Source: Tubiluchus corallicola
Taxonomy: Eukaryota; Animalia; Priapulida
DNA length: 64,000 nucleotides
Reading direction: 5' to 3'
Assembly: GCA_030141605.1 (NCBI GenBank)
Contig: JAQGDQ010000331.1
Span: 1-64,000, forward strand
Below are positions 1 through 64,000 of this stretch, in pieces (positions within the stretch are counted from its first letter, which is position 1; every line of letters begins with the position of its first letter). Under the pieces are notes generated by a model. It was not told the origin of the DNA and ran no database searches. It was given only the letters and a program-made list of their open reading frames with translations. The translations under genes and the position numbers were made by a program.

Positions 1-363
1 TGGCAGGCTATATTCCCAGAATCTTTCCTATGTATATGATAACAGTTTGTGGTCTTATGGAATGTTGGCACTCATTAGTGTTCTTTGGTCGATTATATAA
101 GTAATGGTTCATTAATATAGAGAGCATTCTTAACTAATATAGCTGGGTGCAACAGATCATGTACTGGCAGAGAGTTGACATTCAACGTTTTGATGCAAAT
201 AATAAATGCAATCATGACTGATGAATAATCAGTAATGCCAGTTGTATTGTATGCGACATGGATCAACTTCCGCACAATACAGCAATGTTTCTGAGATGTG
301 CTTTCTTTGGGATGTTGTAATAAGGTGATGGCTGATATTTATTGCTGGCAACTAAGTGCTAAG

Positions 364-578
364 TAGGGGGCGAGCATCCAATTCGATTCGAACCTAAAAT
401 TATAGATTCGAGTAATTCAGCACTTCTGCCACATACGTTCTTTATCATTAAAATGTTTGAAACAGCATGCAATTAGCACAATTTAGTTGCAGTTACTGTG
501 CAAATTTTTAACCAACTAATAGTGGTTTTACTGCAGAACAAAATCAAGTAATATGCATGACCTTTGTAAGGCTACTTT
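364..578. mobile_element. Partial copy of a hAT-type MITE (same family as 5017-5352, opposite orientation)
   Basis: TAGGGGGCGAGCATC...GCATGACCTTTGTAAG is the near reverse complement of 5130-5352. The far end is not resolved. Confidence 0.6.
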
Positions 579-1463
579 TTACTACTCTGAGATGCACCAT
601 TTTTAATAATCTCTATTTAATATGAGTCAATAAGGAATAAAGTCGTGAGTCCGTGAGTAGGAATCGCTAGCCTTGTCTAAGTTTGTAAATTTTCATTTTC
701 AGCTGAGTAGCAGTTTCGACTGCTCACCTTGATACAAATTGAACTGAACATTATATCAAGGTTTATGATTACTACTACGAGATTGTAGCTAGGTATTCTT
801 ACTGTAATGTTAACATCGTTATAGCGAACTAGCTAGGGACCCAGAAAAAGTCTTATAATTTTACACCTAATTTTTAAGTTAGCGTTTTTGCATCAGAGAT
901 TCCTGTCACCATCGCATGCAAATCGAAAGAAGTGCGTTTCATTATTACATAAAGGCCTTAAGAAGCATTGAATGTTTTATTCAGTATTCGATGTGCAGTT
1001 ACCAACTTTGCATTGCCCTGACGACAGGTCATGTTTTCGAGATCTCAGGACAAATTTGAAAGGAGAGAGGTATTATTGCAGAACTTAAAAAGGTATCGGG
1101 CCAACTTTTGCAGCAAACTCTTCTGAAAACCATTTTTTACCAATCACTTAGCTATAGTGTAAGTATGATTTTCAGATTCATAATGATAATTACATATTTT
1201 TCATGAACGGTTTGCAATATGACAAGAATTACAAATGCTCCTTTCAAGTAGTTAGCCAAAGCTTAAATCGTGCAGTTAGAACCATTGTTATAATTCAGTC
1301 TTTGTTAAATTAGCAAACATACTCTAATGTTATAAAACAGTGAAAGGCAATCAGGAATGTGAGAAAAATATTATGAAGACCTAGCTAGATAATTGATGAC
1401 TTTAGTGTAATTAGATGCAAAATGGTTCGTCTCATCTTCTTTTTCTCAAGTTGAAGCAGTTGT

Positions 1464-1522
1464 AAACCCGTACATATTAAAACCGTACATATTGAATTTG
1501 TACATATTAAACCCGTACATAT
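1464..1522. repeat. Short tandem array of (A)AACCCGTACATATT-like units, about 4 copies
   Basis: GTACATATT recurs four times at ~14-15 bp spacing. May be a transposon subterminal repeat. Confidence 0.6.
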
Positions 1523-2456
1523 TTATTCACAAATATGTATGAATTTAGTCAGTACTGAACTTTGTGGTATTGACCCTAAAATTTCATTTAAGCTTTGGGA
1601 ATTAAAGTATAGTACTTTTGTAAAGAATATTTTGAAACAGATCTGGTGGGAAAATATGTATCCATGCAGGCATGCTTCATGTTTTAAAGACACAGTACAC
1701 TATGTGGGGTTTAATATGTGCAAAACTTTTCACTGTGTTTACCACACTAGTACTTCTATTCAGTCACTTTAACATTAGCACATAGTTATATACACATTGC
1801 TCAGAGAGTATACTACTAAGTGCCACGATTTTGCGTGAACAACATGTTCGTTAGAGCATTGTTAGCGTTTATGCATTGTCTCTTTGTATATATATGAAAC
1901 AGAATTACAACACAGCTAAAGTAAAGAACCGCACCTCTGTTTGTTCAGAATTATAAAATAATCTTATCCACTTATCCAGAAATACCAGATTCAGAAATGG
2001 CTAACTGGTGTTTTATGGCTATCTTTGACATGTTTGATAATATTCCATGCCAAAGTGTGCTTAATTTGAGCTGCTTTCCTAGCAAATTTTTCTCCCTTTT
2101 TTCTGTGATTTGGTAGTCTACTAAGTTCAGGTTTACATGACAACAAGACACTTGTGTCCTGAAATAAAGTGCTGGCCACTTGCTAGAACCAGATGCTAAC
2201 AATAACAGTTACTTTTCTGAGTTGGATAATGCAATTTCTTTATGTGTGGGCTCACAGGACAAATATGGGACAATTGTGTATTGTTAGCATCGAGTTCAGT
2301 GCTCAGTACATAATACCATTATGATTTAAACATATACTTGCTGTTCTGTAAATGACATTATTATTTTTAGGCATGTGGAAGCCTACAAAAAATTGGCAAC
2401 TGCAGGGAAAAGCTTGGTAAATATTATTTCAAGTTAGTGTGCCGTGAGTTGCTAAT

Positions 2457-3281
2457 ATGGAAACATTATTGTACTACAAATGCACTGTTTGTTCTGATTA
2501 CTTTGTGAATGAGGAATTATTCTTTATACATACAAGGGCAGTGCATTGTAAAGTATATATTTGCCAAGGCAATGACACTTCACTTATAACTGATGGTGAT
2601 ATTATACCAGCAGTTAAACAAGAACCCCTTCCTATTGATGAAGCTGATGTGGGAGATAGTAGTGTACAGGAGGGAGCATTTACTGAAAACGAAATTTTAC
2701 TGTCTGTAGATGATGTTTCTGCAGTTAACAGAACATGTGCAGGAGACATTAGTGTGACAGATTTGATGCACTGTAAATCATTAAGTCCATTTATGACAAG
2801 TAGCGCCAGCAAATGTGGTCTCATTTTAGAAAGCGATGAGAGCAAAGTATCGTCACATATACCGTTAGCAAGTACAGCCAATGTGGATGTGCTAGATGCT
2901 CATCGTTTGAGCTCAGCCACAGTTGCTTGCAACCAGTATTCCAACCAGCCATTCAAAAGCCAAGCTATATTACCATTGTCCAGGCAATCTAATGAGAAAA
3001 AACTTTTTCATTGCATGTCAACATCTGTTAAGAATGCATTTACAAAGCCAAAATGTTTAGGACGTTTACACTCAAATACTTGTGTTTCAAAAAGATCATT
3101 AGCAGTTGCAAAGAAAAGAAAAATCTTATCAGCAGCTGAGAAAATAGAAGTATCTACACTATTGGATTGTGGTTGGAGTTGCCGCCAGTTAGCTACAAGA
3201 TTTCAATGTGGTAAAGACCAAATCAACAGAATGAGATTAAAAACTGGAGACTTCAAGACAACTGCATCTAATAAAACGTGA
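2457..3281 (+). CDS. 274-aa protein with an N-terminal C2H2 zinc finger and a C-terminal CENP-B/Tigger/Pipsqueak-type helix-turn-helix
   Basis: Long ORF. YKCTVCSDYFVNEELFFIHTRAVH fits C2H2. KRKILSAAEKIEVSTLLDCGWSCRQLATRFQCGKDQINRM fits the CENP-B N-terminal/psq HTH pattern. A splice acceptor TTATTTTTAG at 2361-2370 suggests a 5'-UTR intron. Confidence 0.75.
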   Translation: METLLYYKCTVCSDYFVNEELFFIHTRAVHCKVYICQGNDTSLITDGDIIPAVKQEPLPIDEADVGDSSVQEGAFTENEILLSVDDVSAVNRTCAGDISVTDLMHCKSLSPFMTSSASKCGLILESDESKVSSHIPLASTANVDVLDAHRLSSATVACNQYSNQPFKSQAILPLSRQSNEKKLFHCMSTSVKNAFTKPKCLGRLHSNTCVSKRSLAVAKKRKILSAAEKIEVSTLLDCGWSCRQLATRFQCGKDQINRMRLKTGDFKTTASNKT

Positions 3282-5016
3282 CACATCATAAGCATTACTT
3301 TGAACAATTGCAGTATAAATGTTATGAATGATTACTAGCTTCATTATAATGCCCCCTTCCCCCATATATAATGTCAACCTTGCTTAACACCCAGTTTTTA
3401 TGTGCAAAACAAAATGTTTATGTTTGCATAGACATGTTTGTATTAATGCGCTTCGTTATAGTACCAAACTCGCTTAATACCAAACTTTTTCCATTGTCAA
3501 AGGAGGCATATAAAGAGGTTAGATCGTACTTCATGCTTTTGTTTGATACTCTTGGGTTCATGGGAACAGTATATTCTTGGGAACAGTATATGACAGGATA
3601 ACGGTATGTTATTTTTGCAGAGGCAGTCAGTCTAAATCAGTGAAAAGAAAGATCTTCTTGTAGTTATCAATTTTGGGGTAAATGCATGAGCCTGTCGGCA
3701 ACTTTGGTTGGTTTTCAATTCTTTTCTATTTTCATACTCGAGAAAAAAGGCAGAAGAGCTAGACTGGTGCATAATTTGCCCCAAGTTTAAATATTATCTC
3801 AAAGTTACCGACCCAAATATGATTCGTGAAGTTGTTTGTGTTAAAGCATCTTTCTAATTTGATGTATTTTTACCTAGATGGAAACAAAGAACAGTATTAA
3901 ATCATATTAAATTTAGTATACAATAGATAGGTTGGTCTATTACATTATAAATTCCTAGCTACATTTTAGTATAACTGATTAGTTGATGATAATAAACATG
4001 TCGACAAAAACTATGACATTATTGTTTCCTTTATCTACCAATCAACCTGTGCCTAAGGATATCCTCGATAAGGAGCATGGCCCTTGGCAGGTTACTATAT
4101 TAACTCAAATCACAAGGTTTTTAGAGGAAACCTATTAAAGTCAGAATAATTAGGTAATTACATGGACAATTGGGCATGATGCCAGATACTGCAGATCTTA
4201 CAGGCTTGCATGTTCATTCATAAACGTTTTGCCCGGGCAGAGCCAGGCAAACGGTAAATGCTCGAGTTATGCCATACTAGCGTATTTCTCGACAGAGGCA
4301 GAGCCTAATATTAAAATTTTTATTCAATTTTTCTTTGTCCTTTTCAAGGTAGGGATGAAAAAAGCCTTTTTATTTGTTGGTGGGCAGGCAGGTTAATTAA
4401 TAAGACATCCTAGAAAAGTCAAATGCACTAAAGGAAATGATTTTGAAACCATATAGTAATTGTATTACATTCATTTTATTTGTGGCTAGTGGCTACTGAA
4501 TGACAAAATAAATTAAGACAGAATGTGAACATGAGTTTATTATACAGGGGTCACATTATCACTGATCAAGTCAAATTAGCGGGCAGTGATACGTTCACTG
4601 CTCAGCCTGCCCCGTTTCCTTAAACCTTAGCAGCACACTATACTCACTACTGTCATGGGAAACTTGAATAAAACCCGTTAATCTTATTTATATTTTTCTC
4701 TGAAAGTCAAACAGCCGATGAGACATAAGCTATACCAGACAGATCGGACTGTTTGTTAAACCATTGTTAAACTACAACTATTTATATAGTGGTTAATTAC
4801 TGTTATTACAAAACATGTAGACATAGAGGATTACATAAATCCGACCTGCCACTAAATTGTGGGAACTAAAAATGGTTACTGGTAAGTCTAAAATCTGTTC
4901 TGCCAACAAGATAAGAGAGCTTTTGGCCTATAAAGCATTAAACAGTTAATTTGTTTAGTATCAGGTGTGAAAACATGCCATGTTCTTATTAGATACTCTT
5001 TTTAAATACTTATAAT

Positions 5017-5352
5017 TACGGTTGAAATTCTCTACCAGAAAGCGAACTCAAATCGAATCAAATATTGTGACATTCAAATCGAACCGAATTTCAGTAATTC
5101 AAATTGAGTTAGATTTTCGAACCAGTAGTATAAAGTGGTCTTACAAAGATCATGCATATTCCTTAATTTTGTTCTGCAGTAAAATCACTATTAGTTTTGC
5201 ACAGAAACTGCAGCTAAATTCATGCTGTTTCAAACATTTTAATGATAAAGAAGGGTATGTGGCTGAAGTGCTGAATAATTCGAATCTACATTTTTAGGTT
5301 CGAATCGAATACGAACTAAAATTCGAACTCGATCGTTCGATGCTCACTCCTA
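5017..5352. mobile_element. hAT-type MITE, 336 bp
   Basis: Exact 8-bp direct repeat CTTATAAT at 5009-5016 and 5353-5360. Degenerate ends (TACGGTTGA.../...TCACTCCTA) and subterminal TTCGA repeats. A second copy lies at 364-578. Confidence 0.7.
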
Positions 5353-6821
5353 CTTATAATATTATGTATATATATATATATATATATATGCTTGCTATTA
5401 ATAAATTTCTGGTACCATACTCTTATTAAGGATTATTTTGTAATCTGTATCTGGCATTCCAATTAAATTATCTAAAAAAATCACCTGACTTGAATTCATC
5501 TTTTCTGGTGAGTATGCTGATTTCTTCTATTGCTTACTTTGGTCAGTTTGCCAGTTCACATGGTTTTAGATTGTCGGAAATGGTGCTGACAAGGCACTGG
5601 TGTAACAACGTCTAGTTTTTTGCTAAAGTAAAGTGAAGTAAAATTCAAGTTGGTGATACCCTTCGTAGTGAATGGTAGAGTAGAGTTGAGCGTGGATTGT
5701 AAAAGAATTCTGGTAAATTTGTATTATAAACTTGACGTAGCCGTAGTTAGTAGCCTGATAGATAAATCGTTTGTTTCGTACACATGGTTAAATGTGGCAT
5801 AATTACAAGAGAATATACAAGTACTAGGAATAATAAAGCCAAATGCGAGAGCAACGTACGACGTTTACACGTTGCCCGTATTTTAAAGACTTTGGTGGTT
5901 AACCATTCTGATGTCTTCACGTCAGCCATGGTTAGACTTAGATCACCAATTTGAAAGAAAAAGGTAGTATTATACGATTATTAACTCTATAAATCAGTAA
6001 AACTAAAAAAATACAGATTTGTGAATATGACACATTGAAATCAATAATTATTGATTAATTAATATTTCTGTTAATAATCCTAACAAGTTAATAATCTGTT
6101 ATGTCCTAACAAGAAACAAGGGCAGTAAAATAATAATTTGAACATTTTAATAATATTTATAGTATTTACAATCGTAAATGTAGCTGGTGAAATAAAACTG
6201 TTAACATACATACCTTGCACACTTGAGATTATCGTCAATGGATTACAATAAACTTTAAGCAAATCACAGATAATAGGTAAGTATTGAAGCTGCAACAAGA
6301 TAATTATGCAACTGCAATGCACAGCTTAACATGTGGACTAATAAATATTTTGTAAATAAGTGATTTCCTACAAATAAATATCAGTACTTAATACATTTAT
6401 GTTATGAATAAATGTTTTTTCATGAACAAGGTAGATCTTGTACAAACAATCTGATTTCCCACAAGTAAAATGTAACACTCTGTAAGTATTGTGTTACGAA
6501 CAAATGTTTTTATATATAGATAGTTTATACAGATAAACAGATTCGCGTTTTCTACTAATATAATATAATTAACAACTCGTGTTGTTTCTTTCACATTTCA
6601 TTACCTTAGGAGAATTTGAGAAAGTATGATTTAAAAAATATGAGGGCTAAATAGTTAAAGAAGCATCTAAGTTGAAACATGCATGCAGAGAAAGCACTCG
6701 ATATTTTTTTATCAAAGCACAAGCAAATAATAGTAATTGTAATAATAATAAAAATAGACACTATGTGTGTATAAAACAAGCAGAAAGAAAACTGGCAAAA
6801 GAGTAAAACACATTGTGAGTC

Positions 6822-6959
6822 GCACAGACCTGATACTATGTTTAGTGGAGTGAAATATATTCCTCCGTCGTGGTACCATTAATACATGTAGCACAGACCT
6901 GATACTATGCTTAGTGGAGTGAAATATATTCCTCCGTCGTGGTACCATTAGTACATATA
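6822..6959. repeat. Tandem duplication of a 69-bp unit
   Basis: GCACAGACCTGATACTATG...GTGGTACCATTA.TACAT.TA starts at 6822 and again at 6891, nearly identical. Confidence 0.9.
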
Positions 6960-6989
6960 GTTTCAAAATAGCTTCACACCACAGTTATG

Positions 6990-8390
6990 ATATGAGATTT
7001 TATATTACAATACTTGTACTTAATCTCACTTGGGGATTGGAGACAAAATAGATATTGGAACACCGAATGTGCAAGGATTAAAATCTGATCTTAATGTAGA
7101 TGCATTTAAAAAGATCTAAAAATATAAACCTAATATCCTAATATGTAGGAAACATACTTGAAGACCACAGAAGATAGCTACCTAGGGAAAACATACAATT
7201 TCTTCAACAACAGGAACAACAATACTTCTTTTCTTGGCATTGATTTTATATATATATGACAAAAGCTTGAACTGTACTTCTGATGTAATAAATCCAACAG
7301 GTTACTGCTAGGAAAACAGAAATGGCTTGTAAAGAGTTTACAATAGTAAATGGGTATGCTACAACATTACCTAATAGTAAGAAGCGTTCTCAAGTCAGGG
7401 ATGATTTTTATGATGATATTGAAAATTCTATTCCGAAAAGCTCAGTCTTAGTATTTTGAGCTGATTTTAATGCAAAAACAGTTTCTTTGCATGAATCCCT
7501 CCAACAGTTGTGAGTCAATATGGAAAAGGGCAAAATTAGTTGAAACTGCAATACTAAACAATCTGGTCTTTGCTAATACAGCTTTCCTTACATAAACTGG
7601 CCCACTTAATGACATGGGAATCCACCATAAAATAAAAAATCTTATAACGGAGATCCAAGAAAAAATCCAATACAAAATCAAATTTATTATATACTAGTCA
7701 GGAGGCTTCATGTGCCTATTGTCAATAATTCAAGATCCTATGCAGGTCTACATTTAGATACAGGTCACTCGCTAGTAATGCCAAGTTTCAACACTCAGTG
7801 GACCAAACTTAAACGTAAAAGAAGCAAAACGTAGATTTGATATTGAAAAGCTGAAAGATGAGCATGTACAAACAAACAACATCAGCAAACAATTGACTGG
7901 AATCTTTCTGTACTGGAAACAAAATCAAGTCATGAACTGGGATGCAATAAAAGAAGTTGTCAGAGAAACTGCTAGTGAAATGCTGGGCTATTCCTCACTG
8001 AACACCTTCCATGTCTTTGATGCTATCATTAGAAATTTATCGCATAAACAAAATAATCTCAAGAGCAGCTTCCAACAGATGCAAGATTTATCTAAAATTG
8101 CTCTACTCAAAAAAAGAGTGAAAACAACATTTTGAATCAAATCCATGACCGCAAAAAGAAAATCGAAGATATCATAATTGGAAACGTTGTTGGAGGTATT
8201 AAAAGCTCCACAGATGACTTAATTCGGTATTATAAAGCCATTTGGATTCTCCAAAATCTCAACAAATGACGGCATAGTAATAGATTCTGCTGGAAAGTCT
8301 GAATTAGTCTGTGATTTCTTTAAGAATACTTTTTACAGTGAAGTTAAAGAATCACTGGGACGTATTTCTTCTAAGAGGACTTTAAATTAA
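6990..8390 (+). mobile_element. Degenerate non-LTR retrotransposon (RTE/CR1-like), APE endonuclease region
   Basis: Frameshifted peptide pieces IVNGYATT..., DDFYDDIE, ADFNAK, NQI.YILVR, NSRSYAG..., GHSLVM and WDAIKEVVRETASEMLG are typical of LINE ORF2 endonuclease and linker. Many stops; boundaries approximate. Confidence 0.65.
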
Positions 8391-8703
8391 GTTTAAAGAA
8401 TGTTGTTAATGAAAATTTTATGCTTCAATGCACTCTAGCAGTACCTTGTAAATCTTATTTCTCTTACTTGTGTGATAGGCAAGTTTTTATGAAAATGGTG
8501 GTGCCATCTTCAAAAACTATTGTTATGCAGATAAGTTTTGATAAAAATTGGTCAAGTTGAGACTAATGATATTCATAATGATACCACATGTATATATATT
8601 ACATGTTTCATTCCCTGACAATTTATGTCATACTAGTACATTTCATGGTATTGTCAGTTGCTTTGACTTGGATAGTCTGCCTAAGCACTTTTTTGTTTTA
8701 AAG

Positions 8704-11700
8704 ATTCCAACGATATGAATGACAACGACAGCATATCTGATGAAAGCATTTACTCAGAGTTGGCAGAAGCATCTAGCTCAAGTCATGAACAGTCAGACAT
8801 TAATAGTAATGATGATTTTGGGGAAAGTACAAGTGAAGTGGAAGATCAAGTGGTAGGTATAATGATTTAAAAGTCCTATTAATAAACTGAATGTTCATGT
8901 GTATATTAAGTGTTTTTCAACGCAGCTACAAGAGAAGAAAATAAATACTAACACGTAATTCTAGTGGTAGTCGTCAACTACCAGCTAAGTTTATTTCAAG
9001 TGCTGTTAAAACATTTACGATTACTCTTCAGCATCACATTTATACAAATATAATAGGTGCTTTATGTTTCTATTTTTCTTTAGATACACTGATTGTACTG
9101 AATAAGATTGATAGGAAAATACTCGAGTATATAAGTATAAAATATTATATCATGTATTCATAACCTGGTTTTTTAACTGAAAAAAAGAACTACCAAACTT
9201 ATAAACAATCAAATTATGAAGTTGTTAATACTATTACGTGTTATATTAAATATTACTGTGATTACCTAAACAGTATTTTATAGTGTTAACTAATTTAGCT
9301 TGTGACATAATTTTGCCATTTCTTGCACAGCAAAATGGTCAATTCAAGGAAAACTTATGAAACAATTAATATGCCATAGTAATGGCACAGCAGCCTTAAA
9401 TTTAAGATTTATTATTATGTGCAAATATTTGTGTGCAACATAGCTTAACTAACAGAACAAGGCTTTTAACAGTAAGTAATCTGCATATATATTCTTTTCA
9501 GTTATCAACAAAGAGATAGTGCCTAATGTTATAATGAGTTTTATAAGATCACATTCATTAGAAAAATTAATATGCACTATCTAATGTAATTATTTATATA
9601 AAAAATTAAAAAGCCTTAAATAAAAAATTAAGGATCATATAATCTTTGATCCATCTTTGTGAAGATGCTTTAACTTGCAGAACTCATTCGACTGTAGACT
9701 ATAACTAGCAACTAAAACAAGTGCTAAATGAGTAAGTGCAAATGCAAATACACATTCAGTAGAAATACAAGAAAAATAGTAACAAATGAATAATTACTGA
9801 TAGCAGGATACAATTAGCCTACTTTTATTCACCCATGTTATTTATTTCAGTGTTATAAAAATGCTTGCAATCTTTGTGCTGTATCTCTATATATTAATTT
9901 CGATAGCAAATATATATATATATATATATATGTATGTATCTGTATATATAACCGATTGGGGCTACAGCTCTGACGATGGCACCATTTTCAACGATCTATA
10001 TATCGAATGAAAGGTCTCGACCAACAGATTTGCACCTGGGGGTTTATTTTTTGAATCAGGCCCACCGGGAGGTGAAACCTCCAAAAATGGTCTTTTCTTG
10101 ACTGTTTTGTTGCAAAAATTTGCAAAACTTACACTCCTTATTTCTAGTGAATGGGAATGTCCTAGTAGCAGACTGTGCTGGTAATGGTTGGATAGACTGT
10201 TTAACGATGGGTGTACTTGTCACATTTAGAATTTGCGAGAGGGCCGCCGCGTCCCGCCGTGGGCGTTTTCCCGGACCCTATACGCGATCTTTTATAAATT
10301 TTGATCAAACAGTGTATAGAAAAAACCGTTCAGCTGCAGCTGGTGTGACTCTTGGAAAGAGATGTATAGCTCTTTGGAAAGAGAAGGAATAAGGCTACAT
10401 GGTGATGTGGGTCACATTTTAGAATGCCTCCTCCACTTCGAGCTGCGTCGAGTTCATTGGAGGTTCCATTTGGGGCAATTCTCGCTTAGCTAATTGCTGG
10501 CGTTTTGCATTGTGACATCATTCCATTGTACCTTGCCTATAACTTTGCTTCAGTAAAAGCTGCTGCTGACTTTGCATTAGGTAAATAAATGAATACTATG
10601 TAGGATGTTTGCACATTATTGATTATAAGTGTATTTAAATGCAATTTTTTGCAGGGTCTTTGCTAGTATAATAATTAAATGGGCTAAATTTATTTATTTT
10701 TGACTACAAACAAAATATGTTGTCGTGACATAATCCTAACCCTTGTTGTAGAGGGTATATATATATATATATACACACATTTCTTAATTGTTTTTAAAAA
10801 TTGCTTTTATGCTTTTTCTTATACAAACTGGCAAATATAAACCACGTGTGTGATGTGAATATATTCAAATCTGGTAACAGTAGAGAATAGTTCCTTGGTA
10901 CCATTTGTGGGAAACTTAATAGGGAAAGAGCTTTGGCAACAACACTTTTAAATTTACATAATAGTTCACAGCAGAAAAAGATCAAAGATTCTTCAGGTTA
11001 GTCTGACTAGTCTGTTCTATCACAAATAGAAAATAGTAGGCACATACCGGTATATAGACATGTTAGGGTTAATAAACTCTACTATTTTCTTTAGTTAAGT
11101 TTTTGAGGTATATACTTATAACAGAGAAGCTCATAGCAAAATTAATATGCTGTATTAAAATTTATTGTGGCAACAATGATGCTTGATAATATAATATTGG
11201 GTATCTGAGAGACTGAGACAGCATGTAGATTTTCTGGCACAATTTTTAGATATTTTTCACAAATCTATAAAATATTTTTCAGTGCAGATAATGCCACTGG
11301 CATTCAAAACAAAATCCCATAATTGTTAGGCCAGCACAGTGAAGAAAAAGTATAACATTGTAGTTTCACTGCATATTTGTAAGAAAGTATTCAGGTACAT
11401 ATCACAAGCTATTGGTTGGCTACTGTAAAATATTAACTACTCAAGGCAAAAGTGCTTTAACAAATCTCTATTTCCAAAAAGAAACTACAAAATTCAATGA
11501 AATAGTAACCTACAGACTGCCTGACAAAAATAACCAATGCATTAGTTGCATGATAGTTTTGTGTTATAGTGTGCAGCATTATCTTAGTGTTTGTTTTATT
11601 AGCTTCTGTATTATGAAAATGCCCCCCTAAATGATAAGAACTCGAACCTTTTTATCGGTAACATTAGATCCATTATTTTTCTTTTTTCTCGCTGTACATT

Positions 11701-14700
11701 TAGGTGATTCTTATATGCTTAAATTCCTTACCTTTTTTCCTGTAGCTAGGTCTTCATGATTCCTTTGCATGTGAGATTCCCCCCAAAAAATCCATTAATA
11801 TGTAACATGCGACTCACTCACTCTATTTAATAATGTACTTCTCACAGAAAATTATGGTTTAGGACCATACTGAACACAATTAAACTGAAACATAAAGCAT
11901 TGAAAATGTAACTTAAGTTAGAAATTTAAAACCTGTAAATTTTATCAGCAAAACATTTTCCATATTTCTAACTTGTAACTACCAGCTCAAGTTAATGGTT
12001 TATCTGTCCAATTTTCATGATTTGGGGATATATAACATTTGTGCATTAACACAACTAAGCTTACCAAAACTAATCATTGTAATTATGTCAATCATTCATT
12101 TGTTACATTCAAGGTGTTTTATATGTTTAACCCAATGCAACATCTAAACTCATCATCACTACAAAGCCAACTATGCCTGTCAATGAAGCCAGTTTGCCAT
12201 TACCACCAGTCTGAGCTTCAGCAATTATATCATCATATACAACAAATATCATCGCACCGGCTGCAAAAGCTAAAGCATATGGAAGTATTGGTTGTGCCAC
12301 AGACACTGCAAAAGCTCCTAATAGTCCTGCTAAAGGCTCTACCATTCCACTCAGCTGTCCCCAAAAAAAACTTTTCCAGACTGAGAATCCATAACCTCTT
12401 AATGGTAAACTAACTGCAAGTCCTTCTGGAAAGTTTTGGATTCCTATGCCTATTGCAAGATTCCGAGCTTTTTCAAAAGTTGCTTCATCTGTTGAATTAA
12501 TGGCACCAAATCCCACTCCAACAGCTAATCCTTCAGGAATGTTGTGTACTGTAATAGCAATAATTAGAAGAAGCATTCTTTTCCAACTATCCTGCTTGGT
12601 CCTATATGCAGCTTTTGCTGGTGATTTTTTATTATCATTTTCTACAACACTTTCTCTTGATGATTTAGGTGTTAACCGTTTCTTTCTGTAATATAACTCA
12701 CTGTCAGATGTAGAGAGTTTGTTTTTTGCAGTTTCATATTCAACAATTGTGATATGTGTTCCACTTTCTTTCATCAATAAATTGTCGAGGTGATTAGGAC
12801 TGCAGTCTGATTCAAATTTTATTTTATCTTTTTCATCATTCATTAAAAGTGCAATAGGACCTGACATTGCACCTAACTTGGGCAATAATAAGTCAGCTCC
12901 AAATACAAACAAAGCACCCAAGATAAACCCCACTGCAACTGGCACAAAAGCCCATTGACCTTTGCTACCATATGTTGGAGAACTCTCTGCTAATGCTATA
13001 GCTGGATCCAATAGAGACCAAAAACTTGCAGCTGTCATAACACCAGCAGCAAAACCTAGGCTACCATCCAGAATCTTTCGTTGGCCAGTTCTACAGAAAA
13101 ATACAACACTAGCACCAACTGCAGTTAGTCCCCATGTCATCAAAGTGCCTAAAAAGGCTTGTAAGACAGGATTTGCACCTTCAATCATGTCTGTTGCTTG
13201 TTATCACTGAAACACATAAAGCAAATATATATTCAGACAAGTGTTAAAGTGCAGGTATTTTCTTACCCAGTATTTTAGGTATAATAGCTTAGATTTGACC
13301 ATTTTTATGCATTGTGTAGAACTCCAATAATAGCAATATGACCTCCAGACTAACAGCAGGGAAGTTCCTTAGTCCATTAGAGAAATTTACAAATGACCAC
13401 TTGGTATTTTATTTATTATTTGGCAATATGTTACTTTCCACGGTTATTGCTTCTAACACATGATCAGCTCAACAGTTGTACTACATTATTTTTTCGCTTT
13501 ATCGGTGCTTTATCTTGCAAAATTAATCTGGCTATTACCAGAGATTTTGCGTAATTTGTGCCAACACTTCATTATTCTTAGTTGTTGAAAACTTTTACGA
13601 TCTTTACGTCTTTTTTACGATCAGTAATTGTAGGGTGCAGTGATAACGCTTTAGAAATCTACGAACATGTATGAGAAACCCAAGAAGTAGATTAGTGCAA
13701 CATACACAAAAAACTACTGAATGCATTTTGCAGTTTATATTTTCTTATGTCAGATAAATGGTGCAGTAATGACACACATTTCTCGTGGAACTACAGAAGC
13801 AGATTGAAAAGAAAATCTCTAACAGTTGCATCTTTTTTGCAACACCATTATATAAAGATCATAACAAATATAGCCAGCGGCCAATAAAGGTAATAAAACT
13901 ATTTCATGCAGCTGTGTTGCAATGTTCTACACAAAAAGAAAAAATATTCCCCAAGGTACAGCCTGCTATTAAGTTAGTTATGAAATCACATTTGGTTAAC
14001 TTGTTTCAACTATAGCTCATGGTAACAATAATATAGTACTGAGGCCTCCTAATATATGAGATGGGTTTGTTATGCATAGCCAAAGTTTAATTAAGTTAGC
14101 CAGTCTTATAAATGGATGTTATTACATTTAATCAAATAGACTGAACCCATTAGTGATCTGAAAGCACAATTTATTGAGAAGATAGTAATAACATGAAACA
14201 TAATTGGCAGCATTTAATTTTGTAATGATTGCAAATTTAATAAATTTCATTTACTCTGAAATGGTAAATTACCGGCCGAACTAACATTACCACACTTTAG
14301 TTGTTTAACATATCGAAAATACAGAAAACGGTGCATATTCTTAATTTGCCTGAGCAGGCTCAGTGCAGAGGCTACACCTATGTGATAAAAACTGAAAAGA
14401 ATCTTGTTGCCAGAAACTATTTTGAATATTAAGTCTTTGACTCCATTTATATCTTCACCAAACTCTTACATTACACAAGCTCACTAACCTATCCATCCGT
14501 CTTACTCTGTCATTCGTGACTTCAAATAAACCTATTCATAAAATTTAAGTTGTCCTGGTTTGCTAAAATCACTGGATAGTTTTACCAACATTAGGCACTA
14601 TATGTGTGGGAGTGTTAAGACTAAAAGTTGAGCTGACTGTTTACTTAACCATAAAAATGAACTGTTACAAGAGTGTGAATGGCCTGTGACATCATAACAA

Positions 14701-17700
14701 CAGTTTTTCAGTCTCACTTAATAAGTAAATTTCAGTAAGCCTCAATTAATTAACATTTATACTAGGCACAGAAACAAAAACTATAAAATTTACAACATGG
14801 GCAACGAATGCAAAATGCTTTTAGTGCCAAATCCAAGTATACTGTAGTTTGATTTTGACTAATGCAGTTTAGCTATGTATCTGTCATTTCTGAGTCGTTT
14901 ATTCTGTACGCTTATTATTTTTAAGTCTCAGTCTCTTTGAGCAAAAAAGGTGGGATTAGCCCACCATCATGTGTATGCTTGCTAAACTTTTCACTTCATG
15001 TTAATTTTAGAACTTGGAGGTGAAAAGCAATAAGTTGCTAGGAGATGAAATTGCCTTACCAGATGAACATGACAAAGATTCATCTGATGAAGAGGTAGGT
15101 ATTATAGATTTCATTATCAATCATTTTCATTAAAGTTTAAAAAATGAAAACAATGTGCCCAGTTAAGTGTCATCCTGTATACCTTGCAAGTGACCTGCCA
15201 AACGGTTAGCTAATTTTAGGATATTTGTTTGAACACCTACTTGCTAGCATATAAAAACAAAAACCCGTAGAATAAAATTTGATCAGTTATAAGTGAGTTT
15301 TCTGCAACAAATGTCACATAGACAATTTCTCTTGAGTGCTACCTGTGACAATATTAATGACTGTTATAGTTTATTTATTTATTCAAAGCAAAGTGTATTA
15401 TTGCATACTTCAATAAGATTTTTTAAGACTGGAATTAAATTTATTATTATTTTAGTTAGGATGATGAGAAATTAGTATTTCATTATGAAATTCTAGATAT
15501 TAGCCTCAGCTTCAGACATTTTTTATTAAAAAAAGGTTATATACACAAGTAAATTAAAAGTTTTATTAAAATCGCGTTAGACAGTAAAATCACGTTAAAA
15601 ATTGTCAAGTTATTACGCAAAGGACAAATGTTGATTTCACTATACATTTATGATAATATTAAAATGAACTGCGTTAACAAAAAAAAAACAAACAAACAAA
15701 ATGAAAAATATAATGTTTCAATAGTTACGGAAACTTGTTTCGGGTAGTTTTTCATAATGAATGTACTTGGAAACTCAGCACTGTCATTCAAGTAGGACTA
15801 TGTAAATTTACATAAATCATTATTAAAAGCTATATCACCGTATCAGAATAGCCCTGGTAATGAAATCTTCCACACAAGAACCTCTAAACTAGGCAATGAA
15901 GAACATAATGGATTCAGCTGCCATGAACACAATCTGAAAGCCACCAGGCAATTGTTAATGGGCTAATGGTGGATAATAAATTCTTCCTGATTGTGATACT
16001 GTTTTTTTATACTGTTAAATATGAAACGTCAGTATTACAGTAGCAACTTTCCATCTTCTCCCCATTAGCATAATCCTCAGATTCTTACTCTTCCTCTCAT
16101 CGTTGCCTTAGATTGTTATTCTTCCTGAAGTTGTTGCTTTTAATTTAACAGGAATGACATTTGGATTTGTTGTTTTGGAACTTGTTTCAAGAATTCAAGG
16201 TTATTTATGCCGGAATTTATACACTGTGCTTTGTGTTAGGGAGACTTGATATCAGGAACCCTTGCTTGGGATGCTTTTTTTGTTGTTCTATCCTCTCTAG
16301 ATTCCTCCATGAGGGCATTACCACAATTCACTCATGTGGAATCACATGGTGAAAAGAAGGATTTAAAAGACTCATGCAAAATACAGCAATGGCATACAGT
16401 TATACTCCTTTATACAGCCCACTTTGGGGCTCAAAATTTGGCATTAAGCAAATTTTTTCATTATAACAAGGTGTATTAATTAATACATGCATGTCTAGGC
16501 AAATTTATACGTTTGTTCTGCCAAAAATTTGGATGTTAAGCGACGTTGGCCTCATGAAAGAGGACGTTATAGCAAGTTCAACTGCAAGTTACAGGTCATA
16601 GGAAGGCTAATCTTACCTAAATGAGATTTACACAGTGAGTAAATGAGAAAGAAAAGGAGATTTTAGAGTGGCAGTTATGCTAGGTCTACAGTTCCTAGAT
16701 ATTATTTACAGGGACCAGTTATGAGAAAGAATCAGGTAACCAATAAGTGAGGAGCTGTTGTGTGTGTTTTGGGTTGAGGATTACCGGGCCAGATCAGTGA
16801 ACTGATGGATGACTGTTAGATTCAGTACTTATTTTGCACAGTTTCACCAGCCATTTTGCCTGTAGATATTTATGCTTTTGGGGTGTACGGTACAAACAAA
16901 CCTGGTTGAGATACCACTGCCGGTCTAGTTCTGTCTTAATCTCGACTGAATGCTGGATCCTGGCTTGCAAAGTGCCAAACTGTTTAAAAAACTTTCTAAA
17001 GGGCTAACTAGTGCTTGATCCACAAGTCGTAAAAATTAAACGTTTTATAATATTGAGCATTGACCTTTACACAAAATATTTGTTAAACTTAAAAAATCAC
17101 ATAGTGTAATGACTATATAATTTATTTATAAATAGCAAATAATTACAAGTGATTTGTGTAACATGTAGTTTTTTGTTAATGCCAGACTTTGCCAATAAGA
17201 AATGCAAATGTGACTCGTACTCTGTTCTTATTCATTTAAGTTGTGATAGAAAAGCAAACTCATAAGATGTGTTGAGCCACAATCCATTTTTAAGTCATAC
17301 AATATAGTTTTCATGCACTTTGTTGCCATACGTATAACAACAATGTCTGGTCAGTCTAAGCAAAATAAACTATCCAGCAATAGGCCTGGGAATAACACTA
17401 AAATTAATTTTCCTGAAAACAATCATCATACATTCAGTATAGTTATAATGAATTATATAAACTAAACTAAAAAAACTAAAATCCTTAAAAAAGTGAATGT
17501 TGTGACATGTATCCACTTAGGCAAGGGTATATTTAACGTTTAAACATTTATAAGCAATGTAAATTACAGCAAGTATGAACAAACAAAATGCACAAACTTT
17601 CAGTTCAGCTCCAAAAAAAGAAAAAAAGTTTGTAAATTCCTCAAGTTGTTCCCATAACACTTGTTGGGTTACCTCTTAGTAGAGCAATAGACAAACGTTG

Positions 17701-20700
17701 GAACAAAAAAATAGGGACGTATCGGATCCGGATATCATGCGCTGTTTGTACTTCTATTTTTCTATCTGTAAAACTAGTGAATGCGCACTGATTATGAAAA
17801 AAGATTAGAACGGGCAGGAAAAATATACATAACAGTTTAATTACCCTAATAGTCTTAATTTTTGTAAAAGGATTAGCATTAAAATCTTCAGAACCAGCCC
17901 TTTTCAGCAGTCTACTTTCAAAAAAAGCAACTTTGGCGGTCTTTTTAGTTTACACCAAATGCGCAGTAAGTGCTCAGACTTGGAGTAAAAATCAATGTTT
18001 GCTGTGTTTCTGTGCCTCTGGCACACAGGTCCGGAACTGGCAAAAATGGATCCGGTGCATCCCTACTAAAAAACTTGTTGATCTGATCTCCCCAGTGGCA
18101 CGTTGAATGCATTTGCCTAATGAGCTAAGGATTTCTTCTCTTCAATACCAAGACAGGCAAAGGTTTCAGTAGCAATCAGTGCAAAATGTAATGTTGGCAA
18201 GAAATTGTTCTATTATAAAAGAGGCCTGGCAGAACAATGGTTGTGATTTTAACTGTAATCACTGTTTTTTGGAAATTGCAACCCTATTTTGGCTCACTTG
18301 CAGTTTAGGTGGTTCTCCTCACACCCCACAACCTTCCTATATTTAGTCCCACTGCCAACACTCTACCTCCTTCTCATTCCAAACCTCCCCTCCCTCTCCC
18401 ACTCCATCGCCAAGAATGCGAAGCTGTCTAACCCAACATGCCTTGCTGCAAACTCACCAAAACTATTTGATTGACTAACTGATTAGCTTAGGTAGCTAAC
18501 AAACTAATTAACAATCTTTGTACGGTATGAAGCCTCAAATTAGCGTATGTTCCAATATTAATTATTTTATTATTCAAAAGAAAAACAAAAGTTACAAAAC
18601 AACGCCAGTAGAGTGCGCCACTTACTGGCATACACAGATAAATAGGAGTTATGTTTCAACTTTTCTTTACACCAGTGTGTAGATAAATTTACAAATTTCT
18701 ATTGTAGCCCTGCTTTCAGCGATATTTCTGATTTAGGCGATGTGAGAGTACCTTAAAAAACCACCTAAACTGCAATCTACCCCTACCCTATTTTAAACAA
18801 GGTTAGTTTTTCACACTAACTAAAAGTAAAAGGTCTTGATAGTATATTCAGGGGCCGCTGAACCGGCGCTCTCCTTTGTGGTCCCACTCTTTACTTCGGG
18901 CAGGGCCGGCTTTAAGCATAGGCAAACTAGACAACCGCCTAGGGCCTCACTCTCCAGGAGGGCCTCACGCCGAGGTAACATACATTATAGTTTTTAATAA
19001 ATTGCGTAATTTTATTTTTCTCGTATTTATTTCATTTGGGGGCCACCAAATTCACTTCGCCTAGGGCCTCCAATTACCTAAGGCCGACCCTGCTTCGGGG
19101 CTTGCGGGTGCGTAACCACGCCAATAATAGTAATTGTGACAAGCGATATTGCAATCTTACCGAGTTTTTTCTTCGATTCGATGAATCTAGTGGATTTAAC
19201 TAGTATTTTTTTAAAGAAAACTTACCATATATGTAATGCGCGTTCCCCCACAGAGCTCATGTTATGCGTGTCAACTTCACTACGGCGATTGCGCAAAGTT
19301 CTTTTTGTGACATCTAGCGGCGCTTGTAGAAAAATGTTGATCACCACACTGTGACATGGACTAGTAACCACAGTCCACACGCATTCATCGCTCTAGGAAT
19401 ATAATGGGTCTAGCGTCATCAAACTACTAGCTTTCTATTTACCACATTCTAGTACTTTTGTTTCCCAGCAATCCAGCATACTCGCCATTCACTGAATCAC
19501 TTAGCAAATTGATCACTTCATAGTATTTGATACTGCAACTTTTTCCTAAAATTGATATGGAAAGCTTAAAGAGGGGTAACTGCAAAAGCAGTTATGTAAG
19601 CGAAAATGCAAATACTTTTAATAAGAAAAACTCATTTGGCGATTTGCCACAACAAAAGAAGAACTTAAATAACTAAATTAACCAATTCTGTATAACTAAA
19701 GCATAGCTGTTACCCCCTACAAACCCTCGGGGCAAAATCAAATTTCGTGTTAGTACTTTGGAATTTTGAGGGTTACTCCCTAAAGGAGGAAGGTCGAGGA
19801 AAACTGGCCGAACTGTAGTTCCCCAGTGTAGGCTTACATGCTTATCGCATACGATACGATGGCTCATTGCGAAACCTTTGAATTTTTTATGAAGTCTGTA
19901 TAGCAAGAACAAGAACAACAACGTGAGCAAGTACTTGGCACTGGACGTCCAGCCAAAGCTGCTATATGTAGTGCTTTACAGCTGGCAAAGCTAGTGTATA
20001 TAGTAATGTCTGCACAAAAAACTAGTTTATTAAGATATACTTTCATGAAATTTAATTATCGAAGTTTTTTGTACATTACTGTGTATTTGGCTTGTAAGTG
20101 CTTCCACTTAGGTAACAACTCTATATATACATATACACATTATTTTTGATACTATCAGAAGTCATTTGATTTGTTGATTAATTGACTGTTTTTTTTTGGC
20201 TGATGCTGTCTATTCCAGATGGCTTTATGGCCAACTGGTTAATACCTTATAAACATGCTAGCTGCGTGCCTACAGACTAACTTGGCCTACTGGTTGATAC
20301 CTTATAAATATGCTAGCTGCCTGCTTACAGACTAACTGACTAAACTGTTGTCAAGACTGTATGGTTAGCTGGCCGAGTTGTTGACTGACTGGCTGCCTGC
20401 CTTCCACCTTGTGTAGCTGCTTACCTGACTGACAGATATGTTGAATGGCATTCTTATTAGCTAGCTGATTGATGCTCAGTTTAATTTGTTATTATTGAAT
20501 ATTTATTCATTTTTGCACGATTAGTTTGTTATGCAAAAGTTATTGAATGACGCTATAAAAATGAACATGTTTTTGCAAACACTGGTTTTGATTTTCATAT
20601 CTTGGTGTTGATATTTTGTGGTAAATAAGATACTATTACTGATTTACCATGTTCAAGTGCTACATTCGAAAGCATGTGACTTTTAAACTTAATCTATGTA

Positions 20701-23700
20701 TTATATTGATTCTCAGAATTTATAATTCATAGAAACCTATAAATTTTATTGAATAACTAAGCTTTTAGATTTACTTACAATCATTCCTCTTTTAGACATT
20801 TGGAGTGGATAAAATTTTTAAAATAGATTATTTACCTGTTTAACTGGCATCAAATGCTAACAAAAGCTGTTAATGTAGAAGAAGGCTAGAACACAAAACA
20901 TGTAGCTAGGCTCGGGGGGGGGGGGATTGTGCAAGTACTACTTTTCAGCTTATGTCTCAGCTCCCAAATGTGGTTTTTCTGTTCTGTCTTTCACCATGTG
21001 CAGTCCAAGCATTGGCTTACGCTTTCAATAGAAAATATACAGATTTTGCACTGGAAGTAGTATGGCAGATAATAAAAGGCAATCTTTTATAAAAAACACA
21101 GACTGGACATTTTGGCATGAGTTTGCATGATATTTTATTGTCATACGTATTTTGTGTAACAGTGATATCTTTACAGTTCAAATGTACTTTCATGTTTGTT
21201 TAACTTCTGTGACAGATCCTGGATTCATTTTTTTGAACAGTTTCTTCCTGAATATCTTTGAGCAAAACCTACTATCTAATATAGACCCAACATAACAATA
21301 AGGCATACGATGTTTGAGAACTTAAATTCTTGACGAAAAAAGCCGATTTCTCTGACAAAATGTTCTATGAATGTCTTGTTTCTAACCAGTCTCCTTGAAA
21401 TATTGTCGATTTCTATACCAGATATTTCTCTGTACTTTGCAGAAGGGAAAATGTAGTTAAGATTATTCTGCATACCATTTTTTCAGTGGTTTTTGCTTTA
21501 ATTAGTGCATTTGCAGAATGTTCCACTTGGAAATATTATATTTTCTGATTTGATACACAAACATGTGAACTTCTGAAACATGTAAAACTCAAGTTGCCAA
21601 AGCTAGCTTACTTAGACAACTACAAATGCCTACTAACTATACCTAAAGAAAATTTATACCAGAGTTTTAATGAAATTTTGACAGCAGTATCAAATAACAT
21701 ATCAAGATTAAGTGCAGGAAAAACTAAGTGTGTTGATGCAGTTAGGATAATGTAAGTCAACACATCAGCGTCAGCAAATTACATAATTATTTAGTCTATA
21801 AGCTTCAGATAGTACAACAAGAGAAATAATATGTGCACTGAATCTTTCAGCAGTCTCAGTTCGAGCAGTTACTGTTGTAGGAATTTTTTTTAGTTTTCTA
21901 ACATGAATACAAGACAGGCTGACATGTCTTTGCAAATAGTGTTGTTGTTTTGATAAAAAGAGCGGCAGTAATAGGTCAGGCTAAAGTCGTAAGCAATATT
22001 TCTACACACTGGGGAAAGGATTCCTACTAACTCTGTTTGACTTTTTTCTTATGTTTTGACATAGTCATTGAGACAGTGTTTGTGAAAATTGTTTAAAAAG
22101 TCATCTAAAAACCCAATCATAACCAGCAGCAGGTACTACATATTAGTTGCCTTCAAAAAATATTAGTTGAATGAGAAATATGAGTACTTTATTACCATTT
22201 TTGCCTGCCTTTTAAATAGGACATTCGGAATACGGTGGGAAATATTCCAATGGAATGGTATGCTGATTATCCTCACATTGGTTATGACTGGACTGGTCGT
22301 AAAATTATGAAACCTGCCACTGGCGATCATCTGGCTAAGTTTTTGGAGAGAATGGACAATGAAAACTACTGGTATGCAATTTTAACATCTTAACAGGTGA
22401 TTTTTGATGCAGCTTCTTATAGCCTTAGTGAGAACAGAATTCTACAAAACTATTATTCTTATTAAAACAGAAAACTTCCTAATATAAGGAGTTAAAAGAA
22501 TTAAAAAAAGAATACCACGGTAAAGAAATGGGAAGATGTAATGTTTCAGTTCTTGCAGTTCTATGCTCGTGTCAAATCAGGTAAGTTTACCGAGATGACA
22601 GTTATCGTGCTTGAATTGCAGATCAAAACTTGAGAAGGATAATTCTGGCATTTGAGGAAATATGTATTAGTTTTCTGCAGTATTTTTAGATTCTTGCAGG
22701 TGTTAGTTTAAAATTTAACTTCAACAGGTTTATGCATAATTAAGATTCTCTGCTTACAGAAGAATCTTCTTGATTTACCCACAGTTTTTATTTATTTTTA
22801 TTTTTATTAATATTATTATTATTTATGCCTTTATGTTTTTCTATTAACTCGCACACGCACAGGGTTATTGTCACTAAACTCACAGGACACATTCCCCTGG
22901 TAGGGGGATTTATGCATATGTTTAACCGCTCATCCCCGGGTCAAGGGTCATGGAGCAGGCAGGGCTTATTGTTTTTTCGTTAGACTGGATCTCGTCCTAC
23001 AGTACTTGAGCTATGGCACAATTTTTGGTATGTTGCTAGGTGGGATCGAGTTGATGTGGGAAAATTTTTTGGTAGGAGGCATAAACCAAAATTGGGGAGG
23101 ATAGGGGACATCAGTGCTTCCATCGTCAAGCTACAGTAACGTGTAATACGTCAAATGAAAGATCTGGATGAGACGAATTGAATTATATAAGTTTTGTTGA
23201 TTTTGGTTGAACCCTGAACCCCTCTAGGGGACAAAAACCGAAATCGCAGGTTGGGACACCAATGTTTTTTATTATTTTTTATTTATTTATGCAAAATATA
23301 CTTTACAAGTTAAAAAAAACCAAGACATTTACAATAACATAAACAAATATTAGCATTAACTGACTGTCAATGAATGCAATTAGTTGCAATCGGTAAATAT
23401 GCATTGACTACACTCTGGCAGTTTTCGTTGTTTGGTAAATCATTAGAATATGAGTTTCGAAGGTAACCAACTAATTTTTACACTTTTGCCGATAATTATT
23501 GAATGTATTTTAATTTAGGAAAACTGTGAAAGATAAACTAACTGGACAAGATGTTGTTTTGACTGATGCTGAGTTGGATGTAATACAGCAAGTTCAGACA
23601 GGCAAGTTTCCTGACAAGGAGTGTAACCCTTATCAGGTAACCATAGTAGTAATATTGCTATTCTTTCAGGTATAAACTTCTCTGCAGCTCTGAATTAAAC

Positions 23701-26700
23701 ATTTATATTTTGGCAGTTTGGTAATAAATGAACTGATGCATTAAACTTAAATAAATAATTTTTACATCTTAACTTCTAAGTATAATATGGATGACTTACT
23801 GTATAATGTGGTATGGAACCCAAAAATTTGTGAATAAAGTGTAATTACGATGTTAATGTCTTCGAAGATTATTTGCTTGAAACTGATGCTTTTATTATTT
23901 AAAAGCAAAAAATAAAAATTTTAACATTAGCTTTTTTAAATGCATAGCCATGGGTTGACTTCTTTTCACATGAAACTATGCTGCATCCTGTTACAAACAG
24001 ACCAGAACACAAGCGAAGTTTCATACCATCCAAGAATGAAAAAGAAAAGGTACGCAACTTTTTAATTTAATTCGATATAGTAGGTGATCTTTGTTTTCGG
24101 CGAACTGTATTACAACATAAAGGTCAGCTAACTGTGCTTAATTCTTCCTGGTGTTTGCAATTTATTTACCAGTCATTTTTTAATGGATAAAGTCAAAGCT
24201 GTTGCTGTTTTTCGAATGCCTGAAAATCTCGCATTCATGCCCAATGCAAATGAATAATATAAAAAAAGTTATTGAAATACACGTTTGACGTTTTATTCAA
24301 ACTAGTCCGGAATTCGAAGCATCAGGTTACTCACTTATTGAGTTTTCCTGCCCAATTACTTGCCCATAAATATGATATTTAGAATTCCATTTACCATTGC
24401 CATAAAATTCATTTTATATAAATTAAGAATATGCAATAGCTCTATTATAATGTCACAATATAAAAACTGGCTAAGAATTTATTACATGAACAATGAGTAT
24501 GAGAATGAAACTGGCATCACTATATAGAGTTACTTCCCAAGTGAGTAACCCCAAAAATGTGTTAGAAGTGACTGAGCATAGGTGAAAAAAATGATTACTT
24601 CTAATTTGCCACTGCCGAGAGATTAGTAAACTAAAGTTGGGTAGATTTGCGAATGGCAAGTGTGTATGTAACCTTGTACCATAGTCCACCATACTGTTTT
24701 ACAAGAAAGGTCATAGGTAAAGAATTAGGTGTTCACTATATACAAAGACTAAATTTATTACATGACTGAATTATATATTGCACTGTTAAAACAGCACAAG
24801 ACATATAATGTTAAAACATGATTAAATTAGACTGTTTCTAGCAGATGTTAGTAAATACCAGAAATTACATAATCCCAACTATAACAAAAATTATCAAAAA
24901 GTAACCAAATTAATTACCAAAATTACACAACTTCAAATTCAAGACTAGCTAACTAAACAGACATTAAATGATGGAAAAGAGAATCAGAGTTTCTACTTGA
25001 CAATCAGAAGCCATGAGGCAAAATTTATATTCTACAAAACCAACTCAACAGGGGTAAGATTAAGTCAGCTGCATACACACAAAAAGAATGAAAACATAAT
25101 GACTGGCATAGTACAAACAAAGGCAAAGGCAAACCAACAACAACCAGGCACCTTTGTAAACAACCAGTTATTACCCTAGCATCTACTAACTGTAACAAAC
25201 TAGAGAAACAAAGTTATGGACAAGAAGCCGACACCAATCAGGAAGATGCAAAGTGCATCCTATTCGGTTACTTTCATACCTGCATGGGAATAATGTGCTA
25301 AACCCACGACTCTGCAGTTTCCTCTGGCAACAGTTCTTACAGTACTGTAATATAGGTACTAAAAGGACTTTTCAGAAAAACCAAATGCTTTTGTTCAAAT
25401 ATTTTTAATTAGAGATGCTAAAATCATTTTTCAGGTTGGTAAGATACTACATGCTATACGAATGGGGTGGATAAAACCTCGTGTGCCAAAGGATAATACC
25501 CCTAAATTTTATGATTTATGGAAGGATGGCGAAAAGAGTACTAGTAGTGCAATTAACAAAAAACTCCAACACTTTATACCAGCACCTAAACTGAAGCTTC
25601 CTGGACATGAAGAGAGTTATAATCCTCCGCCTGAATACTTGCTCACAGATGAAGAGGTATTCATTCTTTTTATCCAAGATCTACTTGTAAGGAATACTAT
25701 GTAACATTACCTTATTTATTAAATGAAAATCGGACCCAATCTTAAACTACAGCTCCAAGCAATCTGCCCTGTATGATATTTAAAGTGAACATATTTTTAT
25801 TTTTTTTTCAAAAATGACTTAACATGAAAAAATTGGTGCCTCTGAAATGTAATTCTGCTATCACACGGCTAGTTGTTTGCTATTACATGCTTTTGCACTA
25901 GCTATGCTCGTGGAAATTCTGCATTTTTTAACTGCGATGTAGGCAGTATGGAGCCCTTTCACAGTTGAAAACCAAATAACAAGCTTAAAAAAATCGAGAT
26001 TACAAGTGTAAAAGCAAACTTTTGTTTACCCCTTTTTATAAGCGAATTAATTTTGGCAGCTACTAGGGATGCTAAAATCACTGTCTGTAATGTTGACTAG
26101 TAGAATTTGCACCTTGTCTACTTTCCTGCTATTTATGTCAACCGGGCATTGCTGTTACAGTACCAGTAAGTTAATTTAAATTGGCTTCTCCCTTATTTTG
26201 TCACTTTTTGACAAATGGCTTGAATTTCGTTTTTGTCACGAAATCATATCATGTGACTATTTTGTTATCAATTTAGTTATAACCAGGAAAGTGCAGCAGT
26301 TTTGTCATATACAAGTGTTAGATATTCGAGTATTGTTTTTAAAATTCATCACATAATGTGTTGATTTTGTTAGTTTACACAAAAGCATGCACATCCAATG
26401 ATGTGTTTTATTTTTAGAAAAAGGCATGGTCAGAACTCGAACCAGAAAAGAGGAAGCTTAATTTTATTCCAGAAAAGTATTCCTGTTTAAGACTTGTACC
26501 TGCATATGGATCCTTTATCAATGAGAGATTTGAACGTTGCCTGGATCTCTATTTGTGTCCTCGTCAAACAAAAATGAGAGTAAGTTTTTTTGACATACAG
26601 TAACTTTTTCAGTTCAATAAAATTGAAATTGTAGGTGGATTACTGTTTGTTCCTAGTGCTCTTGATTATTTAATGCAGAGACTGTTAAGAGTACACTTCA

Positions 26701-29700
26701 GCAACTTTCATTAGTCAAGTTTTGGCTTTTATTATAAAATTTACAAGTGCAAAATATGCCTTTGTGGCTCAACAAATATCATAAATGTATCGTGAATTTG
26801 CATGACATCTGTCTTCTATGGTAATGTTTATGTGGCAAGGAGAATATCTTGGTCATGGTGTGTGCTTTGCTTTGTAAATAAAAGTTAATGAGTCGTTCCA
26901 GGTCAAATCAACCACTAAAATGGCAGTTGCTATGTTTCAGATTTTCTTTTTTTACACATAAAGTTACTTGTAGGACTAATAAAAAGGCATTTTTTTACAA
27001 AGTTCTAATTAGTTATGAAGATGTGGCTAATTAGATGTTACCTACTGCTAACAAGCTTTTCTTGTTGCAAGCATTTTTAATCTTATTATGAAAGGACAGA
27101 CATAAAAATTGGTCAGAATACTTATGTGCTCAAGTACCTTACTTAGATGTTATTACAAATTTTTGTCTTTTCTGCACTATTTTTCATCAAAGGTAGCAAT
27201 GTACATTGTACTATGTAATATAATTTGGTAGGCTAATAACCTAAAAACAAGTTACCAAGTAAGCTTACTTACATTAATAGAAGAATTTCTGAAAATTTTG
27301 AATTTGCCCTTAACTTTAGGGCATAACTTCCTTGGGTAGAGTGCACTGACGTCCACTTCGGGCAATTATACGTGGCGGAGGCAGTGTTCATAGTACATAT
27401 GAAAATGGCACACAGTAACTGTTCTTTCCTTGTGGCCATGTGAAATCTTTTTTTTACTTGCTTTCATGAAATCCACAAGGATGTAATTTTTGTCAGAACA
27501 CCTCTGTACGATGTGTCCATAATTCCATTTGTTCCCATACACAGTAGCAGCATGCATAGTTATATCCTTTTTGTGCCACGCTCAAATTGTCTACTGAAAA
27601 TTGTTTAAAAATGCCAAAATTGGCTTTTTTGTTGTTTGCCTTATTATGTCAGCAACTACACAGCTGATTTCTGCCAAAATCTTACTGTATGAAGTCATTA
27701 ATATTATCGATACATACCGTAAGTTACGACTTCTTCAAATGCATAACAGCTGGAAATGCGAACATGGAAAACCTTTAATATGGTAGGAACTTTTGGGGCT
27801 AATTATTTCCCAAATCAGAGGCCTGAGACGAGTTTAAACAAATGAATTTTTTGTTCTGCTTTGCTATTTCTAGACCTGCAGATTATGCAGTTTTTGAGCT
27901 GTTACCTTTAAAAATAGCTTAGAAGAAATACTTGCGACAGGAAAAACTTGTTAGCGATAGTCAATATTCAGCCATATCTTCATAACTGATTAGCATTTTG
28001 TAAAAAATGCATTTTATTAGTCACACATGTAGCTGCTTTACGTGTAAAAACAAAGAAACTTTGAGACATAGTTGTTACCACCCCTGATTGATTTGACGTA
28101 GCAAGACCCTAACCTGAAATAGCAAAAATATAGTTTCTCTTGAGACTTTCCGCATTTCGAAATGTATTCCAGAACAACTCTATATGTAAAACAGAATGAA
28201 GATTGACAAAAATGTAAAAAATGAAGTGGAAGTAGTAATTTCCATGTAAAAGAATGGGTAACGAATAGTCGCTGCCCAGGGACTGGTAGCCTGCTCATGT
28301 ATGCTTATAGTTATTGAGATAAAAAGTGTTATACATGATTAGTAAGTGGTGGGGGAACTACTTCTGGAAATTTAGTTACTGCCTGTGACTATTTCTCACT
28401 TTGAGGTATCGCTAAGACACCTGTCAATTCAGCATCGTGTCTTAGAGGATGACTATTAGTAATGAGCTAGATTCTGATCTTGACACAGTTAGTCAAATTT
28501 AGTTGTAGATGCTACATTGTGACTTTCAAGTGTGTTGAAGTTGTTTTTAGAACATGACATTTTCAATGTATAGAGAATGTGAAATCGTGGCTTTTGATTT
28601 GTGGAAGAAAACTATTTTTAACAGAAATCCATAAAAATCACAAAAATGTCAAATGAAAAATGATTTGCAATTTTACAGTGCTCATTTGGTTGATTTTTTG
28701 CATAGCCTGATAAAATGGAGCAGGCAGCTAAAAAATGACTTCTTTTTTTCAGGTTCAAATAAAACCAGAAGATTTGATTCCAAAATTACCCAAACCAAAA
28801 GACCTACAACCCTTTCCTACAGCACAGGCAATTGTGAGTTTGTTGTACAGTGGGTGCCATTTATTAGACTCACGGTTATTACAATCAGTCGCTTAATTGA
28901 CTCCAAAACTTCTGGTATGGGTGGTTTAAGTTGATTAACTGGGTCAAAACATTTTGATCTCAAAGTGAGTCTATTAAGTGGTGCATACTGTATCTTGTAA
29001 ATACTGTCAAATTTTAGACAGTAATATAAAGTATTATGACACAGAGATTTGTTATGTAGTCTTGGAATTGTTATTGAAGTGTTTTGCCAGTTACAGACAG
29101 CAAATAATGTACTGGTAGCAACACTTATTACTTGAATGAGGTTTTTACACCATAACTCATCAAACAAATGTTTTTTTCTCCATCAGTTTTTTACCTATTT
29201 CATCATTGCTGTCATCTGTAGCGTTGTGAACAATAATAAAAACCTCGTCGCAGTATCTGCTGCATGCATTTTATGTAATCCTGGGCAGAGTACAGGTTTT
29301 TTAAGGACATTTCAAAGAGAGAAATAAATTGATATTTTCTGTGTGGTTGGCCAGAATCATTCGGTAGGTATTGTTTAGCCAGGGTCGATGTTATTCATAT
29401 TAGTTGTTCCCTGATCCAACTGTAGAGGTATGTAATAACACTGTAAATATCTTTTCGGTACGAACAAGCTGATATGGCTTAGTGTTGACTTTGCCATATT
29501 CAGGATTGTGCATTTATGAACTAAACTGCATGTTTATGTGGTTGCTAGCTTTCAGTGTTATGTTGCGCATTCTGTAAAAAATGTTACTGTTCATAGGCGT
29601 GTCCTTTTTAATCTATTCATGTATCGCATCAGCATTAGAGTTTTGCATTGGTAAGTGAAAATGCATTATTGTTCTGTTTTCTTAAAGTTACTGCACTGGA

Positions 29701-32700
29701 AAATCTGATAATTAGTAAGTACCTAATCATTAGGATGATTCAAACGAAAATATTCTAGAGCTATTTTTATATCCAGAAAATTTAGAAAATTATCTTTTTT
29801 TGAAGTATTTTTCTCAGAAATGTGCAAATTCTTTCTTAGATTTATTTTTTGCATATGCAATTTTTGTATCACTGCTGTATGTTATTGGATAAGGGTTAAA
29901 ATTGTAAGTCACAATTTGTAAGTGAAGCCATTAAGTGAAATATGTGTTTCATTTACATCACCTGTTGATTTACTTTTTAGACTGTGATTCACCGAGTTAT
30001 GATTGCGGGGTTTTTGATTTTGAATTTGTGAGATTTGATGACAGTAGCTGTCAAGAGGGCCGCAGACGTGTGTTATGTAGGTCACCGAAAATTCACTTAG
30101 AGAATTCACAATCTCTTGCAAGTGAACTTAATGTAATGAACTATAATGTGTATGAAATGACCCCATAAAAACAAGGAGGCCAAGTAGAAAGAACGTGTCA
30201 TCTTGCTAAGACACTTACCGACTACCCTCACTGGCAGTGCATGCTTGACACAGTGGTTTATGCCTTGACGAAGCTCATTGCACATGGTGTGCAATGTTAT
30301 CTGACATAATATTGCGGCTTTGAGCACTTGCCTTCGTGGTCAGCATGTACTTAATTTCACTCAGTGATGGTCAAACAATTGGTGTGTTGAGCATCTATTC
30401 TGATGTAAGCAGAAACTAGTTAGTCACAATTATGTTGGACATTCATAATTATATAAGCATAACCTAGGTAAATAAGTTTACATTATTTGATAGGAAATTC
30501 CAATAAAGATTATGACAGTTTTGCATTGTTACAATTTTTGAGAGACTACTTTTGTGATCTTTGTGACAATGTTAGCCCCCATGCTCAGCATGCAGACCAA
30601 GCATAGCATAAAACACGCGCATATATTCTTGGTATTTCTTAAACCATTTTTGGCGTAGATCAGGATCATATTATATAAAAAAATTACCAACTATTTGTAA
30701 TTTTTATTTTGATGTGTGAATTTTTTTTACAGGTGTATACAGGTCATACCAATATTGTGCGGTGCATCAGTGTAGAAAATTCTGGACAATTTTTAGCATC
30801 TGGTAGGTTCCAGTATGAGACAGATGCTAAATTTAGTAAAATTCAGAAATACGCTTACGTGTTATTGCTGGGGAATAAGCTGCTTTTTAGCAAAAGTGAT
30901 TCCTAACAAAGCTTTCAGATTTAGTTTACAATGATCAACAGGATTCATTTATACATGTTTTTAATTAATGTGAATTTTTTATCATCTGTCAGTTTTGTCA
31001 TGTTTATAAGGGTTTTTGAAAATATTTGTGTTGTTGGAAAAAGTATTTTCAAATTATTCCTGTGAAAAGTGCCCTTCTTGTTCAAGTTGGGTTTTCCTCA
31101 TTATGCATTTTTTGTTACTGTAATCTTTGCCAGATATAGTGTAATTATTTATACAAGTAAGAAAATCTGTAAATTTAGCCTAGATTTAACAATGACTTTC
31201 GATACTAACATTTATGTGGTTAGCTTGTTTAAGCTTTAGATAATTGATGCATTTTTTATATTTGTGTGTATCATTCACTGCTCCCGAATAAGTTATGTGA
31301 TCTGTTTAGATGCTTCAAAGTAATAGCTTTTTAACTTTTGGTAGCATGTAAGATGTGCTGATTTGCCTAGATTTTGGTATCAAAAGATTGAAGTAGTAAA
31401 CATTCTACCGAAATCTCATTGCCAATTTCCTTAGTGACAAATATAATTGAAAAATGTGTCAGAAATGTGTTTCACGTGATGTTAATTTAAACAACGTCAA
31501 TATTTTAGTAGAATTTTTCAAATTTTGTAGTTACTGAAGGAAAACTTAGAATTTTCTTGCAGCCTAATAACAGAGCTCTATTCAGAAAGCTGTTTAAGCT
31601 TATAGACATTTCAGGTTCAGATGATTGTACTGTTCGCATCTGGGAGATTGCAACGGGGCGATGCTTATGTACACTTCCAGTGGATGATGTTGTGAAAGAC
31701 TTGGCTTGGTGTCCTAATAGTAGCATTTGTCTGCTAGCTGTTGTAGTGTGAGTACACACAGTCATCAGATTCATGAAAAGTGCTGCAAGCTTTAGCATGT
31801 GTTAAGTGTGATTGATGGCTACTGAAAATATTTTTTCATTTCATTGTAACAGATCATTCAATCAAAAGATCTTTTCATTGTAACATACCTTTTAGCAAAT
31901 TATAAAATTCATATTTTCACCACTAAACAAGACTAAAGTATCTTGAATAGAAAGCAAACCTGTCATGTAACACATATAAGCAGAGTGGTAAAATGTACCT
32001 TGAAAAAAAAGTACAAATACAGAAAGAGCCTTAAACATTATAACCTTTTTTTCAAATGTTTGGGCACAATTGCCCTATATTCAATATGTATAAATTAATA
32101 TCGTGTATTCTGTAATTTCATGAACTTGCATTCAGGACTGACGTGCAAGATAACGCTAGGACTGTTTACGGCTATTTCTGCATGTGTTTGAAATGATAGT
32201 TTAAAATTTCTGCAAATTTTTATCGCTCACATAATATGATTTTGTTCTCTTATTTTATTTTGTAATGTAGACTTTTACTAGCAGTCACACGATACTAGGT
32301 AAAAAATATTTATGTTGCAGGAAATCAAAAGTTTTACTGCTAAATCCTGGAGTTGGTGATAAACACTTAATTTCCAGAACCGACAACTTGTTGAATGAGT
32401 TTGTGGAGAGCAATCAGTCAGACAATGATTCTTTAGTGAAGTGGGAAAAAGCATTACCACAAAGCTATTTTTTGGGTTTCAGGTTAACTTTGCACTTACA
32501 AAAGGTAATGATTTAGGATAGATAGTTAGATATTCTTAGGATTTGAATGTGATTGTTTGATGTGTGAACATTGTAACTTTCACTTGGTATCATAAATCAC
32601 ATTATAAAACTTGCCTACATTTGATTACAACAGCTGAATGCTAACAGTTACTACAAAGAAAAAGAAAGATGAAATTTTGTGGTAATTATTGACTGTTTGT

Positions 32701-35700
32701 TTAAGTTTTTCAACGCCCTCACTGATTCACCATCAATTTTTTTACTTTCATTCTTTCAATTGTACAATAACTTTTGGCAGCAATGGTATTGAGAATTCAT
32801 AAAAATGTAATGTCACTAGTTATGCCACTCTAGTGGACATATAAGGACATAAAGTAATAGTCATACTGACACTACCTATCGTTACCTTACAGTCTGCTTT
32901 TTCTTAAAACACTTTCAAAGTATATATGCGCATGTCTGAAATCACCCTAAAGCTGATAAAATCAGAAACAGCTTGCTCACTTATGTTACTAACCGAGTTA
33001 TGCAAGCACCATAGTTTCTTTGACGAATTCTCAAGTGCTGTGTGTAGTAGTGCTTTTATAGCATATAACTTACACAAGCTTGAAAAAACTGGAGAAAAAG
33101 CAAAGCATTAGAACAACAGCTTGTAAATTTATTATATGTTTCTTGGCAGAGTTAGAGTGAAACGAATAGCAGAGTGGTCAGGGTGTAAGAAATAGTAGAA
33201 TGATTAGAATGTGTGCTTGGCAAAGAAAATTAAGCAGCGATGAGTTTTGTTAGTAATTGGATGAGTGTTCTTCAAGAAAACAACTTTTGTATGGTTTATC
33301 TGCTGTACTGTCTCTAGCTAATTCTCGTTGATGTTGTCGGGTATATACAAACAATTTTTATTAAAATTCTCATTCAGCTACATGCCTCTGTTGGTTCAGT
33401 ATCTTATTATGTGTTGTTGATAATGGGCTAGATTCCAGTCTGCCAGTGAAACAGTTCAACATTTGTAGTAATAGCGATACAGAGTGGTCTATTCTGGCTT
33501 GCAATAACTGTGTAAAAAATATAAAATAATGCCAATTGTTGCAGTGCTGTGCAAAACTATGCAAGCTCCTAGTAAGATTATAGTATACTTATCTCTTTTC
33601 CTGTAGTAGTTCATTTTTTTACTTTTAGGATGCTTCTCGACTATCTTGGCATGGTAAAGGTGATTATTTTGCAACAGTCCTGCCTCAGGGTGAAAACTGT
33701 TCTGTATTAATACATCAGCTTAGTAAACAAAGATCACAGGTTTTTATATTTAACTATTTCATATTTTCTTCTATAACATTTATTTCGATATTTTTTCTAT
33801 AATGTTTTAAAGTTTGTTTGATTGTTTTTAAGAAGCTTCGTTGTCTATCTTTTTTACTTTATAACTGGAAAAGTTATAATGCAAAAATTAGAAATATGTT
33901 CATAAAATAGCCCTTTGGATACTTCTGAAATGCTATCATTTGTGTTACCAAGTTTTTTTTATTGTTCTCCAGCTGTTAACATTATAAATATATATATAGC
34001 AGTAAGGTGCTCTAAATTTTATCAGCACATGTTCCTCATTCTTGTAACTGTGATACTTTGTAAAAAACTGGTATTTTGACTAGTTCTTTTCCTTTGTTCT
34101 AGAATCCATTTAGAAAATCCAAAGGCTTGGTGCAGTGTGTGTTATTTCATCCGACAAGACCATATTTGTTTGTCGCAGTAAGATTCTTTTATTTAATTAC
34201 AAGTAGGGTTGATCGTGCTAAACTTGTAGGCAAAATTATGATGATAGCATTAGTTAAACTGTCAGCATAGTTTGCTGTAGAAATTTGTAGCTGATTCACA
34301 CTGCATAAAGTTTGAGTAAGTATTAAAAATATACATGGAAACTTTTGTACTGCGATGCATCAAGTTCTGGGTCTATTCCTACAAGGATGAAAAAATGTGA
34401 TCATTATTTGCCATTGCTGCTGAATGTTTTTGAGTTTTCAGAGCATTTTTCAAGAACACCTGGGCAGCAGGTAACAACACTATTTGCCAAAACCAAGAAT
34501 GGTCTAAGAATAGTTTTTGTCTGGCTTTTTTTCTACTATGAAGACTGAACATTTTGGTAAATTTGTCCTTGTAAATCCAACTTCAACTTTTTGTGAGTCT
34601 GTGCTCCATTTTCTGAAAATATTGATGTCTTTTTAACTATAGTTTACATTTTCAGACTCAGCGATATGTGCGAATATACAACTTGTTGAAACAAGAATTA
34701 TGCAAGAAGCTACTGACAAACTGCAAGTGGGTGTCTAGTATGGCAATTCATCCTCAAGGTAATAGTACAATTATTTCTTTCATATTCTATATACTTTTTA
34801 ACTTATTAAATGACTTTGTGGTGCAGATGAAGGCTGATTATGAGGTCCGTCAATAGGTAAACTTCAAAATGCCATCTGTGTAGTACGCTCACGTAATTTG
34901 ATATATAAAATAGCTGCATCGCCTAGTAACTTTGTATTTTTTGTTAAACTGCTATAGGACAATTTGAAAATACACGACTTTGCTTTACAGGCGACAACGT
35001 GATAATTGGGAGTTATGACTGCAGGTTAAGCTGGTTTGACTTGGACTTGTCAACAAGGCCTTATCGCACTCTTAGGTGAGTTTCAGATAGTGGTTCATAT
35101 TATCTGTTTCATAAAAATTTTCAGTTCAATTCTATTTTTGTTGACTGTATTCACTGTTTTCATAATTAGTTAAGAAACAGTGACCAGATACCATGAACAA
35201 TGATCATGATCAGTTAGTATGTAGGTTATCCTTTAACCTAAAGATAACTAGTCTACTAAACTCATCATTGTCATCATCGTCATCATGAGCAAAATTATGG
35301 TAATAACATAAGTGAAGTTGTTAGTATAGCTTTCTGTAGAAATTAGTAACAGGTTACCCTGCAAAAAGTTTGAGTAAGGATCAAATTTGGATGGAAATTT
35401 TTCTACCTGGATTTAGAAGATGGATCTAGTGTTGGTTCCATTTCTACAAGTAAACTGAGAGTAAACTTCTACCACTTTCATTCACGTCTCATAGATTAAA
35501 AATATCTTGTCATCGTTGTCGACGTCGCCCTGCCAAACGAAAGCAATAGTGATAGGAATAGCAAAACATAGTAGTATGCCTCTTTTGTCACTAAGTCACT
35601 TGTAGGATAGAATAAACTCCTAACCAAATGGCAGTAGCATCTATAATGAGGCTGTGCACTTTGGTCGCACTGAATTAAAATATTTAGACAATTTTTATAA

Positions 35701-36547
35701 GAATATAATTTTTTTCTGAGAAAGGTAGCTGATAATTTAATTGTCTAATGCAGGGTGGGGTAATTTTCGAAAATCTGTGCCTTTCTTCCATGCTTTCTTA
35801 CATAAAACTACATTCATCTATATATATAAAGCTATCGTTTTACTTTTGTGAAATTGTATTTTTAATCTGTAGAATCAAAATGACTTTCTATCCTAAACAT
35901 GACTTTTAATATGTTGTTAAAGATTTGTGCTAGTTTTTACTGCATACACTGTATACTGCATACACTTTACTGCATCAAAAGTTTTATATTCCAGGCATCA
36001 AAAGAAGGCAATTCGTCAAGTGTGCTTTCATAAGCATTATCCATTGTTTGCCTCAGCTGCAGATGATGGCACTGTTGTTGTATGCCATGGAATGGTGTAC
36101 AAGTAAGTAAACACTTACTATAACCAAGAGCATTTTAAGTTAAAAGATTTTTGAAGCACTACTAATTTAACTTTTTCTAATTTTTTAACAGTATAATTTA
36201 TTTTTAATGTGTGTAGAGTAAAGTCATATTCACTACTTCTGATAGAGATAATTTGAAGCACAATTTCAAGTACATTCGTGAAACTATTGTATTTTAAACT
36301 TCAAAGAAGAAGGCTGTTATTTAAACTTTATAGAAAAAGTTGCCTTATTTGCTGTGCGATGGTCTGTATATTAATAATTGTTAAATATTTTAGTGATCTG
36401 ATGCAGAACCCTCTGATAGTGCCGGTCAAAATTCTTCGTGGCCACAAAATTGACAACGATGTTGGGGTCTTAGATTGTAAATTTCATCCAACACAGCCAT
36501 GGTTGTTCTCTAGTGGATCAGATTCTACAATTCGGCTGTACTCATGA
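8704..36547 (+). CDS. BOP1: Ribosome biogenesis protein BOP1/Erb1 (BOP1NT + WD40), multi-exon
   Basis: Phase-consistent GT-AG exons: 8704-8852, 15011-15094, 22220-22371, 23519-23636, 23948-24049, 25435-25656, 26418-26579, 28753-28833, 30733-30802, 31615-31747, 32321-32504, 33629-33739, 34103-34177, 34656-34758, 34991-35075, 35995-36102, 36394-36547 (TGA). Signature peptides: [108 protein letters not shown]. Start is uncertain: in-frame ATG at 8715, or an unresolved upstream exon. Confidence 0.95.
9939..10666 (+). mobile_element. Non-autonomous Helitron
   Basis: Starts A|TCTGTATATATAA and ends GCAGGGTCTTTGCTAG|T, i.e. 5'-TC and 3'-CTAG inserted between A and T with no TSD. Related pieces occur at 52440-53060. 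Confidence 0.7.
12127..13188 (-). CDS. SLC39A11: Zinc transporter ZIP11 (GufA-type ZIP family), 353 aa, intronless CDS nested antisense in a BOP1 intron
   Basis: Complete ORF. Peptides [38 protein letters not shown], the metal-site helices [19 protein letters not shown] and [16 protein letters not shown], and C-terminal [14 protein letters not shown] minus-strand acceptor at 13207-13208 implies a 5'-UTR intron. Confidence 0.96.
   Translation of the reverse strand: MIEGANPVLQAFLGTLMTWGLTAVGASVVFFCRTGQRKILDGSLGFAAGVMTAASFWSLLDPAIALAESSPTYGSKGQWAFVPVAVGFILGALFVFGADLLLPKLGAMSGPIALLMNDEKDKIKFESDCSPNHLDNLLMKESGTHITIVEYETAKNKLSTSDSELYYRKKRLTPKSSRESVVENDNKKSPAKAAYRTKQDSWKRMLLLIIAITVHNIPEGLAVGVGFGAINSTDEATFEKARNLAIGIGIQNFPEGLAVSLPLRGYGFSVWKSFFWGQLSGMVEPLAGLLGAFAVSVAQPILPYALAFAAGAMIFVVYDDIIAEAQTGGNGKLASLTGIVGFVVMMSLDVALG
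17712..18065. mobile_element. hAT-type MITE, 354 bp
   Basis: Imperfect TIRs TAGGGACGTATCGGATCC / GGATCCGGTGCATCCCTA. The 8-bp flanks CAAAAAAA and CTAAAAAA differ at one position. Confidence 0.7.
18901..19092. mobile_element. hAT-type MITE, 192 bp
   Basis: TIRs CAGGGCCGGC / GCCGACCCTG, internal repeat GCCTAGGGCCTC, flanking direct repeat CTTCGGG (18894-18900 and 19093-19099). Confidence 0.8.
19100..19400. promoter_or_regulatory. CpG-enriched patch with a CTCF-like motif; possible promoter or first exon of the nested ZIP11 gene
   Basis: CpG is locally frequent against an AT-rich background. GTGACATCTAGCGGCG near 19307-19322 reads CCGCTAGATGTCAC on the minus strand. A minus-strand donor-like G|GTAAGT lies at about 19220-19226. 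Speculative. Confidence 0.25.
20228..20337. repeat. Tandem duplication of a 55-bp unit followed by GACT/GCT-rich low complexity
   Basis: TGGCC.ACTGGTT.ATACCTTATAAA.ATGCTAGCTGC.TGC.TACAGACTAACT occurs twice. Confidence 0.8.
22840..23270. mobile_element. Probable Helitron/Helentron-related interspersed repeat
   Basis: GC-richer island between T/A-rich flanks. It shares motifs (GCTACAG..., ATA..TC.AATGAAAG.TCT.GA) with the Helitron at 9939-10666. Confidence 0.4.
26890..28109 (-). mobile_element. Internally deleted Sola2-like DNA transposon
   Basis: About 150-bp imperfect TIRs (GAGTCGTTCCAGGTCAAATCAA... / ...TTGATTTGACGTAGCAAGACCC) and 4-bp flanks TAAT/TAAC. The internal minus-strand relic [16 protein letters not shown]...[28 protein letters not shown]...SGRQ resembles the C-terminus of such transposases (from memory). 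Confidence 0.6.
28848..28990. mobile_element. pogo/Tigger-type MITE, 143 bp
   Basis: TA|CAGTGGGTGCCATTTATTAGACTCAC ... GTGAGTCTATTAAGTGGTGCATACTG|TA: ~26-bp TIRs and a TA TSD. It begins 14 nt after a BOP1 exon end. Confidence 0.8.
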
Positions 36548-36797
36548 CAAATTCCACATGTTATATCGTTAACGAACTATGTGCGCATGTTCTCTCTACA
36601 CCTCAGTTTGAGAAGTTGATCTGCACAGATTGCACAGAAGCAGAGTTTTCGTACATAATTCTTATTCACATTTTGCTATTTAGTTAATACTGTTGTCATT
36701 AATGGGAATCCTTAGAAAACTTACCTCAAAGTGAGCAATAACTAAATTTTTCATAAGTATTTGCATCTATGTGACAGAAGAGTATTGTCAGATCAAT

Positions 36798-36803
36798 AAT
36801 AAA
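36798..36803 (+). other. Candidate BOP1 polyadenylation signal AATAAA
   Basis: AATAAA about 250 nt after the BOP1 stop, in an A-rich context, so weak evidence. Confidence 0.3.
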
Positions 36804-38433
36804 AATAAATATAAAAAATAACAGCAATGAACAATATTCTACTTTTTTTACAATGTGAAGTTTTAAACTGGTTTGAAATAATTATAAAAATGCTTTATTG
36901 CAATTTTTAATGTAATTCAAAATGCTGCATTGTATTGTTAGAGTTTTTTGTTGCTATGAGTTTTTTCTATTAATTTTGTGTAAAAATATTGAAAATGTAA
37001 CATTTTTCAGTTTCATATTAAATAAGTATGGCTTTTAAATTACCAAAGATGTCTTCTCAGGTCTCAGAAATCTGTAGCTAAACTTCACACTGCTAAAAAC
37101 TAACGCAACATTTAATAAGATGCTTGATGAATTTGCCTGTCACATGAAGTGTTTTTGTTGCCAAGATGCTGGAATTGTAAAAACTTTGCTTAAGTTAGCA
37201 AGAAATTAAATGAATGCCGACAAGCTTTAAAAGTTAATATAGAGTACTATATCTTATCCAAGCTCTGTAAATGATCTGTTAAACTGCTTTATAGCCAAAT
37301 ATCTAGTACTATGATCTTTGACAAGTTTCTAGGCTATATTTGTAGAACTGACCTGAGTGTATGTAATCATGATAACAAAGTTGTGTTCTCCATTGCTTAT
37401 ATGCACACAGTAGATGCTTACAGGGTGAAGTTATTTAAATATGTAGATTGATCAGTAGTACTTACCCATTTTCAGCTGAAAAGAATATAATAGTATAGCA
37501 AAAATAAAAAAACTACTATAGTAACTCATAAAATTTGATTACATCAGCTTGAAATAGCATTTAATAACATGGTAGTAACAATAAATACAGCACTGCTACA
37601 TCAAAAAGCTTTCTTAACTTATAATTATCTGCCATGCCGTCATTACAAGGACTCAAATGGTTTCATACTTTAGTAACATATTTAGTCTATTTTTTATTCT
37701 TATTACAATTTTTTTATTAAGTACAACTTTAACAATTGCCAACTATAAGAAGATTAGAAAATTCTTTTATTGACTGATTGCAGGTTTTACAGATACTGCA
37801 CAATAAACTTCTGAGTGTATGCTTTTATTTTCAATGTGAAGTAGGAAAAGTCCCTCACTTATCTGTAATATCGCAATATAGATGTCTAGGAATGCAAAAA
37901 TTAAACTGAGTAGGGATTAAATCAAATTTGATGTTTCACGAGAAACTTTTGCTACACAACTGATACTAAAGCGTGGTACTAAAACATAACTAATACTTGG
38001 TATGTGTGTAGGGTATATTTAATACACATATTTCATGTGCAGTTTCGAATCCTTTGTAAATGAGCGTCTGTAATTTGCTTTGTTTTGTAAGTCTTTGTTT
38101 TATCTTTGCTTGTATATGCAACTGTCACAATGCTTTTGCAAAATTTGCCTGAGTCAAAATCAGTGTGTAGCTGCAATATTTACTGCCCTCATTTCTGTGT
38201 TTAAATATGATAAGGAAAGCTGGAATATAAATATGGATGTCTTCTTTAGATGACATGTGTAATTTTAGATCATTGTAATCAGATTAGACAATATATATGT
38301 ATTCCCTAGTTAGTTATGTAAATAACTACTGTGTCAGAGTGCGAGTGCAAAGGTCCTTTGCTACTGAGATGAAGGTTTGGTCACTCTTTTCTGCAGACGG
38401 CTGTATTTGATTTGTCTCACGGAAAGTTTGACA

Positions 38434-41155
38434 ATGGTGTGTTACTTGTGTGCGCTTGTGACAAGTGTCATAAAACACTTGCTTGTTTTTTTCGTTTTTC
38501 CGTACATTTTATACACTTTTTTCTTTGTTGTCCAACTGCCAAAAACCTTTGGAAGGTATGCTCAACCAGGTAAGAAGTAATTTCATTACGCAGTCATAAG
38601 AAAATTTTCAAGAAGCTCTGCTTTTAAATTTTGTGGCATTTGGTGATTTCTGTGGATTCTCATTTTTCACTTGATACTTTTTTGTACTTAATGGAACATA
38701 AACTTATTAATTCTACTACGACGTATGCTGCTTGGATGAGATTTGTTTAGAAAAGCACCATCAAATCAATGCATCACTTGCTGGTTTGAAAAAATGGCTA
38801 AGAGCTTATCGTGTGTGTATTATGCAACACTAGAAACTCATTAAATGGGTGAGTGACTGTCACGAAAACTATTTCAGAATAGTTGCATGTTTAAAATTCT
38901 TCAGTACTTATAATTTACCTAAAAATTGAATTGCCTATTTTGCAAATGCAAAATGCTGCATTTTAACAAACAATATCAAAAATGGCAATTAATAAGCTAA
39001 TGAAAGAAAATAAATAAATTAAGGTGGTGAAAATCTTGTTACTAATAATTTTATAGGCTTAATGGTTTTAAATAATGTTATTTCCTTTTTACTTTTTAGG
39101 TAGATGGTATACAGTGAAGAGAGCATTAGTATGGTTGTGGTGGTATATCAGGCAAAAACGACTTCCAAATGATGGGTCAATTCCAAGCGCTGATGAACCG
39201 CGTCTCAAATCCTCATCTCCATGTTATAAGGCTGAATATCCTCAAAAGCTTGCTTGTCATCCGCATGTAAATATTTACCATACCTGTAACTTGTAAAAAG
39301 CAGTGATTAAAATTTGGACTCAGCAGCTAAATGAAACTAACTGATAATCTGAACACACTAGTCAACCTTATTTTTATGAATGGTCGGTCTGAAAATGCGA
39401 AAATTGAAGAAAATAAATGGTTTCTAAACATGTTCATTGTTTCATCAGCGGGACCAGACATCTAATATGTACATGATTATGAAGTACCATATAGGATTTG
39501 TGCACTGTCACGTGTGTTGGCAACAACACGACTTGGTCTTTTTCTTAGTAATGCTCAATGGGTTTTGGAACTTGTCCATTTGTTCATTTACAATTATTCA
39601 TTACTCTCCTAGAATGGAAAATTAATAAAAATGTGCATGATCTATAGATTTCATGTGGCATTTGTTTTGATTGTACATGTAGTTTAAATATTGTAGTTTT
39701 TTACTATTGTTCTTCACTAATACTTCACTTCTTCAGGCTTTTGATTCTGTGTATGTGAATGGTGTAGATTACAAAGGAAATACCCTAGTTGCAAGAATTT
39801 CGCGTCAACCAGGAAGGATAGCTGAGGTAGGTAAATTCACGTTAAGTTCGTTTGAACTGAACTGAAGCCAGATTGACATGATGCAAGAACGTCAGTTTTT
39901 ATTAGTGGCTGTTAACAAGTTTGTAAATATTGATTTTTCCAATTTTGGCAAAATTAAACATGCTGCTTAAAAATTATGTGCTGACAAATTGATGAAATAT
40001 TATAGGCAAATTATTATGTTGTGGTTACTGAAGTATAGTTGGACTGCCTTATGTTTTAATAAAAAAACCTGAGATTACAGTTAATGTTCTACAGTTTGAA
40101 TGTAATAAAGATATTTCTGCAGACAAGTTATAACAACCAAGAACCCTAAGTCTTTCAGATTTTCATATCACTCTACTGAAATTGCATAATCTTGGAGACT
40201 AGGATTAAGTGTTTTGGTGTAATTCACTGTCATGTCTTAGGTGTGGTTGATGTTGCGACTGGGTGATGGAAGATATTTTCACTTTCCCCAATTTCCTGAT
40301 ACTATAGTTTGTAACACAAATGGTAAAGATTGGACTGCTGGTGGTCTTCAGTTTGATATTTTACAGTCACTTCTCAAATGGAGAATAACATTTAATGGCC
40401 TTCTTAGGTATGTTTTGCTGTGATTTTTCACTGTGCTTTGGAAGTAAATTAGGTTATTGTTATGATTGAATTTGGCATTGTAATCCCTTTGGGTTTTGTT
40501 CTAAGTAACATTTACTCCTCTGCAAATTTCTGGCATTCTTTGTTTCAATTGTCTGTAATGATCTGCAACCAGGAATCGGTAACAACTTACTTTTTGGTAA
40601 TGAAAGGTTGGAAACACTGTTATTAGATGGAAGAACATTTAAAGCAGTGGTTCCCAAACTTTCTCGGACCGTTACCCAAATCGGGAAACCCGGTCGTGTC
40701 CATTACCCCCCACCAAGTACTACTATCCAACTCAAAAAGTAAACACACGTATATACCACAAGCAAGCAAAATTGTTGATGTTTGCTCGTGACAGAAATAA
40801 ATTTCCAGGTGTTGTTGTATTGTTGCCAAAACAAGAATTACAATTACTGAACCTGCTCATTACTGAATGAGCAGGTTCGTTCGTTGAACGAGCAGGTGCC
40901 CGTTACCCCACCAAAAAAACCATATTACCCCCAGGGGGTAATTTACCCCTACTTTGGGAACCACTGATTTAAAGTAACATTGAAAAAGATGAAAACTGTA
41001 CACCATCTGCCACAAACCTATGGCTCCATAAGTTAAGAGCTATGAAACATTGATAATAACTGTTCAAAGAAGTAAATTATCTATACAAAACAATTCATAT
41101 GAACTGTATGGATACAATATAGATATAGATAGAAATGTACATATATATATATACA

Positions 41156-41196
<41 letters not shown>

Positions 41197-44100
41197 CATA
41201 TATATATATATATACACACACAATCCCATCATTGTTATTCCAGATGCACCAAAGTTGGGCATCCGACAAGCACATCAAAATATGTCCGCATCATTCCAGA
41301 CTAGCACCATTCCATAGGGGCAGAAAGCCAAGTTGATATTAAATAAGAAAGAACAAATCTGTTTTTCCAGAACGCCCCAAAACGTGTAAAGATCTTCCAA
41401 AATGCTTAAGGATTTGTTAAACTTATCTATGAATAACATTGCAACCAGTTACAGCATTTTGATAAAACTTGCACTATTGCATAATGGACATATTTTATGA
41501 ATTTTATTTCTTTCAGAGAAGGTCACAGGAATGAATGGAATGGAGAAGATGAAGGAAAGCTTGTACATATAAAGTTTGCTTTTGTGTGAGCATTAAAACT
41601 TTCCTTAGGTTTTTGCATAGTACTTAGAATGCTTAGAAGTGTTAAATATAGATTTATAATGACACTGTGTATAGCCTAAATTGCTACTTTGTTATTTTAC
41701 TTCCATTACCTATGTCAGTTATTAATTGTGTTTTTTCAGATTTACCGCATTTACTGGAAAGTTTTCGTATAACACGGATGTCGATGCAGATACTGTGTCA
41801 GATGCAGTAGCCAGGGAGGAGTGGAATGGTGCATATTTTGACCGACTGAGAAAGTTCAAGTAATTTGCACTTCTTAGTAAGGTTTCAAAGCTCTTTCAAG
41901 ATATCATACATCAGGGGAATTTTGGATGTTAGTAACAGACAGATCAGTTCTTTGTTAGACCCAAAAGACTATGTGTTAAATGCAAGGCATACACATGAAA
42001 ACTTTTACAGATTAGATTAGATTTATTATATTCAATGCCAATGTGTACATGTACATACAGAACAATATGTAACATACAAAGCTTATGAATCATCAGCACA
42101 CAAAAACACATCAACTCAGTACTATAAGAAAACTTGTGCACTGTTAACTTAATAAATGGCATGAATCAACAAAACAAACAAACATCCTTGACAAAGTATG
42201 GCCACACTTTGTCAGTATTAGTGAAAACTGTGGTAGACATGAACAATGGAAAATGCTGTTAGGCAATATTACTATAGCAAGAAATTGGTGAGAAATACCT
42301 AACAAAACAGTATTAGGGCTTACAGTATTAGGGATCTTGCATATTGTCTAATGTATGAATAGCAAAGGTCGCTATTGTTAGTTTTTTGTGTAATTAGTTT
42401 TGTCTTTTTTATTGTATCATTGTATCTTGTATTATTGTTTGCATTAATAATAATATATAGGCAAATGTGTCTTTAATTAGCTAAGACAAATGTTTTCTGG
42501 GTTTTGTTGCTGAGCACAATACTAGCTGCTTTTGTTCTTTTTGTGAATACTAGTGAAAACAATAGCAGGTATGAACAATGGGGAATGCTATTAGGTAGTA
42601 TTACTATAGCAAGTGAACCTGAATTGAATCTGTGTCTACGTGGTGTCCGTGAAAGAGGATCTGGAGTACAAAGCTGGAGAAAATTTGAGCGCTACATTGT
42701 TAGCACTGGTTATGCCGAGGTGGGTGTTACATTTGTTGTTTTCCTGGGAACTTTTACTTTTATTGTTTTTTATATTTTACATTTTTGATAGAGCGATTTC
42801 AAGGCTCTATCTTAATCAATATAGAACAGTAATTTTCAAGATTTTGAATAGAAAATCTATAGTTATGATTCCTGCAAGTTTGTAACATTACCTGTTGCTT
42901 AGGAAATATTTATTTTTCTTTAATTTAGTACGCAGTTACTGGTTCATGATGCACTCGAAAAAGGTGATGTCCAGTATTGAATATTAATGTATAAACTTTT
43001 ATTAACTGTAGGATGGGTGTGTGTTTTCTATAACTGCAGCTTGCATTCCTGGAGTTGTTTCTCAGTAAGTCGAAATTAATTGTTATTGTTTTGAGCAACT
43101 ATTGTTGTAATCCTATTTTTGATTTGCATCGAAACTCTGATCTACATTAGTGTATGTAAATTTTGTCACTTTACATTTTTGCTTAGTCTTTTACCATTTC
43201 ATTTAATATTTATAAATTTAGCACTTTTTTCTAAGTCACTTTGCATAAAAGTTTTTAGCACAATTTATTGATTTTTTTTATCTATACTTTTTTACATAAA
43301 GTTCTGCACTGTCTTGGTATGTGTAATGCCCATCATGGAGTGTTTTATTAAATTTTGCAACCTTCTTTATTTTAGCTACGTATGTGGCTATGTTGTGTTA
43401 CCCAGTGGACAGTTATGTCCTCTCAAGACCACGGATTTACATCTATCAGTTCTTGGAGAGTTGACCGCCATACCAGATAAATTTACTTTCAACACAATTG
43501 CGGGTCCAGGTTAGAACAAGATTTTGTTTAATGTTCATGATTAAGAAGAATGTCTTTATTTTCGTGTCTGTTACAACCACTTTTAATAATGTTGCATTTA
43601 TTATAAATTTCAGGAAGAAGAATTTTTACTATTGAAGTTGAGAAAAAACTTCAGCAAGTTCTATATACTGGAGACAGATGGAATGTTAAACTTATTGAAC
43701 ATCTTACTAATATTACTGTAAATGGTGTAAAAGGATGGGGTGTTACTGAATACTTATACAGGTAATCATTATGATTTACCCCAACAATTTTTTTGTGCAT
43801 GCAGCTTTAGAAATCAAGTTTACATGTTACCACCAATCACTAGCATCAAATTCATGCTCAAATAGTAACAATTGAGTATAAGTATATATGCATCTGCTAC
43901 ACATTTTGAAAAATGTTGGTCTTTATTGGAAAACCATCTGCGAATTGTAAATAATAAAATTCTACAAAACTTGCTTCCTTCGCCCGATATTGATTTTGCT
44001 ACTTTGTTAGTGTTTATAACTGCATTTTTTGTTTAAAACTCTAAATTTGCTGCTGGGCTATAAATTGTAATAAGTTGGAGAGGCAGTAGTTGTAGTGATA

Positions 44101-47100
44101 AGTTCTTTGTTGGTTTATAAAAGGTACTGTGTTTATAGTTATTTTGTGTATTTCCGTGTAGAAACGAAGAAGATTGTTCCGTACTTATACAGAAATCGGT
44201 ACCAATGCTGACTGAACCAGGTACATTTATCGAAAGTAAATTTTGATGTAGCAAATCTTTGTCATAAATAGATAAAATTAATTAGCCTAAAATAAGTCTT
44301 TGCCGTGATGGGACTTCAACTCTGTGTCGGACTTGACAAATTGGTTTCTGAAAAACATATATCTCTGAACTTTTGAAGTTTAGATCTTTACAAACTGTGC
44401 AAGCAGGTGGTGAATTGGGTAGCTCGGCTATTAAAATCAATAATTAAAAAACGTTAATTAAGTGGAAAAAATTGTTCTGGCTCGAAATCGCGTTGCATTA
44501 TGCAAGAATCTAAATCACTCGGCTATTGAATCTTCACATGTGCAGTTTTTAAATTTAATAAAACGGAGTGATTTCATGTGTATGTCGTAATTTGGTATTT
44601 GGTTGGTTTCGTGAAATTCTCAATAATTTGGCATTTATGCAGTAGTTCATGATCTGATTGTAATGTTGTTGTAGTTCACGGCTGAATTTAGTGAGACGTG
44701 TGTAATTGATAAATCATGTTTCAATGATGTTCATAATCTGTGGTAATTAACAAACTAGCAAAGCCCTTTTAAAATTTTTATGTTGAAGGTATGGTTGGAC
44801 CTGCTTTAGATGGAAATTACAATATGTGTATTATCTTCATTTGTTGTCATTGTTATCATCGTCATCACCATTGTTATCGTAGTCACTGTTACTGTTGTCA
44901 TTATCGTCATCATCATCACTACATTCCTTATTATATTCTCTTATAATGTAACTAACAGAGACATTTAAACAAACAACAGACAGTAGAAAAAGCAATAACT
45001 GCAATTAAATTTCATAATTCAGCCTAATGAATTTACTGTCACGTGTTTTCTCTCTGAGAGTAAACTCGCAAGTGTGAAAGATTTTACGAGTTACTGTTGA
45101 CAAGTTTTTGCAAACTCTCGGACAGTTGTACGCTTGTTAGTCTAGTCCCATTTTCAGAAAATTATAACCCCAGAGGCATTTTTTTCTAAAAGTTGGCAAC
45201 ATAGCCAGTCTTATCAATTTGATTGTGCTGAATCCGAAAACGTGAAAAACAAAATGGCCGCCAAGTTTTTGCACATACAATGTAAATTAAGATAACTTTT
45301 AAGAAAATTAATATTAAGAAGGCAATATGACATCATAGCAGGACCCAAGGAACACATTTGTGTAATTTTCATTTCAAAAATGACTACTGTTTTCAAAATG
45401 ATAACCAAATAATGTCAATCTTGCAGTTACATTTACAATTTCATTATAAGATTCATTATACTAATGAGAAACAATCAACTAGATCTTCTTGCATCCAGAA
45501 AGCTGCTACTAGCTCCAAATACTGTAAAGTGATTCAAACAGTCCAGTAAGTAAAAAAAATGGCTGACAGGATCCCTACATAGCAGAATGGTGAAAAACTT
45601 GATCTTTTCGCTTAAAAAACCTTGCACAACGTTAAAACCTATCAAGGTGATTAATTTTGGATATGAGGCCAATTGAACATCATCCAACATAGCTGTTATT
45701 TTCAAAATGGCTGACAAGATTGATACCTGTAGTTGCTAATTTTGAAAACCATATCTTAACCATTGGCGCAGTTAACATGACAACTTTTGTGTCAAAATAT
45801 AGGTTAGGTTTTCTATTTCAAGAAATCAATTTCTGATGTCCAGAAATGCCTATAACATCACCTCAGTTAAGATTTCAAGATGGCTGCAAAAATACTTGTA
45901 GCCGCTTGTTAATGTATTTGCTGTGTTGCCCAACATAAGGTAAATAGGATGATAATATTAGTATCTATATGTAGGCTTTAAAGGTCAAGGATATAAGGCA
46001 GTACCAATATGACCAACATTTTCAAAATGGCCAAAAAGGTAGCTATTGCTAGCTTATAAAAACCATATCTTAAGCTGTATGAAAATGGGAATACTGAAAA
46101 ACTGCTCTGTAAGCAATCCTTGCCGATACTGTTTGCGGTCAGACGGTTTTTATGGAAAGAGAAAAAAAGATATAAGTGATAAGAAATAACTTTATTCAGT
46201 AAGCCAAATTTGCCAAATTTAAAAGCAGGTCAGGAGTTTCCCTTGCCAGAGACTGAGTGCGAGCTAGTCAGAGAGTTTACTGAATGACTGCCAGTGATTT
46301 ACTAAATGTGTCAACTTTTTTGTTATATTTTTTAACAGCTAACATTTCTCTGATTCAGGAAGCTTTTTTAATTAGGTGATATTTCTGGTGTGCCAGCTGG
46401 TACCAACAATTACTAGATCAGTATCCTAGTTGTAAGCTTAGTGTCAGATCCAACAAGGAATAAGGAAAATATACTTGTCGACAAAAAAAATTCAATAACC
46501 CTATTAACAGCTAAAACCTATACGGTCGTCATTTTTGAAATAAAAATTATAGAAAAATGTATTCCTGACTGCCCTGGAATAGATGTCATAATGGCTTTTT
46601 AATGTTAATTTTCTGGAAATTTCTTTTTATTTATGTTAGTTGTGCAAAAACTTGGCCGCAAATTTTGTTTTTTCATTTTTAATCCCTTTCCACTAATTTT
46701 TCCAGCTAGCAATAGGTTTTTTGGATTCAGCAGTGTCAAATTAAAAAGATTGGCTATGTTGTTCACTTTTAGAAAAAGCATCTCTAGAGACTTATAAAAG
46801 CTCCTTTTTCAGGATTTGGGCCTAGACTATGTGAGTTACATACAGTCTATTACAAGTTTACTTATCGAGAAAACTCCCTAGTCTGTGACTTGTCATTAGC
46901 CTTAATTTTCGTAGACAACTGCTCCTTCCCTAAGTATCGTGTACGTTGTTACTTGTCGGTACTGACTGTAGGCTTAATTTCAGATGTGGCAGACAATACT
47001 CTTTACACACTTCCTTTCACTGATCTTGCATGTGGAGCTTCTAAACTTGTGGGTGGAAAGGGAACCCAACTGTCTCTGCTTTCACAACTCAAACAAAAGG

Positions 47101-50100
47101 TGATTCTCTAAAAAAATTATGAAACTTTACCCTATATGCTTATTAGCAAATTTTTGCTTCCGACGATATAGCCCAATCATTTTTTCAGCAGAAATTTTTC
47201 AATCCTATTTTATCATAGCTATAACTGCATTATCACTGTAGTAACTGATGCATAACGGATATCGCTGCATGGTTAATTTAATAAATTTGTTATTCATTGT
47301 TGTTAGAATGTCTGCCATGCAAAAACATATGAATGAGAAGAAAATAAGTCTCGTGTAAGGAATAAATTGTTGTGCGTGCAATAAAATATCTGCTAACATT
47401 ATTAATAATTATTTTGGAACAGCAAAGAATTTGTTCATAAGAGACACATTAGTAATGTTTTAGAGTCATTGAAACAGATGTACTAGCCCCACCTTCCTTC
47501 CTGTATATGCAGCAAAATAATATCATGTTGACAAAAGGTGTAACAGTAGGACAGAGTTTATAATGCTTATTGATGAACAAAGTCACAAAAAGGAGGTATA
47601 AAGAGCTCTGCATACTGCTGATATTATAGTCAACTTACAGAATAAAGTATTATAAAAACAGTGCAAAATTATTTGCTACTTGACAGACTCATTTTTGGAA
47701 TAAGGTAAAAATTAGATTAAGCCGTCTACACTACTACACGATGTACAATGAAACAATTTTGTAACTAAAAGGAGAGCAGTATGCTTTGGGTAACACCATT
47801 TTTGGAGGTTGGCATTTTGAACTAGTGCACTGAAACAGTTGATTCTACCTGAGACAAATAGCCTATAAATCTGGTCACCAGGAGCAATATAAAATCGCGA
47901 AGTATGCTCTTCGGAAATCAATCAAGTCTGCCAAACATGATTTTAAAAACAAATTGGCGCAAGACTTTTTGTCTAATGACACTCGAGAACTTTGGCAAGG
48001 ACTTAATAAAATTATGAATTACAAACCAAAATCAAAACATATTAACTTAGACGACCCAACTTTACCGGATAAATTGAATAATTTTTATAGTCGTTTTGAT
48101 AAAGAAACGGGACCATTATTAAATTATTTGAATAGGTCCACTTGCAATAACACTCCATCTCTTGTTATACAAGAAAATGATGTGCGGCGATAGTTTGCCA
48201 AACTGAAAATTAAAAAATCAGCAGGACCGGATCGTATAACACCGTGGCACGTGCGATACTGCTCAGATCAACCTTGCCTATATTTTTACTCATAATTATA
48301 ATTGGTCTTTAAGCATTTGTAAATTCCCTATACAGTTTAAGCAATCTATCATTATTCCTATGCCAAAGAGAAACCCAATTACTACACTTAATGACTATAG
48401 ACCTGTGGCTTTAACATCAGTGTTAAGCAAAACACTAGAACGTTTGATCTTACATTTCCTGAAATCTGTTGTTTCACCATTTTTGGACCCATTTTAATTT
48501 TCATATCGTGCTAATCGTCCCACAGATGATGCTGTAGGGCTTGTTGTTCATGATGTACTAATGGACCTTGATAAACGTAATTGTTATTCCAGAATCCTTT
48601 TTGTTGATTTCAGTTCAGCTTTGTCACACATCCTGCAACTAAAATTGTAGTATAAAATGACGGAACTTAACATACTTGACTGGCTGTGTAATGGAAACAC
48701 TACCATTTTTTCAACTAAGGTTGTTAATACAGGAGCTTCGCAAGGGTGTGTCCTGTCTCCAATTCTATACAAGTTTTTTATATATGACTGTGACGTATCT
48801 TCCCCAAATACTGTGATGGTAAAATTCGCTGATGATACCACACTGGCTGGCCTTATTTGCAGTAACAACGAGACTAATTATTTTCAGGAAGTTCAAAATT
48901 TAACACGATGGTGCAAACAGCATAATTTAGAACTGAATGTTTCAAAAATAAAAGAAATTATCGTAGATTTTAGAAAAGAGACTGATGGAAAAGCACCTTT
49001 GCTTATAAATAATACATCTGTACAAATTGTTAAGGATTTCAAATTTCTGGTAATAAAAATTTCGGATGATCTTAAATGAGAAGCTAATGTACTCTGTTGT
49101 GTAAAAAAGGCCCGCCAGCGTTTGTACTTTTTAAATCATTTAACAGTGCCCCTGCTGTGATGGAGAGTTTTTATCGTACAGTAATTGAAAGCGTCTTAAC
49201 AACATCCCTCACTGTTTGGTATGGTGCTACCACACAGGGAGATCGCAATGCTCTTGATCAAGTTGTTAAATGTTGTTAAACACATAGGGTGAATTTATTT
49301 CTTTGCATTTTTTTTATTTTTTCAGCACTATTTTATTATTTTATGAATTTATCTCTGCAATATATTGCAGCTGTGAAACAACACTGTTAAATTTTACAAA
49401 TCTAAAACTCTCCTGCATAACCATCTTCATCTGGAGAGGACATCACATGCAATGAAACAATCAGCTGTTGGTTTCGTCAACTGCTTTTTTTATGCTTGCT
49501 AATTCCGTCTTGATAAAATATAATTAAATGCTTTGGTTAACACTTAAGGATTTTTCTTTATTAAAGCAAAAGAATGGATGTTATACATCCACAGAACAAA
49601 GATTTCACATACGTATTTTATCTATTCCAGTTTTGTGTTCCTAAAGGATTTTGCATCACTGTTGCTGCATACAAATATCATCTAGAAGAGAATCAAGAAT
49701 TAGTGCAGTCTATTCATCAACTGCATGAGGTTGCGACGTGAGTGAATGCATTAATTATTAAAACTGTCTGTTGGAAAATCCCTTAAAAATTTTAATCAAT
49801 TTTCACTGTAAATTTACTGCAAATTTTAATTCTTGTTGCTAATTTTTTGTTAAATGTTTGCTTAAGAAAACAAAGATGTGGTAATTTGAACGAGATGTCA
49901 AAGAAAGTGTCAGAAATGTTTCAACAGAGCAGTATGAGCAATGTTTTAAAAGATGCTCTTGCATTAGAAATGGAGCAACAGTTTGGTGAAAATTGGAATC
50001 ACTTAAAAGTCGCTGTGAGATCCTCTGCTGTAGGTAAGATATCATCGTTATGCATAGCTCAAAATGATTCATGACCTAAAATATTATAAGGATGAGAACA

Positions 50101-53100
50101 TTTTAAGAATGATGTACATTAAAGAATGACTCTCTCGAAAGTTTAAGTTTGTTCATTCTTCATTGTAGCATGCTCATCTATACATACTCATCTATACATT
50201 AGCACTCAGGTGATTAAAACCTTGTTACTGCTTTAGGAGAAGATAGTGCAGAAGCATCTTTTGCTGGGCAAATGGAAACATTTCTCGGTATTATCGGTTT
50301 AGACAAGGTAATTAAAATTAAAGCCTAAATGATACTGAGAGTTTTTTATGTTTCAGTGAACAACTTTAATTTATTTTGTTATTATTGTTTTCATCACCGT
50401 CATTGTCTTCTGCTACTCGTCTTAGTTGCTTAACATTAATGTGTGTCTGAGGGAGCTGGGTACCAAACTGGAAAGTTTATATGGAAATAGTCATGCTTAA
50501 ATAGTCAATTCATTTGCCTATTTGATAGCTACTCAGCAGTGTTTAAAAAACATTCTTAGACAAGATTGTTTACAAAATCGCATATACACTATGGGACTCA
50601 CAAAATGAAAAAATTAATTGTCATCTAGATTTCAACTTTTTTTTCAGATATGTAATGCTGTTATTAAGTGTTGGGCATCCCAATTTGCATTTCCTGCAGT
50701 AGAATATAGAAGGTACGTTATTAATTATTTGTTGTCTAGAACAAACTGAAAGATTTGACTTTAGTTTTAATATCCCTTGGAATATTAATAATAATTTATT
50801 AAAACCATAAATACATTCCTATTATTTCCAGCAAGTACTGGTTTTTATAGGGCATGTTTATGTCTAGATTCATCATATTTACCTATATTAGTTTTTCTCA
50901 AACACTATAATTTTTTATAAACTTAGTTTCACTTAAATGTAAGGTGCTGCAAAAAATGTGTGGAAGTTTAGATCACGATGTTATAAGGAGAAAATAACAA
51001 AATCACTGAAACATGACCAAATTCGTGTTACAGATATTATTAAGGTTTTTGTATAAACACCACAAATTTTAGGCCATTCCTTTGGATTTTTTCTTCATTG
51101 ATTCAAATTTTAAAACAAGTTAAAAATAAACGCCGGAAAAAATTTCGTATGTCACTATTGTTAAAATTTATGGCAAGTGCTCCATGTATCCACCATTTCT
51201 TTTCTTTCGATAGCTGACACAGTTTCTTATTTCTTTAAGGGGCTTTGGTTCTAGCTCTCAAGAGTTTTTGGCTTTAGTTCTTCTTCATCAAATGGCTCTG
51301 TGCAGTCGTCATGTACTGTTTCTTTAAAGGGATTCCAAATACCATAATCCACGGGATAAACCCTTTCACTACGGAAGGCGATAGACTGCCGCCCGAGCTC
51401 AGCACTAAGTTCAGTTACCAAGTTCTGTTTGTTTCACTGCTACCACCATGCAAAACCATTGTAGAAAAGTTTAACAACCGTGGGATTGGGGTTGCTTTGC
51501 AACAAACAACACTAACCAGCCAATCAGCATCTGAAGCCAGGTGCATTCCGCAATACTGTACTGTACAATATATTCCCATGCAAAGTATTGGTGATGGTTT
51601 GTGAAACGTATGTTTAGTCGCTTGTTGTGCATTCTTCTAAAATGATTGCATATAATGGATTAGTAATATGACTTTTGTGAAAATTGGTTTCTAAATATAA
51701 ATAGAGGCTTATTTGTGTGGTTGTGCAGGTGGTAGTATATGTGAGTGCATGCATGTATGCGCATTGCGCATATGTGTGTGCAATGGTACAAATCAAACTA
51801 ATATTCACTATTAGTGTTTAATAATAAACGACTACTTGTTTATTTACAACATACAGTTTTAGTAACACACCACAAGAAGTTATTGTCAAATGTGCAGAAG
51901 CCAATCAGGCCCTGTTGAAAAGCAACTACTTAGTGATAAGGTTAAGGTCTGATGATTCTGGTAGCTATTGGTCCGTACATATGAATTCTGGTGCGACCCT
52001 TTCAAGAAAGGCTTGCATTTGCCCAAATATACATATATATATATATATACGCACGCACGCATGCACACACACGCACAGACACACATACACACATATATAT
52101 AGAGAGAGAAAGAGACTAAGACATACATAGTTCCACACATAGGCTACACAAACATGACAGAAAATGTCTGTTTGACACATAAAGTTCTAAGCTAGAGCTG
52201 GCATATTTTTGAGTAAACCTTAAATTCACTGTTCCATATACTCTTCACTATATAATTTTGAATTACAGTGTTGAAATATGATTACTTAAGGTCAACACAC
52301 ATTTCCTCTGCAGAACAGCCATATTGTTGCTGAAATAACTTGCAGATGCCTTTGTTGTATGCTCCTTTTATGCGATTAAAACTATAATTATAATCAGAAA
52401 ATTTGTACAACAGAGTTACACGTAGTAAAAGTTTGAGCAATATTCTGTAACTTTGCCCTGTTAAAAGCTACAGGCTTTGCATTAGACAAATGCTATAATA
52501 TCTAGCAGCTTATTTATGCACAAAGATAATAAATGGAGCTAAGTAAGATGTTCATGTGTTATTGATTATTTAAGTGTATTTATGAGCAAAATCTTTTTTT
52601 AGGGCTTTGGCTAGTTAATATATTATGTTCGATGGTATATGCCTCTATATATATATATTTATTTATTTATGTACGTAATATGTGTGGTTTATGCAGCTAC
52701 AGTTTTAACGACTGCACCATTTCGGCAATTTCTATATCATCAAACAAAAAGACTTGGTATAATGTGGTCCCATTTATTTTTCAAGTCGGGGCTGCTTAGA
52801 AGAACAGGAGAGGGGAAAAATCTCCAAAAATGGCTGTTTTGGCCCGTTTTTTTTGCAAAACTTGTACTCCTTACTTTGAGAGAACAAGAAAAGTACCAAA
52901 TGTGAAACCAATAATGATTGAGCACAATGGTGGGTGTAGTGGGCACACTGAGATTTCAAGGGAGGCCTACGGTTTCTGGCAATGTGTGCTTACTTGAAGT
53001 AATCTGCCCAATTTTTGCAAAAAAACTGCCCTTTGACCTCTAGAAAAATCGATTTCTACAATTGCTGGGGTATCTTGGAAAACAGTGAGCACACTCCCTG

Positions 53101-56100
53101 AAAGAGTAGGAAATGTTCTGTAACATATGTTCTGGAACACTTCTTGTCTTTACCTTTCAAAAAATTCCAGGCAAATGTTGTCATCACCCACCATTCTACT
53201 ATGTTACAGAGAGCAATATATATAAGTTAGCCTATTCCCAACTTAGAAGCAGTACGCAGAGACCGTGTAGACGTGTAGAATGTATGCGCATTACTGATCA
53301 GTGGTGGATGGATCTAATAGTGTTTGCCTAAGCACACAGTGGTGACATTGTGCAAAATGTTTTTGTGCACTTTATTATGCTGTTGTTAGCTGTGTTGTTG
53401 CTGTGATGTCGTCGACAGTAAATTATAATACATTCTTCTGTAGAAATCATGGTCAACCAGTTGCAGCAGACATGGGAGTTTGTATACAAGAAATGGTAAA
53501 TGCTGACAGTGCAGGTGTTTTGTTTACTAGAGATCCAGTTACTGGCAATCCTGGAATTATGACAATAAATGTATCCTATGGACTTGGAGAAGTAAGTACA
53601 CATTTACGGGTACATCAAAGAAAGCATAGCATCAGGCAAAGCAGTAAAAAAAATACAATCGTTTTTCTTGGAAAAAACACTTTTGATTCAAAACTCCAGT
53701 GTGAGCTGACTTGTCGGCATTTCCTAGCACAGTAATTTATTTCAATAATTGAAATCTAATGAAATAAGTGTAATCTAAATTTATAGGTGGAGAATGGCTT
53801 GTGAAATGCCTTTGCTAATGCGACTTAACCTTAGGTAATGGTTTTGAGTTCAAGAGTAATAAACTAGTAATTGACTTAATAACTCAATTTATTTCAAAAG
53901 GTGATCATGATTTGATATTTTGACGATTTGTGATTGTGTGTATTTTCTGATTCAAGGCTGTTGTGTCTGGGATTGTTGAGCCAGATACCATCACACTGGA
54001 GAGAAGCTTCAATAATAAACTTTCTGTAAAAGACAAAGTTGTTGGAAGCAAGAAAGCTCAACTTGTTCTTTCAGGTGAGCTATTGAAAATTTATACATAA
54101 CAAAATCTATTTATATATCCGCATTCTCTGAATTTTCCTTATAAAATTAAAACTTGTCTTAATTGTGACAGGCTTGGGTGGTATGGTATGCAAGACACTG
54201 ACTAATTATGTAATGGTTTAGCACTAAAATTCAAATTCAATTCAAATTAGTTTGAAATAACTTAACAGACAACTTTATTTAGATTTTACCTGTTTAAGCA
54301 GGATTATGCAACCTGCGCTGAAGTATACCAGGTTTTGCAATAAATGACTAACTGTAAAGCTACGTTGATATGACTTTCTATGTCAATATTTGATGGTGCA
54401 TTGGTATTTTTTATCTTAGACTCTGGTGGGATTAAAGAAGTAACTACTGCCAATGAGGCTGCTGATTGTTGTCTGAGTGATAAATTAGCCTTGCAACTAG
54501 GAGAAACTGGCATATTAGTAAATATCACCTTTATGGCTATTTTGTATGTTACCTTTACAAAAATAAAAAGTATTTTAAATAAAATACGTTAAAATTACCT
54601 TAAAATAACTTTAGTTGTCATCAGTCTTTTGTCTTATTTTACTTTATGTGAAATGTTTACTTAAATACTCTGAATACTTAAAGAGCTGGAATTTTGAGAT
54701 AATATTTTAAAACAGTGCTTGTTCACCTTAAATAAATGGTTCAATGCCCAATTTCTGAAAAGATTGCTGCCTTTCATAGTGCTTTAACAGCCCTACTTAA
54801 GTGGATCTTGTCACAATTCTTAAAACTTTGTGAGCTTGTGCTTTTTCCAAGATGAGTAATATATAATTGAAATATAATTGGAAATTTGACTTGTAATTTG
54901 AAAATTCAACTTTTCAGATTGAGCAGTCTTTCTCCGACCCTCGAGACATTGAGTTTGCCATCAAAGATGATGAGATCTATCTTCTGCAAGCTCGGCCTAT
55001 CACATCATTTAATACAGAATCTGATGATGAACTCATTCATGAATTTGATGGACCAGTTATCATGGAACAAGAAATGTTTACCACTGCTAATACTGGGTAG
55101 GAATTTAATATTTGCCTTAGTATATTATATGCTACTCAATGCTATTCTGTTGCCTTTACTTTTTCACATTTTTCCTTTGAAAATTTAACAAACTTTTACA
55201 AGATATTTTTAGAGTGCATGAACTATAAAAAATGGCTGTAAAAATGAAAGCTGAAGAACTCTCATTTCTACTGCATAATTTCGTAAATCGAAACATAATG
55301 CTGTTTCATGGCCTTGATAACGAGTTACGTTCTGGTGTGAGAGTTGCTGGATTCCGACTTGCAGAATTGTCAATTGAGCAATCAGTATGTAACGTAACAA
55401 GCTTTGTAGAGCTGTAGCTGTTTATCACTTGCTACATTAAACAAGTAATTTTGTTGAAATACATTGCTGCAGCACATATTAAAAATATTTTGCTCGCTTC
55501 TAACCTGAATGCATGTATTATTGTTTGTTTTTAGAGAAATGATGCCACAGGCAATGACTCCATTAACAGTGGACATTTTTATAGGAACACTTGGTGGAAT
55601 TGGGCAGGTAAGCAAAAAACACGTTGCAGTTCACGTAATTTGTATATTAAAATTTACTCATTTCCGTATTTATATTATTTTTGTTCATTTACTTTTTCAC
55701 TTTTGCTACTGATTAAAAGCTTTTAAGCATCAACAGCTTTGGCTACAAGAAATAATTAAAATTTATGATTTGAAAATATCAGTTTTAAGATAGAAATAAA
55801 CTAGTTGTTCGTGAAAGGAAGACAGGATGATTTGCCACATACCCCATTTTCAAGTCCAATAAAAAGTATGCATTTTAACATGATTAATACTGCAAAAGCA
55901 TTTCTGATAATTAAATAATAAGTTAAAAATTTAATTGATGGGCGAGCCCAACTATTGATGACATCACAAACTAACATTATTCTCAGCAGCAAAAATATTC
56001 TACGAGCGTGTTGCACATGTTGGTGAAAGCGAAAATTGTAGTACAGTGTTACTGTAAAATATTCAATGTGTTGTACTAAAACTAGGCAGATAGGCGGATG

Positions 56101-59100
56101 TTTTAAGATACCGCTGTGCTCACGCATGAGCTGTCGAATGTGCGTAGTTCATCAGAAACTAACACATCTGAACTGAGAAGTACAGCATCTGTTTTTTTGT
56201 AATGCGTTTCCGAAGTGCAAGCGCTAGTGCCCATCTAACTAGCAAATGGTGAAATGCATGTAACAGCGAAGAACTAGTGCCGCAAACTCGAACTTTTGTT
56301 TGTGTGGTAATAATTCTTTTACGCAAGTCATTTTTGAAAAAATAGTGTGTTCCCTTTCAATATTTTAAAGACTAGATTGTTTTGACCTACGGTTTAAGAT
56401 TGGGTCCGGTTTTGCTTGAAACAACACGTTTGAAGCGCACTGCTAGCAATGTTCATGAATGCTAGTATGAATATCAAAGTACAAACCCAGCATGTTTTAT
56501 GATACATAGTTATTTAAACCCACTAAAAAATTGATTGCTTAGTTGTAGTTGTACAGTTTTGTGGTACAGTAAATTAATCTAAACCTCAAAAATTTCACCT
56601 AGCACCATTCAGGATAACTTGTACAATATTATAATTTTTTTACATAAACTTTGAAACATTGGAAGGTGAATAAAATTTAGTTGCTAAAAATACTAAATGT
56701 TTAATACTAGGTCCAATTTTCAGTTTAGAGAAACTACAATTGTTTTGGGGATTTAAGGTTGTGGCAGTTTTAGGTCACTAGCATATCTTTGCCTTTTGAG
56801 CGGCCCATTTCTGATGTCTACTAAAACTATAATCTGTTTTATAGAGTCTGTTTATGCCTATTTGATTTTTTTTGCCTTCTTAGTCATAATTTGATTTTAA
56901 TAATGATGCGATGATTCTACATTTATGTTAAATAGCTTGAAATGCAACAGATGTCTGCATTTATGTGGCCTTGTCATATACCTCAGTATGCACCAGCACA
57001 GAGTTATCACTTCTTTATAAATGTTATATCAGTAAGTTAAAAGGTTAACTTTAAATGTTAGTTGTTTTTTGACTTATATTTTAGTGTGTTTAGTCCTTCA
57101 GCCTTGTCAGTAAACAGTTTATTCCACTGGAGTATTTCTTTTTTGTTAAGCAAATACTTTCTGCATTTTCACTGCAGTACTGGTCCAAAAGTAATTGGTC
57201 AGAAATTCAGTACTGCAGAAAAAACATATGACACTAGAATAAATGTAGAATCATCAGCATATTTAATGATGTTTATTATTTACAACGTCAAAATGTGGTG
57301 CACTTCTGCTGGTCATTAAAATCACTTATAATTTGGTTTATGGTGTTGACTTTGTTCTTGATTAGTCTAATTTGCTTTTCCCTTACAATTTGATTTTAAA
57401 ACTCAGTCGATGATTCTACATTTATGTTAAATAGCTTGAAATGCAACAGATGTCTGCATTTATGTGGCCTTGTCATATACCTCAGTATTTACCTGCACAG
57501 AGTTGCCACTTCTTTATAAATGTTATATCAGTAAGTTAAAGGTTAACTTTAAATGTTAGTTGTTCTTTAGTGTGTTTAGTCCTTCAGCCTTTTCAATAAG
57601 CGGTTTATTCCACTGGTGTATTTCTTTTTTGTCAAGCAAATACTTTTTGCATTTTCACTACAGTACTGGTCCAAAAGTAATTGGTCAAAAATTCAGTACT
57701 GCAGAAAAAAAGCATGTGGCACTAGAATAAATGTAGAATCATCACCATATTTAATGATGTTTATTATTTACAATGTCAAAGTGTGGTCCACTTCTGCTGG
57801 TCAGTAAAATCATTTTTAATTTGGTTTATGGTGTTGACTTTGTTTTTGACTAGTCTATTTTGGTTTTTCATTACAATTTCATTTTAAAACTCAGTCGATG
57901 ATTCTACATTTATGTTGAACAGCTTCAACAGCAACAGATGTCTGCATTTATGTGGCCTTGTCATATACCTATGCAAGGACTTTCTTGTAGTTGCCACTTC
58001 TTTATAAATGCTTTATCAGTAAGTCACAACTTAAGAAGTAATTGATGTACATTTTTGTGCATTTATTTTTGGTGATTTTTATTGAAAGATTTTGCCGCAG
58101 TGGCAATTTTTGTCTTAATCAAATGCCCTTCTGCTATTTTTTCAAGAATTCCTGTACTACAGTGAAAAAGCTTTAATTGTGCTGCAGTGTAAGCTTTATG
58201 ATGCTAGTATAAATGTAGAATCATCACTGTATTTGTGCTGCCTACAAAGAAAAATTTGCTTAAACTCATTTGCTATGCAGCTTTGTGATACAAAAGTGGA
58301 ATTATTACAGGTAAAGTTTTCACTTACGATTATACTTGTTTTTATGATGATTCTACATTTACATTAATTACACAGTTTCAACGGCGACGTATTTTTGGCT
58401 CTGTGTGGCCGTGCTATGTGCCTATGATTTTACCTGCTTACTGTGGCCATTTTTTTGCTAACTGCTTTCTAGTAAGTCTTACTGGTGTTTTCCAAAAAGG
58501 TAAATGTGTTTTATCCAACGTTTAAAAAACTTCAGACAAACTCATATTCTGAACATATGAAATTTTAGATCTGCAATTTTTTCTTAGAATGTTGCAAAGT
58601 TACTAAATGTTCTGTTCTTGCTATTGTTATGTGCAATTTGATTTCTGTGAAATCAGAAAATGGTAGAAGTCAGGCATTTGTTGTATATCTAGGAAAAAAT
58701 AAATTATTCCAAGCAGACATAGTTTAGAAAATTGGAAACGTCCCTACAGTGGAGTATGCAACAGCATAATTTTTTGGATAACCCCCACTGCATTCTTGCC
58801 TCTGGAGAAGTGATAATCAATGCTGTAATATCCTCCATCTTTAGATTTGAAGTTTTTTAAACGTTTTATCTTGAGAATCATACTTGCTGTGATTTGTGTT
58901 CGTTAGGTCATTTATCTGTTATTGATAAACATGCTCTTTGTGCACTCTTTTGCTTGTCTTCAGTATGTAATTGTTTTTGTCAAACGTTAAACTGCAAATT
59001 GTGCTGTTAGTTCAAATTCGTGTAAAAATCAAAGGTTCAGTCTTCACAAAGCTCTGCTTTCTCGTTATTTAGCCCCATGCAGTGAGATTTGGGAGTTGGG

Positions 59101-62100
59101 GCTGAAACCATCTCTCTGTTCAGTCTGTCTGAAAAAGATATAGCTAGATAAAGACTAACCATATTGAGTAAATGTGTGCGTGGGTGTATGTGATTGCTTC
59201 TTTTATTGCTGTGATTAGTCATTTAATTTATTGTTGTAGAGAATGATGTTTATGATGTTTGTTTTATACATGATGCATACATGTGTTTTTGCATGGGTGT
59301 ATGTGTGTACTTTATAACAATGCGAATTTGAGAAACTTGAACAGCCCTGTTGATGGGAAATGTTACCTTTAGGAATAACTTGCATAATCAAGGGATGTGT
59401 TTCTTGCTAATTTTCCATTCTTCAATCTGTGAACAAATGTTATTTGAAAAACTTGAAAAAAATGTAAGATGCTAGGTGGCTGAGTAAGTTTCAGTCAGAA
59501 TTAAACATTAAAAGCCACTAAGACACAAAGCAAAAGCTATTTTTATATATGATTCTGGCATTTGTGTGACCAATGATTATAGTGAAGAGAGGTGATGCCA
59601 ACACCCAAGAAAAAAAGACATGCTTGTTTCAACTACAAACATCAATGTAGAATCATCACTGTTGATAAATCTGTATCGTTGTTGCACAGTCACTTATTGA
59701 TAGGGCTTTAAATAATTTTGTAGCTACGTGTAATTGCATTGACATATATTACTAGGCAATGCACGAAAAGTTTGCTGGATTTCGTATGCCAAGCTATTCA
59801 CCAATTGCCTTTGCTTCTTATAGTGGTCACTTTCTGATCAATATGCTTAATGTAAGTTCATCATAGTTATCAATTTTTATATTTGTAACCAATACTACAG
59901 GTCACCCAGATGTTTGCAGTTTTGGCATTTTGTTTGAAACTACTGTTGCATACATGATAAATGTGCCATTTTTTATAATTATTAAGGATACCATTTTACC
60001 ATTCTAATAGGCATTTTATTGTGTGATTTCTTAAGAATGGGGCTTCTGTTGTACATTACATTGTTTGTTTGTAGAAACAGCAATTCTCTGTGAAAGAGTT
60101 CGTTTGTGTTACATCACATGCATGCTTGAACGAAGAGATTTTGCGTGATCAGCAAAAATTACTTTTTGCAATTATTCTTTTTTTAGTTACGAAATTTAAT
60201 TTTTAATTTTTTCTAAATTTGACACTAAATTGAGTATATACATTGGTTTCAATATACCATGCCTTTTTTCATTAATGGACAAATAAAGTTCACTGTTTAC
60301 GCATTGACTGATTACTTCAATATTGGATTACCACTAAAAATACACAGTACACTTAAGCAGCATTCTGTTACCAGTATAATGAATTTCACTTTCATTTTTG
60401 TGTTATCAAAACTACTAATACAGATTTGTGAAGCACTGAACCTTTTCATTTGTATCTTATTCTATGTTTGAAAGTAGAAGTAGAATTTGTGAATAATAAT
60501 ATAAAAGTGATGTAAGTTATTTTTGAACTGTTCTTTATCTAACAGTATGAACTGGTCACTTCAATAAAGCTTCTTCATAAGTTCTATTTGCATTAATCAC
60601 TATTATTAACAGTTATGGTTTGTACCAATATTTATCTTTCACGGTTCTTTTTCTTGCTTTTTTGCAAATTGTTTAATTGTGCAACTGAGACAATTTTTAG
60701 AAAATATACTTTGTTAACATACTATATGATGACTTAAATTGTATTTACTTGTAAATATTAAATGTTTTATTAATGGGAGTTGCAATAATGTTAATTTTCA
60801 TACATTTTGTTACTTTAGTAAAGGAAGTTTTCTGGCTTAATGAGTAATTTAAAGGGTGCTATTGATTGAACTGCTAATGAATCACTTGTTAATGATAATA
60901 CATGAAATAACTCTTGTGTTACTTAGTAATCACTTTTACGATACTGCAAAAATTCGAAAGTAATTAAACTGAGTATGCTGCATTAATAATATTTTTTATA
61001 TCTGCAACTCATTAACAATGATACTGTATATTTGCTCACTCAAAATTCATTCGCATGTAGGGTCTGTATTATATGAATGAATATACTATGCTTGGTGCAA
61101 CAGTTGCTTCATCTCGAGTGTACATGGAAATGATATTGTTTGGCAGACGTTTGGATGACTCCATAGAGGATATCATTATACATCGTTTTAAAGACACGTA
61201 CGTGCCTTTATGGCGGAAAGTTCGATCATGGATTCATGTGATGAGTGTATGCCATATTAAATTATCATGATATATAATAAGTTTTTAAAAACTAAATAAA
61301 ATGCTAATATTGTTGGGCTGAGTTGCTTCGTTTTCTGCTTAACAGATGTTTTCAAACTATGCAATAGACATTTTAAGTACAATCTACATGAATGATTCTT
61401 TATTAAATCATTATCGGCTTTGTTAAATCCACGGTAAGTAAGTTTTAGGGCTTTTTGTAAAGCTGTCTTATTGTAAAGCTATTTTTTACTTTTTCTATAG
61501 TTGCTGGTATACAGAATTTATTCTCATCTTCTTCGTAATTTCTATTTAAATGTAAAATAATGTTTCTACTTGTTGTATAGTCACCTAAGTATTTACTGCC
61601 AGGTGAGTATTGCTCATTCCTTCGAGTAGAATAAAGTAAGAATTAAAAATAGGTGATCGATAATTACGATATATAGGAGGGTGACCGGTTGTGTTATATC
61701 AGTGACGATTCTGGTATGTATAAATATAATTTTTTGAAGTTTATTTTTAACTACATCTTTGATATGCTGATACGTCGAGTATCATATCAGGTGGATTTAA
61801 TTATCACCATCTTTATTGGCACTTGATAAGGGAAAGGGAAACCCATTGTAAGGTAAAAAGCTCACATTTTCATACGTCTACAAATGTCTTCTTATTACAG
61901 AACAAGAGAATAAAACCTTGTTGGTGCATTATCTTATCATAATGTTGATTATTAGTATTTATTAAGCTACATATAGTAAAATGTAATTGCTTTAATTATA
62001 ACACAAGATAATGTAGCATGTTGTAAGCAAAAAGTTGTCATAGTAAGTCTGTTTAAGTGACTGAACTAGACTAAATGGTTTAAGCAGATACACAATGTAA

Positions 62101-63892
62101 TAGTGAAGTTTCTTATTGTGTGCTTGCTAGAAGCTTCTTATTTAGCAAATGCTGTTATGAAACATTCGTTGTGAAAGCGGGGTTGTGTCAATAATTTTTT
62201 AATGTAATTTAATTGTTTTATTAATTATATATTAATTTAATAATTAATAATAATATAGTAAAGTTGGGAATCAGTAACCATAAAAGCATGATTTTAGTGA
62301 GCTTATTATTGTTTTGAAATTATTGTCATCTTTTATAATGATTCAGCAGTAGAATTTGGTTGAAGATCTTGATTTGTCACAGACTCCCGAAAAATTATTT
62401 GTTTTAGATAACACAGTAAAAGGATCAGATTAACTACAGAATCAAATAAAATCTTTTTATTAAAAGGAAAAGATTGATTGAATTTACAAATATGCTTTGG
62501 CTTTTTCCGAAGTATAACTGGAATTCCTTGCCACCAAATGTTACTCATCATGCTCGTTCAGTTGCTCAGAAGGATTATATCGTTGATGGAAACTAGTACG
62601 TGCATTTCTCTGATATTATTTTATTCTGAATTTTATTCAGAATCTACAAATTGTGTATATTTTGTGTAACTATAGTTGTGTAAACTCATAAGTAAATGTT
62701 TAAAATTGTTCTCAATGTTATGTTAATTATTTAATTATGGTAATATGTACCGTTCTGTAGTGATAATAGTTTTCATTCTGTAGACAATGTGGGAAACAAC
62801 TGTTCTCAGTCTTGGTTAAAGCGTTTTTCACAGTAGACAAAGAATCCAAAGTGACATCTTAAATAATTAATGCCTGTTCTATTCACTTATCTTTGGGATA
62901 ATAATGATTCTTACATTCTACCTGGTAGTGTGAAGTGAGTGAGGGCCCATGTTCACAAACCATCACTAAATTAATGATATCGTTATCAATAGTTAACTGA
63001 TGGCTTTGCGAAACTAGCCTCAGCAAACATCAGGAATTTGTTAATGGTGATTTAACTAACCAGTGAGTGTATTTGACAGAAAAACAATTCTTCGTGTACA
63101 AGAATCGTTGGAAAGAATATGTCGAATATTTCAAATAGGAACGAAAAAAGAATTCTAAGGCAACTTTCTTAATACATAAACTTCATTTCTGTAATTACTT
63201 ACCTAAAATGTTCATGTGTGTTTTAAAGGAACAGCCTAAGAGTGACTAAAGGTTTAAAAGTTTGGTAGCACTGATTACACTTCTGGTTTCTGTTTTTTTC
63301 AAAGTTATATGATTATGGACTTTCTTGCTAAAAACACCAACAACTGCTCATATTAAAATTTATTATGTATGCAACAGTAGACCATTTAAACTTTAAAGCT
63401 TCCAAAATTATTTGTAAAAATATGATGATGAGCCTAATGTAATTTGCTTTGATATTTTTTGTAAAATGAGTATTTTAAATATTCTTTTCCACTCTTGTTT
63501 TTTTGTTAACTTTTCCATAATTTTATTTTAGAGTTTACTGTAGTCATGTGTGAAATACGTATACACTATTTGCAAAATATTGCAATTTTGTTATTATAGT
63601 AGTGAATACGATAAAAATAATAGATTAGTTGCATAAGTTATTTACCTATTTGTCCTAACTAATTTATATTGTTGTTTCCTTTTAATAGCATCTAGCTATT
63701 TTTACATAGGCCATGTATGAGGGGAATAGTGATACATTGCCTATTGACACTAAGGCAGTAAGGGTATCGATGGAAATGTCTCTTTTTGGGCGCACATTAG
63801 ATGATGATGTTTCAGACCTTGTCAAGCAGCGATATAAGGCAACTTATGTACCAAAGTGGAAACAATATAAAGTATTGGTTTTTATGTATGCT
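38434..63892 (+). CDS. PEP-synthase / rifampicin phosphotransferase / PigC-like dikinase-family protein (TM segment + N-terminal beta-rich domain + PPDK_N ATP-grasp + start of substrate domain); 3' end lies beyond the window
   Basis: Phase-consistent exons: 38434-38569, 39100-39266, 39737-39826, 40241-40407, 41517-41585, 41740-41859, 42554-42719, 43012-43064, 43376-43509, 43614-43761, 44162-44220, 46984-47099, 49631-49737, 49867-50033, 50237-50307, 50648-50712, 53444-53591, 53957-54074, 54420-54517, 54918-55096, 55535-55607, then alternative clusters A and B. PPDK_N motifs: LVGGKG, VPKGFCIT, VAVRSSAVGEDSAEASFAGQMETFL, KCWASQF, MGVCIQEMV, AGVLFTRDP, YGLGEAVVSG, PRDIEFAI, YLLQARPIT, followed by TANTGEMMPQAMTPLT. 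Confidence 0.92.
40645..40966. mobile_element. hAT (Charlie-like) MITE, 322 bp
   Basis: TIRs CAGTGGTTCCCAAA / TTTGGGAACCACTG and a perfect 8-bp TSD ATTTAAAG (40637-40644 and 40967-40974). Confidence 0.92.
41141..41221. repeat. Interrupted (TA)n microsatellite
   Basis: Seen directly. Other TA/CA tracts lie near 5366-5389, 9909-9931 and 52033-52110. Confidence 0.9.
45138..46829. mobile_element. Non-autonomous DNA transposon with long TIRs (Academ-like), 1.7 kb
   Basis: About 100-bp imperfect TIRs starting TAGTCTAG(T/G)CCCA, a 3-bp TSD TGT (45135-45137 and 46830-46832), and internally repeated CAAAATGGC motifs. The superfamily call rests only on the TAG ends and 3-bp TSD. Confidence 0.7.
47800..49290 (+). 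mobile_element. Degenerate, 5'-truncated Rex1/Babar-like LINE reverse transcriptase
   Basis: Peptides LPDKLNNFYSRFD, KSAGPDRI, NDYRPVALTSV, RILFVDFSSA, GASQGCVLSPIL, VKFADDTT, WCKQHNLELNVSKIKEIIVDFRK and FYRTVIESVLT, with stops and frameshifts. Lies in an intron of the dikinase-like gene. Confidence 0.9.
51165..51400 (-). mobile_element. Tc1/mariner transposase C-terminal remnant
   Basis: Minus-strand translation YPVDYGIWNPFKETVH...EELK...*NQSPLKKIR...NGGYMEHL matches the mariner pattern NPxDYxIWxxLKxxV...GGxFEHL. Confidence 0.6.
52440..53060 (+). mobile_element. Helitron fragments (a 3' end followed by a 5' part) related to 9939-10666
   Basis: TTGATTATTTAAGTGTATTTA...AGGGCTTTGGCTAG|T (ending ~52614) mirrors 10619-10666. 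TCTATATATA...GCTACAGTTTTAACGACTGCACCATTT mirrors 9939-9990. Confidence 0.55.
56936..57031 (+). CDS. Alternative exon A1 (96 nt, phase 0-0): LEMQQMSAFMWPCHIPQYAPAQSYHFFINVIS
   Basis: AATAG|...|GTAAGT, open in the frame set by exon 55535-55607. Confidence 0.85.
57435..57530 (+). CDS. Alternative exon A2 (96 nt): LEMQQMSAFMWPCHIPQYLPAQSCHFFINVIS
   Basis: AATAG|...|GTAAGT, open frame, paralog of A1. Confidence 0.85.
57923..58018 (+). CDS. Alternative exon A3 (96 nt): LQQQQMSAFMWPCHIPMQGLSCSCHFFINALS
   Basis: AACAG|...|GTAAGT, open frame. Confidence 0.85.
58376..58471 (+). CDS. Alternative exon A4 (96 nt): FQRRRIFGSVWPCYVPMILPAYCGHFFANCFL
   Basis: CACAG|...|GTAAGT, open frame, with WPC..P and HFF.N conserved. 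Confidence 0.85.
59756..59851 (+). CDS. Alternative exon A5 (96 nt): AMHEKFAGFRMPSYSPIAFASYSGHFLINMLN
   Basis: ACTAG|...|GTAAGT, open frame. P12, P16, H25, F26 and N29 are conserved with A1-A4. Confidence 0.85.
61061..61246 (+). CDS. Alternative exon B1 (186 nt, phase 0-0): GLYYMNEYTMLGATVASSRVYMEMILFGRRLDDSIEDIIIHRFKDTYVPLWRKVRSWIHVMS
   Basis: TGTAG|...|GTATGC, open frame, homologous to B2. Confidence 0.85.
63710..63892 (+). CDS. Alternative exon B2 (183 nt, phase 0-0): AMYEGNSDTLPIDTKAVRVSMEMSLFGRTLDDDVSDLVKQRYKATYVPKWKQYKVLVFMYA
   Basis: CATAG|...|GTAGGT, open frame. Shares RVxMEMxLFGRxLDD and RxKxTYVPxW with B1. Confidence 0.85.
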
Positions 63893-64000
63893 GTAGGTAT
63901 ACATTTATTATTTTAAATGTTTTGTTTCTGCAAATTAAAGAAGTATTGAATTTGTGTTTATGATGAGGTATTTTCTTTGACTATAAACTTGCTGCTATGT

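Follow-up and report, generated by a model that had tools for sequence, protein, structure and literature searches.

Exon choice alters ligand or substrate preference on a shared catalytic core in pyruvate kinase M1/M2, ketohexokinase A/C, CYP4F3A/B and the UGT1A first exons. These cases are mostly pairs or alternative first exons, whereas the gene considered here, from the priapulid Tubiluchus corallicola, has two adjacent internal arrays of variable exons with repeated putative masks on the acceptors.

Tandem same-phase exon copies like those of this gene are also found in the arrays of Dscam1 exon 6 and of insect 14-3-3zeta, Mhc, MRP1 and srp (PMC6071210, PMC4691838, PMC8791459). The mechanisms listed for mutually exclusive exons include steric exclusion and nonsense-mediated decay (PMC6071210). 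The single-docking-site model, as set out in the same source, leaves repression of the downstream exons to an unknown repressor (PMC6071210). In human ATE1, competing helices hinder the 3' splice sites and the outcome is sensitive to elongation rate (PMC7797038).

The encoded protein is related to antibiotic-phosphorylating enzymes of bacteria. In the rifampicin phosphotransferase RPH-Lm, P356, A357, M359, V368 and L387 cradle rifampin, Q336 and Y351 form hydrogen bonds with it, and L478, F479, M673 and T354 also touch it (PMC4844700); substitutions of V368 raise the Km six- to eightfold (PMC4844700). Docking to HapC gave contacts at S385, Q386, H387, K418 and F419 (PMC13534948). Here we describe two tandem exon arrays in an RPH/PigC-like dikinase gene that are likely, in our assessment, to be spliced one exon at a time through competing intron pairing, the swapped segments being predicted to line the acceptor pocket.

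Two arrays of variable exons in a dikinase gene

The window, that is, the whole 64,000-nucleotide stretch of DNA analysed, carries on its + strand, on which all features given below lie, a gene whose start was placed at about 39749 by tblastn and an HMM scan with homologs. The same scans located single-copy constant exons, in order, for the N-terminal region and the ATP-grasp domain at 39749..54532 (limits approximate; PF01326 on 53445-53591). The next constant exon, E-2 (54918..55096), encodes the terminal part of the ATP-grasp domain (LQARPIT) plus a linker, matches PF01326 (E=2.2e-8) and is 74% identical to P0011, the closest homolog, from Priapulus; it is followed by E-1 (55535..55607), which starts in phase 2, ends in phase 0 and encodes the start of the acceptor-binding domain. 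Contigs X2, two contigs from one study in which the RNA nature of the run is a guess, join constant exons at GT..AG borders, with three joints for the upstream exons (44217>46981, 47097>49629 and 54517>54921) and one from E-2 to E-1 (55095>55534).

Beyond E-1 lie five variable A exons of 96 nt, A1 (56936..57031), A2 (57435..57530), A3 (57923..58018), A4 (58376..58471) and A5 (59756..59851), each open in frame 0 with a gtaagt donor, and then two variable B exons, B1 (61061..61246; 186 nt, donor gtatgc), whose encoded N-terminus resembles those of Priapulus paralogs, and B2 (63710..63892; 183 nt, donor gtaggt), after which the gene leaves the window. The arrays noted in the original prediction are real, all seven exons being phase 0 and open, with AG/GT ends. 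A second possible donor lies 4 nt downstream in B2; the phase-0 end is preferred because the partial homologs P0055 and P0117 show, by eye, a V-S read-through at the same place. The introns from E-1 on to B2 measure 1328, 403, 392, 357, 1284, 1209 and 2463 nt, which is too long for steric exclusion to make the exons exclusive, and because every variable exon has a length that is a multiple of three, nonsense-mediated decay cannot enforce exclusivity.

The assignment of the gene to the RPH/PigC-like dikinases, made earlier from the translation, is supported by the PF01326 matches on two constant exons, by homolog searches and by the structure matches of P0011: an ATP-grasp domain (PF01326) is followed in this gene by an RPH-type acceptor domain. 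E-2, compared with 1.84 billion representatives, gave 231 matches, and among the best 150 of these the top five are Priapulus caudatus paralogs with 63-74% identity, the closest named relatives being P. caudatus XP_014664358.1 and four paralogs. Relatives are annotated as putative phosphoenolpyruvate synthase, rifampicin phosphotransferase-like or YvkC-like, and the named matches (20 of the 150 listed, together with eight lepidopteran proteins added by a separate search) come from insects, crustaceans, pycnogonids, a mollusc, a nemertean, a bryozoan, a hemichordate and sharks. Pfam gave no match on four A and two B exons.

The AlphaFold model, which was predicted for the Priapulus homolog P0011 and not for the Tubiluchus protein itself, has a pLDDT of 81.7 and a pTM of 0.81, and its best match is rifampin phosphotransferase (Foldseek E 7.8e-40; VIA Z 38.7, 795 aligned, rmsd 12.2). 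P0011 carries a His-swivel domain and a YRE motif, the His-swivel domain (PF00391) is also present in homolog P0001, and in this gene the expected C-terminal His-swivel domain and catalytic Arg-Glu pair fall beyond the window. On the strength of these sequence comparisons we take the gene to work like RPH/PigC and do not assign it as RPH proper. A literature search found no description of alternative exons in RPH/PigC-like dikinases, although subscription journals or supplements, such as catalogues of predicted mutually exclusive exons, could hold one; it also found no functional paper on animal members of the family, and no animal member with a known substrate was among its finds.

Homologs contain one A and one B segment

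Serial joining of several A exons into an expanded protein repeat would keep the reading frame, all copies being phase 0-0. Spacings in homologs were counted in the 84 of 165 proteins that had the motif and enough following sequence, P0010, P0164 and P0162, an internally shortened isoform, having been set aside. Between the invariant Glu and the HxxxN Asn, one A segment predicts 52 residues and two in series predict 84; the observed distance was 37-56 residues (median 52) in 82 of the 84 homolog regions, the other two being gapped. From there to the FG-motif Phe the distance was 21-58 residues, where one B segment predicts 29-30 and two predict about 90. These counts, together with the homolog alignments, bear out the claim that A and B are single-copy segments, and since each segment is present once in homologs, the exon copies are to be regarded as alternatives and not as a repeat domain. 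The serial repeat is highly improbable: none of the 82 measured spacings exceeds 56, every copy encodes a core beta-hairpin that is needed once, and the masking elements described below are located on the acceptors, even if these elements leave joining of an earlier A exon to A5 unblocked.

P. caudatus has the same boundary between A and B: its isoform X3 is missing the final 15 residues of A, right up to this boundary. The three annotated isoforms of the closest P. caudatus gene contained no swapped A or B exon, and a protein search with the B1+B2 alignment, a weak search, yielded no transcript-derived proteins among 96 candidates. No transcript spanning the arrays was found, and no RNA source was listed for 53900-63899. 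At 85% likeness the X2 contigs left the A and B exons without cover; these contigs are mostly 90-95% alike, and the result is informative neither way.

The A exon copies look preserved by selection

At the amino-acid level, A1 and A2 are identical at 30 of 32 positions, A1-A2 and A3 at 21-22, A1-A3 and A4 at 10-11, and A5 and the others at 8-10, with five columns invariant across all five A exons. Taken by itself, A5 is only weakly like A1-A4 (tblastn from A1 to A5, E=0.47), but of the A exons it best matches the corresponding part of the closest homolog (15/32); A5 and the start of B1 are the most homolog-like copies. B1 and B2 are 36% identical, most of the differences lying within the first 18 residues. 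A partial gene duplication, with an A-B-C block repeated, was considered and rejected, since tblastn and HMM searches found no downstream exon between B1 and B2.

The downstream introns of nine of the ten A pairs are 60-68% identical, as against 62% for unrelated intron pairs, whereas frame, length and the GTAAGT donor are retained in all five A exons, with no stop or change in length. In simulations of a neutral copy at the A3/A4 divergence, which modelled substitutions only, the open frame and AG+GTAAGT survived in 0.2% of 5000 runs, and pN was below pS in all seven old pairs, those involving A4 or A5. From these sequence comparisons the A copies look preserved by selection.

A2 is a mosaic, its upstream intron being 91% like that of A3 and its downstream intron 94% like that of A1, and this pattern suggests that it is probably the recent product of an unequal crossover between A1 and A3, and the youngest copy. 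Positive selection on A, considered from the values for A2/A3 (pN 0.20, pS 0.07), was rejected because of this origin of A2; for A1/A3, pN is about equal to pS.

The variable segments are predicted to adjoin the acceptor pocket

HMMER alignments to PDB entries ended at the end of the ATP-grasp domain, and profile-profile alignments were used for this reason, with RPH residue numbering verified on P0164. In both profile alignments V368 aligns to L495 of P0011, which is A position 28 (confidence 7 of 9 in one of them), and L387 aligns, with low confidence (2-3), to F525 of P0011, the Phe of the FG motif in B. The placement of RPH residues 356-359 depends on the alignment, falling either at A positions 16-19 (confidence 1-3 of 9) or at the end of E-1; M359 corresponds to A position 19 in one profile alignment, and a beta-hairpin at 486-496 in the P0011 model would favour that placement.

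Of the other residues of the RPH pocket, the equivalents of Q336/Q337, Y351 and T354 lie in constant exons according to both profile alignments, while those of L478, F479, R666, E667 and M673 fall beyond the window. In P0011 the Q336 position is Gly and the Y351 position is Phe, and the loop carries an insertion. The original prediction had placed the A and B variation in the acceptor pocket. Both segments do belong to the acceptor-binding domain and adjoin residues of the RPH pocket, but several pocket residues are encoded by constant exons or beyond the window. As judged from the alignments and the model, the case for a pocket location is good for A and moderate for B.

In the P0011 model the A segment consists of a poorly ordered loop and a beta-hairpin. 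A encodes an insertion of about 22 residues relative to RPH, partly disordered in this model, that precedes the pocket hairpin; an insertion of similar length is present in the PigC-like protein L006. Counting along L006, and not along HapC itself, the HapC docking contacts would fall in A and B, which is only a lead. A position 28 is Ile in all A exons except A4, which has Ala at this V368-equivalent position; position 19 reads Ala, Leu, Gly, Leu and Phe in A1 to A5, and the only differences between A1 and A2 are at positions 19 and 24. The L387 equivalent is Phe in both B1 and B2. By analogy with RPH and PigC/HapC the acceptors are probably hydrophobic small molecules, which is the least supported step of the argument, and the detoxifying role suggested earlier is likewise an analogy to RPH.

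Complementary elements bracket exons A1 to A4

A 14-nt motif, F (GATGATTCTACATT), covers the branch/acceptor region of A1-A4, at positions -26 to -13 before the acceptors of A1-A3 and -30 to -17 before that of A4. Its exact complement, R, occurs 211, 200, 194 and 1173 nt past the donors of A1-A4, upstream of A2-A5. In order along the array, the docking-site-like F1 (56910..56923) lies in the branch/acceptor region of A1 and the selector-like R2 (57242..57255) 211 nt past the A1 donor, upstream of A2; they are followed by F2 (57409..57422) at the A2 acceptor region, R3 (57730..57743), F3 (57897..57910) at the A3 acceptor region, R4 (58212..58225), F4 (58346..58359) at the A4 acceptor region and R5 (59644..59657) upstream of A5. 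Each of A1-A4 is bracketed in this way by an F over its acceptor region and a complementary R downstream; A1 has no preceding R, and the F position of A5 has decayed.

The motif has eight matches in the 64 kb, all eight exact, four per strand and all inside the A array, and allowing two mismatches adds none; the chance expectation at <=2 mismatches is a mean of 1.0, and 0 of 100 shuffles reached eight. When the upstream intron of A4 or A5 is compared with the others, the exact runs of at least 8 nt number one or two and are 15-19 nt long. In the pairs displayed these surviving runs are R and F, and A1/A5, the sole pair without a shared element, has none. The conservation observed is one between paralogous copies within the array. 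Rfam gave no match in 53000-64000.

All 16 possible F x R duplexes have energies of -20.3 to -29.9 kcal/mol, and the best four partners of F1 in 8.9 kb are R2-R5 (-23.4 to -27.7 kcal/mol). The F1:R2 stem closes around A1 (z -4.18), and R4 and F4 form a local hairpin (z -2.86). Judged from sequence and predicted pairing, the F and R elements, which the original prediction did not contain, are likely to control splicing. With docking- and selector-type complementary elements present, the label Dscam-like, given to the locus on the basis of its exons, is more apt than could have been known at the time.

A candidate masking mechanism for the A array

We propose that pairing of an R with an F would hide the branch/acceptor region beneath it, much as the competing helices of ATE1 hinder 3' splice sites, and that any R could mask any F. 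While only R2-R4 are available, either because R5 has yet to be transcribed or because it is hidden, four acceptors would face three masks, leaving exactly one of A1-A4 free. Until the next R is made, each acceptor would stay accessible while about 200 nt are transcribed (about 1170 nt in the case of A4), giving a relay, or game of musical chairs, in which every exon has a brief window before the next R masks it. Once R5 has been made, all four acceptors of A1-A4 could be masked, and A5 would be the default. The unit of F, exon and R would be duplicated intact, in line with the account of Ivanov and Pervouchine, in which arrays arise by duplication of an exon with its stem arms (PMC6071210).

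A crude pairing model with 143 nested combinations of the 16 helices and a rough loop penalty gave 14 fully paired states, all of which expose only A5, whereas three-helix states can free one of A1-A4. Since all fully paired states at equilibrium expose only A5, exons A1-A4 may be rare. The main form is probably A5+B1, the others being minor, and the crude model predicts a strong bias to A5; the case for ten equal isoforms from free 5x2 choice is weaker than it looked in the original prediction. The minor forms would keep the ATP-grasp and phospho-His machinery and differ in the pocket hairpin and the cap loop, and might thereby have a different or wider acceptor preference.

The same equilibrium states could also mean that A1-A4, perhaps together with B2, stay silent, selection having favoured F:R stems that hide the duplicates, so that only A5+B1 is made in meaningful amounts. 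This explanation would fit the closeness of A5 and the start of B1 to the homologs, as well as the youth of A2, whose flanks are 94% identical to those of A1. We nevertheless consider it unlikely, because A3 and A4 retain their frame, their length and perfect donors although the introns beside them are saturated, and because losing the acceptors would be simpler than retaining both an acceptor and its mask. In the reading that we prefer, competing pairing would select among exons that are used. By themselves the F and R elements leave a chosen A1-A4 exon free to join A5; the one candidate for a block is the pairing X:D described below, which is within background.

A helix brackets exon B1

D (59940..59962) and Y (63358..63380) are the 5' and 3' arms of a 23-bp helix that brackets B1, the selector-like Y lying 330 nt upstream of B2. 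The helix is unique in the window and has an energy of -33.5 kcal/mol, compared with -24.6 for the best control in six other blocks; two of these six blocks hold a perfect helix stronger than D:Y, and the case for D:Y thus rests on its position. The helix would loop out B1 so that B2 is selected, and without it the nearer B1 would be used; whatever causes B2 to be skipped once B1 has been used may be located past the end of the window.

An 11-nt complement of D, X (58754..58764), is weak and would loop out A5. Both X and Y are complements of one shared part of D, which raises the possibility that the two arrays are coupled: D would pair either with X, looping out A5 so that A1-A4 are joined to B1, or with Y, looping out B1, a pairing open only when A5 is chosen, and about six isoforms would result, not ten. 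Such coupling would provide the missing block to A5, and among 500 control sites just 24 had an exact 11-nt partner, none of which reached a stability of -15.4. Against it, the energy of X:D (11 bp, -19.3 kcal/mol) is inside the range of the best chance partners for D (-17 to -24.6), and X sits within another element, a 20-bp inverted repeat of the A4-A5 intron (58517..58865; arms 58517-58536 and 58846-58865). We regard coupling as rather improbable.

It could also be asked whether A1/A2 is an assembly duplication, or whether F/R and D/Y are transposon terminal repeats without a role in splicing. The A1 and A2 units show 91-94% identity with the units next to them, and the window is rich in inverted repeats. 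The 6-9% difference between units is, however, larger than that of contigs X1, which are possibly from the source sample and match A3, the end of A4 and A5: the contig over A3 shows 6 differences in 461 nt. As for a transposon, the motifs are found nowhere else in the 64 kb, their ends are perfect while the interiors are saturated, and by eye no target-site duplication lies beside D/Y. Neither origin would explain A3-A5 and B1/B2, and we judge them very unlikely.

Discussion

The exon system of this gene is real and probably functional. We put forward, tentatively and as a doubtful extension of the pairing mechanism, that the musical-chairs arrangement is a self-scaling switch, in which the number of exons is that of the masks plus one and choice stays exclusive at any expansion, and that it drives two adjacent and possibly coupled pocket arrays, so that in an animal outside the arthropods a single gene would supply a range of small-molecule kinases acting on compounds from sediment or microbes.

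If the proposed mechanism is true, control of multi-exon arrays by RNA pairing would extend past the cited insect and vertebrate cases to a priapulid gene, and a mask on every acceptor could supply the repression of downstream exons that the single-docking-site model, as presented in PMC6071210, leaves open. The arrays would also constitute a natural set of pocket variants of a widespread animal enzyme family, pointing to residues that set substrate range. The array is compact (about 8 kb, with identical 14-nt elements) and minigene-sized.

As an enzyme, the protein shares with RPH-Lm (PDB 5HV1/5FBS-5FBU; PMC4844700) and PigC/HapC (PMC13534948) the order of ATP-grasp and then acceptor-binding domain, but is about 25-27% identical to them and has an extra N-terminal region and the insertion of about 22 residues encoded by exon A. 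The P. caudatus paralogs have the same domain order and A/B boundary; in that species the region varies across separate genes, whereas here it varies within one gene.

Among spliced arrays, human ATE1 is likewise an enzyme with mutually exclusive exons (7a/7b) and a separate long-range helix, with two exons (PMC7797038) as against five plus two here, and the elements of the present gene are identical repeats. In comparison with the insect arrays covered by PMC6071210, PMC4691838 and PMC8791459, this one has a priapulid host, is small (five and at least two exons), lies inside an enzyme and is known from sequence alone. As in Dscam1 exon 6, an element upstream of the first exon (F1) is complementary to a selector before each later exon (R2-R5) (PMC6071210). 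The arrangement would work like a variant of the competing pairing of Dscam and ATE1 that is new in its four acceptor-masking docking copies: in place of the single docking site described for Dscam1 exon 6, there are four exact copies of F, each on the acceptor region of its own exon, such that any selector could mask any acceptor.

Additional elements in the introns

The interval between B1 (61061-61246) and B2 (63710-63892), the two variable exons of the second array of the RPH/PigC-like dikinase gene, holds an exon-like segment (61346-61434). Its acceptor is good and its donor reads gtaagt, yet stop codons interrupt all three frames. No match to this segment was found in the homologs with which it was compared; it may be a poison exon or the remnant of an exon that has decayed.

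Further upstream, 42208-42288 resembles 42540-42613 (81% over 74 nt): a constant N-terminal exon is here preceded by a partial copy of its 5' portion. The copy is stop-free in the same frame as the original, and position 42288 could serve as its donor. It measures 67 nt, however, against approximately 167 nt for the real exon, and the two lengths are not frame-compatible.

Within the introns of the A array, G+C-richer local hairpins at 57166-57225 and 57652-57712 lie directly 5' of the selector-like elements R2 and R3, respectively, which they may serve to present. The long A4-A5 intron carries a unique 20-bp inverted repeat (58517-58865) that encloses X, the 11-nt complement of the 5' arm of the helix bracketing B1. 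The X1 sequencing contig that spans 58846-59986 and includes exon A5 has a depth of 47.6, compared to 8-24 in adjacent single-copy contigs; depth does not equal copy number, and a second copy of this stretch elsewhere is possible.

Repeats also occur in the introns. A degenerate reverse transcriptase fragment resembling those of non-LTR retrotransposons (~47850-49270), read by eye, is multi-copy in X1, and the intron between constant exon E-1 and A1 contains a very high-copy repeat (~55800-56420; summed X1 depth in the thousands).

Comparison with Priapulus caudatus

At least five paralogs belonging to this dikinase family (P0011, P0012, P0013, P0014 and P0015) are present in Priapulus caudatus, and their A segments are strongly divergent. 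The region that corresponds to exons A1-A5 is thus diversified at the gene level in Priapulus caudatus.

What the first reader, a model, noticed from the sequence alone, without database searches (positions are those of the whole stretch)
56910..59657. Competing RNA base-pairing code (docking/selector-like) across the five-exon cluster
Seen: motif X (GATGATTCTACATTTA) ends 10-14 nt upstream of exons A1-A4 (starts 56910, 57409, 57897, 58346), over the likely branch-point/acceptor zone. Its exact reverse complement X' (TAAATGTAGAATCATC) lies 166-195 nt upstream of A2, A3 and A4 (57240, 57728, 58210). Upstream of the very diverged A5, whose intron is otherwise not alignable by eye, AACATCAATGTAGAATCATC (59638-59657) still pairs 19/20 with 56910-56929. 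Flanks extend the pairing with single bulges: ATGC before X1 with GCAT after X'1, and CAGT before X2/X3 with ACTG after X'3/X'4. Established: Dscam, 14-3-3zeta and Mhc clusters use competing docking-selector duplexes. Inference: X1 pairing with the X' before exon n masks the A1 acceptor and loops out the skipped exons, while local X'-X hairpins mask other acceptors. The docking-like element appears to have been duplicated along with each exon. The exons preserve frame and the introns are 357-1284 nt, so neither NMD nor steric hindrance would explain exclusivity.
Basis: partly seen in the sequence, partly recalled or inferred. Interest (0 to 1): 0.9.

Follow-up and report, generated by a model that had tools for sequence, protein, structure and literature searches.

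The report
Five-exon splice-site masking RNA chain
In an enzyme gene that likely comes from a priapulid worm, five duplicated exons alternate with four intron copies of a 16-base sequence complementary to the bases just before four of the exons, which would likely let the RNA hide all but one exon at a time, extending a two-exon switch known from human ATE1 to five exons.

Summary
Five homologous 96-nt exons (A1-A5) lie in a priapulid rifampicin-phosphotransferase/PEP-synthase-like gene. Four X copies cover the A1-A4 acceptors; four complements (X', called Y2-Y5 here) lie between successive exons. X and Y are the only identical runs of 9 nt or more between diverged paralogous introns, so selection is likely. 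The single-docking-site reading is only partly supported: flank extensions are at chance level, and modelled X1 pairs with Y2 and Y5, not Y3 or Y4. The layout matches human ATE1 (R1/R4 at the acceptors, R3 between), scaled to five acceptors and four blockers. Holding one of X1-X4 open leaves the other three paired at 0.94-0.99. A weak relic at A5 pairs with free Y5 only in a nascent-transcript fold. At equilibrium all four X are paired, which favours A5. New: the next exon is also duplicated (B1/B2), with a 23-bp long-range docking/selector-like helix. No RNA junctions or orthologous DNA were obtained, so exclusivity and function are untested. The scan has noted docking/selector pairings on other DNA before, none as an ATE1-like chain. 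New variant of a known kind.

The parts
54918..55096 (+). Constitutive exon E-2 (end of the ATP-grasp / PPDK_N domain, QARPIT motif)
   Evidence: Pfam PF01326 E 2.2e-8; one contig of run X2 (guessed RNA, 7 differences in 175 nt) joins it to the next exon across a 438-nt GT..AG intron
55535..55607 (+). Constitutive exon E-1, ends in phase 0 before cluster A
56898..56909 (+). 5' flank of X1; predicted extra 12-bp helix (4 G-U) with 59673-59684 behind Y5
   Evidence: probability 1.0; p 0.03-0.08 against random flanks
56910..56925 (+). X1, acceptor-zone element of A1 (covers a candidate branch A at -22)
56936..57031 (+). Exon A1, 96 nt, 32 aa
57172..57218 (+). Local hairpin just upstream of Y2 (11 bp); copy at 57661-57701 upstream of Y3
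   Evidence: probability 0.99 and 0.87
57240..57255 (+). Y2 (X'), exact complement of X
57409..57424 (+). X2
57435..57530 (+). Exon A2 (95% identical to A1)
57728..57743 (+). Y3 (X')
57897..57912 (+). X3
57923..58018 (+). Exon A3 (82% to A2; 10 non-synonymous and 0 synonymous codon changes)
58210..58225 (+). Y4 (X')
58346..58361 (+). X4
58376..58471 (+). Exon A4 (53-59% to A1-A3)
58517..58865 (+). 18-bp perfect inverted repeat (58517-58534 with 58848-58865) that would shorten the long A4-A5 intron
59638..59657 (+). Y5 (X'), 15 of 16 in the core; its one change (A to C) matches a G in the relic x5
59727..59742 (+). x5, weak relic of X over the A5 branch zone (8 of 16 identical to X); 9+3 bp with Y5
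   Evidence: -10.2 kcal/mol, top 9% of windows; 114 of 2000 shuffles as good; probability 0.90-0.96 in folds ending at the A5 AG, 0.19 or less once exon sequence is added
59756..59851 (+). Exon A5 (43-49% to the others); the only A exon that Priapulus P0131 hits, likely the default
59940..59962 (+). D, docking-like element for cluster B, 89 nt after the A5 donor
   Evidence: 23 bp with S, -33.5 kcal/mol; null max 18 in 100 resamples
61061..61246 (+). Exon B1, 186 nt, phase 0-0
63358..63380 (+). S, selector-like element 330 nt before B2; pairing with D would loop out B1
63710..63892 (+). Exon B2, 183 nt, paralog of B1 (54% identity over 37 aa)

Best explanation
Five duplicated exons alternate with four complementary intron elements, and these likely form a chain of competing RNA helices that would mask every acceptor but one. 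Shown: the order E-1, X1 A1, Y2, X2 A2, Y3, X3 A3, Y4, X4 A4, Y5, x5 A5; each X on an acceptor zone; each Y able to pair with any X. Inferred: (1) a Y pairs backward, closing a loop around the exon before it, or forward, as a local hairpin on the next acceptor; (2) during transcription each acceptor is open only until the next Y is made (224, 213, 207 and 1186 nt after the A1-A4 donors); (3) if the spliceosome takes acceptor n in that window, the next Y stays free and the register shifts, so every later acceptor is masked as it appears, ending with Y5 on the weak x5; (4) if none is taken, all four X are paired and A5 is the default. Duplicating an X-exon-Y unit adds one exon, one X and one Y, so the n to n-1 count would keep itself. 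The variable 32 aa lie in the inferred substrate-binding domain, so the isoforms would likely differ in substrate range.
For: Same geometry as ATE1, where similar elements just upstream of both exons compete for one element between them and hinder one of two 3' splice sites (PMC7797038). Selective retention of X and Y. Before Y5 is made, holding any one of X1-X4 open leaves the other three paired to a Y at 0.94-0.99 summed probability, 4 of 4 cases. Against a control with Y blocked, Y adds 0.8-10.1 kcal/mol to opening one acceptor and 7.2-13.6 to opening two, 6 of 6 pairs. Opening A1, A2 or A4 alone costs 10.4-13.4, about the range of 9 constitutive acceptors (5.8-13.3). Growing prefixes capture X1 by Y2 and X2 by Y3 at 0.96-0.98. 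Free Y5 pairs with x5 in register at 0.90-0.96 in folds ending at the A5 AG, with a U-A to G-C double change relative to X/Y. The latest duplication boundary falls at the start of X: A1 and A2 share sequence from there, while X1 has its own 5' flank. All five exons keep length, frame and splice sites at 43-59% identity while their introns carry many indels; homologs carry the segment once. The next exon cluster has its own 23-bp helix.
Against: No transcript covers any A exon, so inclusion and exclusivity are unshown. No orthologous DNA, so no cross-species covariation. The fifth link is weak: 114 of 2000 shuffles match it, the double change has about a 1 in 6 prior (8 of 48 single changes, counted by eye), and it falls to 0.19 or less once A5 sequence is present, when x5 pairs with the A5 end and donor whether or not Y5 is free. 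In full-cluster equilibrium folds Y5 goes to X1 (0.72) or X2 (0.21), never x5; with A3 held open Y4, not Y5, is left over, so A(n)+A5 double inclusion is not excluded without the kinetic assumption. Within the free model alone, pair costs differ from the sum of single costs by only -1.4 to +3.2 kcal/mol. Opening A3 costs 22.3, far above the others. Dscam1 exon 6 is reported to splice largely after transcription (PMC12962786, passage), a caution for step 2. Folding models of 1.6-3 kb ignore proteins.
Confidence: 0.5

Rival explanations
1. X1 acts as a Dscam-type upstream docking site: X1-Y(n) loops out the earlier exons and frees X(n), while local Y-X hairpins mask later acceptors.
For: X1 has its own 5' flank, which extends pairing with Y2 and Y5; X1-Y5 is the strongest duplex (-44.5) and dominates the full fold at 0.72. 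No Y lies before A1. The same count of X and Y applies.
Against: X1-Y3 and X1-Y4 are 0.02 or less when A3 or A4 is held open; their flank p values are 0.27-0.91. X1 is captured by Y2 first in growing prefixes. It does not explain A1 choice or A5 blocking.
Confidence: 0.2
2. The helices mainly silence A1-A4 by default, so that A5 is used; a protein factor, helicase or editing opens one exon in some tissues, and exclusivity against A5 comes from proteins, from the x5/A5-donor hairpin or from splice-site competition, or is incomplete.
For: Four X and four Y give full pairing at equilibrium (unpaired 0.02-0.06), with A5 the most open acceptor (0.51 vs 0.05-0.19). A5 is the only A exon that the Priapulus homolog P0131 hits. 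x5-Y5 is weak.
Against: It needs unknown factors. It does not account for Y5 carrying the one change that suits x5. A1-A4 look maintained as coding exons (a stop-free outcome by chance 0.17 and 0.14 in neutral simulations; no indels).
Confidence: 0.2
3. X and Y are a neutral relic, for example the terminal inverted repeats of a small transposon copied along with the exon, or kept alike by gene conversion.
For: Read as Y...X the unit begins and ends with TA; A1-A3 are recent duplicates; X overlaps splice signals, which constrains it anyway.
Against: The sequence between Y and X is diverged and gapped while the arms are identical. Y5 survives alone in an unalignable intron. Exon sequence 10-14 nt from X3 and X4 is only 59% identical, so conversion tracts would have to be tiny and fall on both X and Y. 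Contig depth over the cluster in run X1 is 0-48 against more than 10,000 over the true repeat at 55700-56420. No further copy with fewer than 3 mismatches in the window. A genome-wide count could not be made.
Confidence: 0.08

Closest known systems
Human ATE1 exons 7a/7b, elements R1, R3, R4 (Kalinina et al., PMC7797038; 12 passages and section 14 seen)
   Same: Similar elements immediately upstream of each duplicated exon; a complementary element in the intron between; competing helices that hinder a 3' splice site rather than activate it.
   Different: Five exons and four blockers instead of two and one; every Y can pair with every X, so non-neighbour registers exist; the last acceptor element is degenerate; no R2-R5-type long-range module found for cluster A; no experimental or cross-species support here.
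Dscam1 exon 6 docking site / selector sequences (described in PMC6071210 parts 1 and 3 of 5, and in passages of PMC11802352, PMC10790352, PMC12962786; the original paper not seen)
   Same: Competing intronic duplexes in a tandem cluster; a selector-like element upstream of each of A2-A5; the D-S pair of cluster B has this geometry.
   Different: No single docking site in cluster A; the X copies sit on acceptors; pairing would repress rather than activate; the chain would block downstream exons without a global repressor.
Bidirectional pairing in srp, Dscam exons 4/9, MRP1; downstream docking in 14-3-3zeta and Mhc (PMC4691838 passages; PMC6071210)
   Same: Accounts for skipping on both sides of the chosen exon by RNA pairing; arises by duplication of stem arms.
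   Different: Uses two docking sites in the outer introns and two sequence families; here one family alternates inside the cluster. PMC6071210 found no general tendency of internal introns to pair with each other, which is what happens here.
Rifampin phosphotransferase RPH-Lm (PDB 5hv1, 5fbs; PMC4844700, 11 passages seen) and animal 'putative phosphoenolpyruvate synthase' proteins
   Same: ATP-grasp, central substrate-binding and His-swivel architecture: the model of the Priapulus homolog aligns over 950 columns, E 4.6e-40.
   Different: 24% identity; substrate unknown; the A segment could not be aligned residue by residue to the rifampin pocket.

Membership tests
ATE1-type competing acceptor-masking helices | Similar elements immediately upstream of each alternative exon | tested here: met
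   X1-X4 identical, ending 10-14 nt before A1-A4; for A5 only an 8 of 16 relic
ATE1-type competing acceptor-masking helices | Element in the intervening intron complementary to both neighbours' acceptor elements | tested here: met
   Y2-Y4 exact for both neighbours; Y5 strong to X4 and weak to x5
ATE1-type competing acceptor-masking helices | The last acceptor (A5) is masked when its blocker is free | tested here: inconclusive
   0.90-0.96 in folds ending at the AG, 0.19 or less with the exon present, 0.00 in full folds; shuffle 114 of 2000
ATE1-type competing acceptor-masking helices | Exons are mutually exclusive in transcripts | not testable with these tools
   No RNA contig on any A exon
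ATE1-type competing acceptor-masking helices | Conservation across species | not testable with these tools
   No orthologous DNA; conservation among paralogous units is met
ATE1-type competing acceptor-masking helices | Disruptive and compensatory mutations change and restore splicing | not testable with these tools
   needs a minigene
Dscam-type docking site / selectors (cluster A) | One unique docking site in a flanking intron | tested here: not met
   Four identical X copies, each on an acceptor
Dscam-type docking site / selectors (cluster A) | The docking site pairs preferentially with each selector | tested here: not met
   X1-Y3 and X1-Y4 0.02 or less in the A3-open and A4-open folds; only Y2 and Y5 favoured
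Dscam-type docking site / selectors (cluster B) | Upstream docking site complementary to a selector before a distal exon | tested here: met
   D-S 23 bp over 3.4 kb, null max 18
Dscam-type docking site / selectors (cluster B) | Several selectors compete for the docking site | tested here: inconclusive
   Next-best partner of D is -19.3 against -33.5; the window ends 108 nt after B2
Bidirectional pairing (srp type) | Second docking site downstream of the cluster | tested here: not met
   No strong Y partner other than X1-X4 up to 61060; longest string shared by the A5-B1 intron and i12 is 9 nt
Miniature transposon with terminal inverted repeats | Conserved interior and high copy number | tested here: not met
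   Interiors diverged; low contig depth; genome-wide count not possible
RPH / PEP-synthase-like dikinases (host protein) | ATP-grasp, substrate-binding and His-swivel domains | tested here: inconclusive
   ATP-grasp exons are in the window; the full architecture is shown for the Priapulus homolog only; the window ends before the His domain

The most novel reading that the evidence does not exclude
A self-scaling 'musical chairs' code for mutually exclusive splicing: n acceptors and n-1 interchangeable complementary blockers, where commitment to one exon shifts the pairing register and masks all later exons as they are transcribed, with no docking site and no global repressor. Unequal crossover at X keeps the count, and together with the neighbouring docking/selector cluster it gives at least 5 x 2 substrate-pocket variants of an RPH-like kinase in a priapulid.
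Probability: 0.35. Interest if true: 0.82.

Novelty: new variant of a known kind. Interest (0 to 1): 0.62.

Why it matters
The upstream docking-site model leaves open how exons downstream of the chosen one are skipped (stated in PMC6071210). A chain of acceptor-masking helices would answer that by counting alone. It would also show that the two-exon ATE1 logic scales by duplication to five exons. The cluster is compact (3 kb), with short, near-perfect elements, so every link can be tested in one minigene, including a clear prediction for slow Pol II. It would extend RNA-pairing control of exon choice to Priapulida, and point to splice-based diversification of the substrate-binding region of an animal rifampin-phosphotransferase-like enzyme of unknown function.

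Tried and rejected
No whole genome is held, so no genome-wide count of the 16-mer. Sequencing runs: no RNA holder listed; 2 runs given. Run X2 (guessed RNA) shows only the E-2/E-1 junction and has no cover on A1-A5, B1 or B2; this blank says nothing on expression. Run X1 matches the window over Y3-A3-Y4, X4 and Y5-A5-D but may be the window's own source, so it is not independent. Its five listed differences at 57917-57930 turn the A3 start into the A1/A2 form, most likely an assembly bubble between near-identical copies; not used. Metagenome scan: 78 loci, best matches short and prokaryote-like, 0 of 78 with the X core. Homolog search with B1: 0 of 8 candidates. The three isoforms of the Priapulus homolog differ by short in-frame deletions, not by swapped exons. 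Rfam: 0 matches in 55000-64000. RNAalifold on three paralogous introns finds Y-X with 16 invariant pairs and no informative covariation. A profile of the A segment finds no sixth copy, and a profile of B no third copy, among 2945 six-frame pieces. The flank 'code' was tested and is at chance level. Residue-level mapping of A to the RPH pocket failed. NMD and steric hindrance rejected: exons are 96 nt and introns 357 nt or more. A DNA-inversion reading rejected: it would turn exons antisense, and no joint inside cluster A is listed. Precedent searches: no title or abstract start describes an acceptor-masking chain over three or more exons, and none covers priapulid splicing. The library lacks most subscription journals and no supplements were read, so a precedent may exist. 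Two searches on the enzyme gave 0 papers; one gave the RPH paper.


Full report
Naming. i12, i23, i34 and i45 are the introns between A exons.

1. Observation. Every coordinate holds. The 16-mer occurs perfectly four times on + and three times on -, and once with one mismatch at 59642; 0 of 100 shuffles reach the 11 matches seen at 3 mismatches. A1-A5 are 96-nt open exons with AG and GTAAG ends. Introns are 403, 392, 357 and 1284 nt. The 19 of 20 match of Y5 holds equally for X1, X2 and X3. Of 47 perfect inverted repeats of 14 bp or more within 3 kb in the window, 16 are X-Y pairs, 25 are AT microsatellites and 6 are others.

2. Gene and host. The exon before the cluster hits Pfam PPDK_N. The four best of 150 listed representatives for that exon are Priapulus caudatus 'putative phosphoenolpyruvate synthase' or uncharacterized paralogs at 74, 64 and 68%, plus one unnamed 66% hit that was not looked up; a fourth Priapulus paralog follows at 63%. 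In a quick tree of 49 rows (the careful search did not finish) the window's exons group with the two Priapulus rows at 100% SH-aLRT. The host is therefore likely a priapulid; the identities suggest it is not P. caudatus itself. A model of the Priapulus homolog (mean pLDDT 80.9) matches rifampin phosphotransferase over 950 columns. The A segment (homolog residues about 466-499) follows the ATP-grasp domain and forms a helix end, a low-confidence loop and a beta-hairpin. In RPH-Lm the start of the central domain carries the substrate-cradling residues 336-387 (PMC4844700). That A lines the pocket is inferred from position only. Homologs carry this segment once, and it varies strongly among Priapulus paralogs, which is why one exon per message is expected.

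3. Selection on X and Y. i12 and i23 are 93% identical and uninformative. Against the older i34 (75-78% over aligned columns, many gaps) the only identical runs of 9 nt or more are Y and X. i45 cannot be aligned, yet shares 19 nt of Y with i34 (null max 15 in 500). X could be partly held by splice signals (it covers a candidate branch A at -22 to -26); Y cannot. The X1-Y2 helix (17 bp) exceeds 200 of 200 resamples and all 15 constitutive exons tested (9-14 bp). The exons keep length, frame and splice sites at 43-59% identity. A2 and A3 differ by 10 non-synonymous and no synonymous codons, a weak hint of diversifying selection.

4. Which helices form. All X-Y cores are equal (-19.7 kcal/mol at 37 C; -18.1 with Y5). 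Flanks add little beyond chance: 2 of 32 tests at p<=0.05, both with X1 (Y2 and Y5). In growing prefixes X1 is taken by Y2 (0.98) before X2 exists, then X2 by Y3 (0.98); later states rearrange but leave one X free. In 56850-58480 (four X, three Y), holding one acceptor open leaves the other three X paired at 0.94-0.99, by neighbour or nested pairings, not by X1-Y3 or X1-Y4. Y-dependent penalties are 0.8-10.1 kcal/mol for one open acceptor and 7.2-13.6 for two; 9 constitutive acceptors cost 5.8-13.3. Against this, pair costs in the free model are within -1.4 to +3.2 of additive. With Y5 included all four X are paired, X1-Y5 is 0.72 and A5 is the most open acceptor. With A3 held open, Y4 is left over and Y5 stays on X1. 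So equilibrium alone gives A5 by default and does not forbid A(n)+A5.

5. The fifth link. The A5 branch zone aligns with X at 8 of 16 positions (and the sequence). Y5's single core change is the one that turns a U-A pair into G-C with this relic; the duplex is -10.2 against -6.2 to -6.9 for Y2-Y4. In a fold that ends at the A5 AG, free Y5 pairs with it at 0.90-0.96, closing two local hairpins. Once exon sequence is added it drops to 0.19 or less, and the zone pairs with the A5 end and donor instead; 114 of 2000 shuffles do as well. Suggestive, not established.

6. Mechanism. Shown: layout, complementarity, retention. Inferred: a co-transcriptional race in which each acceptor is open until the next Y appears (224, 213, 207, 1186 nt after the donors); commitment to exon n frees the next Y, which masks the next acceptor 76-153 nt further on, and so on down to A5; without commitment A5 is used. 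[quoted passage not shown] The most recent duplication starts at X, so a unit of X, exon and Y is copied and the n to n-1 count is kept; this fits the general duplication model of PMC6071210 but with both arms copied. Odds: chain 0.5, X1 docking 0.2, default silencing with other control 0.2, neutral relic 0.08.

7. Second cluster, outside the given coordinates. The next exon is also duplicated: B1 61061-61246 and B2 63710-63892 match the same homolog residues. D (59940-59962) and S (63358-63380) form 23 contiguous pairs with one G-U, -33.5 kcal/mol, null max 18 in 100, and would loop out B1. This is ordinary docking/selector geometry and makes RNA-structure control of this gene more credible. 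More B copies may lie beyond the window.

8. What is missing. No RNA covers an A or B exon, no orthologous DNA was found, and no genome-wide count was possible. Exclusivity and function are untested.

9. Novelty. Competing pairings are a known kind; ATE1 is the two-exon case. Six searches listed no acceptor-masking chain over three or more exons and nothing on priapulid splicing, judged from titles, abstract starts and passages of nine papers: PMC6071210 (parts 1 and 3 of 5), PMC7797038 (passages, section 14), PMC12772994 (abstract and outline), and passages of PMC4844700, PMC11802352, PMC4691838, PMC6191721, PMC12962786, PMC10790352. Subscription reviews and supplements were not seen. Earlier scan notes hold 14 docking/selector findings in at least 5 other genomes (8 shown), none for this genome, this protein or an ATE1-like chain. 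Verdict: real feature, new variant of a known kind, interest 0.62.

Noticed in passing
window 59940-59962 with 63358-63380; exons 61061-61246 and 63710-63892: Second duplicated exon pair (B1/B2) with a 23-bp long-range helix that would loop out B1; the cluster may continue past the window end.
   Followed up: yes
window 59734-59747 with 59841-59855: The A5 branch zone is predicted to pair with the end and donor of A5 itself (14 bp), which would hide both of its splice signals; the A5 donor region resembles the 5' half of Y.
   Followed up: partly
window 57240-57255 and the other Y copies: Y resembles the U2 snRNA branch-recognition stretch (GUAGUA, recalled, from no call), so Y may compete directly with U2 for X. 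Not tested.
   Followed up: no
window 57172-57218, 57661-57701, about 58152-58188: A hairpin lies 20-26 nt upstream of Y2 and Y3, and a differently sequenced one may lie upstream of Y4; its arm looks like a Tc1-type terminal repeat (recalled).
   Followed up: partly
window 58517-58865 and 59193-59596: Several stable hairpins, one with an 18-bp perfect stem, compact the long A4-A5 intron.
   Followed up: partly
window 55700-56420: High-copy repeat remnant in the intron before A1 (summed contig depth above 10,000 in run X1).
   Followed up: partly
window 12127-13200 (-): Intronless ZIP11 zinc transporter ORF; one unnamed 92% relative, all named ones at 54-62%.
   Followed up: partly
window about 25363-36547 (+): Exons that look like the ribosome-biogenesis gene BOP1 (recognised from recall).
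   Followed up: no
window 2448-3281 (+): 277-aa open frame with a zinc-finger-like start and a helix-turn-helix-like end (by eye).
   Followed up: no
window about 47880-49300 (+): Broken LINE-like reverse transcriptase remnant in an intron of the gene (by eye).
   Followed up: no
window 61347-61434 (+): 88-nt stretch with good AG and GTAAG ends between B1 and B2 but stops in all three frames; a possible dead or poison exon.
   Followed up: partly
proteins P0131, P0132, P0134, P0135: Priapulus caudatus has at least four paralogs of this enzyme that differ most in the A segment, so it may diversify by gene copies where this species uses exon copies.
   Followed up: partly
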